Shown: positions 1 through 23,813 of the stretch, piece after piece
How positions within the stretch are numbered: the stretch's first letter is position 1
Layout of the letters: every line of letters starts with the position of its first letter
Source of the DNA: a virus
Virus genome (UHGV): UHGV-0126638
Strand: one strand, 5' to 3'
Length of the DNA: 23,813 nucleotides
Translations under genes and position numbers: made by a program
The notes under the pieces: model-generated
Told to the model about the DNA's origin: nothing
What the model saw: only the letters and a program-made list of their open reading frames with translations
The model's database searches: none

Positions 1-10
1 TTAGCAAGGT

Positions 11-28
11 TGTGTACATTTGTACACA
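11..28. promoter_or_regulatory. 18-bp palindrome TGTGTACA-TT-TGTACACA immediately upstream of rcdA; candidate TetR-type autoregulatory operator
   Basis: Seen directly: the two 8-bp arms are exact reverse complements. Position about 20 bp upstream of the rcdA start. Function is inferred from the habit of TetR-family regulators binding palindromes in their own promoters. Confidence 0.4.
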
Positions 29-49
29 ATTGCAGAGAGAGGAAATGAC

Positions 50-586
50 ATGCGTCGCGCTAACGATCCGCAACGGCGAGAAAAAATTATCCAGGCCACG
101 CTGGAGGCGGTGAAACTTTACGGAATACATGCTGTTACGCACCGCAAAATTGCTACCCTTGCCGGGGTACCGTTGGGATCGATGACCTACTATTTTTCAG
201 GAATTGATGAGTTGTTACTGGAGGCGTTCAGCAGTTTTACTGAGATCATGTCCCGGCAATATCAGGCATTTTTTAGCGATGTTAGTGATGCTCCGGGCGC
301 ATGCCAGGCTATCACCGATATGATCTACAGCTCACAGGTTGCAACGCCGGATAACATGGAGCTGATGTACCAGCTCTACGCGCTGGCTAGCCGAAAACCG
401 CTATTAAAAACGGTAATGCAAAACTGGATGCAGCGCAGTCAGCAAACGCTCGAACAATGGTTTGAACCCGGAACCGCCCGCGCGCTTGATGCGTTTATTG
501 AGGGGATGACGCTGCATTTTGTCACCGACCGTAAGCCGCTATCGCGCGAGGAGATTTTGAGGATGGTTGAGAGGGTTGCAGGGTAG
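50..586 (+). CDS. rcdA: TetR-family transcriptional regulator RcdA (YbjK)
   Basis: ORF 20..586; translation from internal ATG at 50 ([35 protein letters not shown]...) matches my recollection of E. coli RcdA, with an N-terminal TetR HTH. GAGAGAGGAAA purine-rich stretch upstream of ATG 50. Synteny with ybjL, ybjM and grxA supports the call. Confidence 0.88.
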
Positions 587-602
587 TAGATAAGTTTTAG
601 AT

Positions 603-616
603 AACAAAAAACCCAT
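603..616. repeat. 14-bp perfect direct repeat AACAAAAAACCCAT, left copy; candidate att core (attL)
   Basis: Identical 14-mer at 603-616 and 20986-20999, both outside the phage genes. Each overlaps the A-run and stem start of a hairpin (int terminator on the left, ybjL terminator on the right). Confidence 0.45.
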
Positions 617-631
617 TTATGTAAACGGGTT
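610..631 (-). terminator. Hairpin plus T-run on the minus strand downstream of int; putative int terminator
   Basis: Imperfect inverted repeat AACCCATTTA / TAAACGGGTT (9 of 10 pairs); on the minus strand it is followed by TTTTTTG (complement of 603-609). Confidence 0.4.
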
Positions 632-635
632 AATG

Positions 636-669
636 AAAACAATAAGTTAGATTAAAAACAATAAGTTAG
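636..669. repeat. Tandem 15-bp direct repeat AAAACAATAAGTTAG x2 (636-650 and 655-669) between the candidate core and int
   Basis: Seen directly as two perfect copies 19 bp apart. Position in the int-proximal arm fits integrase arm-type or IHF sites, but that function is inferred. Confidence 0.5.
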
Positions 670-690
670 GTTGGTGGTCAGTGGTGGTTA

Positions 691-1743
691 TTACGGGGTA
701 ATGCCAACCGCTGCCGCCACTTTGTCGCCACTTGGCAGCGTTGCCAGAGGATTGAAACGGAGCGCCGTTTCCAGATGATCCGGTGCCAGATGAGCGTAAC
801 GCATAGTCATTTTTATATCGTGATGTCCGAGGATTTTTTGCAAAGCAAGGATATTTCCACCCGACATCATGAAATGCGCCGCAAACGTATGGCGCAGAAC
901 GTGTGTCAGTTGACCGCGAGGGAGCACGATTGACGTTTTTTCCATCACGGATAAAAATTGAAAATAGCAGTCTGTGAAGAAATTGAACCCATCAAGCGCC
1001 ATGATCTCTTCATAAAGCTCTTTACTGATAGGGATGCTTCTGTTTTTCTTCCCCTTCGTTCTTACAAAGGTAATTCGGTATTTAGTCACCTGTGATCGGG
1101 TAAGGTTTATTGCTTCTCGCCAGCGTGCGCCTGTGCTTAAGCATATCTTGACTACCAGTGCCAGAATTGGGTCCTGACGTTTGCAATCAGCCAGCAGTTC
1201 AACAATCTGCTCATGGGTAAGCCATGCCATCTCTTTTTCTGCGATGGTGAATTTTCGCATGTTCTCCAGTGGGTTTGGATACGACCATTCGCCCAGGCGG
1301 GATAGTTCGCTAAAAACACTACTTAGATAGCTTTGCTCCAGGTTAATGGTGACCGGGCTTGCTCCTTTCTTCCATTTCTCGCTGAAGTAGATCTCACCAG
1401 TCAGGCGTTTATCTCGATAGTGGGCAAACATTTTAGAGGTGAGATCGGTTGCAAGGGGATTGCCCAGAGCGTCAACCATCAACAGCAATTTATCATAGAC
1501 ATGCTGCCCAGCGGTTAGAGATTTACCATGTAGTTTGAACCATAGCTCAACCACGTCTTTCAGTGTTCGACGATCCACTGATTCTCCCAGCCAGGGCTTT
1601 GCTTCGGTTTCTTCCATCGTATGGCGCTCAAAAGCCAGAGCTTCGCCTTTGGTGGCGAATTGTTTACGCACACGACGCCCACTACGTCCGGCGGGGTAAC
1701 ATTCGCAAAGCCATTTTCCTGTGGTGAGTTTTCGTACTGCCAT
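691..1743 (-). CDS. int: Tyrosine integrase, P2/186 family
   Basis: ORF 691..1821; start trimmed to ATG at 1743 (MAVRKLTTGKWLCECYPAGRSGRRVRKQFATKGEALAFERHT...), which parallels the P2 Int N-terminus as I recall it. C-terminal catalytic region motifs LSTGARWREA, HVLRHTFAAHFMMSGG and MRYAHLAP (R, H-x-x-R, Y). GGAGGG Shine-Dalgarno upstream. Confidence 0.9.
   Translation of the reverse strand: MAVRKLTTGKWLCECYPAGRSGRRVRKQFATKGEALAFERHTMEETEAKPWLGESVDRRTLKDVVELWFKLHGKSLTAGQHVYDKLLLMVDALGNPLATDLTSKMFAHYRDKRLTGEIYFSEKWKKGASPVTINLEQSYLSSVFSELSRLGEWSYPNPLENMRKFTIAEKEMAWLTHEQIVELLADCKRQDPILALVVKICLSTGARWREAINLTRSQVTKYRITFVRTKGKKNRSIPISKELYEEIMALDGFNFFTDCYFQFLSVMEKTSIVLPRGQLTHVLRHTFAAHFMMSGGNILALQKILGHHDIKMTMRYAHLAPDHLETALRFNPLATLPSGDKVAAAVGITP
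709..730. repeat. 22-bp direct repeat CGCTGCCGCCA(C/T)TTTGTCGCCA, left copy inside the int 3' end; alternative att core or arm-type site
   Basis: 21 of 22 identity with 20909-20930. The left copy encodes the int C-terminal residues GDKVAAA; the right copy begins directly after the ogr stop codon. Confidence 0.45.
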
Positions 1744-1929
1744 AAAAAATGCCCTCCAATAGAGAGCATTTTTACTGTATGTATAACCAGTGTCAATGTA
1801 TGAAATCCTGCGACCATACATCTCACTGAAGCCATAATGAAGTTGGCTATTTTTTGCTATGTGAGTATGTGACTTTTGCGGTTAGCCTGCGACTCATTGT
1901 TATATTAGGCGCAGATATAAAAGCAAAAT

Positions 1930-2121
1930 TTATCGCGAGTTTTTAGTACAGATTTTTTTTGATTTACTAATAGTTCCATCATTGCAAACGAACTTTCCAT
2001 CGGAGGTACAGTGAGAGACACCTCCCTTTTTCCCAGAACAAGGATAATTTTTAGCATAGGTAGTTAGTGGGTTTAATAACAAAGAGCATGATAAAACCAC
2101 AAAAAATACCTTACCAAGCAT
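1930..2121 (-). CDS. Small secreted Cys-rich protein (63 aa precursor); moron between int and cI
   Basis: Strong Shine-Dalgarno (GGGAGGAAA, about 5 nt before ATG at 2121). N-terminal hydrophobic signal peptide [23 protein letters not shown], then a Lys-rich mature part of about 40 aa with four Cys. No confident homolog recalled. Confidence 0.55.
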
Positions 2122-2136
2122 AGTTTCCTCCCGGTA

Positions 2137-2706
2137 TTACCTAACGTACTTAATTGTTAAACTTATAATTTTCCCAATTATTTCAACATCTTCTATCTTG
2201 CACTCGAAGGCTCTGTTTCCACCTTCAACGAAGATTCTTCCACCGGGTAAACGAGTAATGTCGCGGATTGTTATTTCGCCATCAATACTTATTACCCATT
2301 TACCGTCACGTATATCATCAAATTCTTTATCACAAATAAATTCAGAATTGTTATCTGTGATGACAAAAGGTTTTTTAAACGTAGAGGGTAGAAATCCCTT
2401 ATCAAAAATATAAAAACCGTCTTCACGCAAGGCACCATCAGATAATACATATTTAGCAACTTCCATAGTATTTGTATTACCTGAAGTTTGCTTTGAACCA
2501 TGTCCGGTTGTGAGCCAATTAAGCGAGGTGCCCGTTTCAAGGGCGCACTGGATTACCCATTCTGCTGGGAATGAGTCACGCATGTAGCGTGTGGCGAGTG
2601 TACTTTTAGAGATTCCTAAATGATCGCACAACGCCTGTCGAGTTTTGAATCCATAAGCTTCTACCATGCGCTCTATAGCGCCTCGTCCGCCTTTCTCCAA
2701 ATTCAT
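2137..2706 (-). CDS. Phage 186-type CI-like immunity repressor
   Basis: ORF 2137..2712, start taken at ATG 2706 with GGAG upstream. About 190 aa, divergent from the Apl/CII operon, N-terminal HTH-like region (KTRQALCDHLGISKSTLATRYMR). Size and position match 186 CI as I recall it. Confidence 0.75.
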   Translation of the reverse strand: MNLEKGGRGAIERMVEAYGFKTRQALCDHLGISKSTLATRYMRDSFPAEWVIQCALETGTSLNWLTTGHGSKQTSGNTNTMEVAKYVLSDGALREDGFYIFDKGFLPSTFKKPFVITDNNSEFICDKEFDDIRDGKWVISIDGEITIRDITRLPGGRIFVEGGNRAFECKIEDVEIIGKIISLTIKYVR

Positions 2707-2730
2707 GGTCACTCCAAGTGAACTTTTATC

Positions 2731-2759
2731 TTGACGATTTCACTGTGCGATCGTATGTT
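2731..2759 (+). promoter_or_regulatory. Candidate sigma70 early promoter (pR-like): -35 TTGACG, 17-bp spacer, -10 TATGTT
   Basis: Hexamers read directly from sequence in the cI/apl intergenic region, oriented toward apl-cII. No experimental support. Confidence 0.4.
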
Positions 2760-2831
2760 TATGGTGTTCACAAAATACAAACGATCCGTATTCGTCCTGA
2801 TTAATCATCATTAAACGAGGAATGTTGCATC

Positions 2832-3053
2832 ATGAGACCTAACATTTCAATCACTCTTACCACGCCTCATGTGACTATTGAACGCTATAGCGAGCTGACA
2901 GGGCTGTCCATCGATACCATCAATGACATGTTGGCTGACGGACGCCTTATCCGTCACCGTCTGCGCAAAGATAAAAAACGTGAAAAAGTGATGATCAACA
3001 TAGCAGCCATGACCGTTGATGCGCTTTCAGAATGCAATCTAAACCTTAATTAG
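2832..3053 (+). CDS. Apl/Cox-like small DNA-binding protein (excisionase and transcriptional regulator)
   Basis: 73-aa ORF with GAGGA Shine-Dalgarno, first gene of the rightward operon divergent from cI. Position and size match 186 Apl / P2 Cox; sequence identity not verified. Confidence 0.55.
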
Positions 3054-3085
3054 TTCGATTCTGAAATACATCAGAGGCATTGACC

Positions 3086-3595
3086 ATGTTTGATTACCAA
3101 GTTTCCAAACATCCACATTTTGATGAAGCCTGTCGTGCATTCGCATTGCGCCACAACCTAGTGCAACTGGCAGAACGTGCAGGCATGAATGTGCAGATTC
3201 TGCGGAACAAGCTGAACCCAGCTCAACCTCATTTATTAACCGCACCAGAAATCTGGTTGCTTACCGATCTGACTGAAGATTCAACGCTGGTAGATGGCTT
3301 TCTGGCACAGATTCACTGCCTGCCATGTGTACCGATTAATGAGGTGGCAAAAGAGAAACTGCCGCATTACGTCATGAGTGCAACTGCAGAGATAGGGCGT
3401 GTCGCGGCAGGTGCGGTTTCTGGCGATGTAAAAACCAGTGCAGGCCGTCGTGATGCGATCAGCAGCATTAACTCTGTTACACGACTGATGGCGCTGGCTG
3501 CTGTTTCATTGCAGGCCCGTTTACAGGCTAATCCTGCGATGGCGAGTGCAGTTGATACCGTGACTGGCCTCGGTGCTTCATTCGGTTTGCTGTGA
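3086..3595 (+). CDS. Phage 186 CII-like transcriptional activator
   Basis: Translation from ATG 3086 ([45 protein letters not shown]...[28 protein letters not shown]...) closely resembles my recollection of 186 CII (169 aa). AGAGG Shine-Dalgarno 7 nt upstream. Confidence 0.8.
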
Positions 3596-3602
3596 GGTGC
3601 TT

Positions 3603-3899
3603 ATGCTGACGAAAGAACCATCATTTGCATCGCTGCTGGTAAAACAAAGTCCGGCAATGCACTACGGTCACGGCTGGATCATGGGTGAGGATGGTAAACG
3701 CTGGCATCCGTGCCGTTCACAAGATGAATTGCTGTCTGAATTGACCACGAGGAAACGGAGAAAGTCCAAATGTATGCGGCAGAAAATAAAGTGGTTTATC
3801 ACTTTCGTTACAGAGGGGAGAATTATTCAGTACCTGAAGATGATTTGCTCTGTTGCTATCCGTCGTTGTCGGGCGATGGTAGCTACTTTTTCACGCTAA
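3603..3899 (+). CDS. Hypothetical early protein; 3' extent uncertain because it overlaps the next gene out of frame
   Basis: ATG 3603 preceded by GAGGTG. The first ~55 residues look protein-like; the remainder overlaps ORF 3770..3994 in another frame and looks like a read-through artefact. Confidence 0.3.
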   Translation: MLTKEPSFASLLVKQSPAMHYGHGWIMGEDGKRWHPCRSQDELLSELTTRKRRKSKCMRQKIKWFITFVTEGRIIQYLKMICSVAIRRCRAMVATFSR

Positions 3900-3994
3900 A
3901 GGATGGAACCTTTATACGTGGTGAAAAAGTACAAGAAGTGATGCGTATAAAGACATCACCTCTTGAACGTTATCGGCGAAATATTTATCGGTAA
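3770..3994 (+). CDS. Hypothetical early protein (74 aa)
   Basis: ATG 3770 with GGAG about 14 nt upstream; protein-like composition (MYAAENKVVYHFRYRGENYSVPEDDLLCCYPSLSGDGSYFFTLKDGTFIRGEK...). Confidence 0.45.
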   Translation: MYAAENKVVYHFRYRGENYSVPEDDLLCCYPSLSGDGSYFFTLKDGTFIRGEKVQEVMRIKTSPLERYRRNIYR

Positions 3995-4233
3995 CGATCT
4001 ATCAGTGTCTGTATCAGATGAGTGAATTCTTGTTGTTTAACCGAACCTAAAGGAAGTTTGTTTAATTCTTCGCGGAGGAGCTCAAAAAATGCTGATTGAT
4101 TTGCTGAGTCAGTTCGAAATAAGGAGTGGATCAGACCTGAAACAAGAATTCGTTGAACAGCAACCTCATCGCGAAGACTGGAGATCTCGTTTTCAAGTTG
4201 CTCTATACGCTCTCTTTCAACCGGGTTCAACAT
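3985..4233 (-). CDS. Hypothetical helical protein encoded antisense to the early operon (82 aa)
   Basis: ATG at 4233 with AGGA about 10 nt upstream on the minus strand. Translation is heptad-like and helical (ERERIEQLENEISSLRDEVAVQRIL...). Competes with plus-strand ORF 4089..4325. Confidence 0.35.
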   Translation of the reverse strand: MLNPVERERIEQLENEISSLRDEVAVQRILVSGLIHSLFRTDSANQSAFFELLREELNKLPLGSVKQQEFTHLIQTLIDRYR

Positions 4234-4325
4234 TGATGATTCCTTCTAGCTATCAATATGTTGGTAATGGATCATATCAAAAATTTTTTAGTAGATGTGT
4301 TGTGGGATGCATAAATGGCTATTGA
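4089..4325 (+). CDS. Hypothetical protein (78 aa), alternative to the antisense ORF 3985..4233
   Basis: ATG 4089 preceded by GGAGGAG at about 8 nt, same orientation as the operon. Composition is less convincing than the opposite-strand ORF. Confidence 0.3.
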   Translation: MLIDLLSQFEIRSGSDLKQEFVEQQPHREDWRSRFQVALYALFQPGSTLMIPSSYQYVGNGSYQKFFSRCVVGCINGY

Positions 4326-4656
4326 AGGCACTGCGGCGACTGTTCCATTAAGCCCCGGTGAACGCCTGAATGGACTTAATCATATTGCGGAGTTAAGAGC
4401 GAAAGTTTTTGGCCTGAATATTGAGTCAGAGCTTGAGCGGTTTATTAAAGATATGCGTAATCCACGGGATATTAATAGCGAACAAAATAAACGGGCACTG
4501 GCTGCCATATTCTTTATGGCAAAAATTCCAGCTGAACGTCATAGCATCAGCATTAATGAGCTGACCACTGACGAAAAGCGGGAGTTGATTAAAGCAATGA
4601 ATCATTTTCGTGCAGTGGTGAGCTTATTTCCCAGACGGCTAACCATGCCGAATTAA
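4315..4656 (+). CDS. Hypothetical phage early protein (113 aa)
   Basis: ORF in operon orientation; no family recognised; weak Shine-Dalgarno. Confidence 0.45.
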   Translation: MAIEGTAATVPLSPGERLNGLNHIAELRAKVFGLNIESELERFIKDMRNPRDINSEQNKRALAAIFFMAKIPAERHSISINELTTDEKRELIKAMNHFRAVVSLFPRRLTMPN

Positions 4657-4723
4657 CCAACTAATGAAATTAATGGCGTAAACCCGCCGGGCATCCCTTT
4701 ATCTAAATTCAGGAGAATTGATT

Positions 4724-4957
4724 ATGCGTAATATTGAAACCCTCACGACTAAAACCGGACCGGATGATGCAGGGCTTAATATTTTACTGACAGAGGCTCG
4801 TCTGGAAGAACGCCGGGCAAGAGCTGAAGCAATGGCAGCTCGCCTTGATAGCCTTGCGTGCCATATCACATCCCGCCAGCTAAACCACGTTGAAGCGGCT
4901 GAACTGCTGCGTGTGGCAGCTGAAGCAATCCAGAACGAAGCGCAGGAGATCCACTAA
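4724..4957 (+). CDS. Hypothetical phage early protein (77 aa)
   Basis: ATG 4724 with AGGAG 8 nt upstream; its stop overlaps the start of the next gene (TAATG), suggesting translational coupling. Confidence 0.5.
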   Translation: MRNIETLTTKTGPDDAGLNILLTEARLEERRARAEAMAARLDSLACHITSRQLNHVEAAELLRVAAEAIQNEAQEIH

Positions 4958-5184
4958 TGGCTGATGCAATGGATCTCGTACAGCAGCGCGTTGAAGAAGA
5001 ACGCCAGCGCCATATCCGTTCTGCCCGTGCCAAAACGCCGGGCGTGTCCCGCGTGCTTTGCATTGAGTGTGAAGCGCCAATTCCGCCAGCACGCCGCCGT
5101 GCCATTCCGGGTGTGCAGCTTTGCATTACCTGTCAGGAAATCGCAGAGCTGAAAGGCAAACATTACAACGGAGGTGCTGTATGA
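4957..5184 (+). CDS. TraR/DksA-family C4 zinc-finger protein
   Basis: 75 aa with the spacing CIECEAPIP...CITCQ (C-x2-C ... C-x2-C) typical of phage and plasmid TraR-like proteins; AGGAG Shine-Dalgarno; stop overlaps the dam start. Confidence 0.7.
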   Translation: MADAMDLVQQRVEEERQRHIRSARAKTPGVSRVLCIECEAPIPPARRRAIPGVQLCITCQEIAELKGKHYNGGAV

Positions 5185-6038
5185 GCACCATCCTGAAATG
5201 GGCGGGAAATAAAACTGCCATAATGTCAGAACTGAAAAAACATCTTCCTGCTGGCCCGCGACTGGTTGAACCTTTCGCGGGTTCCTGTGCTGTGATGATG
5301 GAGACGGATTATCCCAGTTATCTGGTTGCGGATATTAATCCTGATTTAATCAACCTCTATAAAAAGGTTGCCGCTGATTGTGAATCGTTTATATCTCGCG
5401 CCAGAGTTTTATTTGAGATCGCAAACAGGGAGGTGGCTTATTACAACATAAGGCAGGAGTTTAATTACTCAACTGAAATTACTGATTTCATGAAAGCGGT
5501 ATATTTCCTGTATCTCAATCGTCACGGTTACCGTGGTTTATGTCGCTATAACAAGAGCGGGCATTTCAATATTCCCTACGGTAATTATAAAAATCCGTAT
5601 TTCCCTGAAAAAGAAATTCGCGCATTTGCAGAGAAAGCCAAGCGGGCAACGTTTATCTGCGCGAGCTTTGATGAAACGCTGGCGATGCTGCAGGTGGGGG
5701 ATGTGGTGTATTGCGATCCGCCGTATGACGGTACGTTTTCCGGCTATCACACTGATGGTTTCACTGAAGATGACCAGTATCACCTGGCATCCGTTCTTGA
5801 ACATCGGTCATCAGAAGGACATCCGGTCATTGTTTCTAACAGTGACACATCCCTGATCCGTTCGCTGTATCGCAATTTTACTCACCACTACATCAAGGCA
5901 AAACGCAGCATCGGCGTAGCAGCTGGTGAGAGTAAATCTGCAACAGAAATCATCGCTGTTTCCGGGCCGCGCTGCTGGGTGGGATTTGATCCTTCGCGTG
6001 GAGTGGATAGTTCTGCCGTGTACGGAGTGCGTGCATGA
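5181..6038 (+). CDS. DNA adenine methyltransferase, Dam (GATC) family, phage-encoded
   Basis: Translation from ATG 5181 ([11 protein letters not shown]... FAGS ... DPPY) carries the N6-adenine MTase motifs: AdoMet-binding FxGxG-like region and catalytic DPPY. Start after GGAGG; ATGA overlap with gene A. Confidence 0.8.
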
Positions 6039-8449
6039 GCCATGCTGATATGAACAACTGCAGCGGCTTTAACGAGGTCGCCGCAGCATTCTCATGGAAC
6101 AGCCCGAAAAAGGCCATTAACCCTTATCTGGACCCGGCGGAAGTTGCGCCGGTTTCTGCGCTTTCAAACCTGATCACTCTGTACGCTGTCGATAACGAGC
6201 AGGAACAACTGCGCCGCGAGGCACTGAGTGATCAGGTCTGGGAGCGTTATTTCTTTAATGAATCCCGTGATCCTGTCCAGCGCGAAATGGAGCAGGATAA
6301 ACTTATTAGCCGGGCAAAGCTGGCGCATGAGCAGCAGCGTTTTAATCCAGATATGGTCATTCTGGCGGACGTCAATGCCCAGCCTTCCCATATCAGCAAG
6401 CCGCTGATGCAACGTATTGAATACTTCAGCAGCCTGGGCAGGCCAAAGGCTTATTCCCGCTATTTGCGTGAGACGATTAAGCCATGTCTGGAACGACTGG
6501 AGCATGTACGCGACTGTCAGCTATCCACTTCTTTTCGCTTTATGGCAAGCCATGAAGGGCTGGACGGCCTGCTGATCCTGCCTGAAATGAGTCAGGATCA
6601 GGTGAAGCGCCTGTCTACCCTTGTCGCCGCGCATATGAGCATGTGCCTTGATGCAGCTTGTGGTGATTTGTATGCCACCGATGACATTAAGCCAGAAGAA
6701 ATCCGCAAAACATGGGAAAAGGTGGCAGCGGAAACCCTGCGTCTGGATGTTATCCCGCCTGCGTTTGAGCAACTCCGTCGGAAAAGAAACCGCCGTAAAC
6801 CCGTGCCTTATGAACTCATTCCGGGTTCGCTGGCGCGTATGTTATGCGCCGACTGGTGGTATCGGAAATTATGGAAGATGCGTTGCGAATGGCGGGAAGA
6901 GCAGTTGCGTGCTGTTTGCCTGGTCAGCAAAAAAGCATCTCCCTATGTCAGCTATGAAGCCGTGATGCATAAACGTGAGCAGCGCCGTAAGTCGCTGGAG
7001 TTTTTCCGTTCTCATGAACTGGTGAACGAAGACGGCGACACGCTGGATATGGAAGACGTGGTAAACGCCAGCAGCAGCAACCCTGCACATCGCCGCAATG
7101 AGATGATGGCCTGTGTTAAAGGTCTGGAGCTTATCGCGGAAATGCGCGGTGACAGCGCCGTTTTCTACACCATCACCTGTCCGTCACGTTTCCATTCCAC
7201 GCTAAATAACGGCAGGCCCAACCCGACCTGGACAAATGCGACGGTAAGACAAAGCAGTGATTATCTGGTCGGTATGTTTGCTGCATTTCGTAAGGCGATG
7301 CACAAAGCCGGATTACGCTGGTATGGCGTGCGGGTGGCTGAGCCGCATCATGACGGTACAGTTCACTGGCACCTGTTGTGTTTTATGCGCAAAAAAGATC
7401 GCCGCGCCATTACTGCTTTGTTGCGTAAGTTTGCCATTCGTGAAGACCGCGAGGAGCTGGGTAATAACACGGAACCACGCTTTAAGTCTGAGCTGATAAA
7501 CCCGCGCAAAGGTACGCCAACAAGCTACATCGCGAAATACATCAGTAAGAACATTGACGGGCGTGGTCTGGCTGGCGAGATCAGCAAGGAAACGGGTAAA
7601 TCCCTGCGTGATAACGCTGAATACGTTAATGCCTGGGCGTCTCTGCATCGTGTTCAGCAATTCCGCTTCTTTGGCATTCCGGGGCGTCAGGCTTACCGTG
7701 AACTGCGATTGCTGGCTGGTCAGGCGGCAAGGCAACAGGGGGGCAAAAAAGCAGGTGCGCCGGTACTGGATAACCCGCGCCTTGATGCCATCCTGGCCGC
7801 TGCTGATGCTGGTTGTTTTGCCACCTACATCATGAAGCAGGGCGGCGTACTGGTTCCCCGCAAATATCACCTCATCAGAACCGCTTATGAAATCAACGAA
7901 GAGCCGACCGCCTATGGCGATCACGGTATTCGTATTTATGGCATCTGGTCACCCATTGCAGAGGGCAAGATCTGCACTCATGCGGTGAAGTGGAAAATGG
8001 TTCGTAAGGCCGTTGACATTCAGGAGGCGGCAGCCGACCAGGGCGCTTGCGCCCCTTGGACTCGTGGCAATAACTGTCCCCTTGCTGAAAATTTGAACCA
8101 ACAAGGGAAAGACAAATCAGCTGATGGGGATACCAGAACGGATATCACCCGCATGGATGACAAGGAGTTGCACGATTACCTGCACAGTATGAGCAAAAAA
8201 GAGCGCCGGGAACTGGCAGCAAGGTTACGCCTGGTTAAACCGAAACGGCGTAAAGACTACAAACAGCGAATTACAGATCATCAGCGACAGCAGCTCGTCT
8301 ATGAGCTGAAGTCCAGAGGATTTGATGGTAGCGAGAAAGAGGTCGATTTACTCCTTAGCGGCGGCAGTATTCCGTCAGGAGCAGGCCTGCGTATCTTCTA
8401 TCGGAACCAGCGTTTGCAGGAAGATGATAAGTGGCGGGATCTGTATTAA
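6035..8449 (+). CDS. A: P2 gpA-like replication initiation protein (rolling-circle endonuclease)
   Basis: 804-aa ORF downstream of the early genes; size and position match P2 A. An HxH-type motif (VHWHLL) and a Tyr-containing motif (YIAKYISK) fit a rolling-circle initiator. Confidence 0.8.
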
Positions 8450-8541
8450 TTACGCGGGTTAACAATTCGTGCTCTTAATAATACCAGGCATATCAGGCTG
8501 ATGAACGTAAAAAAACGTTTTACATCAGTAAGATTATTATA

Positions 8542-8561
8542 TACTGTGAATATAAACAGTG
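8542..8561. promoter_or_regulatory. LexA (SOS) box TACTGTGAATATAAACAGTG
   Basis: CTGT-N8-ACAG with an AT-rich centre, 17 of 20 matches to the LexA consensus TACTGTATATATATACAGTA, in an AT-rich promoter-like region about 40 bp upstream of ORF 8602. Confidence 0.6.
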
Positions 8562-8601
8562 GTTATGTATACAGTATTGCTTTGGTGTTATAGGAGGAAA
8601 G

Positions 8602-8790
8602 ATGCAGGACTATTTTTTGGAGTCTTTGAAGCTCCAGCGCATTGATTTTTTTCTTAAGCTTGTAGCGGCTAGTGAGTGTAGTGATGAAGAGAAGGGGCTG
8701 GCTTTGCAGTGGGTTTCTGAACTGACAGATGAACTCATGGCAAAAATCAGAAGCCACGAATACAACCGCTCAATGGATGTCATCAGCTGA
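8602..8790 (+). CDS. Small protein, possible N-terminal part of a Tum-like antirepressor (62 aa)
   Basis: ATG 8602 with AGGAGG 4 nt upstream, directly downstream of the LexA box. Together with the DinI-like ORF it spans 433 nt, about the size of phage 186 tum (~146 aa) as I recall it. Confidence 0.5.
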   Translation: MQDYFLESLKLQRIDFFLKLVAASECSDEEKGLALQWVSELTDELMAKIRSHEYNRSMDVIS

Positions 8791-8800
8791 GGTGACTTTT

Positions 8801-9034
8801 ATGCGCATTGAAATAATGATCGATAAAGAGCAGAAGATTAGCCAGTCTACCCTGGACGCCCTTGAATCCGAGCTTTACCGCAATCTGCGCCCCCTATATC
8901 CCAAAACGGTAATTCGTATCCGTAAAGGTAGCTCTAACGGTGTGGAACTGACCGGACTGCAACTGGATGAAGAAAGAAAACAAGTGATGAAAATTATGCA
9001 GAAGGTGTGGGAAGACGACAGCTGGCTGCATTGA
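8801..9034 (+). CDS. DinI-family protein (Tum C-terminal-like)
   Basis: Translation from ATG 8801 (MRIEIMIDKEQKISQSTLDALESELYRNLRPLYPK...KIMQKVWEDDSWLH) aligns by eye along its whole length with E. coli DinI. GAGGTGA Shine-Dalgarno 5 nt upstream. Confidence 0.75.
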   Translation: MRIEIMIDKEQKISQSTLDALESELYRNLRPLYPKTVIRIRKGSSNGVELTGLQLDEERKQVMKIMQKVWEDDSWLH

Positions 9035-9087
9035 TTTTGTCAATAGATGCTTGTTTTTAATACTTAAAAAGGGTTACATATGAGTGA

Positions 9088-9121
9088 GAGGTGATGTCAA
9101 TCAGATATCACCTCGTTTTTT
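9088..9121 (+). terminator. Rho-independent terminator after the DinI-like gene
   Basis: Inverted repeat GAGGTGAT...ATCACCTC followed by GTTTTTT. It overlaps the 5' extension of ORF 9091..9825, so that extension is unlikely to be coding. Confidence 0.5.
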
Positions 9122-9147
9122 GTCAAGAAAAGAATAATAGGCTAAAA

Positions 9148-9825
9148 ATGAAAATTAACCATATTGCGTTACCTATATCTCTTGCTGTAATCCTAACTGG
9201 TTGCGTGCCTCATGCTTCTAACCGAAATATCACAGCTATTGAAGTGGTGAAGCCTGCTATTGGGCAAAGTGCTACAGCCTACATGGGCGACCCCATCATA
9301 ACATCTGCTACTGGATATAAAACGGACGTACTAGAGCTTGGTGCGGCTAATGGTGCGCTATCTTCTATCTCTGCAGGTACATATTGCAGCGAAGGGAATG
9401 GAATTTACCGCAATCATCATAATTCTCAAGCTGTTGCGCTAAAAAATATCTATGGACAAATCGGCACCTATGTTGATTATGTAAGTTACGATGCTGCAAA
9501 AAATGAGATATCACCACCAAACGGCACTTCTTATACAGCCTCAGAAATTTCTATCAAGCGTGTTCCTGATGGGCTGTGTCGAGTGAGTAACTCATTGGTT
9601 AAGACTATCGAATACAATGGAAATGCAGGCGGTGTAATGAAGTTTACCTATCGTGAGTTTGCAAACGATATGGCTCGTGCAGCGTTTACAACAGATTTTT
9701 CTGTAGATTCGAAGGGAAGTGATGTTATCGCTTACAAAGGAGCCAAGTTCAAAGTGAACAAGGCTGATAACTCGTCTATTTCCTATACAATTATTTCTGG
9801 CTTTGACAAGGCTGTCACGTTCTAG
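9148..9825 (+). CDS. Lipoprotein of unknown function (moron); possible superinfection-exclusion or surface protein
   Basis: Translation from ATG 9148: MKINHIALPISLAVILTGC, a signal peptide with lipobox LTGC. The mature ~205 aa is rich in S, T, G, N and Y (beta-rich appearance). No homolog recalled. Confidence 0.65.
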   Translation: MKINHIALPISLAVILTGCVPHASNRNITAIEVVKPAIGQSATAYMGDPIITSATGYKTDVLELGAANGALSSISAGTYCSEGNGIYRNHHNSQAVALKNIYGQIGTYVDYVSYDAAKNEISPPNGTSYTASEISIKRVPDGLCRVSNSLVKTIEYNGNAGGVMKFTYREFANDMARAAFTTDFSVDSKGSDVIAYKGAKFKVNKADNSSISYTIISGFDKAVTF

Positions 9826-9929
9826 ATTTCACGCTTGCTGAGTATGTTACGATTTTGCACATTCTGCATAAACGCGCATGTCTATGCTGCATGAGATCGC
9901 ATGATCGTTTGAGGATCTTTTGTGTTAAG

Positions 9930-9954
9930 GCCCGCCAGTTCTGGCGGGCTTTTG
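9930..9954 (+). terminator. Rho-independent terminator downstream of the lipoprotein gene
   Basis: Perfect 9-bp stem GCCCGCCAG / CTGGCGGGC around TT, followed by TTTTG. Confidence 0.55.
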
Positions 9955-9998
9955 CGTAGATCATGCAGGTGCATGAAAACCACTACATAAAGCGGGCA

Positions 9999-10017
9999 GG
10001 CGTGGCGGGGATACGAG
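9999..10017. other. cos-like site (candidate cohesive-end sequence) GGCGTGGCGGGGATACGAG
   Basis: The first 13 nt match the 19-nt cohesive ends of phage 186 (GGCGTGGCGGGGAAAGCAT) and 12 of them P2 (GGCGAGGCGGGGAAAGCAC), as I recall them; the last 6 nt diverge. It is followed by CGCGCGC, as at the P2 left end. Confidence 0.4.
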
Positions 10018-10084
10018 CGCGCGCAACGGGTTGTCATTCAAACTCCAATGCTATAAAACTGTGTAATACAAACAACTAAAGTAG

Positions 10085-11839
10085 GTGGCCTCAGTGGAAC
10101 TGCAAGCAAATGCTCGAACCTTAACAAACGTGTTATCTGTAAATAAAAAATATATAGTCCCTAGATTCCAAAGAGAATATTCTTGGGGGAAGGAACAAGT
10201 AAGTGAACTTTGGCATGATATAGTTTCCAATATTCATTACCAGGAGGATGGGCAGTATCAATATGATGAGTATTTCATCGGTGCTCTCGTTTTGGTCGGG
10301 CAGGAAACTAGCTCTGAGCTGATGATTGTAGATGGTCAACAACGTCTTACGACTCTTACTATATTGTTATCAGCATTATGTGATAAATTTAAGTTGATAA
10401 ATGAGTTGGCTGTAGCTCAATCAATATATAATAATTATATATCTGGTATGGATGACGATGGCAGACCTTTTTTTAAATTAGTTAATGAAACTCCTAAGCC
10501 ATACTTTCAAAACAACATTCAGCATATTGATAAGAGAAATGAAGGACCGGAGTCCCTTGAAGAAAGAAACTTGCAATCTTCATATAATGATTTAACTGAG
10601 TATCTTTCAGAAGATAATCTTTGCCAGACATTAGGAGTAGATAGAGAGAAATTTATCTACTTGGAAGCGTTGAAGGCTGTGCGGGATCAAGTTCTACGGT
10701 ATCTGAAAGTGATTTATATTACAGTTAATGATGAAGATGAAGCTTATACAATCTTTGAAACTCTGAATGCTAGGGGATTAAACTTAAGTTATGTAGATCT
10801 TATAAAAAACAAATTATTTAAGAAACTGAATGGCACACATCCTGATGATGATGCAAAAACTAAATGGAATAAAATTAGGCAAATAATTGCTAGTCGTAAT
10901 GGTGTCGGTTCTATCGAGACATTTATCCGTCATTGGTGGGTGTCAAAATATTCTTATGTAAGTAGTGACACTCTTTATAAAGCTTTTCTGGATAAGTGGA
11001 AAAAAGGCGACATTGATGCTTCAGCGTTCATTGATGAGCTACTTTCAGATGCCGAGATATATGTGAAAATATCATCGCCTACAGAACAGGATTTTCCTGA
11101 ACTGGAAATGAAACCAGTTTATCGAGGTTTGCAGGCATTAAGGCTGTTTAACATATCTCAGAATAAACCATTTTTGTTATCTTTATTTAAGGCAAGAGCA
11201 AGAGGAACGCTAAAACTTGTTGATATGAATAATGCAGTGCTGTCAATTGAACGCTTTCATTTTATGTTTAATGCTATTTGTTCATTGCGACCATCAGGTA
11301 TTGAAAGTGCGTATGCTAAAGCTGCTAGGGCTTTAGTGGATGAAGGTTCTACTAAAGCTAGTAATAGACAAGTAATAAAGTCTTTGCTTGAAATGTTGGT
11401 GAAGAGAAAACCAGACATTAATATGTTTGTTGAAAAGTTTGTTATGCTTAAATTTTCAAATCAAGAGTTGAAAAATAAAAGGTTGATTCAGTACATTTTT
11501 AATAGACTTGAGTTACATCACATGAAAACGGGGGAGTATATGCCTGATTCATTAACATTAGAGCATATTCAGCCTCAGAGTGTGGGGGATTCTGAAGTAT
11601 ATAGCATGATAGGAAATTTATTACCACTTTCAAAAGAATTAAATGAAAAAGCTGGAAATAAGTCTGTTGTGGATAAGCTTGAAATTTATAAACAATCACA
11701 ATATGCGCTAGTTAAAATTTTTATTGATGAATTTGAAAATAAATATCAAGGAGAATGGACGCCCGATCATATGAGGTCAAGAGCTGCTGAACTAAGTATT
11801 TTATCGTATAATTCAGTATGGAAATTGGGGCGTGAGTAA
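10085..11839 (+). CDS. DUF262 (ParB-like, DGQQR) plus DUF1524 (His-Me/HNH-like) protein; GmrSD/BrxU/SspE-type candidate modification-dependent nuclease
   Basis: 584-aa ORF (GTG start at 10085; alternative GTG at 10094 after AGGTGG). N-terminal FQREYSW and DGQQR at codons 83-87 (nt 10331-10345) are DUF262 hallmarks; C-terminal LEHIQPQS...GNLLPLSKELNEKAGNKS is DUF1524-like. The gene is markedly AT-rich compared with flanking phage genes. Confidence 0.75.
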   Translation: MASVELQANARTLTNVLSVNKKYIVPRFQREYSWGKEQVSELWHDIVSNIHYQEDGQYQYDEYFIGALVLVGQETSSELMIVDGQQRLTTLTILLSALCDKFKLINELAVAQSIYNNYISGMDDDGRPFFKLVNETPKPYFQNNIQHIDKRNEGPESLEERNLQSSYNDLTEYLSEDNLCQTLGVDREKFIYLEALKAVRDQVLRYLKVIYITVNDEDEAYTIFETLNARGLNLSYVDLIKNKLFKKLNGTHPDDDAKTKWNKIRQIIASRNGVGSIETFIRHWWVSKYSYVSSDTLYKAFLDKWKKGDIDASAFIDELLSDAEIYVKISSPTEQDFPELEMKPVYRGLQALRLFNISQNKPFLLSLFKARARGTLKLVDMNNAVLSIERFHFMFNAICSLRPSGIESAYAKAARALVDEGSTKASNRQVIKSLLEMLVKRKPDINMFVEKFVMLKFSNQELKNKRLIQYIFNRLELHHMKTGEYMPDSLTLEHIQPQSVGDSEVYSMIGNLLPLSKELNEKAGNKSVVDKLEIYKQSQYALVKIFIDEFENKYQGEWTPDHMRSRAAELSILSYNSVWKLGRE

Positions 11840-11866
11840 ATGCCGGGGGGGGGCCCAGCATATTTA

Positions 11867-12916
11867 TCAAAAAGAATCGTTTGTGAAATTTAGGGAGTAG
11901 GCATCAAAGCGTATTGCTTCTTCGCCTAGCCAATAGTTAAGTTCTTGTAGCTGTTTCTGCAGGGGCATCAGTTCGTTGCGGACAAAAACACGACTAGCCT
12001 TCTCCACATCACCAAAGCCCCCAACATTATTAGGCATTATCCCCATCATTTGCGGCGGCACACGATGCGCCGCCATCATGTCGTCCCGGCTCACGTTCTT
12101 GATATTCAGGAACTCATCCTTCGCCGCCACTTCTGACAACGGGATAATCTGAAGCCCATCCTTTTTGCCGTTAGGCGAGTACATAAACAGGTTACGGAAG
12201 TTACCAGGACCTTTGGCACTTTTCATTGCGTTGCGGAGGTTGTTCACATCCTCCTGGTTCTGCGCGGCGTCGGTCATGTACATGATGAAGCCCGCATGGC
12301 TGCCGTTGATGTAATACTTCCGGCGGAACAGCGTGGCGGACTCGTTGAGCAGGGCTGACGGAATGGCAGAAAGATAACCGGGCAGGCCGTAGATCTCCTG
12401 GTTGATGTCCGGCTCCATCAGATGAAAAATGCTGCCTTTCGTGAACTGATACGGCTGGGTTGTCATACCGTATTGCACAAACCAGTAGGTATCCAGGTCT
12501 AACCCGCGTCGGGTGTATTTTGCCAGAGCAGGCTCAAGGGCTATAACTTCACCGAAGCGGTTCGTGCGTTTCTCCAGGTAGGCGTTACCAAAAACCAGAT
12601 AGTCCTGTACAAAACGCGAAAAAGCCTGCTGGCTGAGCAGCGGGTGAGGGATGTAGGTGCTGGTCAGAATGTTGCACTTTACTGCAATCGGGGAACTATG
12701 ATGAACGGCAGCGCGGAAGGTGCGCGCCAGTCCGTCAAAGCTGACGGGCGGCTCATACCAGCGGTCCATCTGTACGCATTCCACATAATCCAGCAGTTCT
12801 CGGCGGTCCAGAACAGGAACGGGATCGCCGAAGCTGAATGCTTCGGCTGTAGTTTGACTTTTAAGCTGGATCTGTTTCGTCGCCGCAGCGCGGTTCTTCT
12901 TACTCTTTCCCATCAA
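11867..12916 (-). CDS. Q: Portal protein, P2 gpQ family
   Basis: 349 aa, leftward, overlapping the start of the terminase gene as in P2. N-terminus MMGKSKKNRAAATK... and size match P2 Q as I recall it. Confidence 0.88.
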   Translation of the reverse strand: MMGKSKKNRAAATKQIQLKSQTTAEAFSFGDPVPVLDRRELLDYVECVQMDRWYEPPVSFDGLARTFRAAVHHSSPIAVKCNILTSTYIPHPLLSQQAFSRFVQDYLVFGNAYLEKRTNRFGEVIALEPALAKYTRRGLDLDTYWFVQYGMTTQPYQFTKGSIFHLMEPDINQEIYGLPGYLSAIPSALLNESATLFRRKYYINGSHAGFIMYMTDAAQNQEDVNNLRNAMKSAKGPGNFRNLFMYSPNGKKDGLQIIPLSEVAAKDEFLNIKNVSRDDMMAAHRVPPQMMGIMPNNVGGFGDVEKASRVFVRNELMPLQKQLQELNYWLGEEAIRFDAYSLNFTNDSF

Positions 12917-14679
12917 AAAATCTCCACAATATTGCTGGTATTGGCGGATTCGCCCTGCAGCGGTTCGTTAAACAGTGCGTGCATCGTTGCCCAGGCCAGA
13001 TCGGCGTGGCTGGCTTCTTCGCTGCGGCTGGCTTCATAGGTCGGGCGGTTGCCACTGGCGGTGGTGGCGCGACGGATCGCCATAAAGGACTGCGCTATGT
13101 CGGTGTGTCCGGCGTCAAACTCCAGACGGCGGTGGCTGATAATGTCGTAGGCCTTGAGTACCAGGGCGTTTTTAACGTTGGGGTTGTAGACAAACTCCCG
13201 GACGGCAGGAAAAAACGCTTTCACGTTCTCGTAAACCCCGTGACCAACGCCGGTTGAGTCGATACCGATATAGGTCACGTTGTACTGTTCGGTCAGTTTT
13301 TTGATGGCGTCAGCCTGGGCGCGGAAGTCCATTCCGCGCCACTGGTGACGCTCAAGAATGCGGAACTTACCGCCCGGCACGACTGGCGGCGCCACCACCA
13401 CGCATCCGGCGCTGTCGCCGTTCTGCGTACCTTTCGCCGGGTCATATCCGATCCACACTTCGCGCCAGCCAAACGGGCGCAGGGCCAGTGCATGAAAGTC
13501 GGTCCAGACTTCCCAACTGTCCACCATGCACGCCTGCAGCTCGCTGAGCGGGAACACAGACGCGAGATCGTCCACGAACTCACACATCAGCAGGTTCTGG
13601 TATTCGTCCGGGCTGTACTCCATGCGCAACTGGTCGAGGTCGAACAGGTTACAGCCGCCGCGCACCGCATCTTCCACAGTGACTATCTGGCGGTACTGCC
13701 CGTCTGCGCACAGCAGGCCGGGGGCCAGATTGCTGTGGGACAGGTCGATGTCCACCTTATCGGCTTTGTTGCGCCCTCGGTTGAACAGCGCACCGGACCA
13801 GAACGGATAAGCACTGTGTGTCAGGCTGGATGGCGTGGAAAAATAGGTTTGTCGCCATTTTTTGTGAATAGCCATACCGGAAGCCACTTTGCGCAGCTCC
13901 TGGAATTTCGGTATCCAGAAATATTCATCCAGATACAGGTTGCCGTGGTAACTCTGGGCCGTGCGGGCATTGGTGCCGAGGAAGTACAGCGTGGCCCCGT
14001 TAGGAAGCACCATCGGATCGCCTTTCAGCTCCACCTCCACTTCTTTGGCGAAGTCGATGATGTACTGCTTAAAGACGTGGGCCTGAGCCTTGCTGGCGGA
14101 AAGGAAAATCTGGTTACGTCCGGTTAGCAGGGCGTCAATCAGGGCTTCACGGGCAAAATAGAAGGTCGCGCCGATCTGGCGTGACTTCAGCAGGTTGCGG
14201 ATGCGGTTGGTTTTTCCGGCTTCCCACCAGTGGCGCTGGTAGTTGAACATGGAGGAATGGAAGATTTCTTCCAGCTTCTCAATCTGTTCATCGGTGAAAA
14301 CGTTCTTTTCCGGCTGACGGCGCGGGCCTTTGTTGCGGTTGGCGACGTTAGGGTTTAAGTCGGCTTCGTTGCCGCCATTGTTAAACTTGCCGATCCGCGC
14401 ATGGCGCTCCGACTGGCGCGCCAGCAGGTCAATCTCTTTGAAATCTTTCCCTTCTTTGTGCTCCTTCATAATGAGCTGGCAGTAGCGTGCGGCGGTGGTG
14501 AGCTGCATCTGATCTAGCGGCCCATAGTCACCCCACTTGTCGCGTTTTTTCCAGCTGTGAACGGTTGCAACTTTCTCGCCCAGCATTTCAGCAATGCGGG
14601 CTACGCGGTATCCCTGAAAGTACAGCAGCATGGCCTGCCGACGGGGATCGAGATCTGCGGGTGTCAGTGTGGTGTTCAT
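12913..14679 (-). CDS. P: Terminase large (ATPase) subunit, P2 gpP family
   Basis: 588 aa, leftward, divergent from O as in P2. A Walker A-like motif (LLKSRQIGAT) is present; size is close to P2 gpP. Confidence 0.88.
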   Translation of the reverse strand: MNTTLTPADLDPRRQAMLLYFQGYRVARIAEMLGEKVATVHSWKKRDKWGDYGPLDQMQLTTAARYCQLIMKEHKEGKDFKEIDLLARQSERHARIGKFNNGGNEADLNPNVANRNKGPRRQPEKNVFTDEQIEKLEEIFHSSMFNYQRHWWEAGKTNRIRNLLKSRQIGATFYFAREALIDALLTGRNQIFLSASKAQAHVFKQYIIDFAKEVEVELKGDPMVLPNGATLYFLGTNARTAQSYHGNLYLDEYFWIPKFQELRKVASGMAIHKKWRQTYFSTPSSLTHSAYPFWSGALFNRGRNKADKVDIDLSHSNLAPGLLCADGQYRQIVTVEDAVRGGCNLFDLDQLRMEYSPDEYQNLLMCEFVDDLASVFPLSELQACMVDSWEVWTDFHALALRPFGWREVWIGYDPAKGTQNGDSAGCVVVAPPVVPGGKFRILERHQWRGMDFRAQADAIKKLTEQYNVTYIGIDSTGVGHGVYENVKAFFPAVREFVYNPNVKNALVLKAYDIISHRRLEFDAGHTDIAQSFMAIRRATTASGNRPTYEASRSEEASHADLAWATMHALFNEPLQGESANTSNIVEIF

Positions 14680-14725
14680 GGCACAAACCTACAGCCTTGA
14701 ATGAAGGCTTTCCCCGCCTGCGGTT

Positions 14726-14743
14726 TGTGTGGTTGTCGGTACA
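14726..14743. promoter_or_regulatory. TGT-N12-ACA dyad in the P/O divergent region; candidate Ogr-dependent late promoter element
   Basis: TGTGTGGTTGTCGGTACA seen directly. The dyad type and spacing match the activator site of P2 late promoters; it sits about 80 bp upstream of the O start codon. Confidence 0.4.
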
Positions 14744-14821
14744 AATACCGCGCATTGTTTCACTGCCCCCATCACCGCAACCATAAGGCTCCAGTAAGTT
14801 TTTTCTAACGGAGCACGGCTC

Positions 14822-15655
14822 ATGACAGTGAAAGCAAAGCGTTTTCGCATCGGGGTGGAAGGTGCCACCACCGACGGACGCGAAATCCAGCGTGAATGGC
14901 TGGAACAGATGGCAGCCAGCTACAACCCGGCGGTGTATACCGCGCTGATTAACCTTGAGCACATCAAGTCTTATCTGCCGGACAGCACCTTTAACCGCTA
15001 CGGCAAGGTGACGGCGCTGTTTGCTGAAGAAATCACGGAAGGTCCGCTGGCAGGCAAGATGGCGCTGTATGCCGACGTTGAGCCAACGGAGTCCCTGGTG
15101 GAACTGGTGAAAAAAGGCCAGAAATTATTCACCTCTATGGAAGTCAGCCCGAAGTTCGCTGATACGGGCAAAGCCTACCTGGTCGGCCTGGCTGCTACTG
15201 ATGACCCTGCCAGTCTGGGTACGGAAATGCTGACATTCAGCGCCAGTGCAGCCCATAACCCGCTGGCAAACCGCAAGCAGAATCCTGCCAATCTCTTTAC
15301 CGCTGCAGAGGAAACGGTGATCGAACTGGAAGAAATCCAGGACGACAAACCGTCCCTGTTTGCCCGCGTCACGGCGCTGTTTACCAAAAAAGAGCAGTCC
15401 GATGACGCCCGGTTCTCTGATGTGCATAAGGCCGTGGAGCTGGTCGCCACTGAGCAGCAGAACCTGAGTGCACGCACCGAAAAATCCCTGTCTGAGCAGG
15501 AAGAACGCCTGTCTGAGCTGGAGACTGCCCTGCAGGCACAGCAAACCGCCTTTAACGAACTGGTGGACAAGCTGAGTCATGAAGACAGTCGCCAGGACTA
15601 CCGCCAGCGTGCAACAGGCGGTAACGCCCCCGCTGACACTCTGACCAATTGCTGA
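14822..15655 (+). CDS. O: Capsid scaffolding protein, P2 gpO family
   Basis: 277 aa, first gene of the rightward late operon, with a C-terminal coiled-coil-like region; position and size match P2 O. Confidence 0.85.
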   Translation: MTVKAKRFRIGVEGATTDGREIQREWLEQMAASYNPAVYTALINLEHIKSYLPDSTFNRYGKVTALFAEEITEGPLAGKMALYADVEPTESLVELVKKGQKLFTSMEVSPKFADTGKAYLVGLAATDDPASLGTEMLTFSASAAHNPLANRKQNPANLFTAAEETVIELEEIQDDKPSLFARVTALFTKKEQSDDARFSDVHKAVELVATEQQNLSARTEKSLSEQEERLSELETALQAQQTAFNELVDKLSHEDSRQDYRQRATGGNAPADTLTNC

Positions 15656-15671
15656 TGGAGCACAAAACCCG

Positions 15672-16730
15672 ATGAAGAAGAATACCCGCTTTGCTTTTAA
15701 CGCTTACCTGCAGCAGCTGGCGCGTCTGAACGGTGTGGCAGTTGAAGAACTGTCCAGCAAGTTCACCGTGGAGCCGTCTGTGCAGCAGACGCTGGAAGAC
15801 CAGATCCAGCAGTCCGCCGCTTTCCTGACGCTGATTAACGTCACGCCAGTGACTGAGCAGTCCGGTCAGCTGCTGGGGCTGGGTGTTGGCAGCACCACTG
15901 CCGGAACCACTGACACCACCGCGAAAGAGCGTGAACCTGTCGATCCGACGCTGATGGTCGATGTGGAATATAAATGCGAGCAGACCAACTTTGACACGGT
16001 GCTGACCTACGCGAAGCTGGACCTGTGGGCGAAGTTTAAGGATTTCCAGGTGCGTATCCGTGACGCCATCGTGAAACGTCAGGCACTGGACCGCATCATG
16101 ATCGGCTTTAACGGCGTGAAGCGTGCGAAAACCTCCAACCGTAGTGAAAACCCGCTGCTGCAGGATGTGAACAAAGGCTGGCTGCAGAAAATCCGTGAGG
16201 ATGCACCGGATCACGTCATGGGCAGCACCACCACGGGCGGCGAAACCACACCGGGTGCGGTGAAAGTCGGGAAAGGTGGCGAATATGCCAACCTGGACGC
16301 TGTGGTGATGGATGCGGTCAATGAGCTTATCGACGTGGTCTACCAGGACGATGACGATCTGGTGGTGATTTGCGGTCGTGAACTGCTGTCTGACAAGTAT
16401 TTCCCGCTGGTCAACAAAGAGCAGGAAAACAGTGAAAAATTGGCAGCCGATATGATTATCAGTCAGAAACGCATGGGCGGTCTGCAGGCCGTGCGTGCGC
16501 CGTTCTTCCCGCCGAATGCGCTGCTGATCACCCGTCTGGATAACTTGTCCATCTACTGGCAGGAAGACACCCGCCGCCGTTCAGTTATCGACAACCCGAA
16601 ACGTGACCGGATTGAAAATTTTGAATCCGTTAACGAAGCCTACGTGGTTGAGGACTACCGCTGCGCCGCACTGGTGGAAAACATCCAGATTGGCGACTTC
16701 AGCGCCGCCGCAGCAGAAACCGGAGCGTAA
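15672..16730 (+). CDS. N: Major capsid protein, P2 gpN family
   Basis: 352 aa; the N-terminus MKKNTRFAFNAYLQQLARLNGV... and many internal segments (KFTVEPSV, GFNGVKRA, GKGGEYANLDA, ISQKRMG, NLSIYWQ, VVEDY) parallel P2 gpN as I recall it. Confidence 0.9.
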   Translation: MKKNTRFAFNAYLQQLARLNGVAVEELSSKFTVEPSVQQTLEDQIQQSAAFLTLINVTPVTEQSGQLLGLGVGSTTAGTTDTTAKEREPVDPTLMVDVEYKCEQTNFDTVLTYAKLDLWAKFKDFQVRIRDAIVKRQALDRIMIGFNGVKRAKTSNRSENPLLQDVNKGWLQKIREDAPDHVMGSTTTGGETTPGAVKVGKGGEYANLDAVVMDAVNELIDVVYQDDDDLVVICGRELLSDKYFPLVNKEQENSEKLAADMIISQKRMGGLQAVRAPFFPPNALLITRLDNLSIYWQEDTRRRSVIDNPKRDRIENFESVNEAYVVEDYRCAALVENIQIGDFSAAAAETGA

Positions 16731-16733
16731 TTC

Positions 16734-17384
16734 ATGAGCCTGAGTCCCGCACGGCAGCATCGCCTGCGCGTTCAGGCTGAACAGGCCGCTCGCGAGGGTG
16801 GCAGTGTTCGCCACGCGTCGGGCTATGACCTGATGCTGCTGCAACTGGCGGAAGACCGCCGCCGTCTCAAGGGCGTTCAGTCCACGGTCAAAAAAGCGGA
16901 AATCAAAGTGGAGCTGCTGCCGAAGTACGCCGCCTGGGCAGAGGGTGTCCTGGCTGCCGGAGGCGCTCAACAGGATGACGTGCTGATGTACGTGATGCTG
17001 TGGCGCATTGATGCCGGAGATTATGCCGGGGCGCTGGAGATCGGGCGTCATGCCCTGCGTCATGGCTGGGTGATGCCGCTGGGTAACCGCAACGTGCAGA
17101 CCGTGCTGGCAGAGGAAATGGCAGATGCAGCGCAGAGCGCAATGCTTGCCGCAACCGGCTTTGATGCCGATCTGTTGCTGCAGACGCTGGAGCTGACAGA
17201 CGGTCTGGATATGCCGGACCAGTCACGGGCGCGTCTGCATAAAGCGATTGGCGCTGTCCTGAGTGAAAGCAATCCGGCTTCCGCCCTTAATCATCTCAAC
17301 CATGCGTTACAGCTCGATCCCCGCTGTGGCGTGAAAAAAGACAAACAGCAGCTGGAGCGCAGACTGCGCAATGACAGCCGCTGA
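16734..17384 (+). CDS. M: Terminase small (endonuclease) subunit, P2 gpM family
   Basis: 216 aa immediately after N; conserved segments (LRHASGYDLML, GAQQDDVLMYVMLWRIDAGDYAGALEIGRHAL) resemble P2 gpM. Confidence 0.82.
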   Translation: MSLSPARQHRLRVQAEQAAREGGSVRHASGYDLMLLQLAEDRRRLKGVQSTVKKAEIKVELLPKYAAWAEGVLAAGGAQQDDVLMYVMLWRIDAGDYAGALEIGRHALRHGWVMPLGNRNVQTVLAEEMADAAQSAMLAATGFDADLLLQTLELTDGLDMPDQSRARLHKAIGAVLSESNPASALNHLNHALQLDPRCGVKKDKQQLERRLRNDSR

Positions 17385-17479
17385 CAGAACGTGCCCCCGC
17401 GCACGGGCGGCACGGGGTGGCGAAAGGCACAGCCACATCAAAACCCCGTCCACCGCCCTCTATCTCAGGAGAAAGCAGC

Positions 17480-17761
17480 ATGAAGTTTGTTGCGCCAGAA
17501 CAGGCACCGGAACAGGCGGAAATCATCAGAAATACGCCGTTCTGGCCTGATGTGGACCTGTCGGAGTTTCGCAGTGTCATGCGCACTGACGGCACGGTGA
17601 CGCAGCCGCGTTTAAAGCAGGTTGCGCTGTCGGCAATTTCGGAGGTTAACGCAGAGCTGTATGAGTTTCGCAGACGCCAGCAGATGCTGGGGTATGCGTC
17701 GCTGGCTGAGGTTCCGGCGGAACAGCTGGACGGGAAAAGTGAGCGCATTTCCGAAGCCTGA
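17480..17761 (+). pseudogene. L: Head completion protein gpL, C-terminally truncated
   Basis: Start at ATG 17480 with AGGAGAAAG upstream; NTPFWPDVDL...AELYEFR...LAEVPAEQLDG parallels the P2 gpL N-terminal half. The ORF ends at about 93 aa against about 169 aa for P2 gpL as I recall it. Confidence 0.6.
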
Positions 17762-17952
17762 CTGACAGTATTGATACCAGCACCCCAATGGGTCGTTTCT
17801 TTTTTCATGTCATGGGGGCCCTGGCTGAAATGGAACGCGAACTGATAGTTGAACGTACCATGGCAGGGCTGGCTGCAGCTCGTGCCAAAGGCAGAGTAGG
17901 TGGACGCCGTCCTAAGTTGACCACCGAACAGTGGGCACAGATTGGGCGTTTA
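17746..17952 (+). pseudogene. Internal fragment of a Hin/Gin/Pin-type serine DNA invertase gene (about 69 codons)
   Basis: The frame translating HFRSLTDSIDTSTPMGRFFFHVMGALAEMERELIVERTMAGLAAARAKGRVGGRRPKLTTEQWAQIGRL matches the central-to-C-terminal region of Hin-family invertases nearly residue for residue. The catalytic N-terminus and the C-terminal HTH are both absent. Confidence 0.7.
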
Positions 17953-19020
17953 TCCGGTTTACGTGCTGTTGCTGTGATGTTTATGAATCCTCTGGCGGTA
18001 CTGCGCGGTGGACTGGCCGCCGCAGGCACGGTGCTGCGAGTACTGGCATCTGGTCCACTGGCGATGCTGCGCGTTGCCCTGTATGCCATATCTGGTCTGT
18101 TAGGTGCTCTGCTCAGTCCGATAGGTCTTGTGGTTACTGCACTGGCGGGCGTGGCGCTGGTTGTTTGGAAATACTGGCAACCCATCACCGCATTTCTCGG
18201 TGGCGTGGTGGAAGGATTCAAAGCTGCGGCAGGTCCCATCAGTGCAGCGTTCGAACCGCTTAAGCCCGTGTTCCAGTGGATTGGCGACAAAGTGCAGGCG
18301 CTGTGGGGCTGGTTTACTGATCTGCTGACGCCCGTTAAGTCGACCTCTGCCGAACTGCAGAGCGCAGCGGCAATGGGGCGACGATTCGGGGAGGCACTGG
18401 CAGAAGGGCTGAATATGGTCATGCATCCGCTGGACTCCCTGAAATCCGGCGTTTCCTGGTTGCTGGAGAAACTCGGCATTGTCAGTAAAGAGGCTGCAAA
18501 GGCGAAACTGCCGGAAAGCGTGACGCGTCAGCAACCTGCGACGGTGAATGCAGACGGTAAAGTGATGATGCCATCGGGTGATTTTCCGTCATGGGGATAT
18601 GGCTTTGCGGGGATGTATGACAGCGGCGGCTATATCCCGCGCGGGCAGTTTGGCATCGTCGGTGAAAACGGGCCGGAAATTGTTAACGGCCCGGCAAACG
18701 TGACCAGCCGGAGAAATACAGCTGCACTGGCTGCCGTTGTCGCCGGAATGATGGGTGTTGCTGCCGCGCCAGCAGAGCTTCCACCGTTGCATCCTTTGGC
18801 GCTTCCCGCAAAAGGCGGTGAAGCGATGGTGAGTCGTGCAGCTACTGTGCCGCCCATTTACCGGATTGAAGCACCGACGCAGATCATCATCCAGACACAG
18901 CCAGGACAAAGTGCGCAGGATATTGCGCGGGAGGTGGCCCGCCAGCTTGATGAACGTGAACGCAGGCTGAAGGCAAAAGCCAGGAGTAACTACAGCGATC
19001 AGGGGGGATACGACGCATGA
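17953..19020 (+). pseudogene. T: C-terminal portion of the tail tape-measure gene (gpT-like), fused in frame to the invertase fragment
   Basis: Continues the same ORF (17788..19020) into Ala/Gly/Leu-rich sequence typical of tape-measure proteins and ends overlapping the gpU start. The N-terminal part of T and all upstream tail genes are absent. Confidence 0.6.
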
Positions 19021-19502
19021 TGATGGTGCTGGGATTGTACGTGTTTATGCTGCGCACCGTGCCGTATCAGGAGCTGCAGTATCAACGCAGCTGGCGACAT
19101 GCGGCAAACAGCCGGGTAAACCGACGTCCGTCCACGCAGTTTCTGGGACCGGACAACGACATGCTGACGCTTTCCGGTGTTCTTATGCCGGAGATAACAG
19201 GTGGCAGGCTGTCGTTGCTGGCACTGGAGCAGATGGCAGAACAGGGGAAAGCATGGCCCCTGATTGAAGGCAGTGGCACGATTTATGGCATGTATGTGAT
19301 TGAGGGACTGAATCAGACTAAAACGGAGTTTTTCCGCGACGGTATGCCGCGCCGGATTGAGTTCACCCTGTCGCTCAAACGGGTGGATGAATCCCTGTCC
19401 GATATATTCGGTGATCTCAGTGCGCAACTGAATAATCTGCAGGACACAGCAACGTCTGCCTTAAGCGATATCAGTAAAACGGTGGGAGGGCTGCTGTCAT
19501 GA
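19017..19502 (+). CDS. U: Tail protein, P2 gpU family
   Basis: 161 aa, between the tape-measure remnant and D; size and order as in P2. Confidence 0.8.
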   Translation: MMMVLGLYVFMLRTVPYQELQYQRSWRHAANSRVNRRPSTQFLGPDNDMLTLSGVLMPEITGGRLSLLALEQMAEQGKAWPLIEGSGTIYGMYVIEGLNQTKTEFFRDGMPRRIEFTLSLKRVDESLSDIFGDLSAQLNNLQDTATSALSDISKTVGGLLS

Positions 19503-20599
19503 ATTTCAGCTCTGAACTGCTTAACAAAGGCAACAAAACTCCCGCATTCAGCATCAGTATTGAGGGCAGGGATATCACCACTGTGCTGGATAACCGCCTG
19601 ATGAGTTTGACGCTGACGGACAATCGGGGCTTTGAAGCGGACCAGCTTGATCTGGAGCTGGACGACGCCGACGGAAAAATCGTGCTGCCGCGCCGTGGTG
19701 CGGTTATTACGCTGGCGCTGGGCTGGAAGGGGCAGCCGCTTTTCCCGAAAGGGGCATTCACGGTGGACGAGATTGAACACACTGGCGCACCGGACCGCCT
19801 GACTATCCGGGCGCGAAGTGCTGATTTTCGTGAAACGCTGAATACCCGCCGTGAAAAGTCGTGGCACAAGACCACCGTCGGGGAAGTGGTGAAGGAAATA
19901 GCTGTGCGGCACAAACTGAAGATGGCATTGGGTAAAGACCTGTCAGATAAACCCGTGGAACATATAGACCAGACCAATGAGAGTGACGGCAGTTTTCTGA
20001 TGCGGCTGGCGCGCCAGTACGGTGCTATTGCGTCGGTGAAAAATGGCAATCTGTTATTCATCCGGCAGGGACAGGGTAAAAGCGCCAGCGGTAAACCACT
20101 ACCGGTTATCACTATCACACGTAAGGACGGCGACAGTCACCGCTTTACCCTGGCAGATCGCGGAGCCTACACGGGCGTAATTGCCAGCTGGTTGCATACC
20201 CGCGAACCCGCGAAGAATGAAAGCACCACGGTGAAGCGTAAGCGCAGGACTAAGAAGCAGAAGAAAGAGCCGGAAGCGAAGCAGGGCGATTACCTGGTGG
20301 GTACAGATGAAAACGTGCTGGTACTTAATCGCACCTATGCCAACCGGAGCAACGCCGAACGGGCGGCGAAAATGCAGTGGGAACGCCTGCAACGCGGCGT
20401 TGCGTCATTCTCGCTACAACTGGCAGAAGGTCGGGCAGATCTCTACACGGAAATGCCAGTGAAAGTCAGTGGCTTTAAACAGCCGATAGATGATGCGGAA
20501 TGGACCATTACGACTCTGACGCATACCGTCAGCCCCGATAACGGTTTTACAACCAGTCTGGAGCTTGAAGTGAGGATTGATGATTTCGAAATGGAATGA
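19499..20599 (+). CDS. D: Tail protein, P2 gpD family
   Basis: 366 aa, immediately upstream of ogr; size and order as in P2. Confidence 0.8.
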   Translation: MNFSSELLNKGNKTPAFSISIEGRDITTVLDNRLMSLTLTDNRGFEADQLDLELDDADGKIVLPRRGAVITLALGWKGQPLFPKGAFTVDEIEHTGAPDRLTIRARSADFRETLNTRREKSWHKTTVGEVVKEIAVRHKLKMALGKDLSDKPVEHIDQTNESDGSFLMRLARQYGAIASVKNGNLLFIRQGQGKSASGKPLPVITITRKDGDSHRFTLADRGAYTGVIASWLHTREPAKNESTTVKRKRRTKKQKKEPEAKQGDYLVGTDENVLVLNRTYANRSNAERAAKMQWERLQRGVASFSLQLAEGRADLYTEMPVKVSGFKQPIDDAEWTITTLTHTVSPDNGFTTSLELEVRIDDFEME

Positions 20600-20689
20600 T
20601 TCTTCGCAATGGAGAACTTTTAAGTTTGCAAAATGGAATAATGCGGTATCATTATTGTGAATTTAGCAAAAATGGGGAGAACTCGAAAA

Positions 20690-20908
20690 ATGATGATTTG
20701 CCCACTGTGTGGAAGTGCCGCCCATACTCGCAGCAGTTTTCAGGTATCTTCATTGACCAAAGAACGTTACAACCAGTGCCAGAACATTAACTGCAGCCAT
20801 ACTTTTGTTACCCATGAAACTTTTGTTCGTTCGATTGCAACGCCAAAAGAGTCAAATCCGGTTCAGCCGCATCCAATGAAATCAGGACAGGTGGCGCTCT
20901 CTCTTTGA
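20690..20908 (+). CDS. ogr: Ogr/Delta-family zinc-finger late transcription activator
   Basis: Translation from ATG 20690 (MMICPLCGSAAHTRSSFQVSSLTKERYNQCQNINCSHTFVTHETF...) has the C-x2-C ... C-x4-C pattern and strongly resembles P2 Ogr (72 aa). GGGGAGA Shine-Dalgarno upstream. Confidence 0.88.
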   Translation: MMICPLCGSAAHTRSSFQVSSLTKERYNQCQNINCSHTFVTHETFVRSIATPKESNPVQPHPMKSGQVALSL

Positions 20909-20930
20909 CGCTGCCGCCATTTTGTCGCCA
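20909..20930. repeat. 22-bp direct repeat, right copy, immediately after the ogr stop
   Basis: CGCTGCCGCCATTTTGTCGCCA; 21 of 22 identical to 709-730. Confidence 0.45.
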
Positions 20931-20985
20931 TCGTTAAAAAACAGTGTTTCTAACATCATGATTTTAAACAGCTTAAATTTCAGGC

Positions 20986-21031
20986 AACAAAAAACCCATC
21001 AACCTTGAACCGAAATGGCGGGGTTGATGGG
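20986..21031 (-). terminator. ybjL rho-independent terminator (minus strand), overlapping the right copy of the 14-bp repeat
   Basis: Stem CCCATCAACC / GGTTGATGGG (20995-21031) followed on the minus strand by TTTTTTGTT (complement of 20986-20994). The right copy of AACAAAAAACCCAT is at 20986-20999. Confidence 0.5.
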
Positions 21032-21143
21032 CTCCACAAAATGGGGACATCAAAGAAAAGCAGTGGCACTAATTAAGACTGATGCCCTGCGGAAAAGTTC
21101 TGCGGTTGTGCAAAAAAATTTCATTTTCAGGGCAACTTCAGTT

Positions 21144-22829
21144 TTATCCTAATCCTGGCCATACCATGACGATGATTGTCCCTGCCAGCGTCAGCAGGAC
21201 GTTGGCGATTGCATAGGTGCCCGCATAGCCCAGCGCCGGGATGTTACTGCGAGCTGTATCACTGATGATCTCCATTGCCGGCGCGCAGGTACGTGCGCCC
21301 ATCATTGCGCCGAACAACAGCGCGCGGTTCATTCGCAATACATAAGCACCGAACAAGAAACAGATAACCACGGGCACCAGACTGACAATCAATCCGGCAA
21401 TCAACATCTGACCGCCAATCGCGCCCAGGCCGTTATTAATACCGCTACCGGCGCTCAGACCAACGCCTGCCATAAACACCATCAAGCCGAACTCTTTCAC
21501 CATGCTTAATGCACCCTGCGGAATGTAACCGAAGGTCGGGTGGTTAGCACGCATAAAGCCCAGCATAATTCCGGCGAATAACAACCCGGCAGCGTTCCCC
21601 ATGCCGAAACTGAATGTGCTGAACTGGAAGGTGATCATCCCGATCATCAGCCCAATAACAAAGAAGGCGCAGAATGCCAGCAGGTCAGTGACCTGGCTGT
21701 GAATCGAGATAAAGCCGATGCGATCGGCGATGGTTTTTACGCGACGGGCATCACCGCTGACTTGTAAAACGTCACCTTTGTTAAGCACGACGTTGTCATC
21801 TATCGGCATCTCAATCTGGCTACGAATGACGCGGTTAAGGAAGCAACCGTGATCGGTCAACTTCAGTTGTGCGAGACGTTTACCTACAGCGTTATGGTTT
21901 TTAACGACCACTTCTTCAGTGACGATACGCATGTCGAGAAGGTCACGATCGAAAACTTCTTTACCGTTACGGAAGCTGGGATCGAGTCGGGCATGGGCGT
22001 CGGGATAGCCTACCAACGCTATTTCATCGCCCATTTGTAGCACGGCATCACCGTCTGGATTTGCCAGAATCCCGTTACGTCGAATACGTTCAATGTAGCA
22101 GCCGGTTTGTCGATAAATACCCAGTTCACGCAGATTTTTGCCGTCGGTCCAGGCCACCAGCTCCGGGCCGACGCGATAGGCGCGGATCACCGGTAAATAA
22201 ACCTTACGGTTGGCATCAGTGTCCAGGCCACGTTCGCGGGCGATTTGCTGGGCGCTGGTCTGTAAGTCCTGATGCTGCAATTTCGGCAAGTAACGCGCAC
22301 CAACAATCAAACTCACCAGACCGATTAAATAGGTTAAGGCATACCCGAGGCTCAGATTATCCAGTGCCAGTGAGAGCTGCCTGCTTTCCATGCCGGAATG
22401 ACGCAGTGTATCGCCAGCACCGACCAGAACCGGTGTCGACGTCATAGAGCCTGCTAACATACCGGCCGTCAGGCCAATATCCCAGCCAAACAGCTTACCT
22501 AACCCTAAGGCGATCACCAGCGCACTGCCAACCATCACCAGTGCTAACATTAGGTAATTTTTCCCATCGCGAAAAAAAATGGAAAAAAAGTTCGGTCCGG
22601 CTTCAACCCCAACACAGAAAATAAACAGCATAAAGCCAAGATTAAGCGCATCGGTGTTAATGCTGAAATGTTGTTGGCCTAATAACAGCGATACGACTAA
22701 AACGCCAATGGAATTACCCAGTTGGATCGAACCAAGTCGTAACTTTCCGAGACATAGCCCAAGCGCGAGGACCACAAATAATAACAGAATGTAATTCCCA
22801 TTTAACAATTCGGCGACGTTTATATTCAC
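21144..22829 (-). CDS. ybjL: Putative transport protein YbjL (AAE family)
   Basis: 561-aa polytopic membrane protein with a central soluble region; sequence and length match E. coli YbjL as I recall it; synteny with ybjM and grxA. Start codon appears to be GTG. Confidence 0.88.
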
Positions 22830-23098
22830 GGAGGCTAACTTCTTGTTTACTAGTAAGCTGTTGAAAGAAATGGTAATTTACGATAATGTTTTTTACCAGA
22901 ATTCAGGGCGCAGATTCATTCAGCGCACCTAAACGATAGTAAAGTAACAATATATTTTACTAGTGTAATCACATTAGGTATCAACGGCTATATGAATTGC
23001 GTTGGCCTATATTAGCATGGAATGCGAAGCGGCTTTATCTTACTGAACGCCACACTGGCGAAAAATGTGTTCGATAGACGCAGTGTCAGGAGGAACGA

Positions 23099-23476
23099 GT
23101 GAAACATAAACAACGTTGGGCGGGGGCAATCTGCTGTTTTGTCCTCTTCATTGTGGTGTGCCTTTTTCTGGCGACGCACATGAAAGGCGCTTTTCGGGCT
23201 GCCGGGCATCCTGAAATCGGCTTGCTGTTTTTCATTCTTCCTGGAGCAGTTGCCAGTTTCTTTTCACAGCGTAGAGAAGTCCTAAAACCTCTGTTTGGCG
23301 CAATGCTGGCGGCACCCTGTTCAATGCTTATTATGCGGCTGTTTTTTTCACCGACCCGCTCATTCTGGCAAGAGCTGGCATGGTTACTAAGCGCGGTGTT
23401 CTGGTGTGCGCTGGGGGCACTGTGTTTCTTATTTATCAGTAGTTTGTTTAAACCACAGCACAGAAAAAATCAGTAA
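23099..23476 (+). CDS. ybjM: Inner membrane protein YbjM
   Basis: 125-aa hydrophobic protein, GTG start preceded by AGGAGG at 5 nt; position between ybjL and grxA as in E. coli. Confidence 0.8.
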   Translation: MKHKQRWAGAICCFVLFIVVCLFLATHMKGAFRAAGHPEIGLLFFILPGAVASFFSQRREVLKPLFGAMLAAPCSMLIMRLFFSPTRSFWQELAWLLSAVFWCALGALCFLFISSLFKPQHRKNQ

Positions 23477-23495
23477 AGCCCTCAACGCGAGGGCT
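23477..23495. terminator. Hairpin between convergent ybjM and grxA (AGCCCTC-AACGC-GAGGGCT); likely grxA terminator
   Basis: Perfect 7-bp GC-rich stem seen directly; on the minus strand it is followed by a T-rich run. Confidence 0.5.
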
Positions 23496-23505
23496 TGTCA
23501 GACGA

Positions 23506-23763
23506 TCAGGCGTCCAGATTTTCTTTCACCCATGCAGCAAAATCGGTATAGCCGCCGATATGTTGCTGATCGACAAAAATCTGCGGCACGGTTTCTACGG
23601 GTTTACCTGCCTTTTGTTGTAGATCTTCTTTAGTGATCCCTTCCGCACGAATATCTACATACTGATACTGAAAATCATCGCGTTCATTGCTCAATTTCTC
23701 AGCCAGATCTTTTGCACGCACACAGTAAGGGCAACCCGGACGACCAAAAATAACGGTTTGCAT
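23506..23763 (-). CDS. grxA: Glutaredoxin 1
   Basis: Translation from ATG 23763 (MQTVIFGRPGCPYCVRAKDLAEKLSNERDDFQYQYVDIRAEGITKEDLQQKAGKPVETVPQIF...) contains the CPYC active site and matches E. coli Grx1 (85 aa); AGGAGAGAA Shine-Dalgarno. Confidence 0.92.
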   Translation of the reverse strand: MQTVIFGRPGCPYCVRAKDLAEKLSNERDDFQYQYVDIRAEGITKEDLQQKAGKPVETVPQIFVDQQHIGGYTDFAAWVKENLDA

Positions 23764-23813
23764 TATTTCTCTCCTCATAGATTTATGCCTGTAATGATCA
23801 CGCTAAAATGTAT

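Follow-up and report, generated by a model that had tools for sequence, protein, structure and literature searches.

Coliphage 186 carries its attachment site in the order late activator, attP, int, cI, apl, cII, with CGCCAYT-type arm repeats and IHF sites flanking the core on both sides, and its target is the tRNA-Ile gene ileY, a small stable RNA gene that it enters at the 3' end and that is rebuilt upon integration. The published arm-site consensus for 186-type integrases is tgccGCCActt (PMC3448106), and the 186 RefSeq record annotates YAYCGCCAYTY either side of the core, with the arm sites labelled 'predicted'. Relative to the annotated crossover, the P-arm pair of 186 starts at -126/-115 and the right arm units at +103/+114, with an IHF-like site at +27 and an annotated IHF footprint from +34 to +63. 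The attP of P2 is built on the same overall logic: its core has a pair of direct arm repeats on each flank, and IHF and a Cox/Apl-type factor take part.

The sRNA gene rybB is a known integration site for P2-like phages (PMC3032704, PMC4048246, PMC10121019). Prophages at this same rcdA-adjacent site include PhiECO1 (DuoHS) in E. coli HS, PhiECO2 and PhiECO3 in CFT073, the Rybb* prophages in E. coli W, B and Crooks, and the retron-Ec67 and retron-Ec86 prophages. The HS phage re-lysogenizes a strain with a reconstituted attB (PMC12055606). The rybB site was occupied in ~20% of complete E. coli genomes.

We analyzed a 23,813-nucleotide stretch of DNA from the virus genome UHGV-0126638 (hereafter, the window; Table 1). 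It contains a defective prophage that is P2-like overall and has an integration and immunity module of the phage-186 type, including genes for a 186-type CI (2137-2712) and a 186-type CII (3080-3595). Lysis and tail genes amounting to 11.6 kb have been lost from this copy, and its cargo differs from that of the PhiECO, Rybb* and retron relatives. The prophage sits between rcdA and ybjL, having been integrated by Int, through site-specific recombination, at the 3' end of rybB. We consider it highly probable that this picture holds as a whole, with a 14-bp repeat as the crossover core, a pair of 22-bp repeats as Int arm sites and two 15-bp repeats most likely as IHF sites. The arrangement is ordinary, and integration of P2-like phages into rybB has already been published.

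The window resembles 186 in its gene order, in having predicted arm repeats and putative IHF sites to either side of the core, in the comparable distances of its right arm units and IHF-like site, and in entering a small stable RNA gene at its 3' end such that the gene is rebuilt. It differs in the gene targeted (rybB rather than ileY), in the length of the shared core (14 bp versus 36 bp), in the start of the P-arm pair (-74) and in having no recognizable Apl-type operators, its directionality factor being barely Apl-like. P2 is unlike the window in its arm consensus (tgTGGaCa), in its Int N-terminus and in its target, which is not an RNA gene.

Table 1 Positions of the attachment-site elements, phage genes and host flanks in the window
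Feature	Position	Strand	Basis and details
rcdA, host gene, left flank	50-586	+	Annotation of matching E. coli genomes
attL junction, 26-bp imperfect repeat	591-616		Host-type 591-602, then perfect core copy; same as empty site through base 616
attL core copy AACAAAAAACCCAT	603-616		On the minus strand, U-tract and 3' stem bases of the int terminator
int terminator	603-631	-	Terminator scan; hairpin 631-610 (phage DNA and core), then core T-run, tail TTTTGTTATC
Two 15-bp direct repeats, proposed H'1 and H'2	636-669	+	Each with IHF-consensus-like AAACAATAAGTTA (637-649, 656-668), 12/13 match
Spacer between IHF-like sites and P' arm pair	670-711	+	TGGTGGTCA/TGGTGGTTA (672-680, 682-690), direct repeats 10 bp apart
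int, intact gene for a 186-type tyrosine integrase (350 aa)	691-1743	-	Pfam Int_N and Phage_integrase; 56% identity to 186 Int
P' arm, two tandem 11-bp units TGCCGCCACTT, TGTCGCCACTT	712-733	+	Units 712-722 and 723-733; the first-pass 22-mer moved by 3 bp; perfect and one-mismatch consensus matches
Apl/Cox-like gene, 73 aa, first in early operon	2832-3053	+	Adjoins 186-type CI and CII
ogr, late-gene activator, last phage gene before P arm	20690-20908	+	Pfam Ogr_Delta; RefSeq annotation of an identical genome
P arm, two tandem arm-type units TGCCGCCATTT, TGTCGCCATCG	20912-20933	+	Units 20912-20922 and 20923-20933; just after ogr
IHF-consensus-like site AATCATGATGTTA in P arm, proposed H	20951-20963	-	Start at -35 from core
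attR junction	20974-20999		12 bp phage-type TAAATTTCAGGC, then core copy 20986-20999; same as empty site from 20986 on
rybB sRNA gene, intact at attR	20986-21064	-	Rfam RF00110, 105.3 bits, model 1-79/79; last 14 nt are the core; fold
ybjL, host gene, right flank	21144-22829	-	Matching E. coli genomes

The crossover core and its target gene

The first-pass annotation had left the attachment core ambiguous between two pairs of direct repeats, with whichever was not the core acting as an arm-type element. Both pairs exist as it described them: the 14-mer AACAAAAAACCCAT occurs without mismatch at 603-616 and 20986-20999, and the 22-mer CGCTGCCGCCACTTTGTCGCCA (709-730) differs from CGCTGCCGCCATTTTGTCGCCA (20909-20930) at a single position. 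Alignment with an unoccupied rcdA-ybjL region, the check it had suggested, decided between them. Empty sites from E. coli W60 and K-12 read ...TTTTAGAT-AACAAAAAACCCAT-CAACCTTG..., with the 14-mer present once and the 22-mer absent, and in a three-way alignment the identity of attL with attB changes to identity of attR with attB exactly across the 14-mer. The attP of KP12 is one continuous stretch running ogr, 22-mer, 14-mer, 15-mers, 22-mer, int, so that the 22-mers flank a single 14-mer; the attPs of ev129 and ev040 likewise contain the 14-mer once, and the window carries it at both junctions. The 14-mer is the crossover core: strand exchange took place within AACAAAAAACCCAT, because this is the sole stretch common to attB, attP, attL and attR.

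Extended leftward, the 14-mer becomes an imperfect 26-bp repeat (591-616 versus 20974-20999, 22/26 identical). Megablast searches with both junctions covered 5,426 E. coli genomes; matches to empty sites ended at 616 on the left and began at 20974 or 20986 on the right. A passage in PMC7826664, citing Hsu 1990, gives 26-bp direct repeats at the flanks of the retron-Ec67 element, which equal the imperfect repeat of the window in length, this being a comparison of length alone. The Klebsiella rybB prophages (Kpn38RybB, 4LV2017 and KP12) have an int region 95-97% identical to that of the window and the same core, arms and spacing, and in the record of phage 4LV2017 the annotated attL and attR have this core. 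In Klebsiella, attL and attR are identical over 19 bp (CAGGC plus the 14-mer) compared to 14 bp in E. coli.

Judged by repeat statistics, the 22-bp pair is far the stronger of the two. A 22-mer pair with at most one mismatch arose in 0 of 100 randomizations, whereas an exact repeated 14-mer is unremarkable in 23.8 kb (at least one in 66% of Markov-1 random sequences); the window itself contains four distinct exact repeats of at least 14 bp (six overlapping 14-mers). The 14-mer alone is therefore not statistically significant, and its significance comes solely from its position exactly at both host/phage junctions. The copies of the 22-bp pair are also close to the element's two ends, and the pair could on these grounds be taken as the recombination core, with the 14-mer accessory or due to chance and the last five int codons at attL derived from the host. 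However, K-12 and the 3.3-kb empty-site locus both lack the 22-mer, two 22-mers occur together in the attPs of KP12, ev129 and ev040, and host homology stops at the 14-mer, 93 bp from the left 22-mer and 55 bp from the right one. The empty-site and attP sequences thus refute a 22-bp core, to which we assign practically no probability, and int is wholly phage-encoded. What is gained is chiefly a correct annotation: the 22-bp repeat, though conspicuous, is unfit for delimiting the element, and the prophage boundaries are 603-616 and 20986-20999. Caution is needed in repeat-based delimitation of prophages, where the statistically strongest flanking repeat may be an internal pair of arm sites and the true core may be so short that it looks like chance.

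The hairpin overlapping the right core copy, previously ascribed to ybjL, is actually the terminator of rybB, based on the Rfam match and on the K-12 annotation, which places rybB at the equivalent position. In biological terms, the phage thus targets the 3' end of rybB and not an intergenic spacer. The RybB model runs to base 20986, where the attR core copy starts, and the full-length gene is restored at this one junction. On the minus strand the core reads AUGGGUUUUUUGUU, which in the RybB terminator forms the U-tail and the 3' half of the stem. A simple terminator scan found none at the right junction because the RybB terminator loop is longer than the scan allows; Rfam and folding identified it instead. 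In RefSeq, the occupied genomes have no annotated rybB and so give no confirmation. The target to be annotated is an envelope-stress sRNA gene that is still intact after integration. Recombination at this core rebuilds a complete rybB at attR and retains a complete int terminator at attL.

Transferring the landmarks of 186 (right arm units and IHF-like site) to the window places the start of the crossover at 609-610, inside the 14-mer. This geometry suggests that the 6-8-bp overlap starts at ~609-610; inspection of the core for inverted repeats that would narrow it gave nothing convincing.

Arm-type repeats and IHF-consensus-like sites

Both 22-mers are phage DNA, because they are absent from the W60 and K-12 empty sites and flank the single 14-mer in the KP12 attP. 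Each side of the core carries two direct arm-type repeats resembling tgccGCCActt and YAYCGCCAYTY. Scanning the window with the consensus returned 712-722 as the sole perfect match, and matches with at most one mismatch included 723-733 and 20912-20922; the fourth unit, TGTCGCCATCG, matches poorly at its 3' end.

The positions of all att elements are conserved. In four attPs (window, KP12, ev129 and ev040), the arm pairs start at -74/-63 and +109/+120 relative to the core, with DNA left of the P arm that is unrelated (17-35% identity) and spacers that are 46-65% identical between the three diverged lineages. The E. coli HS prophage shares its core, IHF-like sites and P' arm pair with the window, and its Int is 99% identical but without the C-terminal tail of 13 codons. 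Unlike the window, it has an additional gene between the P' pair and int, and the pair, now outside int, is still found at +109, so that its position is conserved in five sequences. By homology with the 186-type system, the 22-mers are predicted to be bound as arm sites by the N-terminal domain of Int; of the two pairs, that on the P arm follows ogr directly, and that on the P' arm overlaps the dispensable last codons of int.

An alternative is that the 22-mers are conserved without an arm role for Int, either through coding constraint on int at the left and chance or a relic at the right, or as sites for the Apl/Cox-like factor or CI. The left copy does overlap int codons in the window: of the last 13 (SGDKVAAAVGITP), the P' arm units encode SGDKVAA and the adjoining spacer encodes AVGITP. 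The arm sites of 186 itself are annotated as predicted only. Coding constraint is ruled out by E. coli HS, in which the pair keeps its distance to the core outside int. Moreover, the P-arm pair is non-coding and occupies exactly the same position in three lineages whose flanks are unrelated, the units fit the 186-type integrase consensus, and the N-terminal residues of Int correspond (W11/E14/Y16, the same in 186, compared with Y11/D14/R16 in P2). The early-promoter region, the expected place of Apl/Cox or CI sites, contains no copy of the motif. We therefore regard a role other than Int binding as very unlikely. With the 22-mers taken as arm sites, comparison of the attPs gives a natural attP of ~205 bp (-74 to +130), a definition of use to users of the integrase that leaves the understanding of the system unchanged.

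Between the core and the P' arm, the 15-mer AAAACAATAAGTTAG occurs at 636-650 and 655-669. An earlier description of these as a tandem repeat was right in position and in the repeat itself, but the copies are not strictly head-to-tail, having a period of 19 bp and a 4-bp spacer. Matches to the IHF consensus of at least 12/13 start at -35, +34 and +53 from the core, and these positions are kept across diverged attPs. The two P' matches (+34 and +53) are found in all attPs, including those of ev129 and ev040 with ~65%-identical spacers and that of E. coli HS, while the -35 match recurs on the same strand with 0-1 mismatches in KP12, ev129 and ev040, with spacers 46-54% identical between the KP12/window, ev129 and ev040 lineages. 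Across the window, such matches are not significantly enriched (29 found versus 23 expected). It is by conserved position, not by number, that the 15-mers are most likely a putative IHF-site pair on the P' arm, with binding proposed by homology. The two P' sites and one P site would bend the arms so that arm-bound Int reaches the core, as in 186, P2 and lambda.

The 15-mers might instead be sites for the Apl/Cox-like factor, or additional Int sites, a reading that we find unlikely but give some weight: the directionality-factor sites of 186 are also direct repeats between the core and the P' arm, and the lack of window-wide enrichment of IHF-like matches counts in its favor. Nonetheless, the 19-bp spacing departs from the 10-11 bp typical of directionality factors, and the early-promoter region has no related motif. 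In ev129 and ev040, the IHF-consensus positions (CAA-N4-TTR) are kept while the remainder of the 15-mer diverges, and the IHF-like site and annotated footprint of 186 fall at a place equivalent to the 15-mers.

The candidate directionality factor and the int 3' end

The 73-aa Apl/Cox-like protein is presumed to be the recombination directionality factor. It is 63% identical to the 'Cox' of ev040, has only marginal similarity to 186 Apl and has no Pfam family. Based on its position compared with the five Apl sites of 186, the 670-711 spacer is a candidate binding region for this factor. A search for directionality-factor sites common to attP and the early-promoter region gave none that were convincing, the one motif to emerge, TGGTGKTYA (at 672, 682 and 2762), being a post hoc and weak count that is absent from the ev129 and ev040 attP spacers and from the equivalent ev040 regions.

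At the left junction, the int-terminator hairpin of the first-pass annotation was recovered by both the terminator scan and folding (-9 kcal/mol, z = -2.6), and the KP12 attP contains it as well. The phage's own 14 nt form the end of this terminator and are identical to the 3' end of RybB, and the int mRNA is predicted to end in AUGGGUUUUUUGUU after the hairpin, in the free phage and at attL alike. These 14 nt, common to the 3' ends of int mRNA and the Hfq-dependent RybB, could conceivably make the int 3' end an Hfq-binding element or a source of a 3'-derived sRNA, tying Int to the envelope-stress sRNA network or setting it in competition with that network, an idea that we consider extremely improbable. 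In the simpler view, a terminator-compatible core is all that the phage needs.

Core identity and site occupancy

The first-pass annotation offered two repeat pairs flanking the prophage, a 14-mer and a 22-mer, as possible recombination cores, and all of its repeats were found where it had placed them (Table). We ran the alignment it had proposed, with an unoccupied rcdA-ybjL region. Empty sites in E. coli W60 and K-12 MG1655 read ...GGGTAGTAGATAAGTTTTAGAT-AACAAAAAACCCAT-CAACCTTGAACC... and contained the 14-mer once in 3.3 kb, within which no 22-mer was found. The attL junction matched attB through the end of the 14-mer and attR matched it from the 14-mer onward, while in phage KP12, where D, ogr and int are uninterrupted, attP consists of a single 14-mer flanked by a 22-mer on either side. 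Together, these results identify the 14-mer as the att core, assign both 22-mers to the phage and leave int with no host-derived codons. Of the two options, a 14-mer core with an arm-type 22-mer was thus upheld, and a 22-mer core with the end of int coming from the host was ruled out, since the 22-mers are absent from both empty sites and both are present in the KP12 attP. The record of the Klebsiella rybB phage 4LV2017 independently places both its attL and its attR on this core.

Host-type AT at 601-602 versus phage-type GC at 20984-20985, with the sequence switch at 617/21000, confines strand exchange to these 14 bp. Judging from geometry, with phage 186 landmarks mapped onto positions 637, 712 and 723, the crossover would start at 609-610, within the 14-mer.

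Both junctions were also searched by megablast in a set of 5,426 complete E. coli genomes. The left junction (query 300-1100) was matched by 5,423 genomes, with ~4,360 aligning no further than position 616 and 1,062 also covering the int side. The right junction (query 20600-21400) mirrored this, with empty-site matches beginning at 20974 or 20986 and 1,115 genomes occupied. By these searches, the site is occupied in about 20% of complete E. coli genomes.

Table. Coordinates of attachment-site, integrase, target and cargo features
Feature	Position	Strand	Remarks
14-mer AACAAAAAACCCAT	603-616 and 20986-20999		exact repeat
22-mer pair	709-730 and 20909-20930		one mismatch
15-mer AAAACAATAAGTTAG	636-650 and 655-669		period 19 bp
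26-bp imperfect repeat	591-616 and 20974-20999		22/26; 14-mer is its 3' part
Terminator-like hairpin, then T-run	631-610	minus	
int	691-1743	minus	Pfam Int_N + Phage_integrase
Arm units TGCCGCCACTT and TGTCGCCACTT	712-733		P' arm
Arm units TGCCGCCATTT and TGTCGCCATCG	20912-20933		P arm
rybB sRNA	20986-21064		full-length; Rfam RF00110, 105.3 bits, model 1-79/79
DinI-like protein	8729-9034		cargo
244-aa protein	9091-9825		cargo; no family match
584-aa GmrSD-type (DUF262/DUF1524) enzyme	within 8729-11839		cargo; matches PADLOC candidate defence family HEC-06, E = 4e-90

The rybB target and its terminators

In K-12, the sRNA gene rybB is annotated on the minus strand between rcdA and ybjL. By the Rfam match, the gene has its 3' end at base 1 of the core copy in attR. 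The core thus makes up the final 14 nt of rybB, AUGGGUUUUUUGUU, and supplies the 3' half-stem and U-tail of the RybB terminator. The right-hand hairpin had been mislabelled a ybjL terminator; the Rfam match and fold assign it to RybB. Because the same 14 nt complete the phage int terminator, in attP and at attL, integration preserves both terminators and a complete rybB. No rybB feature was annotated in the RefSeq records of two inspected occupied genomes.

Integration of P2-like phages into rybB is already documented, and the system in the window is a standard, described 186-type integration module. Examples include the Rybb* prophages of E. coli W, B and Crooks (PMC3032704) and E. coli hotspot #29, whose occupants are exclusively Felsduovirus prophages (PMC10121019); Nilsson et al. 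grouped the HS, ATCC 8739, CFT073 and S. Typhi prophages by this shared site and catalogued their arm repeats (PMC3448106). For the retron-Ec67 element, flanking direct repeats of 26 bp have been reported (PMC7826664, citing Hsu 1990); the imperfect repeat here has this length too.

In phage 186, the predicted lysogenic-operon terminator region (L008 1926-1958) is GGCAACAAAAAGGCC, resembling GGCAACAAAAAACCC at the rybB-type core, which hints that the core of rybB-type phages evolved from an ancestral int-operon terminator. Identity between attL and attR spans 19 bp in Klebsiella (CAGGCAACAAAAAACCCAT; L003 1-30, L010 33415-33445) compared to 14 bp in E. coli (window 591-616, 20974-20999), and the left core flank of the phage is closer to the sequence downstream of Klebsiella rybB than to that of E. 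coli.

Predicted arm-type and accessory sites

Each 22-mer is really two 11-bp units. Phages of the 186 type have at least two direct arm repeats per core side, with consensus tgccGCCActt (Nilsson et al. 2011; PMC3448106), and in the RefSeq entry for 186, three arm-type Int sequences (consensus YAYCGCCAYTY) are marked to the left of the core and two to its right. In a motif scan of the window, the sole perfect consensus match was at 712-722, and matches with at most one mismatch included 723-733 and 20912-20922. We then footprinted reconstructed attPs of the window, KP12, ESSI2_ev129 and ev040 (Int of the latter two 86% identical). In each of the four, the arm pairs begin exactly at -74/-63 and +109/+120 relative to the core, although spacers among the three diverged lineages are only 46-65% identical and the 60 nt that precede the P pair show no relationship (17-35% identity), with cargo genes replacing ogr. 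We read the 22-mers as pairs of predicted arm-type Int recognition sites, for which positional conservation is stronger evidence than the consensus match. Among Markov-1 randomisations of the window, 66% contained a repeated exact 14-mer but 0 of 100 a 22-mer pair with at most one mismatch, so chance behaviour is opposite for the two. The one lesson that transfers concerns method: here the arm-site pair, rather than the core, was statistically the strongest of the flanking repeats.

The E. coli HS prophage (PhiECO1/DuoHS) is functional and can again lysogenise a cured strain in which attB has been reconstituted (PMC12055606). Its Int is 99% identical to the window Int, yet an extra 270-bp ORF separates int from the arm pair and attP (in the region L011 1122-1474). 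Since the HS pair lies outside int but still at +109, with divergence from the window starting right after the second unit, int coding is ruled out as the cause of 22-mer conservation. The window Int ends in a 13-residue tail, SGDKVAAAVGITP (694-735), of which SGDKVAA is encoded by arm units and AVGITP by the adjoining spacer; missing from the Int of the functional HS phage, it looks dispensable. These natural breakpoints set the limits of attP at about -74 and +130. Left of the P arm, ev129 and ev040 (L006 377-994, L007 75-2130) carry genes annotated as serine acetyltransferase, acyltransferase and helicase-like protein rather than ogr, making the attP-proximal position another cargo slot in the lineage.

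Window and 186 Int are 56% identical and share N-terminal residues W11/E14/Y16 (Y11/D14/R16 in P2), positions that have been suggested to separate arm recognition of the 186 type from that of the P2 type (PMC3448106); the adjoining CI and CII are likewise of 186 type.

Inside each 15-mer lies AAACAATAAGTTA, matching the IHF consensus WATCAANNNNTTR at 12/13 positions. Such matches showed no window-wide enrichment (29 found, 23 expected). Matches of at least 12/13 occur at +34 and +53 (plus strand) and -35 (minus strand) in 4/4 attPs, and at +34 and +53 in HS; in diverged phages, the surviving 15-mer bases are IHF-consensus bases. A further 12/13 match, TATCTAAAACTTA (591-603, minus strand), lies in host DNA directly left of the core, and hence in attB and attL, and may be due to chance. 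In phage 186, IHF footprints flank the core and five Apl sites lie in the stretch from core to right arm; by motif scan, an IHF-like site starts at +27 from the annotated 7-bp crossover and the right arm units at +103/+114. Directionality-factor sites were not identified in the window beyond a post hoc pattern, TGGTGKTYA (672, 682, 2762), not conserved in ev040. TGGTGGTCA and TGGTGGTTA form direct repeats 10 bp apart in the P' arm (672-690), and TGGTGTTCA lies in the early-promoter region (2762-2770). The pattern, derived from three of its five matches (0.45 expected), is a possible but unproven recognition motif of the 73-aa Apl/Cox-like protein.

Prophage decay and cargo

The prophage is defective: in place of an 11.6-kb stretch that in the intact 33.5-kb relative 4LV2017 begins inside gene L, ends inside gene T and holds the lysis, baseplate, tail fibre, sheath and tube genes, it has only about 200 bp (17750-17949; flanks 11955-17749 and 17950-21099). 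These 200 bp match an internal segment (~26.7 kb) of other Klebsiella P2-like phages at 99% identity, and they encode the last part of a serine-recombinase (resolvase/invertase) domain, joined in frame with the gpT C-terminus (ORF 17788-19020). Cargo (8729-11839) sits between replication gene A and portal gene Q, a slot that holds a retron reverse transcriptase in relatives. An even more decayed remnant, with an attR side identical to the window, is found in E. coli 504239 (L012 1-300), where a capsid-gene fragment adjoins a gene D fragment just before ogr.

Follow-up and report, generated by a model that had tools for sequence, protein, structure and literature searches.

The locus at positions 8542-9034 of the DNA analysed here, a stretch of 23,813 nucleotides called the window throughout, can be regarded, with a probability of about 0.9, as an intact SOS operon of a known type, namely that of Fels-2/DuoHS-type E. 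coli prophages of the P2 family (Peduoviridae), consisting of an antirepressor gene and a separate DinI-like gene and acting by the mechanism proposed below. This kind of system is already known and, at the level of the proteins, already characterised; both proteins are identical in DuoHS, the prophage of E. coli HS. The locus belongs to the split variant of tum, represented by PSP3 and Fels-2, and not to the fused variant of phage 186. A preliminary description of the region had hesitated between a tum gene interrupted by a frameshift and a natural pair of genes serving as the SOS switch of the prophage; the second of these interpretations has stood and the first has fallen. The only mildly new element is a candidate double LexA operator of the colicin type in front of the two genes, which makes a small and testable addition.

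Organization of the SOS locus

The locus is located on the plus strand just 3' of the P2/186-type replication gene A (6035-8449), which is the position of tum in phage 186. A putative -35 hexamer TTTACA of the SOS promoter, read from the sequence at 8519-8524 (plus strand) and taken as the counterpart of 186 p95, precedes two LexA boxes of the same strand. Box 1, TACTGTGAATATAAACAGTG, occupies positions 8542-8561, has the core CTGT-N8-ACAG at 8544-8559 and overlaps the -10 region. Box 2, CAGTGGTTATGTATACAGTA, occupies positions 8557-8576 with the core GTG-N10-CAG (GTGGTTATGTATACAG) at 8559-8574. The tumA-type antirepressor gene, referred to as ORF62 (62 aa, 8602-8790, plus strand), has the Shine-Dalgarno sequence AGGAGG at 8592-8597 and the stop codon TGA at 8788-8790, and it is followed by the DinI-family gene of TumB type (77 aa, 8801-9034, plus strand), which begins with ATG at 8801 and has its own Shine-Dalgarno sequence, GAGGTGA, at 8789-8795. 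The two reading frames together span 433 nt, compared with 441 nt for 186 tum, so that both their coordinates and their likeness in size to tum, as given in the preliminary description, are confirmed. They do not form one reading frame of the fused 186 type, since the stop at 8788-8790 is followed by a new Shine-Dalgarno sequence and a new ATG in another frame.

A terminator scan found an intrinsic terminator with an 11-bp stem and a T6 run at 9088-9121 (plus strand), the counterpart of t95a in 186, with a fold energy of -17.6 kcal/mol (z=-4.1 versus shuffled sequence). A search against Rfam returned no RNA family within the SOS locus. The presumed target of the antirepressor, a 186-type CI immunity repressor, is encoded on the minus strand at 2137-2706, and the element also encodes an Apl/Cox-like gene, CII and an integrase. 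The gene 3' of the locus is a lipoprotein gene of the same position and size as 186 orf97, and no similarity was detected between the two.

The product of the upstream gene

The homology between ORF62 and 186 Tum is visible only by profile methods; BLASTP returned no alignment for ORF62 against 186 Tum, for ORF62 against PSP3 TumA or for TumA against Tum. When an ORF62 profile built from 30 diverse relatives was compared with 186 Tum by hhalign, residues 3-44 were aligned to residues 3-44 in the same register, with a probability of 94.6% and E=7e-8. The N-terminal 70 residues of Tum match phrog_698, the PHROG to which ORF62 belongs (E=6.7e-6), and a further family, phrog_8554, is matched both by the N-terminal half of Tum (3.3e-12) and by ORF62 (1.1e-8). 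TumA of PSP3 (phrog_1993) is linked to the family via 186 Tum (2e-23), the direct hhalign comparison of ORF62 with TumA being weak (E=0.005, probability 7%). Judged by these profiles, ORF62 and the N-terminal, non-DinI domain of 186 Tum are homologues.

The AlphaFold2 model of ORF62 is a two-helix hairpin (helices 2-23 and 28-61, mean pLDDT 90.5), in which the nearly invariant Cys26 is located in the turn. Twenty-one residues of the protein are invariant across genera, which is evidence of strong constraint at the protein level. Among solved structures no relative of ORF62 was found. Neither Pfam, NCBIfam nor PADLOC gave a model or match for it, and PHROGs lists phrog_698 as 'unknown function'; automated annotation based on such resources therefore hides a gene for which genetic evidence has been published. 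In practice it means that the 62-aa 'hypothetical protein' encoded beside a DinI-like gene in about one fifth of complete E. coli genomes would be a Tum/TumA-type antirepressor and not a pseudogene fragment, although the importance of this is slight beyond correct annotation.

Published genetics and the identity of the inducer

ORF62 is identical over 62/62 residues to ECHS_RS04495, the tum of DuoHS, and the DinI-like protein is identical over 77/77 residues to ECHS_RS04500 of the same prophage. In the Phollow study the gene named 'tum (locus tag ECHS_RS04495)' was deleted by means of a start-stop codon fusion (PMC12055606), and the deletion primer NHR28, ATAGGAGGAAAGATGTGAGGTGACTTTTATGCGCATTG, is an exact match to window positions 8590-8604 joined to 8788-8810. 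After mitomycin C treatment the DuoHS tum deletion gave no lysis and no virion foci, lexA(Ind-) likewise abolished both, and the host SOS reporter still fired in the tum mutant (PMC12055606). As the start-stop deletion is non-inducible, the 62-aa gene is the inducer and the DinI-like gene alone is insufficient. The proposal that the locus is a tum-like induction switch, controlled by LexA and directed at a 186-type CI, is supported: a protein identical to ORF62 is required, by genetic evidence, for induction in E. coli HS.

Related phages lead to the same assignment. In Fels-2 and PSP3 tum has been described as split in two, with the antirepressor activity of PSP3 residing in the upstream gene (Lemire et al. 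2011, PMC3121763). Tum of phage 186 binds CI and blocks its binding to the operator, according to Shearwin et al. 1998 as cited in PMC3121763.

The roles of the two proteins could be reversed, the DinI-like protein inactivating CI and the small reading frame being only a leader or coupling ORF. We consider it very improbable. The stop codon of ORF62 lies partly within the Shine-Dalgarno sequence of the next gene, which makes coupling possible, and for the same reason the DuoHS deletion may have had some polar effect on the DinI-like gene, so that a part played by its product in induction could be concealed in the phenotype. However, the deletion keeps an ATG-TGA fusion, the intact Shine-Dalgarno sequence and the whole DinI-like gene, and is non-inducible all the same. 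A mere leader would also not be expected to have 21 residues invariant across genera or to be homologous to the N-terminal domain of Tum, and the activity reported for PSP3 belongs to the upstream gene. Moreover, the small gene stands alone behind a LexA box, with no DinI gene, in Cronobacter phage ESSI-2, in Escherichia phage ev015 and in a Lonsdalea prophage. ORF62 is thus retained as the inducer.

Translational coupling through a hairpin at 8779-8796, which would bury the Shine-Dalgarno sequence of the DinI-like gene, was considered and dropped, because the hairpin has z=-0.85 versus shuffled sequence and SopEPhi, MLG42 and phi4.1 show no conservation of the intergenic sequence.

The DinI-like protein

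The 77-aa protein matches the Pfam DinI family PF06183 over profile positions 1-63 of 63 (E=6.6e-23, 81.3 bits, cut-off 24.2) and the structure of E. coli DinI, 1GHH (E=2.7e-6). It is 78% identical to TumB of PSP3 and 41% identical to residues 71-145 of 186 Tum, in agreement with the preliminary description, in which the C-terminal half of Tum is called DinI-like. Its score against NF007893, the NCBIfam equivalog of chromosomal DinI, is 42.7 bits and lies below the cut-off of 111. On these scores the protein is a phage paralogue of TumB type and not dinI itself, and its membership in the family suggests that it may modulate RecA filaments.

A natural pair of genes

The arrangement of two separate genes is widespread. 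A 651-bp region containing the locus is found at 96-97% identity in Fels-2, RE-2010 and dozens of Klebsiella P2-like phages and prophages (about 45 records), and among 5,426 complete E. coli genomes it was found in 1,125, in nine of which the identity is 100%. Annotated relatives show the same pair, a 189-nt 'hypothetical protein' gene and a 234-nt 'DinI family protein' gene; in Fels-2 the pair is annotated as STM2728 and a DinI family protein. The two-gene layout also occurs in SopEPhi and, under the names tumA and tumB, in PSP3.

Codon by codon, seven homologues were compared (window, HS, Fels-2, SopEPhi, Yersinia MLG42, Klebsiella phi4.1 and Pectobacterium), whose proteins diverge by at most 16%. 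The upstream gene is 189 nt long in 7/7 and stops at the same codon, with the triplet varying between TGA, TAA and TAG. Variable columns at codon positions 1, 2 and 3 number 12, 10 and 39 in the ORF62 gene and 18, 9 and 58 in the DinI-like gene, so that the variation of both genes is concentrated at third positions. Relative to the first gene, the second is read in frame +1 in the window, HS and Fels-2, in frame +2 in SopEPhi and phi4.1 and in frame 0 in MLG42 and PSP3. The sequence between the genes differs between lineages, and each second gene has its own ATG and Shine-Dalgarno sequence. A fusion of ORF62 to DinI was sought among the 120 closest clusters at 90% identity and 67 representatives at 50% identity, and none was found, the longer entries among those clusters being miscalls of an upstream start codon. 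The second of the two possibilities raised in the preliminary description, a natural and separate DinI-like gene with the Shine-Dalgarno sequence GAGGTGA before the ATG at 8801, agrees with the layout seen in the homologues.

Programmed +1 frameshifting, or bypass of the stop codon, could in principle join the two products into a fused, Tum-like functional antirepressor. In its favour, frame 2 stays open past the end of ORF62, and in PSP3 and MLG42 the genes share a frame and are separated by a stop and a few codons. It is nevertheless highly unlikely: the second genes have their own ATG and Shine-Dalgarno sequence, several relatives have no second gene at all, and the hairpin at 8779-8796 is not more stable than shuffled sequence (z=-0.85). 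With relative frames of +1, +2 or 0 and no conservation of the intergenic sequence between lineages, there is no common recoding signal.

Least credible of all is a 186-type tum that has lost its function through a frameshift, perhaps at the A5 run 8742-8746, leaving the prophage non-inducible: the size of the two reading frames (433 nt, near the 441 nt of 186 tum) and the opening of frame 2 from 8729 into the DinI-like ORF speak for it, but about 24 stop-free codons are unremarkable, the same two reading frames with the same stop codon and with a Shine-Dalgarno sequence before the second gene recur in different genera and in over 1,000 genomes of E. coli, their relative frames vary among lineages, and the identical gene is functional in DuoHS. 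As for the proposed slip site, the A5 run lies within the conserved in-frame motif MAKIR, and the residues encoded at the run and beyond it, MAKIRSHEY, are conserved in frame 1; the run itself is not conserved and is replaced by GCGAAAATC or GCTAAAATC in relatives. The preliminary description had named two separate genes in the same arrangement in homologues as the observation that would speak against it; such homologues exist, and the frameshift reading is refuted by them.

Repressor and proposed mechanism

The repressor of the window was described as 186 CI-like, and this holds: it is 32% identical to 186 CI (E=8e-38), 34% identical to PSP3 CI and identical at 180/189 residues to DuoHS CI, and it matches phrog_4, transcriptional repressor. 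Among the window, 186 and PSP3, the N-domain proteins are about 20% identical, the CI proteins 32-34% and the DinI parts 41-78%. This pattern of divergence fits an antirepressor that co-evolves with its CI, and it supports a division of labour in which the DinI parts would face the conserved host RecA.

The following mechanism can be proposed for the natural pair of genes. In undamaged cells LexA would occupy the double operator at 8544-8574, over the -10 region and the start of the promoter, and both genes would be silent. Upon DNA damage, LexA cleavage stimulated by RecA would derepress the promoter, and the two genes would be translated independently. The 62-aa two-helix protein, an antirepressor of the PSP3 TumA type, would bind the 186-type CI and prevent it from binding its operator, by which the lytic promoter would be turned on; its direct binding to CI is suggested by homology with 186 Tum. 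The DinI-like protein would modulate the activity of RecA filaments and so tune the SOS signal, without being the inducer, and would be the equivalent of the C-terminal half of 186 Tum together with its internally initiated short products. The hairpin terminator at 9088-9121 would end or attenuate the transcript.

The SOS promoter and its candidate double operator

The LexA box reported at 8542-8561 has been borne out. Its core at 8544-8559, a palindrome with an AT-rich spacer, is the sole match to CTGT-N8-ACAG in the 23.8-kb window, where 0.34 would be expected by chance, and the box agrees with the 20-mer consensus TACTGTATATATATACAGTA at 16/20 positions, all four mismatches being outside CTGT/ACAG. 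Because of these four mismatches, a consensus search that tolerates up to three finds nothing in the window. Each homologue that was examined has a LexA box at the equivalent 5' site, which in 186 is the annotated LexA site. The hexamer TTTACA stands exactly 19 nt 5' of CTGT in the window, SopEPhi, MLG42, Klebsiella phi4.1, Pectobacterium and Lonsdalea, and a spacer of 17 nt lies between it and TACTGT, which is the annotated -10 of p95 in 186; a simple promoter scan of the window made no call for the TTTACA/TACTGT promoter.

The second LexA box, which was missed in the preliminary description, overlaps box 1 by one base, a shared G, and has GTG where CTG would be expected. The combined pattern CTGT-N9-CAG-N11-ACAG (8544-8574) has a single occurrence in the window and none in 100 shuffled sequences. 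It is also found exactly once 5' of the tum-like gene in Fels-2, RE-2010, HS, SopEPhi, MLG42 and Klebsiella phi4.1. It is lacking in 186, PSP3, ESSI-2, ev015 and Lonsdalea, where one box of consensus type is present instead, and box 1 of the Pectobacterium relative has a degenerate inner half. Within box 1 the only difference between the window and DuoHS/Fels-2 is at 8548 in the spacer, with G in the former and A in the latter.

When the 67-bp promoter region was compared with plasmids, matches confined to the operator were obtained in more than 100 small mobilizable ones, and in the two that were inspected the operator lies immediately 5' of the colicin N gene (cna) and of the cloacin gene, respectively. 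The window operator, TATACTGTGAATATAAACAGTGGTTATGTATACAGTATT, and the colicin N operator, TAAACTGTATATAAAACCAGTGGTTATGTGTACAGTATT, are identical at 33/40 positions (counted from the alignment), with 19/20 in box 2; the cloacin operator, too, has a box 2 that is almost the same base by base. The operators of colicin operons (colicin N, cloacin, the ColE family) have, like that of the window, the pattern CTGT-N9-CAG-N11-ACAG with two boxes that share one G. They differ in what is driven, a bacteriocin in the plasmids and a prophage antirepressor in the window, and in the position of the -10, which is upstream of the boxes in colicin promoters and overlapped by box 1 in the window. Double boxes of colicin operons are bound by two LexA dimers, resulting in very tight repression (PMC2994835). 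The near-identity with these operators suggests that two LexA dimers may be bound in the window as well, box 2 included. That the tum promoter of the Fels-2/DuoHS lineage has a functional, colicin-type operator for two dimers, shared as a module with colicin plasmids, is put forward tentatively, as an idea with somewhat less than an even chance of being correct.

If it is true, the double operator would delay induction and make it threshold-like, so that the lethal switch would be thrown only after severe and sustained DNA damage. It could also explain why prophages of the Fels-2 type are tightly silent and yet lethal upon loss of LexA; a lexA null mutation is lethal in Salmonella LT2 owing to Fels-2 (Bunny et al. 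2002, as cited in PMC3121763). No account of a double operator at a Fels-2-type tum promoter was found in the literature covered, to which Bunny et al. 2002, where one may be given, does not belong.

Relation to named systems

The closest system is that of DuoHS, in which the Tum and DinI-like proteins are identical to those of the window and CI is 95% identical. The corresponding proteins of Fels-2, STM2728 and STM2726.1, are identical to the window proteins at 60/62 and 77/77 residues. The DuoHS/Fels-2 system and the window are alike in their place behind gene A, in the double LexA operator and in the 186-type CI. The operators of DuoHS/Fels-2 and of the window differ by one base in the spacer of box 1 and by two or three in box 2.

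The Salmonella phage PSP3 resembles the window in having a LexA box, a small antirepressor gene and then a separate gene for a 77-aa DinI-like protein. In its annotation tumA carries the remark 'similar to 5' end 186 tum; UV induction of prophage', and the remark for tumB is 'similar to dinI and 3' end of 186 tum'. TumA of PSP3 (60 aa, phrog_1993) is, however, barely recognisable as a homologue of ORF62 (phrog_698), the LexA box is single, tumA and tumB are in the same frame with TAG and one codon between them, and CI is a protein of 286 aa with a duplicated N-terminal domain.

Phage 186 shares with the window a LexA-repressed promoter 3' of gene A, with the box over the -10, a terminator after the coding region and a CI of the same type. 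Its Tum has an N-domain homologous to ORF62 and a DinI-like C-domain. Unlike in the window, the two domains are fused in a single ORF of 146 aa behind p95 and the annotated LexA site; tum contains three internal start codons in the same frame, and initiation at the last of them gives the DinI-like part alone. The LexA box of 186 is single, and its partial terminator, t95a, lies just after tum.

More distant are the Gifsy prophages (GfoA/GftA), which like the window have a LexA-repressed operon with a DinI homologue and a small antirepressor (PMC3121763), the latter binding a non-cleavable repressor (PMC3121763). In contrast to the window, dinI comes first in the Gifsy operons, and the families of both antirepressor and repressor are different (PMC3121763).

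State of the prophage

From rcdA (20-586) to ybjL (21144-22829) the window runs colinear with the region of E. coli HS that contains DuoHS, and the RybB sRNA gene is located at the right junction of its prophage; DuoHS and the window prophage thus have the same chromosomal insertion site, between rcdA and ybjL/rybB. Positions 17749-17950 of the window stand where HS has 933408-945240, and therefore about 11.8 kb is missing. Lost with it are the end of gpL, the lysis genes, two thirds of the tape measure gene and the genes for baseplate, tail fibre, sheath and tube. DuoHS possesses these late genes, and the window carries a different moron. As predicted from this gene content, the SOS switch is intact and the prophage is defective, with no tails and no lysis, and the cause is the loss of late genes and not a frameshift in tum. 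The ORF at the junction, 17788-19020, is chimeric and joins a DNA-invertase fragment (residues 1-56) to the C-terminus of the tape measure protein.

Late-gene loss and insertion site

Comparison with E. coli HS revealed that about 11.8 kb of DuoHS, a prophage of that strain (HS 933408-945240), is missing from the window, the junction being located at 17749-17950. What is lost in relation to DuoHS is gpL in its 3' portion, the genes of holin, lysozyme and spanin, those of the baseplate, tail fibre, sheath and tube, and the greater part of the tape-measure gene. At the junction there is an ORF (17788-19020) in which a DNA-invertase fragment (residues 1-56, phrog_125) is joined to a tape-measure C-terminus (phrog_5690, phrog_28). 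With these late genes lost, the prophage is defective despite its intact SOS switch. In the early region only the segment 3772-4313 lacks colinearity to DuoHS; it takes in the 3' part of a longer ORF of a Fil-like cell-division inhibitor (3573-3899, phrog_32377), a phrog_4312 ORF (3770-3994) and an unmatched ORF of 78 aa (4089-4325).

The right prophage end adjoins the gene of RybB sRNA (20986-21064, minus strand; Rfam RF00110, 105 bits), and the element is flanked in the window by rcdA (20-586) and ybjL (21144-22829). DuoHS occupies exactly the same site in E. coli HS, between rcdA and ybjL, an arrangement that points to rybB, or a position beside it, as the probable integration site.

The SOS operon and its relatives

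Tum-like genes of the tumA type, each preceded by a single consensus LexA box, are carried by Escherichia phage ESSI2_ev015 (L010 1201-1413), Cronobacter phage ESSI-2 (L011 1201-1425) and a Lonsdalea prophage (L017 1501-1716), and at none of these three loci does a DinI-like gene follow downstream; the DinI module is thus optional in this phage family. The double operator of the Pectobacterium prophage (L016 about 1430-1470) keeps the outer CTGT, the outer ACAG and box 2 (GTGGGTATATATACAG), while the inner half of box 1 reads TGG in place of CAG, which places this promoter midway between the types with one box and with two.

Directly 3' of the operon terminator starts a gene of a predicted lipoprotein (9148-9825, plus strand; 225 aa, phrog_1353, unknown function) with a signal peptide ending in LTGC. 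It is alike in position and size to 186 orf97, whose expression from a plasmid blocks 186 infection, but no similarity between the two proteins was detectable. The promoter scan returned promoter-like hexamers near this gene (9037-9064 and 9120-9149), from which it could be expressed independently.

The variable "moron" slot, with the SOS operon on one side and the portal gene on the other, is occupied by a gene of a GmrSD-like protein (10085-11839, plus strand; 584 aa, Pfam GmrSD_N and GmrSD_C; PADLOC HEC-06, E=3.8e-90), probably anti-phage defence cargo; in DuoHS, Fels-2 and RE-2010 other genes are found there.

The 286-aa CI of phage PSP3 (cI, L013 1719-2579) matches the N-terminal DNA-binding domain of the window CI and 186 CI twice, at residues about 16-76 and about 99-165, hence this domain appears to have been tandemly duplicated in PSP3 CI.

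Follow-up and report, generated by a model that had tools for sequence, protein, structure and literature searches.

A mobile lipoprotein gene at the end of the SOS operon of a 186/Fels-2-type prophage, with a possible role in superinfection exclusion at the envelope

Organisation of the prophage and its SOS module

The stretch of DNA analysed here (the window; UHGV virus genome UHGV-0126638, 23,813 nucleotides) is a 186/Fels-2-type P2-like prophage. It carries genes for an integrase (691-1821, minus strand), a 186-type CI (2137-2712, minus strand), CII (3080-3595), a Dam methylase (5121-6038) and the replication protein gpA (6035-8449), and, in the cos-Q hotspot described in PMC9122126, a plus-strand gene at 10085-11839 for a GmrSD-type (DUF262/DUF1524) type IV restriction-like defence protein (Pfam GmrSD_N 1e-38, GmrSD_C 1.2e-11; PADLOC HEC-06 3.8e-90). 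The portal, terminase and head genes lie 3′ of the GmrSD gene, the portal gene coming first, and the prophage is defective, most of its tail genes having been lost.

Downstream of gpA is a run of plus-strand features headed by a putative p95-like SOS promoter (8519-8547), whose -35 hexamer TTTACA (8519-8524), 17-nt spacer and -10 hexamer TACTGT (8542-8547) match the geometry of p95 as annotated in phage 186. The sole exact match to CTGT-N8-ACAG in the window, a LexA box (CTGTGAATATAAACAG, 8544-8559), overlaps the -10 hexamer, as in 186 p95, whose -10 likewise reads TACTGT. The first gene behind this promoter (8602-8790) encodes 62 residues, matches phrog_698 (unknown function) at 5.9e-38, corresponds to Fels-2 STM2728 and is a CDS in both the Fels-2 and the E. 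coli RefSeq annotation; its product was not found to resemble the N-terminal half of 186 Tum. The second gene (8801-9034) encodes a 77-residue DinI-family protein that resembles the C-terminal part of Tum (Pfam DinI 1.2e-22; 41% identity to residues 71-145 of 186 Tum, E 3e-24). The exact LexA box, together with this likeness to the C-terminal half of Tum, bears out the first-pass annotation of the window, which had placed the lipoprotein gene studied here next to an SOS-controlled tum/dinI locus.

A swappable cassette of about 840 bp (9034-9873, plus strand, GC 0.40), carrying the lipoprotein gene, comes next. Ahead of the gene, at the position of 186 t95a, is a hairpin (9088-9114; 11-bp stem, dG -17.6, z -4.2), which with its T-run extends to 9120. 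Past the cassette, at the position of 186 t95b and within the cos-proximal backbone, a GC-rich hairpin (9927-9952; inner stem 9927-9937/9942-9952, dG -23.6 kcal/mol, z -4.9) is followed by TTTTG. The 19-nt cohesive-end sequence of cos, GGCGTGGCGGGGATACGAG (9999-10017, plus strand), aligns to the annotated cos of P2 and of 186, with GGCG-GGCGGGGA and the GCGCGC after it conserved relative to those phages. The terminator and cos that had been said to stand between the lipoprotein gene and the DUF262 gene are thus real features of the locus. A scan of 8400-10200 against Rfam gave no match.

A well-conserved gene for an exported lipoprotein

The lipoprotein gene occupies 9148-9825 on the plus strand, from an ATG at 9148, also the start in RefSeq, to a stop codon at 9823-9825, and encodes 225 residues; a modest Shine-Dalgarno sequence, TAGG, lies 8 nt 5′ of the ATG. 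A GTG start at 9091, which gives the 243-residue protein of the Fels-2 record, was rejected, and the start taken as 9148, because that GTG lies inside the upstream hairpin, RefSeq uses the ATG and the median position of the lipobox cysteine across the family is 18.

Lipoprotein signals were judged by a positively charged n-region, a hydrophobic h-region and a lipobox of the form [LVI][ASTVI][GAS]-C within about 15-35 residues. The N-terminus of the protein, MKINHIALPISLAVILTGC, has a lysine in its n-region, a hydrophobic core and the lipobox L-T-G-C, and with Cys19 it satisfies the PROSITE PS51257-style lipoprotein rule. Residues 1-18 are thus the predicted signal peptide, Cys19 (encoded at 9202-9204) is the predicted site of lipidation, and the mature domain is predicted to be all-beta. 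The lipobox is common to 229 of the 254 full-length family members, and on these grounds we regard the assignment of the product as an exported lipoprotein as secure. The residue after the cysteine is never Asp in the family and is Val in the protein from the window; from this +2 position sorting to the outer membrane is likely.

The mature protein, of about 21 kDa, consists of A 11.7%, S 10.7%, G 8.7%, N 7.3%, T 7.3% and Y 6.3% among its more frequent residues. It had been called rich in Ser, Thr, Gly, Asn and Tyr, which is roughly right, those residues making up about 40% of it, and the canonical signal and the AT-richness that had been claimed for the gene also stand: the GC content of the ORF is 0.419 and its GC3 0.342, against 0.527 and 0.566 for gpA.

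The gene is the Fels-2 gene STM2726, and copies in Fels-2, in Klebsiella Kapieceevirus phages and in E. coli prophages are 95-99.9% identical to it at the DNA level, with dN/dS of 0.06-0.08 for the comparisons with Fels-2, Klebsiella Kapieceevirus and E. coli copies. The ORF is unbroken in hundreds of contigs. It is therefore a real, well-conserved gene under strong purifying selection, even though every source annotates it as "hypothetical protein" and the one PHROGs family that its product matches, phrog_1353 (4.5e-102), is listed as of "unknown function".

A variable slot between the SOS module and cos

When the locus is aligned with prophages whose slot is empty or holds other cargo, similarity breaks off at the stop codon of the DinI gene and is found again from about 9874 (GTGCATGTCTATGC...), and from these two break-points the cassette is taken as approximately 9034-9873. 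The SOS module is present in 1,281 of 5,426 complete E. coli genomes, the lipoprotein gene in only 50. Forty of the 1,286 matching E. coli records were sampled at even spacing; 13 of them had an empty slot (span about 815 bp), eight a different insert of about 0.7 kb and one a larger insert. The alternative inserts include a DUF8087 gene (in E. coli B) and a gene for 141 residues, both on the opposite strand, and prophages with an empty slot, the DUF8087 gene, the 141-residue gene or the lipoprotein gene have identical flanks. The accessory slot that had been proposed beside tum/dinI does therefore exist, as a variable site between the SOS module and cos. In the sense of Juhala/Hendrix (Cumby et al. 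2012, PMC3594210), a moron is extra DNA present in some of a set of collinear phages, with a base composition unlike that of its neighbours, and the lipoprotein gene agrees with this description on both counts. The definition also includes a promoter and a terminator of the gene's own, where the indications set out below point to read-through from the SOS promoter. We conclude securely that it is horizontally acquired, AT-rich, mobile single-gene cargo.

The backbone block at about 9874-10024, with the hairpin 9927-9952, is kept in a prophage with an empty slot (locus L014), in two further prophage loci (L015 and L016) and in Fels-2. This hairpin is a backbone feature, found with an empty slot as well as with other cargo, and so, contrary to what had been supposed, is not a terminator of the lipoprotein gene's own. 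The site between cos and Q has its own, differing contents: GmrSD in the window, a two-gene system in L017, retron St85 in E. coli B, a TIR/SEFIR gene in Buttiauxella and nothing in L016. Because the cos-Q and DinI-cos slots vary independently, the lipoprotein gene and the DUF262 gene are separate cargo, in agreement with the independence originally suggested for them.

Transcription of the lipoprotein gene

In the record of phage 186 (NC_001317) the order of features is p95 with its LexA site, tum, t95a, orf97, t95b and the right genome end; p95 is described there as "SOS-dependent transcription of SOS operon", t95a as "partial termination of p95 transcript" and t95b as "p95 transcript terminator". 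The same type of order is met in the window, as a LexA box over a promoter, a Tum/DinI-like gene, a hairpin, the slot gene, a second hairpin and cos. As this layout copies the 186 SOS operon, the lipoprotein gene is probably the distal, read-through gene of a LexA-controlled operon.

The copies in E. coli, Salmonella, Klebsiella and Buttiauxella keep every base pair of the hairpin 9088-9114, and at two pairs both bases have changed in compensation; as four sequences only are compared, the support for the structure is modest. A close relative of the lipoprotein gene in a non-phage context is not preceded by such a hairpin, which suggests that the hairpin belongs to the phage operon and not to the lipoprotein gene. 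The T-run and the ATG are only 27 nt apart, and no convincing promoter was found between the hairpin and 9148. Sigma-70-like matches occur at 9037-9064 (TTGTCA-16-AATACT), which is 5′ of the hairpin, and at 9120-9149, which overlaps the start codon; with 7 promoter-like matches in the region against 4.0 +/- 2.0 expected from shuffled sequences, their number is not clearly above chance. The match at 9037-9064 could nevertheless give constitutive expression of the lipoprotein.

Expression data are available for the Fels-2 counterparts. In Fels-2 Salmonella treated with the mutagen MX, a microarray study found the genes of the predicted operon STM2726-STM2727-STM2728 all up-regulated at p<=0.01, STM2727 by 14.8-fold and the weakest gene by 2.6-fold, the latter value belonging to STM2726 or STM2728, which are not distinguished, and this was the only operon of that Fels-2 tag range in the MX table (PMC2225428). 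The array result is compatible with read-through and with a separate damage-responsive promoter alike. From the 186 precedent, the association of the hairpin with the phage operon, the poor placement of the promoter matches and the co-induction of STM2726-28, we infer that the lipoprotein is probably expressed mainly by partial read-through from the LexA-controlled promoter. The same observations (no convincing promoter, the 186 operon layout and co-induction by 2.6- to 14.8-fold) make it doubtful that the gene is an autonomous moron, as it was first described.

A large family of mobile lipoproteins

An HMM search found 2,430 cluster representatives (clustered at 50% identity) at E<=1e-3 and 1,246 at E<=1e-10, almost all of them 215-240 residues long. 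Members that carry names come from Enterobacterales, Acinetobacter, Moraxella, Psychrobacter, Aeromonas, Vibrio, Shewanella, Pseudoalteromonas and Methylotuvimicrobium and are annotated only as "hypothetical" or "lipoprotein". A word-indexed search had returned few relatives, in part because the 90% cluster of the query is wrongly merged with IlvE transaminases, and the sole match in a scan of species genomes was one Erwinia locus, seen with a second alignment, the first being too divergent.

Relatives are encoded on 254 IMG/VR viral contigs. The relative has the tail tube/chaperone genes on one side and the tape-measure gene on the other in Acinetobacter phage Ab1656-2 and Moraxella phage Mcat28, and likewise in Acinetobacter prophages and a Klebsiella prophage. 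Of 21 distant viral contigs, 10 carry, on the same strand, an ORF of at least 900 residues 0.7-3.1 kb 3′ of the relative, and three more, with their ends cut off, share the upstream gene pattern. Six of these long ORFs were sampled: three are tape-measure proteins by Pfam, and the other three exceed 1,000 residues and have an internal SLT domain, as is found in many tape-measure proteins. Elsewhere, Psychrobacter and Shewanella relatives sit at the cargo end of integrase/primase islands that resemble phage satellites, and those of Klebsiella, Pantoea and Citrobacter are in recombinase-bounded islands, where they adjoin OLD-like or AbiC-like genes; TIR/SEFIR genes also adjoin some relatives, and one Vibrio relative is placed amid toxin-antitoxin cassettes and IS110 elements. 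A few relatives are in ordinary chromosomal settings with no phage or defence genes nearby, such as a close relative beside CS1-type fimbrial genes (locus L028) and one beside housekeeping genes in Methylotuvimicrobium. Phage, satellite and defence islands are the dominant contexts of the family. No recurrent partner gene was seen next to family members in the loci inspected, which suggests a single-gene function.

The AF2 model of the lipoprotein (pLDDT 87.2, pTM 0.70) has an all-beta mature domain with no significant structural match to any solved protein fold, and a sequence profile search of the PDB gave nothing below E 0.25. Searches with known families were likewise negative: there were 0 Pfam families at E<=1, the Bor, TraT and immunity families included, no match in NCBIfam and no defence family of PADLOC-DB v2 at E<=0.1, and homology to Llp, Cor, Rtp45, Bor or TraT was not found in the Pfam, PHROGs and PADLOC searches. 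The lipoprotein defence gene of Vassallo et al. (PMC9519451) was considered as a counterpart, and the PADLOC models gave no match to the lipoprotein from the window. A Pfam scan of 71 distant and nine longer relatives added nothing useful. Some of these longer relatives owe their length to mis-called starts, and the remainder have the same architecture with a larger middle insert and an ordinary signal peptide.

Conservation across the family covers the signal, the lipobox, a short N-terminal motif (P36, G39, G47-D48) and, most strongly, the last 70 or so residues, in which Y156, G158, Y168-R169-E170-F171, R177, D187, Y196-K197-G198-A199, N208, Y213 and F219 are invariant or nearly so. Residues from about 55 to 150 are variable among relatives and greatly enlarged in some. 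Besides the lipobox cysteine, C80 and C144 are invariant in the close family, which is consistent with an oxidising compartment. The family is large and uncharacterised, has neither a Pfam model nor a recognisable solved fold, and occupies a known kind of niche.

Comparison with known envelope proteins of phages

The nearest positional counterpart is orf97 of phage 186, annotated in the 186 record with the words "expression from plasmid blocks 186 infection" (for the gene and its operon: Brumby et al. 1996, Virology 219:105, as cited in PMC5322425). Like the lipoprotein gene, orf97 follows tum/DinI, stands behind a hairpin at the partial-terminator position and before a second terminator and cos, and is served by a LexA-repressed type of promoter. 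The two products are of similar size (243 and 225 residues) and both appear envelope-protein-like, Orf97 having two predicted N-terminal hydrophobic segments; unlike the lipoprotein, Orf97 does not have a lipobox-type signal peptide. The lipoprotein was rejected as an Orf97 homologue, BLASTP giving no alignment at E<=100.

Llp of T5, Cor of the phi80/N15/HK022 group and Rtp45 of Rtp are phage-encoded outer-membrane lipoproteins that face the periplasm and block infection at the envelope (PMC12685063, PMC9586334), Llp and Rtp45 by binding the phage's own protein receptor (PMC12685063). The proteins of this group, which bind FhuA or LptD and are encoded next to a receptor-binding protein gene, are of about 6-8 kDa (Llp and Rtp45 about 6), whereas the lipoprotein has about 21 kDa when mature, with a conserved core and a variable middle, shows no linkage of its gene to a tail-fibre gene and belongs to no annotated Pfam or PHROG family. 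[quoted passage not shown] However, gp15, which has no homology to the protein studied here, is a small protein of the inner membrane and is not a lipoprotein, and the gene in the window is in the right-end slot of a myophage and not in a tail operon. Lambda Bor and plasmid TraT resemble the lipoprotein as prophage- or plasmid-borne accessory lipoproteins of the outer membrane (the location of ours being the predicted one), but their hosts are animal-associated bacteria, in which they act in surface exclusion or resistance to serum, whereas the lipoprotein family is spread over environmental Gammaproteobacteria.

A proposed role in superinfection exclusion

We propose, tentatively and at a little under an even chance, that this protein, processed by Sec, Lgt and LspA and encoded by the distal gene of the tum operon, acts most likely in superinfection exclusion at the envelope. 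DNA damage would bring about transcription from the LexA-repressed p95-like promoter; part of this transcript would read through the hairpin 9088-9114, as at 186 t95a, cross the lipoprotein gene and stop at the backbone hairpin before cos. The processed protein would then carry about 10 tether residues ahead of its all-beta domain, and could keep incoming phage out at the envelope at the time when repressor immunity has been lifted by the Tum-type antirepressor. An exclusion function expressed from the antirepressor's own transcript would thus cover the gap in immunity that arises once CI is inactivated. Exclusion is plausible by analogy, because of the phenotype of the slot gene of 186, the gp15-type location of relatives and the company of defence genes in which the family is found.

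Some features of the protein and its family speak against exclusion. There is no homology to characterised exclusion proteins and no PADLOC match, and Llp and Rtp45 have only about a third of the lipoprotein's size; some relatives, such as those of L028 and Methylotuvimicrobium, are in places without phage or defence genes. P2-type phages are generally held to use LPS, and a periplasmic lipoprotein cannot mask LPS. Receptor masking, the mechanism first suggested, gains no support from the searches for homology to Llp, Cor, Rtp45, Bor or TraT.

A broader proposal, possible rather than probable, is that the whole lipoprotein family of the Gammaproteobacteria, of which this protein would be the first member to be recognised, serves as a general single-gene defence against phage at the envelope, built on an all-beta fold without a match. 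Its core, P-x2-G-x7-G-D together with the C-terminal YREF...R...D...YKGA...N, would carry a variable module in the middle, which would intercept phage in the periplasm, for example through the tape-measure or ejection proteins. Temperate phages, satellites and defence islands would exchange the gene, whose SOS wiring in 186/Fels-2-type phages would let exclusion replace repressor immunity as Tum inactivates CI.

Alternative explanations

How the gene is expressed and what its product does are to some extent separate matters: that it is an autonomous moron, with its own promoter, constitutive in the repressed prophage, insulated by the 9088-9114 terminator and acting as a lysogenic-conversion factor in the resting lysogen, seems to us unlikely, though deserving of serious consideration, and would leave room for exclusion as the function of the protein. 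The hairpin 9088-9114 with its T-run does resemble an efficient intrinsic terminator, the cassette has a GC content unlike that of its flanks, and relatives in siphophage tail operons and islands must have expression of their own. Of the two sigma-70-like matches that could serve such a gene, however, the one at 9037-9064 is 5′ of the hairpin, so its transcripts would meet the terminator too, and the other overlaps the start codon, in a region where such matches number little beyond those in shuffles; the downstream terminator belongs to the backbone and not to the cassette, and both the 186 precedent of read-through and the co-induction of STM2726-28 argue for the operon. The timing that an SOS operon would impose is also what a lytic-cycle helper would need, that is, a protein made at induction that alters the outer membrane for release or prevents waste of progeny on debris and induced cells, and preventing non-productive adsorption to infected cells and debris is described for exclusion factors (PMC12685063), a second role of this kind being ascribed to T5 Llp. 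Such a helper is improbable here: most prophages of the same backbone do without the gene, so it is not needed for the lytic cycle; the ORF has stayed whole in the window, where most tail genes of the prophage are gone; and relatives occur in islands that make no virions.

A role at the envelope with no connection to phage, as an immunity protein against a periplasm-acting toxin (a bacteriocin, tailocin or T6SS effector) or as a Bor/TraT-like surface or serum-resistance factor, would be of an established kind, as are immunity lipoproteins and conversion lipoproteins of the Bor/TraT type (Bor is cited in PMC3594210). The Vibrio relative among toxin-antitoxin cassettes and IS110 elements and the close relative beside fimbrial genes would suit it, and the conserved polar residues Y156, R169, E170, R177, D187, K197 and N208 suggest a specific ligand. 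We think it rather unlikely nonetheless, as Pfam gives no match to the Bor, TraT or immunity families at E<=1, no toxin gene is consistently adjacent in the loci inspected, and phage, satellite and defence islands dominate the contexts; the spread of the family over free-living marine and cold-environment Gammaproteobacteria further argues against a role in virulence towards an animal host. That the ORF is merely a decaying or non-functional hitch-hiker, as the bare "hypothetical" annotation and the defective state of the prophage might suggest, is refuted as far as sequence analysis reaches, by the dN/dS of 0.06-0.08, the intact ORF in hundreds of contigs, the family-wide lipobox and the confident structure prediction.

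Implications for P2-like phages and for the lipoprotein family

In most recent work the region from gpA to gpQ of P2-like phages is treated as one defence hotspot (PMC9122126, PMC9519451). Our comparison resolves it into two independently assorting slots divided by cos, of which the left slot, holding the membrane-protein-like Orf97 in 186 and the lipoprotein here, is wired to the LexA-controlled antirepressor operon. Should the lipoprotein have no effect on phages, it would still be a widespread mobile lipoprotein. If our proposal of exclusion is true, it would put a name to a large family that lacks annotation and escapes current defence finders, would add a new fold to those used for exclusion at the envelope, and would supply a rationale for the SOS coupling of such a gene, in that exclusion would be switched on when immunity is switched off.

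The DinI-to-cos slot and its alternative occupants

The variable cargo site between the DinI/Tum-like gene and cos, in which the lipoprotein gene lies, is filled differently in related prophages. In the E. coli B prophage it holds a gene for a 111-aa DUF8087 protein (L015 2278-2613), and in a second comparison prophage one for a 141-aa hypothetical protein (L016 2245-2670); both are encoded on the opposite strand, so that read-through from the SOS promoter 5′ of the DinI gene cannot express them. Phage 186 itself carries orf97 (L034 2105-2836), which according to its annotation prevents infection by 186 if it is supplied on an expressing plasmid. The N-terminal part of Orf97 contains two hydrophobic segments, VIAFLSLALFIAFIVGLI and CLALGVIGSILW, and on this account it is probably a membrane protein; the slot seems to favour envelope proteins.

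Between the DinI gene and the lipoprotein gene, a sigma-70-like match (TTGTCA-16-AATACT, 9037-9064) lies just 5′ of 9088-9120, where the conserved hairpin is followed by its T-run, and the 9037-9120 region has no match in Rfam. If both elements are functional, their product would be a ~50-nt RNA, or else the lipoprotein mRNA would have the hairpin as a 5′ leader structure.

A separate cargo gene beyond cos, in a defective prophage

Between cos and the portal gene lies a GmrSD-type gene (10085-11839; DUF262 plus DUF1524), which is matched by PADLOC HEC-06 (3.8e-90) and has a GC content of 0.344. This gene is cargo separate from the lipoprotein gene, within the published P2 defence hotspot.

As the region 16734-20800 shows, this prophage is a deletion derivative. 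The terminase small subunit gene (16734-17384) is followed by a partial head-completion gene and then by a fusion ORF (17788-19020), in which a C-terminal fragment of a DNA invertase (residues 1-56) is joined to the last ~350 residues of a tape-measure protein. Next are two tail genes, U (19017-19502) and D (19499-20599), and host genes begin at 21144 with ybjL (21144-22829, minus strand), past which lies ybjM. The junction near 17750-17790 was contiguous in none of the 5,426 complete E. coli genomes searched. Most of the tail and lysis genes are absent, and therefore the lipoprotein and GmrSD-type genes have been kept intact in a phage that is unable to make virions.

Relatives of the lipoprotein in databases and other phages

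The exact protein of window 9148-9822 belongs to a 90%-identity cluster of 1,023 members, which is represented by IlvE, a 308-aa branched-chain amino-acid transaminase. The lipoprotein and IlvE are unrelated and their shared cluster is a clustering artefact, because of which our first homology search missed the lipoprotein's own cluster.

The tail operon of Acinetobacter phage Ab1656-2 (L004 4091-4857) contains, directly 5′ of the relative of the lipoprotein gene, a DUF4258 gene and an HTH gene that together look like a toxin-antitoxin pair; these genes form a small accessory island located between the tail genes and the tape-measure gene. In two IMG/VR viral contigs (L095 and L099), the relative is immediately preceded by an ORF of ~860 aa, ~2.7 kb upstream of the match, for which Pfam gave no match. 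Were this ORF a gpA-like replication gene, it would place the lipoprotein family in a P2-like arrangement in another lineage.

What the first reader, a model, noticed from the sequence alone, without database searches (positions are those of the whole stretch)
9929..11869. cos-like site lies upstream of the DUF262 gene, placing the cargo gene at the genome's left end; G9 tract at the convergent junction with Q
A sequence resembling the P2/186 cohesive end (GGCGTGGCGGGGA...) sits at 9999-10017, flanked by a terminator hairpin and by inverted GCATGATC / GATCATGC motifs (about 9893-9900 and 9957-9964). If this is the real cos, the DUF262 gene is inserted between cos and Q, a region that is only about 120 bp in P2 as I recall it. 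The DUF262 stop and the Q stop are separated by 27 bp containing a G9 homopolymer (11845-11853) and no clear terminator. This looks like a tightly packed insertion junction and a possible slipped-strand hotspot.
Basis: partly seen in the sequence, partly recalled or inferred. Interest (0 to 1): 0.5.

Follow-up and report, generated by a model that had tools for sequence, protein, structure and literature searches.

The report
Known cos-adjacent defence slot in P2-like prophage
This is a long-documented, catalogued hotspot for swapping defence genes, so the finding is correct but ordinary.

Summary
9999-10017 (GGCGTGGCGGGGATACGAG) is the only cos-like sequence in the window. It aligns without gaps, in register, with the experimentally defined cos of P2, P4 and 186 over about 150 bp, including the upstream TGCAT repeats.

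The gene at 10094-11839 is a GmrSD-like type IV restriction enzyme of the HEC-06 type, identical to WP_000422658.1. It fills the cos-to-Q interval, which is 167 bp in P2, 176 bp in 186 and 159-161 bp in "empty" relatives.

This arrangement is the norm for the clade, not an oddity:
- 73 of 75 close relatives carry cargo in this interval.
- The relatives' cargo falls into 44 distinct filled contents, all AT-rich and essentially all transcribed away from cos; the window's cassette is a further one.
- The slot was described by Dodd & Egan in 1996.
- It lies inside the gpA-gpQ defence hotspot of Rousset et al. 2022, whose supplementary tables list this exact protein.

The G9 tract is real and its length varies: G7, G8 or G9 in 15 otherwise near-identical assemblies. 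It lies after both stop codons. It forms the loop and 3 bp of an 8-bp hairpin downstream of Q, so length changes only resize the loop.

The prophage copy in the window is itself defective, with about 14 kb of tail and lysis genes deleted.

Novelty: already known. Interest: low.

The parts
9091..9825 (+). Occupant of the other variable slot (DinI to cos): a 244-aa hypothetical protein. It is a positional analogue of 186 orf97 but not a homologue.
   Evidence: ORF list. No Pfam, PADLOC or NCBIfam hit. No similarity to 186 Orf97. The DNA from 9000 to 10026, which includes this gene, is shared with Fels-2 at 94.5% identity. The slot is empty in 19/67 relatives and otherwise holds 206-4381 bp.
9876..10024 (.). 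Conserved cos block, from -123 to +7 relative to the 19-nt cohesive sequence. It is the only DNA between DinI and the 3' end of Q that is shared by nearly all relatives.
   Evidence: The left edge of homology is at 9876 in 62/75 relatives. The right edge is at 10022-10033, with the mode at 10024 in 38/75. The block aligns without gaps with the P2, P4 and 186 cos regions.
9885..9906 (+). Distal pair of TGCAT-type repeats (GCTGCATGAGATCGCATGATC). They sit at the same register (-112/-101) as GGTGCATGAGATTGCAT in P2, GGTGCATGGCTTTGCATG in P4 and GGTGCATTGTTTTGCATG in 186. Inferred to be a terminase recognition element.
   Evidence: The function is inferred from conservation only.
9927..9952 (+). 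GC-rich hairpin inside the cos spacer, followed by TTTTG. P4 and 186 have unrelated hairpins at the same position; P2 does not. Probably a terminator that insulates cos from rightward transcription of the DinI-side slot.
   Evidence: -23.6 kcal/mol, z -4.87; the 66-nt cos spacer containing the hairpin folds at z -2.9 in P4, -1.4 in 186, +0.3 in P2 and -3.7 in the window.
9959..9981 (+). Proximal TGCAT inverted pair plus AAAACC (GATCATGCAGGTGCATGAAAACC). This is the start of the 55-bp core shared with P2, P4 and 186.
9999..10017 (+). Predicted 19-nt cohesive-end sequence (cosN equivalent): GGCGTGGCGGGGATACGAG.
   Evidence: Unique in the window. Shares 15/19 positions with 186 and 14/19 with P2/P4. 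The identical sequence lies within the 59-bp feature annotated as the putative cos site in phage Cartapus.
10025..10093 (+). 5' end of the cassette. It holds a putative extended -10 promoter (TTGTCA 10031-10036; TGcTATAAA 10049-10057) and the Shine-Dalgarno AGGTGG at 10083-10088. The bases AACGGG (10026-10031) are still shared with 'empty' sites, so the breakpoint relative to an empty site is about 10031/10032.
   Evidence: Read from the sequence. Compared with the empty sites L017 and L061. The promoter is inference; the consensus scan did not list it.
10094..11839 (+). GmrSD-like type IV restriction enzyme of the HEC-06 type (DUF262 + DUF1524), 581 aa, identical to WP_000422658.1. It has DGQQR at residues 80-84 and the nuclease motif LEHIQP with E490/H491.
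   Evidence: Pfam GmrSD_N 1e-38 and GmrSD_C 1e-11. PADLOC HEC-06 over the full length, 3.8e-90. Identity to the RefSeq protein and the motifs. GC is about 34% against 54-57% in the head genes.
11840..11861 (-). Imperfect palindrome ATGCCG9CCCAGCAT. On the Q-sense strand it forms an 8-bp hairpin AUGCUGGG-C6-CCCGGCAU followed by UUUAC. It is a weak terminator-like element that takes the place of the canonical tQ.
   Evidence: -12.9 kcal/mol, z -1.85, with 6/200 shuffles as stable. The G7 version gives -12.7. Canonical tQ/tW is present in P2, 186 and the empty sites but absent here.
11845..11853 (+). G9 homopolymer, length-polymorphic between isolates (G7-G9). It is non-coding and forms the hairpin loop plus 3 stem pairs.
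11867..11985 (-). 3' end of the portal gene Q, which travels with the cassette. Homology with relatives carrying other cargo resumes only at 11887-11985, so the last roughly 7-40 codons of Q are cassette-linked. The C-terminus here is ...IRFDAYSLNFTNDSF*.
11867..12916 (-). Portal gene Q (186 W homologue), 349 aa.
   Evidence: Pfam Phage_portal. 62% identity to 186 W.

Best explanation
The window holds a 186/Fels-2-type P2-family prophage of E. coli, integrated between rcdA and rybB/ybjL.

**The cos site.** Its packaging site is a 149-bp conserved block at 9876-10024. The block contains distal and proximal TGCAT repeats, a spacer hairpin, and the 19-nt sequence GGCGTGGCGGGGATACGAG. The P/M terminase would cut this sequence with a stagger to give 5' cohesive ends.

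**Two variable slots.** The block is flanked on both sides by variable DNA.
- The DinI-to-cos slot corresponds to the position of P2 tin/old. Here it holds a 244-aa unknown gene.
Here it holds a single-gene cassette encoding a HEC-06-type GmrSD-like enzyme. This has a DUF262 NTPase domain with DGQQR and a DUF1524 His-Me nuclease with EH.

**Inferred function of the cassette.** The gene is most probably expressed from its own promoter in the lysogen and degrades modified DNA of superinfecting phages. This function is inferred; it was not tested here.

**Inferred mode of exchange.** Cassettes in this slot are most likely swapped between related prophages by homologous recombination. The short cos block serves as one arm, which gives a sharp boundary 7-14 nt past the cohesive end. 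The Q gene serves as the other arm, which gives diffuse boundaries 20-118 nt inside Q. As a result the last codons of Q and the post-Q terminator are replaced together with the cargo.

**The G tract.** The G9 run belongs to the cassette's terminal hairpin, which sits just downstream of the Q stop. It slips readily between G7, G8 and G9, but slippage only alters loop size, so the variation is effectively neutral.

The copy in the window is a deletion derivative that can no longer make tails or lyse the cell.
For: **cos identity**
- It is the unique match in the window.
- It aligns gap-free with the P2, P4 and 186 cos regions: 14-15/19 in the cohesive sequence and 40-43/55 in the core. TGCAT repeats and GCGCGC are in register.
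- The same sequence lies within the 59-bp feature annotated as the putative cos site in phage Cartapus.

**Slot behaviour**
- Of 80 IMG/VR loci with 93-97% identical Q, 75 have the cos block.
- The cos-to-Q gap is 159-161 bp, including a good terminator, in 2 loci. It is 518-3497 bp in the other 73, and the median over all 76 loci including the window is 1555 bp.
- The 76 loci, including the window, fall into 46 sequence clusters.
- Essentially all cargo ORFs are on the + strand, and cargo GC is 31-43%.
- Cargo domains are the usual defence set: GmrSD, retron RT, TIR, PIN, SLFN, SieB, AIPR, Cap4, DprA and AAA_13.
- The two slots assort independently. The identical DUF262 protein is paired with at least 8 different DinI-side contents.

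**Gene identity**. HEC-06 anti-phage activity and its dependence on the DGQQR and EH motifs were shown by Payne et al., bioRxiv 10.1101/2024.01.29.577857.

**Prior description of the slot**
- Dodd & Egan 1996 and Nakayama 1999, as cited in PMC5694545.
- Rousset 2022, PMC9122126, whose supplement lists WP_000422658.

**G tract**.

**Deletion**.
Against: - No physical ends have been determined for this phage group, so the exact cleavage positions rest on homology alone. The last six bases of the 19-mer (ATACGA versus AAAGCA) differ from P2 and 186.
- The cassette promoter and the terminator role of the G-tract hairpin are inferred. The consensus scans did not call either, and the hairpin is followed by only three U.
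- Some of the G7/G8/G9 variation could be homopolymer error in long-read assemblies. I could not see sequencing platforms or reads.
- The substrate specificity of this GmrSD-like enzyme is unknown. The closest solved structure matches only the N-terminal domain, at E 1e-12.
- Homologous recombination as the exchange mechanism is inferred from boundary patterns and was not demonstrated.
Confidence: 0.88

Rival explanations
1. The G tract is a contingency (phase-variation) switch. Slippage would change expression of the DUF262 gene or of Q, for example by altering termination or the stability of the 3' ends of the convergent transcripts.
For: Three tract lengths occur among sequences that are otherwise identical over 1.87 kb. 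The tract is part of the only hairpin between the two genes.
Against: The tract lies after both stop codons, so it cannot shift a reading frame or change promoter spacing. Stem stability is the same for G7 and G9, at -12.7 and -12.9 kcal/mol. Other cassettes in the same slot have ordinary terminators and no homopolymer.
Confidence: 0.05
2. The G7/G8/G9 differences are sequencing or assembly artefacts at a homopolymer, and there is no real polymorphism.
For: Homopolymers of 7-9 G are error-prone on long-read platforms. All three G7 calls come from complete or near-complete chromosomes, which are likely long-read assemblies.
Against: Both G8 and G9 occur in fragmented contigs that look like short-read draft or metagenome assemblies: L094, L100, L102 and L104 read G8, while L095 and L105 read G9.
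Confidence: 0.2
3. The cos-like block is a relic and the functional packaging site of this phage group lies elsewhere. Alternatively the group packages by a different mechanism, in which case the DUF262 gene is not at a genome end.
For: No experimental ends exist for this clade. The 3' third of the 19-mer differs from P2 and 186.
Against: The block is the only conserved island between two hypervariable slots in 75 relatives, which indicates strong purifying selection. No second cos-like sequence exists in the window. The terminase genes P and M are P2-type.
Confidence: 0.04

Closest known systems
Retron Ec67/Ec86 prophages: 186-related prophages in which retrons replace the DNA between cos and the terminator downstream of W (Dodd & Egan 1996, Virology 219:115; cited in PMC5694545)
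   Same: The slot is the same (cos to the portal gene of a 186-type prophage) and so is the replacement logic. Retron reverse transcriptases are among the alternative cargos I found in relatives.
   Different: The cargo here is a GmrSD-like nuclease. The replacement also removes the terminator and the last codons of Q. I could not read the 1996 paper itself.
P2 gpA-gpQ defence hotspot next to cos (Rousset et al. 2022, PMC9122126; also PMC13586616)
   Same: The locus definition is the same, as are the extreme diversity and the enrichment for defence genes. The exact protein WP_000422658 (DUF262/DUF1524) is listed in their supplementary table of hotspot contents.
   Different: Those studies treat gpA-gpQ as one hotspot. 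Here it resolves into two independently assorting slots separated by a 149-bp cos block. P2's own tin and old sit in the other slot, on the right-end side of cos.
HEC-06, BrxU, GmrSD and SspE: GmrSD-like type IV restriction enzymes
   Same: The architecture is DUF262 + linker + DUF1524, with the DGQQR motif and the (E/D)H nuclease motif. It matches the HEC-06 HMM over its full length.
   Different: Similarity to proteins with solved structures is weak and confined to the N-terminal domain, at E 1e-12 or worse. The target modification is unknown and activity has not been tested for this allele.
Fels-2 (STM2723.1), phage Cartapus (DUF4145), Klebsiella phage 4LV2017 (retron St85) and ST512-KPC3phi13.2 (AIPR/Abi)
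   Same: Reference phages of the same clade with the same cos block and a different cargo between cos and Q.
   Different: Only the cargo differs.
Homopolymeric contingency loci (phase-variable genes of Neisseria, Haemophilus and Campylobacter)
   Same: A poly-G tract whose length differs between otherwise identical isolates.
   Different: The tract lies in neither a coding region nor a promoter spacer, so no on/off consequence is expected.

Membership tests
P2-family cos site | A 19-nt cohesive-end sequence homologous to GGCG(A/T)GGCGGGGAAAGCA(C/T) | tested here: met
   15/19 identical to 186 and 14/19 to P2/P4. The first 13 nt are identical to 186. The sequence is unique in the window.
P2-family cos site | The 55-bp core shared by P2 and P4 (Ziermann & Calendar 1990, as cited in PMC5694545), plus the upstream conserved elements | tested here: met
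   The window shares 40-43 of 55 positions (-36..+19) with P2, P4 and 186; those three share 44-48 of 55 with each other. The distal TGCAT pair at -112/-101 and GCGCGC at +2..+7 are in register without gaps.
P2-family cos site | Position between the replication/accessory region and the Q-P late operon of a phage with P2-type terminase | tested here: met
   The gene order is A, DinI, cos, Q, P, O, N, M, with Pfam assignments.
P2-family cos site | Staggered cleavage by terminase that gives 5' 19-nt overhangs on virion DNA | not testable with these tools
   This needs virion DNA end mapping. No phage record in the collection starts or ends at this sequence.
P2-like cos-proximal defence hotspot (Dodd & Egan 1996; Rousset 2022) | Location between gpA and gpQ, adjacent to cos | tested here: met
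P2-like cos-proximal defence hotspot (Dodd & Egan 1996; Rousset 2022) | Many unrelated contents at the same position in closely related phages, enriched in defence genes | tested here: met
   46 content clusters among 76 loci, including the window. Defence domains were found by Pfam and PADLOC.
P2-like cos-proximal defence hotspot (Dodd & Egan 1996; Rousset 2022) | This occupant is already recorded in the published catalogue | tested here: met
   WP_000422658 appears as 'DUF262/DUF1524' in supplementary file 6 of PMC9122126. The window protein is identical to it.
GmrSD-like type IV restriction enzymes (HEC-06 subgroup) | N-terminal DUF262 (GmrSD_N) domain with the DGQQR motif | tested here: met
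   PF03235 at 1e-38. DGQQR is at residues 80-84.
GmrSD-like type IV restriction enzymes (HEC-06 subgroup) | C-terminal DUF1524 (GmrSD_C) His-Me nuclease with the (D/E)H...N motif | tested here: met
   PF07510 at 1.2e-11. The motif reads LEHIQP...GNLLPLSKELNEKAGNKS.
GmrSD-like type IV restriction enzymes (HEC-06 subgroup) | Full-length match to the HEC-06 profile | tested here: met
   PDLC04154 at 3.8e-90, covering residues 1-581 against profile positions 1-566 of 569.
GmrSD-like type IV restriction enzymes (HEC-06 subgroup) | Modification-dependent DNA cleavage and protection against phage | not testable with these tools
   Shown for a HEC-06 representative by Payne et al., not for this allele.
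Phase-variable (contingency) homopolymer | Tract length differs between closely related isolates | tested here: met
   G7 in 3, G8 in 7 and G9 in 5 assemblies, with 0-3 substitutions in the surrounding 1.87 kb. A platform artefact is not fully excluded.
Phase-variable (contingency) homopolymer | The tract lies in a reading frame or promoter, so that slippage switches a gene on or off | tested here: not met
   The tract is at 11845-11853, between the two stop codons at 11837-11839 and 11867-11869.
Rho-independent terminator (at the G-tract hairpin) | A GC-rich stem followed by a run of U | tested here: inconclusive
   There is an 8-bp stem on the Q strand (-12.9 kcal/mol, z -1.85), but only UUU follows it. 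The consensus scan did not call it.

The most novel reading that the evidence does not exclude
The hotspot next to cos is really two independently assorting slots on either side of a minimal 149-bp cos block. The cos-to-Q slot has a strict polarity: essentially all cargo reads away from cos. It has a sharp boundary 7-14 nt from the terminase cut site, and the portal protein's C-terminal tail is transferred along with the cargo.

This pattern could mean that terminase-generated DNA ends at cos are the recombinogenic entry points that drive cassette exchange. [quoted passage not shown] It could also mean that variation in the portal tail is not neutral.

None of this is shown here. The pattern is equally compatible with ordinary homologous recombination plus purifying selection on cos and Q.
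Probability: 0.15. Interest if true: 0.45.

Novelty: already known. Interest (0 to 1): 0.15.

Why it matters
It matters little as a discovery. The slot, its role as a reservoir of anti-phage genes and even this exact protein at this locus are all published.

The analysis has practical value in three ways:
- It pins down the cos block (9876-10024) and the cassette boundaries for this Fels-2/186-like clade.
- It shows that the published gpA-gpQ hotspot consists of two slots split by cos.
- It documents a harmless but real-looking homopolymer polymorphism that could confuse variant calling or assembly comparison.

Tried and rejected
- **Anchor-based cargo extraction.** A nucleotide anchor inside the 3' end of Q captured only 22 of the 80 relative loci, because that part of Q is itself variable. 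I replaced it with tblastn-based coordinates.
- **Homology to 186 Orf97.** I tested the idea that the 244-aa gene upstream of cos is the 186 orf97 homologue. There is no similarity.
- **NCBIfam.** No hit for either cargo protein.
- **Consensus scans.** The promoter/terminator scan called neither the 9927-9952 hairpin, nor the G-tract hairpin, nor a cassette promoter. These therefore rest on folding and on reading the sequence.
- **Pattern scans for the G-tract junction.** The genome-contig scan found nothing. The metagenome scan found only 2 copies.
- **Chi sites.** I looked for these as a hint of RecBCD-driven exchange near cos. There are none in the prophage; the only one is in ybjL.
- **Dodd & Egan 1996.** The paper is not held, so it is cited second-hand through PMC5694545.
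- **Phage records beginning at the predicted end.** I searched for these as indirect evidence of mapped termini. None begins or ends at the predicted 19-mer; Cartapus starts 32 nt upstream of it, and the other matches are internal to their records.
- **Rfam and tRNA scans.** Nothing was found in the finding's range.


Full report
**Context**

The window is E. coli chromosome carrying a P2-family prophage of the 186/Fels-2 type. The prophage lies between rcdA (20-586) and rybB/ybjL (20986-21064 and 21144-22829). Its gene order is:
- integrase, 691-1821, minus strand
- CI repressor, 2137-2712, minus strand
- Dam methylase, 5121-6038
- replication protein A, 6035-8449
- DinI/Tum-like, 8729-9034
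- a 244-aa unknown gene, 9091-9825
- the region of the finding
- portal Q, 11867-12916, minus strand
- terminase P, 12913-14679, minus strand
- O, N and M, 14822-17384

**Checking the observation**

- GGCGTGGCGGGGATACGAG is at exactly 9999-10017. It is the only match in the window at up to three mismatches, with none in shuffled sequence.
- The hairpin AAGGCCCGCCAG/CTGGCGGGCTTT is at 9927-9952 (-23.6 kcal/mol, z -4.9).
- The G9 run is at 11845-11853, and the two stop codons are 27 bp apart.
The annotated records give 167 bp for P2 and 176 bp for 186.

**Is it cos?**

I joined the right and left ends of the P2, P4 and 186 records and compared them with the window. All four sequences align without a single gap from -130 to about +27 relative to the cohesive sequence.
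- The 19-mer matches 186 at 15/19 positions and P2/P4 at 14/19.
- Across the 55 bp from -36 to +19, the window shares 40-43 positions with the three references. The references share 44-48 with each other.
- The same register holds a distal pair of TGCAT repeats at -112/-101, a proximal TGCAT-AAAACC at -30, and GCGCGC just after the cohesive sequence.

They are presumably terminase recognition sites, but that is an inference. Phage Cartapus, a close relative, has the identical sequence within a 59-bp feature annotated as its putative cos site. No physical ends are available for this clade, so the exact cut positions remain homology-based.

**What the gene is**

The ORF most likely starts at GTG 10094, with AGGTGG five bases upstream. 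It encodes 581 aa identical to RefSeq WP_000422658.1.
- It has GmrSD_N (1e-38) and GmrSD_C (1e-11) domains.
- It has DGQQR at residues 80-84 and LEHIQP (E490/H491).
- It matches the PADLOC HEC-06 profile over its full length (3.8e-90).

HEC-06 is a GmrSD-like single-protein defence. Its anti-phage activity, and its dependence on the DGQQR and EH motifs, were shown experimentally by Payne et al. (bioRxiv 10.1101/2024.01.29.577857). Solved structures match only the N-terminal domain (best hit E 1e-12). The gene has about 34% G+C against 54-57% in the neighbouring head genes, as expected for acquired cargo.

**Is cargo between cos and Q unusual?**

It is not. I fetched 80 IMG/VR loci whose Q is 93-97% identical to the window's. 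I located cos, DinI and Q in each.
- 75 loci have the cos block.
- In two of them (L017, L061) the cos-to-Q gap is 159-161 bp and contains a good terminator. This is the 'empty' state, like P2 and 186.
- In the other 73 the gap is 518-3497 bp. The median over all 76 loci, counting the window, is 1555 bp.
- The 76 loci, counting the window, fall into 46 sequence clusters.
- Essentially every cargo ORF is on the same strand, reading away from cos and converging on Q. Cargo G+C is 31-43%.
- Their domains are the familiar defence repertoire: GmrSD (4 proteins, one of them 55% identical to the window's), retron reverse transcriptases (4), TIR, PIN, Schlafen, SieB, AIPR, Cap4 nuclease, DprA, AAA_13 and others.
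- Reference phages show the same layout: Fels-2 has a 565-aa unknown gene, Cartapus DUF4145, 4LV2017 retron St85, and ST512-KPC3phi13.2 AIPR/Abi.

**Boundaries**

Homology between the window and relatives with other cargo defines a conserved block. Its left edge is at 9876 in 62/75 loci. Its right edge is at 10022-10033, with the mode at 10024 in 38/75. Compared with an empty site, the window still shares AACGGG (10026-10031), so the breakpoint is about 14 nt past the cohesive sequence.

On the other side, homology resumes only at 11887-11985, which is 20-118 nt inside Q. The last roughly 7-40 codons of Q and the canonical post-Q terminator are therefore replaced together with the cargo.

The DNA on the A side of the block is also variable. 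The DinI-to-cos interval is empty (77-78 bp) in 19/67 loci and holds 206-4381 bp in the rest. It assorts independently of the cos-to-Q content. The identical DUF262 protein is found with at least eight different DinI-side contents.

The published 'gpA-gpQ hotspot' is therefore two slots separated by a minimal 149-bp cos block in this clade. P2's tin and old occupy the other slot.

**The G tract**

The same cassette occurs in six complete E. coli genomes at 99.3-99.5% identity over the 2.1-kb query. Its protein is present in 1494 blocks of the assembly collection.

I compared fifteen independent assemblies: the window, five of those genomes, seven further assemblies from the exact-protein look-up and two metagenome contigs. 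Among them the tract is G7 in 3, G8 in 7 and G9 in 5. The surrounding 1.87 kb differs by only 0-3 substitutions. All three lengths occur among copies with zero substitutions. Both G8 and G9 occur in fragmented contigs that look like short-read assemblies, so the polymorphism is probably real. All three G7 calls come from chromosome-scale contigs, so some platform error cannot be excluded.

The tract lies after both stop codons. On the Q-sense strand it forms the loop and three pairs of an 8-bp hairpin, AUGCUGGG-Cn-CCCGGCAU, followed by UUUAC. The hairpin folds at -12.9 kcal/mol with z -1.85 (6 of 200 shuffles as stable), and the G7 version at -12.7. It may be a weak substitute for tQ. Slippage only changes the loop from 4 to 6 nt. 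Nothing supports a switch function.

**Prior knowledge**

[quoted passage not shown] - Rousset et al. 2022 analysed the cos-proximal gpA-gpQ locus in 18,150 E. coli occurrences and found 1,650 arrangements. Their supplementary table lists WP_000422658 as 'DUF262/DUF1524' at this locus.
- A 2026 study extends this to Klebsiella and Salmonella.

The finding is therefore correct but already known.

**State of this copy**

The window aligns with the intact MB51 prophage over 9876-17749 and again over 18898-23813. About 14 kb of MB51 sequence in between is missing, running from mid-L to the tape-measure gene T. In its place the window has a fragment of a DNA invertase gene (about 17750-17950) and the C-terminal part of T from a different variant. 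This copy cannot make tails or lyse the cell. It retains cos, the head genes and the defence gene.

**Mechanism, and what is shown versus inferred**

Shown:
- sequence homology of cos
- the domain and motif content of the gene
- the diversity, polarity and boundaries of the slot
- the independence of the two slots
- the tract polymorphism and the hairpin geometry

Inferred:
- terminase cleavage at 9999-10017
- a cassette promoter (TTGTCA 10031-10036, TGcTATAAA 10049-10057)
- expression of the gene in the lysogen
- restriction of modified phage DNA
- exchange by homologous recombination using the cos block and Q as arms
- neutrality of the tract

Noticed in passing
window 17481-19020: The prophage is a deletion derivative. 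Gene L is truncated at about 17749. A fragment of a Hin/Gin-type DNA invertase gene follows (about 17750-17950), fused in frame (ORF 17788-19020) to the C-terminal part of the tape-measure gene T. About 14 kb present in the intact relative in E. coli MB51 is missing, covering lysis, baseplate, tail fibre, sheath and tube genes.
   Followed up: partly
window 9876-10024 with flanks 9035-9875 and 10025-11866; loci L013-L092: The published gpA-gpQ hotspot resolves into two independently assorting variable slots on either side of a 149-bp cos block. Genes in the DinI-side slot lie on either strand. Cargo in the cos-to-Q slot reads almost exclusively away from cos.
   Followed up: yes
window 11867-11985 (minus strand): The C-terminal 7-40 codons of the portal protein Q differ between relatives and co-vary with the cargo cassette. 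Examples are ...SLNFTNDSF* here, ...DLGLKSKRG* at empty sites and ...SLDIAP* with another cargo. I do not know whether the portal tail has any function.
   Followed up: partly
window 9927-9952; P4 and 186 cos spacers: A strong GC-rich hairpin sits at the same position (about -72 to -47) inside the cos spacer of the window, P4 and 186. The sequences are unrelated, and P2 has no such hairpin. It could be an insulating terminator or a structural element of cos.
   Followed up: partly
window 20986-21064 (minus strand): The sRNA gene rybB (Rfam RF00110, 105 bits) lies just beyond the right end of the prophage, next to ogr and D. The prophage may therefore use the rybB region as its attachment site.
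   Followed up: no
window 5121-6038: The prophage encodes its own D12-class N6-adenine (Dam-type) methyltransferase together with a modification-dependent GmrSD-like nuclease. Compatibility between the two is presumably required, but I did not examine it.
   Followed up: no
L008 3626-5302 (E. coli MB51 relative): The intact relative carries an extra 'SNIPE associated domain' gene between the integrase and CI genes that the window lacks. This is another variable accessory position in these prophages.
   Followed up: no
L008-L012, about 15 bp upstream of the DUF262 gene (e.g. L008 12016-12204): RefSeq annotates a 189-bp 'hypothetical protein, internal stop' pseudogene directly across the cos block in all five fetched E. 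coli genomes. This is almost certainly an annotation artefact over the non-coding cos site.
   Followed up: no

Follow-up and report, generated by a model that had tools for sequence, protein, structure and literature searches.

HEC-06 (WP_096851903.1, Escherichia coli) is a validated single-gene defense system (Payne et al. 2024, bioRxiv 10.1101/2024.01.29.577857). The Q79A, R80A, E471A and H472A substitutions each abolish its defense, it does not have the RLFDS motif of BrxU, and it is unlike BrxU in structure and phage range (Payne et al., bioRxiv 10.1101/2024.01.29.577857). Cloned as a single locus into E. coli K-12 deltaRM, HEC-06 gave defense without any added modification genes. A block of T4 was reported for HEC-06, and a 22%-identical Bacteroides homolog blocks T-even phages and not the unmodified T4-GT7 (bioRxiv 10.1101/2025.02.28.640651). 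DndI is not modification-dependent and is restrained by host phosphorothioate (PMC11662687). The cos-proximal gpA–gpQ region of P2 is a defense hotspot that hosts many systems, and its published table includes WP_000422658 as "DUF262/DUF1524" (Rousset et al. 2022, PMC9122126). The available portions of the text and supplements of that study give no sign that WP_000422658 was itself cloned and assayed.

The nuclease gene analyzed here lies in a 23,813-nucleotide stretch of DNA (the window), whose genes are prophage and chromosomal flanking genes only, with no dnd or ssp gene among them. Its product is 100% identical to RefSeq WP_000422658.1. Databases and the published hotspot table already contain the family, the locus and the exact protein. 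The family had been called known in the original prediction, and this is correct. The remaining point of interest is the substrate specificity of the subfamily to which the protein belongs.

The cos-to-Q slot and its cargo

The gene order is A (6035–8449), cos, the nuclease gene and Q. The 19-nt cohesive-end (cos) equivalent is GGCGTGGCGGGGATACGAG at 9999–10017, compared with GGCGAGGCGGGGAAAGCAC for the annotated P2 cosL. Conservation around cos extends from ~9876 to 10027, and from 10028 onward the DNA is variable cargo. On its right the cargo slot is bounded by the portal gene Q (11867–12916, minus strand), and a 27-bp spacer with a G9 run (11840–11866) separates the convergent nuclease and Q stops. 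A search of this spacer for a terminator turned up no convincing one; the plus-strand fold does not outperform shuffled sequences (z = -0.6), and the minus-strand fold has a marginal score (z = -2.2) and no T-run. The GC content of the nuclease gene is 0.342 (GC3 0.274) compared to 0.522 for Q, 0.571 for P (GC3 0.716) and 0.527 for A, and this low value fits horizontally acquired cargo. A cos-like site beside the gene, a 27-bp distance to the Q stop and a composition far more AT-rich than the flanking P2 genes were all features of the original prediction, and all three are borne out.

The open reading frame is intact on the plus strand and spans 10085–11839 in its maximal reading, 584 aa from a GTG. 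The original prediction adopted this length; the frame stands and the length does not. Translation most likely starts at a second in-frame GTG, at 10094, which lies 5 nt downstream of a Shine-Dalgarno sequence (AGGTGG, 10083–10088) and yields a 581-aa protein encoded, with its stop, by 10094–11839. The GTG at 10085 was dropped in favor of 10094 on the basis of the homolog N termini, which all begin MEL..., and the PGAP call in E. coli MB51, which uses the same GTG.

A strong, conserved hairpin followed by UUUU is located upstream of cos on the plus strand (9927–9955; -21.8 kcal/mol, z = -4.2). It is probably the terminator of the early operon, and the nuclease gene would consequently need its own promoter. 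Ahead of the gene is a cargo-specific 66-bp plus-strand 5' leader (10028–10093) containing promoter-like hexamers and the Shine-Dalgarno sequence. The hexamers, TTGTCA (10031–10036) and TATAAA (10052–10057), are those of the weak sigma-70 promoter proposed at the outset. They exist, but their 15-nt spacer does not make a good sigma-70 site, and a consensus scan of the leader did not report the pair or find any other convincing sigma-70 promoter. For this reason, expression of the nuclease in the lysogen is putative.

In this P2/186-like prophage, the cos-to-Q slot carries the nuclease gene as a single-gene cargo (moron). The same slot is occupied by AbiU in Fels-2 and by a ThsB-like TIR gene in E. 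coli MLI023K1, and it is nearly empty in P2, where the Q side of cos holds only 167 bp. The presence of unrelated defense genes in the slots of sister phages, together with the near-empty P2 slot, places the nuclease gene outside the core functions of the phage. The comparison across P2-like prophages proposed in the original prediction thus returned variable slot content rather than a conserved core gene. The cos-proximal accessory position that it assigned is the gpA–gpQ hotspot, the locus for which WP_000422658 itself is tabled (PMC9122126). Relative to cos, the nuclease gene is on the Q side. The further equation with the tin/old slot fails on this point, as old and tin of P2 are located across cos, on the A side, at the opposite end of the genome. 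A Dam-type methylase gene of the prophage (5121–6038) was considered as a partner and rejected; sister prophages with other cargo have the same methylase gene.

The prophage is defective, as had been supposed when it was described as having lost its own lytic ability: it has a truncated gpL and retains neither the lysis genes nor most of the tail genes. The E. coli MB51 prophage carries the same gene and retains head-completion, lysis and the first tail genes in the region shown, so the defective state of the present prophage is incidental. Since the nuclease gene is intact in a prophage that has lost lysis and tail genes, such cargo can outlive the phage. The locus illustrates the published rule by which P2-like prophages use their cos-proximal region as a swap-in slot for defense genes.

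Domains, predicted fold and relatives

Pfam models match both ends of the protein. GmrSD_N/DUF262 (PF03235) scores 133.9 bits against a gathering cut-off of 33.2 (E = 1e-38) and covers residues 15–245 of the 584-aa frame (10127–10819), a ParB-like NTPase domain that aligns with the N-terminal domain of DndI. GmrSD_C/DUF1524 (PF07510) scores 45.2 bits, also above its cut-off (23; E = 1.2e-11), and covers residues 457–570 of the same frame (11453–11794). The region between them, approximately residues 246–480 (10829–11533), is an all-helical linker in the AlphaFold2 model, with local pLDDT mostly 85–95 and an overall pLDDT of 81. The motifs begin, in 581-aa numbering, at residues 25 (FQREYSW), 80 (DGQQR), 489 (LEHIQPQS), 507 (GN) and 517 (NEKAGNK). 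The NTP-hydrolysis motif DGQQR (D80–R84, 10331–10345) is invariant in 55 aligned homologs, as are E490, H491, G507, N508 and N517. Conservation and predicted secondary structure place the beta-beta-alpha core of a His-Me finger at 11555–11653; the model has a strand at 488–491 bearing E490-H491, G507-N508, a strand at 509–512 and a helix at 514–520 bearing N517. Pfam and the model reveal no further sensor domain besides DUF262, the linker and DUF1524, and NCBIfam has no model for the nuclease.

A Foldseek search of the PDB with the AlphaFold2 model returned only DndI, BrxU and SspE at E <= 0.001. The nuclease is a member of the GmrSD family by its domains, DGQQR motif, (D/E)-H dyad with Asn residues, and fold. 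The HMM search and structure prediction suggested in the original prediction therefore agree with its description of DUF262 hallmarks, a DUF1524-like C terminus and a layout like that of GmrSD, BrxU and SspE.

The best defense-family match is the PADLOC HEC-06 model PDLC04154 (3.8e-90, 301 bits), in which residues 1–581 align with profile positions 1–566 of 569. The tested HEC-06 scores 733 bits on this profile, which makes the nuclease an outlying HEC-06 member. An end-to-end alignment with the tested HEC-06 (L003) gives 26% identity (E = 2e-35), and both proteins have DGQQR and TLEH. The four HEC-06 residues required for defense, Q79, R80, E471 and H472, align with Q83, R84, E490 and H491, and all four are conserved.

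The nuclease belongs to a separate subfamily from the tested HEC-06, PHROG 21165 (4.1e-105). This subfamily is large and tightly conserved, with 2613 matches and 52–56% identity even to cyanobacterial proteins. Its 'MEL...' members are 575–582 aa long and share >50% identity between Enterobacteria and Cyanobacteria. The description of the protein as a divergent member does not hold, in the sense of an isolated one, for a sequence with a 100% identical RefSeq entry and such a subfamily, yet identity to the tested HEC-06 is only the 26% given above.

The gene was found in 6 of 5426 genomes, 1277 of which match some part of window positions 9000–12000. The ORF is intact with DNA identity of at least 99.9% in six complete E. 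coli genomes. A Klebsiella ortholog, 86% identical, resides in lambdoid prophages. A megablast search of 50,697 phage records with the gene returned no match, and tblastn against phage records returned only distant homologs of 22–27% identity in Listeria and Streptococcus phages. The genetic contexts are solitary in P2-like A–Q hotspots (E. coli and Serratia), lambdoid prophages (Klebsiella) and cyanobacterial chromosomes, and no neighbor is conserved across these loci. No dnd or ssp genes lie beside the homologs at nine loci representing five homologous proteins. The solitary contexts and the validated family agree with the earlier proposal of a stand-alone defense gene, whose activity is predicted from the protein sequence.

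Proposed mode of action and alternative readings

The protein, encoded by a prophage moron, is probably a HEC-06-type restriction nuclease of the GmrSD family that works alone and cuts hypermodified phage DNA. The ParB-like DUF262 domain would bind and hydrolyze NTP via DGQQR, and this step would control the C-terminal His-Me-finger nuclease (E490-H491...N508...N517) through the long helical linker, presumably in a dimer. The nuclease would then nick or cut incoming phage DNA bearing a modification that the host lacks; the likeliest candidate is the cytosine modification of T-even phages, hydroxymethyl- or glucosyl-hydroxymethyl-cytosine. A lysogen would be protected without any cognate methylase, and carrier strains may resist T-even-like therapeutic phages. 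Some observations run counter to this reading. The distance from the tested HEC-06 is large by both identity and profile score (26%; 301 versus 733 bits), modification dependence is known only from a different, distant homolog, and DndI, the closest solved structure, does not depend on modification.

The similarity to DndI (9JFL), ahead of BrxU and SspE among solved structures, raises the question of a DndI- or SspE-like nuclease guided by phosphorothioate and dependent on host dnd or ssp genes encoded elsewhere, which would either attack phosphorothioate-free DNA or be switched on by host phosphorothioate. A search with the nuclease sequence by itself matches DndI at E = 1.4e-12, the family profile aligns with it over its full length at E = 4.6e-23, and DndI is the top Foldseek match (E = 5e-12). 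The PADLOC 'Orf5' model PDLC02687 matches the nuclease at 3.8e-77, and 'Orf5' was equated with the DndI family by rebuilding the DndI sequence from the profile alignment and scanning it against PADLOC (PDLC02701). On PDLC02701, the model of DndI proper, the nuclease scores 115 bits compared to 921 bits for DndI and to its own 301 bits on HEC-06. The phosphorothioate-sensing Tyr of DndI (Y25) and SspE (Y30) aligns with F25 (codon 10166–10168), which is Phe in all 55 aligned subfamily members and in the tested HEC-06. The lack of dnd and ssp genes in the window and at the nine homolog loci, and the defense of K-12 deltaRM by HEC-06 with no modification genes supplied, also argue against phosphorothioate guidance. 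Carriage by prophages of two unrelated families is a poor fit to dependence on host modification, and phosphorothioate guidance is very unlikely overall.

A GmrSD-like defense nuclease could also be triggered by an infection cue other than modification, perhaps to act by abortive infection; a protein of the phage, an intermediate of replication and a DNA end are examples of such cues. The family is mechanistically plastic, with three different logics in GmrSD/BrxU, SspE and DndI. Payne et al. stress the differences in structure and phage range between HEC-06 and BrxU, and the neighboring cargoes of the hotspot, AbiU and TIR, are of the Abi type. The sole specificity data for the HEC-06 clade point instead to modified T-even DNA, and no sensor domain exists beyond DUF262, the linker and DUF1524, which leaves a different cue unlikely. 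The least probable reading is a gene with no defense role, either a silent or decaying passenger or the phage's own nuclease for packaging or for competition with P4-type satellites. A clear promoter was not found in the leader, the gene directly adjoins cos and the prophage is decaying, all as this reading would have it. It accounts poorly for an ORF that is intact and at least 99.9% identical in six complete genomes, for full conservation of the catalytic residues, and for a slot that varies among sister phages, is near-empty in P2 and holds this gene in only 6 of 5426 genomes.

Within a defense role for the nuclease, 26% identity to the tested HEC-06 alongside >50% identity between Enterobacteria and Cyanobacteria means that the 'MEL...' subfamily could be a functionally distinct GmrSD-like clade with another trigger or target, a tentative and rather unlikely possibility. 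Such a clade might recognize not glucosyl-hmC but a different DNA modification, for instance deazaguanine or hypermodified thymidine, which could bear on cyanophages, or a cue of another kind altogether. The T4 internal-protein inhibitors Ip1-3 might have no effect on it, and the position directly after cosL might give privileged expression.

Comparison with known defense nucleases

DndI of Salmonella Cerro 87 (9JFL; PMC11662687) has DGQQR and the His-Me finger in common with the nuclease. DndI is co-transcribed with dndFGH beside dndBCDE and senses phosphorothioate through Y25, whereas the nuclease has no dnd neighborhood and has Phe25. The nuclease lacks three features of DndI/'Orf5' members, namely dnd linkage, Y25 and a strong PDLC02701 score. 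SspE (6JIV/7DRS/7DRI) likewise pairs a DUF262 N terminus with a DUF1524-type C terminus, and its C-terminal fold matches at E = 5e-5. SspE differs in being ~770 aa long, sspABCD-linked and activated by phosphorothioate via Tyr. Sequence similarity to SspE is limited to residues 20–101, and the PADLOC SspE profile models match the N-terminal ~110 residues of the nuclease and no more. The length, linkage and full-length profile match of an SspE are all lacking.

GmrSD and BrxU (Eco94GmrSD; BrxU 7P9K/7P9M) contain the same Pfam pair in a single polypeptide that has no cognate methylase, and they presumably share their modified-DNA logic with the nuclease. The BrxU fold matches at E = 2e-5, but the sequence is very remote, with no PDB sequence match to BrxU at E <= 0.01, and PADLOC mREase_IV matches the N-terminal domain only (5.6e-16). 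HEC-06 shares the single-gene DUF262-linker-DUF1524 organization and a length of ~560–580 aa, and it is also prophage-borne, in a Rac-like lambdoid prophage. The differences are the 26% identity, a His in the nuclease at the position of HEC-06 S46, and the placement of the nuclease in PHROG 21165, where a defense role is assigned by homology to HEC-06.

The nuclease gene and its predicted fold

At its maximal extent the open reading frame (10085–11839, + strand, GTG start) has the 584 codons given in the original prediction, and a second in-frame GTG lies at 10094. Because AGGTGG (10083–10088) precedes this second codon with a 5-nt spacer, every homologue has the N-terminus MEL... at its position, and the PGAP annotation in E. 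coli MB51 is the 581-residue form, the gene is taken to be 10094–11839 with 10094 as the predicted start; the frame stands and the start is corrected. Pfam searches matched both expected domains, DUF262 (GmrSD_N/PF03235, 1e-38) and DUF1524 (GmrSD_C/PF07510, 1.2e-11), far over their gathering scores. All of the motifs quoted earlier were located in the 581-residue protein: FQREYSW at residue 25, DGQQR at 80, LEHIQPQS at 489, GN at 507, and NEKAGNK at 517. The gene is AT-rich as described, with a GC content of 34.2% (GC3 27%) versus 52% for Q, 57% for P (GC3 72%), and 53% for A, and its stop codon is separated from that of Q by the 27 bp originally reported. A run of nine G at 11845–11853 within this spacer between convergent stops could be a slippage-prone tract or an assembly-sensitive site; a convincing terminator was not found in the spacer at the G run.

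An AlphaFold2 model built on a 55-sequence alignment (mean pLDDT 81) shows a mixed alpha/beta domain at the N-terminus, then a long middle region made up entirely of helices, and, at residues 488–520, a beta-beta-alpha element bearing E490-H491, N508, and N517. Foldseek comparison with the PDB (E <= 0.001) returned only GmrSD-like proteins, namely DndI (9JFL, 5e-12), BrxU (7P9M, 2e-5), and the SspE C-terminal domain (7DRI, 5e-5), which bears out the BrxU/SspE two-domain layout. DndI is also the closest solved relative by sequence (1.4e-12 alone; 4.6e-23 over the full length with a family profile). These analyses establish the architecture, fold, and catalytic residues of the protein.

A cargo slot between cos and the portal gene

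Pfam matches across the window indicate a P2/186-like prophage: integrase (691–1821), CI repressor (2137–2712), CII (3080–3595), a Dam-type methylase (5121–6038), gpA (6035–8449), a DinI-like gene (8729–9034), and portal Q (11867–12916), with terminase P, scaffold O, capsid N, and small terminase M beyond it. A TetR-family gene borders the prophage at one end, and an Asp-Al_Ex permease gene and ybjM border it at the other, a setting that resembles the K-12 ybjK(rcdA)-ybjL-ybjM region. Cos, the terminase, portal, scaffold, and capsid genes, gpU, and gpD are kept. gpL ends at ~17747, matching only profile positions 1–75 of 139, and is followed by a ~200-bp recombinase/invertase fragment (17747–17950), the 3' part alone of the tape-measure gene (17950–19020), and then gpU and gpD. 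The prophage has thus lost its lysis genes and most of its tail genes and is defective, in line with the predicted loss of lytic ability. The internal deletion scar covers 17417–19020. E. coli MB51 carries the same gene in a P2-like prophage whose examined region still has head-completion, holin, lysozyme, spanin, and first tail genes, so the defective state of the prophage in the window is incidental.

The sequence GGCGTGGCGGGGATACGAG at 9999–10017 is the counterpart of the annotated 19-nt P2 cosL, GGCGAGGCGGGGAAAGCAC. The surrounding 9830–10027 is 98% identical to Fels-2 and many Klebsiella P2-like phages, and in a four-way alignment identity stops exactly after ...GAGCGCGCGCAA at 10027, ~10 bp past the cohesive end. 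Beyond this point the window and MB51 have the DUF262-DUF1524 gene, Fels-2 a 565-aa AIPR protein (PADLOC AbiU, 2.7e-112), E. coli MLI023K1 a hypothetical gene and a ThsB-like TIR gene, and P2 only 167 bp from cosL to the Q stop. Since each phage differs past 10027, comparison of these P2-like prophages points to a genuine cargo site that is sharply bounded on its left. The predicted cos-proximal accessory position holds for the cos-like site and the hotspot, and fails for its likeness to tin and old, which in P2 map to the opposite end of the genome, beyond cos. Rousset et al. 2022 (PMC9122126) described the gpA-gpQ hotspot to which the slot belongs. On the left, the variable cargo starts at one fixed nucleotide (10027/10028), 10 bp past the 19-nt cohesive end; its right-hand limit seems to fall within the 3' end of Q, a stretch that diverges between phages and has a GC fraction of 0.48 versus 0.53 in the remainder of Q.

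Upstream of cos, 9927–9955 can fold into a strong, conserved hairpin that has a U-run (-21.8 kcal/mol, z = -4.2), so the nuclease gene probably needs its own promoter in the 66-bp leader (10028–10093). The proposed sigma70 hexamers are present there, but their spacer is 15 nt and a consensus promoter scan of the leader did not report them.

A second hotspot cargo gene is located at 9091–9825 (+), between the DinI-like gene and cos, with a probable ATG start at 9148. Its ~225-aa product has an N-terminus, MKINHIALPISLAVILTGC, judged lipoprotein-like by eye, and could be a superinfection-exclusion lipoprotein. It has no match in Pfam or PADLOC, matches PHROG 1353 (4.5e-102, function unknown), and also occurs in Fels-2 (STM2726) and MLI023K1. 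None of 5426 complete E. coli genomes has the window's left and right cargo together. The two halves of 9000–12000 match different strain sets, and the matched stretches overlap only over the cos region (9876–10035), which suggests recombination at or near cos.

Family and distribution

The protein is identical to WP_000422658.1 over all 581 residues. The gene occurs in 6 of the 5426 genomes (>=99.9% DNA identity), and all six match 9876–12000, a stretch that starts shortly ahead of cos, spans the gene, and reaches into the portal gene, so the locus is the same in each; some part of the queried 9000–12000 matched in 1277 genomes. Rousset et al. list WP_000422658 as 'DUF262/DUF1524' beside the DinI-like gene in their supplementary hotspot table (PMC9122126). 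The exact protein at its exact locus was therefore already catalogued and, with family and hotspot also described, novelty is confined to the specificity of the subfamily.

The protein matches PHROG 21165 (4.1e-105), and its top PADLOC match is HEC-06 (PDLC04154, 3.8e-90, 301 bits, full length); it is nearer HEC-06 but forms a subfamily apart (PHROG 21165). This subfamily is large, with 2613 matches at E <= 1e-5 among 8000 candidates scored, the best 120 of which are all at least 51% identical. The protein is thus not the lone divergent member first supposed. In Klebsiella, an 86%-identical orthologue is carried by lambdoid prophages, with the replication genes on one side of it and the nin region on the other. 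The tested HEC-06 gene of E. coli S3 is likewise in a lambdoid prophage, flanked by the replication genes and the nin/Q region. Temperate phages of two unrelated families thus carry the same defence module. The P2-like A-Q slot also holds a 75%-identical orthologue in Serratia and a 55%-identical paralogue in E. coli. Immediately upstream of the paralogue (4006–5583 of that locus) is a 525-aa HEPN_LA2681 protein, which may be a further hotspot defence candidate. The homologues include many from cyanobacteria (Nostoc, Anabaena, Stanieria, Leptolyngbya, and others) that are 52–56% identical to the window protein over the full length. Those whose loci were examined are solitary chromosomal genes, one beside a Fic/MazE pair. 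Such conservation across phyla is unusually tight for a defence gene, and the P2-like, lambdoid, and cyanobacterial contexts point to a recurrent, self-sufficient, horizontally mobile module.

Predicted mechanism and relation to HEC-06 and DndI

HEC-06 is a GmrSD-like defence that is encoded by a single gene and has been validated by experiment; its protection is abolished by Q79A, R80A, E471A, or H472A (bioRxiv 10.1101/2024.01.29.577857), and a later study reports that it blocks T4 (bioRxiv 10.1101/2025.02.28.640651). The tested gene was recovered from an E. coli genome via the partial sequence in the source paper's supplement. Its product aligns end to end with the window protein (26% identity, E = 2e-35), in which all four essential residues are kept as Q83, R84, E490, and H491. 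We infer the defence activity, substrate, and oligomeric state from HEC-06, BrxU, GmrSD, and DndI. The DUF262 domain would hydrolyse NTP through DGQQR, and hydrolysis would gate, via the helical linker, DNA binding and cleavage by the C-terminal His-Me finger. As no cognate modification enzyme is present, host DNA would escape cleavage through the lack of a base modification that the enzyme would require. This would be the logic of a type IV enzyme, most likely aimed at T-even DNA with hmC or glucosyl-hmC. The original observation is confirmed and its interpretation supported; minor corrections concern where translation starts, on which side of cos the gene lies, how weak the promoter is, and the supposed isolation of the protein.

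DndI is a phosphorothioate-guarded nuclease: it cleaves DNA that lacks the modification, and sensing of phosphorothioate by Y25 releases it from self DNA (PMC11662687). The window protein also matches the PADLOC 'Orf5' models (PDLC02686–02702), whose description is uninformative; these represent the DndI family, as DndI itself reaches 921 bits on PDLC02701. On the HEC-06 model and PDLC02687, respectively, the tested HEC-06 scores 733 and 582 bits and the window protein 301 and 258 bits; the window protein has only 115 bits on the DndI-proper model. By these scores HEC-06 and Orf5/DndI form one continuum, and the models overlap so heavily that automated labels can flip between 'Orf5' and 'HEC-06'. 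A phosphorothioate-dependent mechanism for the window protein is very improbable. No dnd or ssp genes lie beside the gene in the window or at the homologue loci examined, and HEC-06 was active in E. coli K-12 deltaRM when cloned as one locus. The tyrosine with which DndI senses phosphorothioate, Y25, is instead an invariant Phe in both the subfamily of the window protein and HEC-06.

Follow-up and report, generated by a model that had tools for sequence, protein, structure and literature searches.

How did a head-completion gene of a P2-like prophage come to end in the DNA of a tail-fibre invertase, and this DNA in turn to run in frame into the gene for the tail tape measure, T? The stretch of DNA in which this arrangement was noticed (23,813 nt, hereafter the window) is a piece of E. 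coli chromosome: parts of it were matched in 5,424 of 5,426 complete genomes, its flanks are about 99.5% identical, and a P2/186-like prophage is located between rcdA and ybjL. A first-pass annotation had read the arrangement as a deletion scar and had proposed aligning the region with an intact P2-like prophage and mapping both breakpoints. We carried out this comparison and asked how the scar arose, whether its chimeric open reading frame is a gene, and how its ends relate to those of deletions in other prophages of this kind.

Two deletion junctions in a P2/186-like prophage

As the reference for breakpoint mapping we used an annotated intact prophage from strain mip270_04 (L003), which occupies the same rcdA/ybjL att site; a second annotated intact relative at this site was found in strain WL7562 (L017). 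The gene order of the intact relatives is int, CI, CII, fil, dam, A, cargo, Q, P, O, N, M, L and X, then holin, lysozyme, LysA/B/C, R, S, V, W, J, I, H and G, and finally inverted G'/H', invertase, FI, FII, E, E', T, U, D and ogr. In the window, the head and packaging module is retained upstream of the scar (positions 11867–17384), with Q, P, O, N and M of the same lengths as in the intact relatives. Downstream of the scar, the tail genes U (161 aa) and D (366 aa) are of intact length (19017–20599, + strand) and are followed by ogr and attR/ybjL.

Comparison of the window with L003 by blastn, complemented by inspection of three-way junction views, yielded three blocks separated by two clean breakpoints, both mapped to the base. 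The first block extends up to window position 17749 and corresponds to L003 up to 11364, in gpL codon 90. The second (17747–17952) corresponds to L003 20001–20206 within the invertase gene, with 205 of 206 nt identical (99.5%). The third runs from 17950 to the end of the window and matches L003 from 24642 onward, that is, from T codon 670, in frame and with 99.5% identity. The flanks of both junctions are 97.9–99.5% identical to L003. At junction 1 (17747–17749) the trinucleotide ATT is common to gpL codon 90 and invertase codon 86, and 8,639 bp are lost relative to L003; at junction 2 (17950–17952) TTA is common to invertase Leu154 and T Leu670, and 4,438 bp are lost, which brings the total loss to about 13 kb. 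In the three-way views neither junction contained filler DNA, and the parental sequences shared no further similarity beyond the 3-nt microhomology; by our own chance calculation, an overlap of at least 3 nt is expected at about 5% of random junctions. No IS end was found at the junctions, whose sequences are fully explained by gpL, invertase and T DNA.

The segment missing at junction 1 runs from gpL codon 91 to invertase codon 85 and comprises the gpL C-terminus, X, holin, lysozyme, LysA/B/C, R, S, V, W, J, I, H and G, as well as the invertible segment and the invertase N-terminus. The segment missing at junction 2, from invertase codon 155 to T codon 669, comprises the invertase C-terminus, FI, FII, E/E' and codons 1–669 of T, i.e. 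two thirds of this gene. The deletion scar of the first-pass annotation was thereby found again, at coordinates that it had given correctly to within 1–3 nt, and its statement that the lysis, baseplate, fibre, sheath and tube genes are all missing agrees with our comparison with the annotated L003 and L017. Colinearity of the region with an intact phage gene was not seen; there are two breakpoints instead. The colinear flanks, the shared sequence within the range of 1–9 nt and the lack of an insert are the features of microhomology-mediated illegitimate deletion, and we consider it very probable that the prophage is defective through two illegitimate (homology-independent, microhomology-assisted) deletions.

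The accumulation of deletions is a known trait of defective prophages (PMC6379469). Like the cryptic or 'grounded' prophages of E. coli, the window prophage is a temperate phage that lacks morphogenesis and lysis genes owing to internal deletion, that has retained its integrase, immunity and replication together with some structural genes, and that bears pseudogene fusions at its scars (PMC6379469). What sets the window prophage apart from cryptic prophages generally (PMC6379469) is that an intact relative at the same att site allows base-level resolution of both scars, that a 206-bp island is retained between the two deletions, and that the remaining genes are of full length. Because these genes are still of full length, the decay looks recent. 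Among what the defective prophage has kept are its immunity, replication and head genes and a defence-type cargo locus. The scar records the disabling of a P2/186-like prophage in one E. coli lineage through loss of lysis and tail genes; it represents ordinary prophage decay, another instance of a known process, and its novelty is low.

Order of the deletions and mode of joining

The closest relative found (L011, Logan ERR972134) shares 99.885% identity with the window across the head genes, compared with about 97.5–97.9% for L003, and matches it at 929 of 930 positions in the T remnant from codon 717. It has the same invertase breakpoint (L003 20206), with the T side at codon 717 instead of 671. 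Since it keeps R, S, V, W, J, I, H, G, the invertible segment and the invertase N-terminus upstream, the invertase-154 junction exists without junction 1. The change from 671 to 717 would fit a secondary 138-bp deletion between TATCCGGT and TATCTGGT. Derivation of the 717 form from the 671 form is supported by an analogous pair of loci, L013 (J111|T671) and L014/L015 (J111|T717), which share an upstream 381-aa insertion and in which the J breakpoint is the same to the base (GCTGT|ATCC versus GCTGT|ATCT).

Two successive deletions, with junction 2 formed first, would be the most economical history, and we favour it with some reserve. An ancestor with invertase154|T671 would have given rise to the window lineage through the gpL90|invertase86 deletion, and to the L011 lineage through the 138-bp deletion and an N–LysB/LysC deletion. 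An isolate carrying junction 2 (invertase154|T671) alone was not found, and L011 is only a putative descendant of such an ancestor; it may instead stem from an independent event at a breakpoint used repeatedly.

The main competing explanation is a single complex event of the MMBIR or fork-stalling type, in which two template switches would have led from gpL to the invertase gene, of which 206 nt would have been copied, and from there to T. Both junctions have 3-nt microhomology and flank a short retained island, and discontinuous deletions with short retained pieces are described as the signature of events of the MMBIR type (PMC2621351). The exact 93-aa truncated gpL, present on 11 contigs, adjoins the chimera wherever the contig is long enough (one contig, of just 1.7 kb, is too short to show it), and a search for this exact protein revealed no junction-1-only intermediate. 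However, the simplest reading of the invertase-154 breakpoint in L011, which lacks junction 1, is a junction-2-only ancestor, and the independent remnants L001, L002 and L018 show that single deletions into T are common. A single event is unlikely on this evidence, and two successive deletions remain the history that we favour.

As to the way in which the ends were joined, RecA-independent illegitimate recombination fits the two joints, at which 3 nt of microhomology are shared, filler is absent and kilobases were lost. We infer that gpL codon 90 would have been joined to invertase codon 86 through the common ATT, and invertase codon 154 to T codon 670 through the common TTA, by a RecA-independent route, either RecBCD/LigA alternative end-joining or replication template switching; these two are not separable from sequence alone. 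End-joining in E. coli is RecBCD-dependent and uses 1–9 nt of microhomology, with 1–3 nt in the repair of Cas9 breaks (bioRxiv 10.1101/605246). Alternative end-joining according to the model of Chayot et al. (as given in bioRxiv 10.1101/605246) likewise produces kilobase-scale deletions with 1–3(–9) nt of microhomology and no filler, but it does not predict that the same ends are re-used with many partners, as they are in these prophages.

A catalytic role of the invertase itself, in which a crossover site would have recombined with pseudo-sites and the intervening DNA would have been lost, is very improbable. In its favour, deletion ends lie inside the invertase gene, and several of the recurrent break sites described below contain (C/G)GTT(T)AC, a loose likeness of the inner half-site CGTTTA/GGTTT in the crossover sites of the phage. 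However, the invertible segment of L003 is bounded by 27-bp inverted crossover sites at 17773–17799 and 19663–19689, with AA/TT cores at 17785–17786 and 19675–19676, and these sites coincide with none of the breaks, which are at L003 11364, 20001, 20206 and 24642. No crossover site is left in the window at up to 3 mismatches, nor is there a AAACCNNGGTTT-type crossover core near the scar. The break flanks lack dyad symmetry and full half-sites, and the break at (C/G)GTT(T)AC sites follows GTT(T), whereas cleavage by a serine invertase would need it to precede this sequence. Because the breakpoints are not at crossover sites, we rejected invertase-mediated deletion in favour of illegitimate recombination. 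The suggestion of the first-pass annotation that the deletion involved the invertase gene or its sites therefore holds for the gene, in which the ends lie inside coding sequence at codons 86 and 154, and fails for the recombination sites, which were not used. Its suggestion that the ancestor had an invertible fibre segment is supported by the intact relatives at the same att site, which carry the H-G / G'-H' fibre cassette, the invertase and the 27-bp inverted sites.

Truncated gpL, the invertase fragment and the chimeric open reading frame

The truncated head-completion gene, gpL', consists of 93 codons and a TGA stop (17480–17761, + strand), of which codons 1–90 are native (intact gpL has 154 aa); its last residues, S-E-A, and the stop come from invertase DNA in a different reading frame. 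The Pfam Phage_GPL match in gpL' covers profile positions 1–75 of 139, which is less than the full domain.

The piece of the tail-fibre serine invertase that follows is internal to its gene (206 nt, 17747–17952, + strand) and comprises two bases of codon 86 and codons 87–154 of 188. It is identical to L011 at all 206 positions and belongs to the 'recombinase family protein' of intact P2-like prophages, and a full-length relative of it matches the 'DNA invertase Pin-like' and 'Fin' clusters, in keeping with homology to invertase genes. In the intact invertase, Pfam detects Resolvase at residues 3–135 (profile positions 2–144) and HTH_7 at residues 138–181. The chimera retains only positions 109–144 of the 145 of the Resolvase profile and lacks the domain with the catalytic serine (at about residue 9–10); HTH_7 was not detected in it by Pfam, the fragment ending at residue 154. 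The 206-nt piece derives from an invertase gene such as those of the Hin/Gin/Cin/Pin systems (Mu G, P1 C, e14 P). Unlike these systems, the window keeps only residues 86–154 (the helix E region and the arm), has no catalytic serine, DNA-binding domain, crossover sites or invertible segment, and thus holds no inversion system. The surviving invertase DNA is an inert island.

From T, the C-terminal 355 codons (671–1025) and the stop are present (17953–19020, + strand), and the stop overlaps the start of U. With only residues 670–1025 kept, the protein is far from full length, and the PhageMin_Tail domain (residues 246–457 of 1025) is absent. Invertase residues 100–154 and T residues 671–1025 form one ORF of 410 aa (17788–19020, + strand), whose start ATG is invertase Met100; a TGA at 17740–17742 closes this frame upstream. 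The blastn blocks and this single ORF confirm what had been described at first reading, an internal fragment of a Hin/Gin/Pin-type invertase fused in frame to the C-terminal third of T, next to a gpL cut at about 93 aa. The scar as a whole belongs to no functional family, all the defining features tested for the function of an invertase, of gpL and of a tape measure being missing.

We judge the invertase'–T' ORF to be, in all likelihood, an accidental by-product of the deletions, and annotators should be warned that this 410-aa 'Resolvase'-containing ORF is a pseudogene fusion. That it has been domesticated as a functional gene under selection is hardly credible, even though the ORF is intact, in frame and identical on 10 contigs, and the overlap of its stop with the start of U would permit translational coupling. 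The contigs that carry it are essentially clonal (0–2 differences in 13–16 kb), so the identity of the chimera across them is uninformative on selection. No Shine-Dalgarno motif precedes the ATG at 17788 in ACCAGCACCCCA, no promoter-like site was found near the ORF, and no complete domain of either parent is kept. In addition, there are dozens of other in-frame X'–T' chimeras with unrelated N-termini, as is expected if one third of random deletions are in frame.

The exact 410-aa chimera was found on these 10 contigs in the same gene context, in assemblies from an ENA gut metagenome, JGI and Logan. Over 16,026 bp, two of the carrier loci match the window with 100% identity, and another shows 2 differences from it over 13,017 bp. 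The scar genuinely exists, in a single, nearly clonal lineage. Although neither junction occurs in any of the 5,426 complete E. coli genomes, where the best matches to 17730–17965 cover the invertase part only, an assembly or chimeric-contig artefact can be dismissed with near certainty, since the same double junction is present on contigs of up to 279 kb from three repositories, different samples and different assemblers, de Bruijn mis-joins are not possible from 3-nt microhomology, and similar scars are present in complete genomes (L001, L002, L018).

Break sites shared with related prophages

The scar itself matters little, and comparison of break sites across the population is of more interest. 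Nearly all matches to the chimera in a protein search were themselves chimeras, with an N-terminal piece of CII, A, O, N, M, L, lysozyme, V, W, J, H, G, invertase, sheath or T itself joined in frame to the T C-terminus. When these were mapped on the proteome of L003, the T-side ends were strongly clustered. Distinct left partners, counted mostly at the codon level on this one reference and in a sample of in-frame fusions ranked by similarity to the queries, so that the counts do not equal independent events, numbered about 7 at T601–603, about 5 at T615–620, 4–5 at T632, 8 at T670–673 (the site used in the window), at least 12 at T717 and at least 10 at T719–721. For comparison, the 43 codons of T674–716 held about 13 events in total. 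Left ends recurred as well: CII104 is joined to T616, T671 and T717; J111 to T671 and T717; sheath118 to T670, T717 and T719; invertase154 to T671, T701 and T717; K155/156 to T602 and T632; and V159/160 to T601, T632 and T713.

Mapping of loci at the DNA level confirmed the recurrence, with cases from complete genomes at L144|T326 (locus L018), FI18|T348 (locus L001) and Y33|T614 (locus L002). The locus L014 also has N12|K155, and K155 and T326 each serve as the left end in one event and as the right end in another. Microhomology was not taken from codon-level estimates on the reference alone, which are too imprecise. In a search with intact gpL, whose small gene makes for a cleaner test, 6 of the 8 deletion-type chimeras that break within codons 117–154 do so at codon 143 (…AISRV|), where the partners are LysA45, W30, I3, the E'/T overlap, D301 and one unidentified sequence; with T326, T685 and T717 added, the partners of this end number 9 or more, and in one case the gpL allele is only 88% identical. 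In two further loci (L012 and L016), the invertase-154/155 junctions lie on another allele of the invertase, whose sequence differences come as close as 30 nt to the joint. Because of this different allele, the invertase-154 end must have been used at least twice independently. One chimera with another invertase break, at residue 161, was found in a protein search with the full invertase, whose matches were mostly full-length invertases. The ends of junction 1 (L90 and inv86) were not seen to recur among the mapped chimeras.

Secondary deletions such as that from 671 to 717 explain part of this grid, but not the multiplicity of partners per site. Since the ends of junction 2 recur with other partners, the choice of break sites is not random, and their recurrence is not accounted for by a plain 'random break plus microhomology' model. 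The re-use of a few break sites is a real side finding, and we found no description in the literature of recurrent deletion endpoints in P2-like prophages.

Nested 'adjacent deletions' generated by IS elements have one end fixed and the other variable. The prophages studied here likewise show fixed ends with many partners (gpL codon 143, T codon 717); unlike in IS adjacent deletions, these ends are ordinary coding sequence, and no IS or other extra DNA was present at any junction examined. Nor are the recurrent sites crossover sites of the invertase. A natural T allele without codons 671–716, which would merge the T671 and T717 sites, was considered and rejected: a synthetic junction query had no match in complete genomes, and the sequence 'GLSGLLGALL', expected of T lacking these codons, was absent among 120 matches. 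A sampling of truncated T genes in complete genomes gave at least 3 partial matches among those listed of 48, too few to draw on. No Chi sites next to the hot spots were recognized by eye in the flanks, and 70-nt DNA folds at 13 recurrent sites did not differ from background in stability, nor did the break occupy a constant position in them.

At most recurrent sites, the break can be placed at a T^A step (^ marks the break). The contexts are GGGT^AC at gpL143, CGTT^AC at T602 and V159, GTTT^AC at inv154, L97 and T673, AGT^AC at T701, T^ATC at T671, T717 and FI118 (in longer form GATT^ATCC at T671 and CCAT^ATC at T717), and T^AAC at K155, O267 and A167. We tentatively suggest that the ends of junction 2 may be part of a discrete set of sites, mostly T^A, at which deletions break recurrently and on which a site-preferring process would act, though we hold this to be the less probable case. 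Candidates for the source of such a preference are topoisomerase-mediated illegitimate recombination, nicking of pseudo-sites by gpA, the HUH replication protein of the phage, and a strong replication pause followed by template switching. If the suggestion is true, site-preferring breakage and rejoining, and not random breakage, would shape how P2/186-like prophages become disabled, and if a specific mechanism lies behind the re-used sites, the 'grounding' of prophages would be partly deterministic and open to experimental study. Two short motifs were also more frequent than expected within ±12 nt of 18 recurrent sites: GTTA/TAAC was counted 7 times, against 1.9 expected, and AACGCC/GGCGTT 5 times, against 0.42 expected (uncorrected p = 4e-5).

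Recurrent deletion endpoints in P2/186-like prophages

Deletions in P2/186-like prophages repeatedly use a small number of end sites, which are joined to many different partners: for example, at least 12 for the end at codon 717 of the tape-measure gene T, at least nine for gpL143 and eight for T670-673. Certain of these sites form the left side of the deletion in one strain but the right side in a different strain. In the window, the recurrent sites are T codon 670/671 (17950-17952) and invertase codon 154 (17952). On the coordinates of the intact prophage at the same rcdA/ybjL site (L003), these two correspond to 24644 (T671) and 20206, and the others are gpL143 (11522-11523), K155 (12426), T326 (23611), T602 (24437), T632 (24527), T717 (24782) and T721 (24794). 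The sequences at most recurrent endpoints are compatible with breaks at a T^A step.

Independent deletions that end within T, with microhomologies of 2-5 nt, occur in three complete E. coli genomes: FI18 joined to T348 at the ssrA site (L001, NZ_CP020835.1), holin33 to T614 at ybjL (L002, NZ_CP042893.1) and gpL144 to T326, also at ybjL (L018, NZ_CP158143.1). The existing annotation of these deletions records a partial tape-measure pseudogene and nothing more.

Apparent secondary loss within T and signs of decay in the chimeras

A 138-bp deletion that removes T codons 671-716 in frame, between TATCCGGT and TATCTGGT, appears to have arisen as a secondary event in several chimera lineages (J111, invertase154, sheath118 and CII104). 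A search of complete genomes found it in no intact T gene. The loci compared are the remnant L013 (4395) with L014 (10332) and L015 (3166), and the window (17953-18090) with its close relative L011 (10255).

In the remnant L012 (10001-11875), a frameshift close to the end of the retained C-terminal part of T joins the invertase-T chimera to U in a 624-aa ORF, and in L011 (9794-11185) the N-terminal invertase part is broken into ORFs of 41 and 394 aa. Both are further signs of chimeras decaying as pseudogenes.

Full-length prophage genes and probable defence-type cargo

Outside the scar (691-17384 and 19017-20908), the window's prophage ORFs are as long as in intact relatives, with values of 804 aa for A, 349 for Q, 588 for P, 277 for O, 352 for N, 216 for M, 161 for U and 366 for D; this also holds for ogr. 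Either the decay therefore looks recent, or constraint still acts on the early genes and those of the head.

A cargo at 9091-11839 (+ strand), flanked by the DinI-like gene and the portal gene Q, consists of a 244-aa ORF without a Pfam match, for which L004 has a 225-aa call, and of a gene for a 584-aa DUF262/GmrSD_N+GmrSD_C protein. It looks like a type IV restriction-like anti-phage locus that has stayed intact in a prophage otherwise lacking its tail. Related remnants carry other defence-type genes at this position and beside CI: ThsB_TIR (L014:835-2183), a 585-aa RVT_1 reverse transcriptase (L016:8119-9876), a SNIPE/T5orf172 protein (L012:1-479) and an AAA_15/AAA_21 ATPase (L016:1-334).
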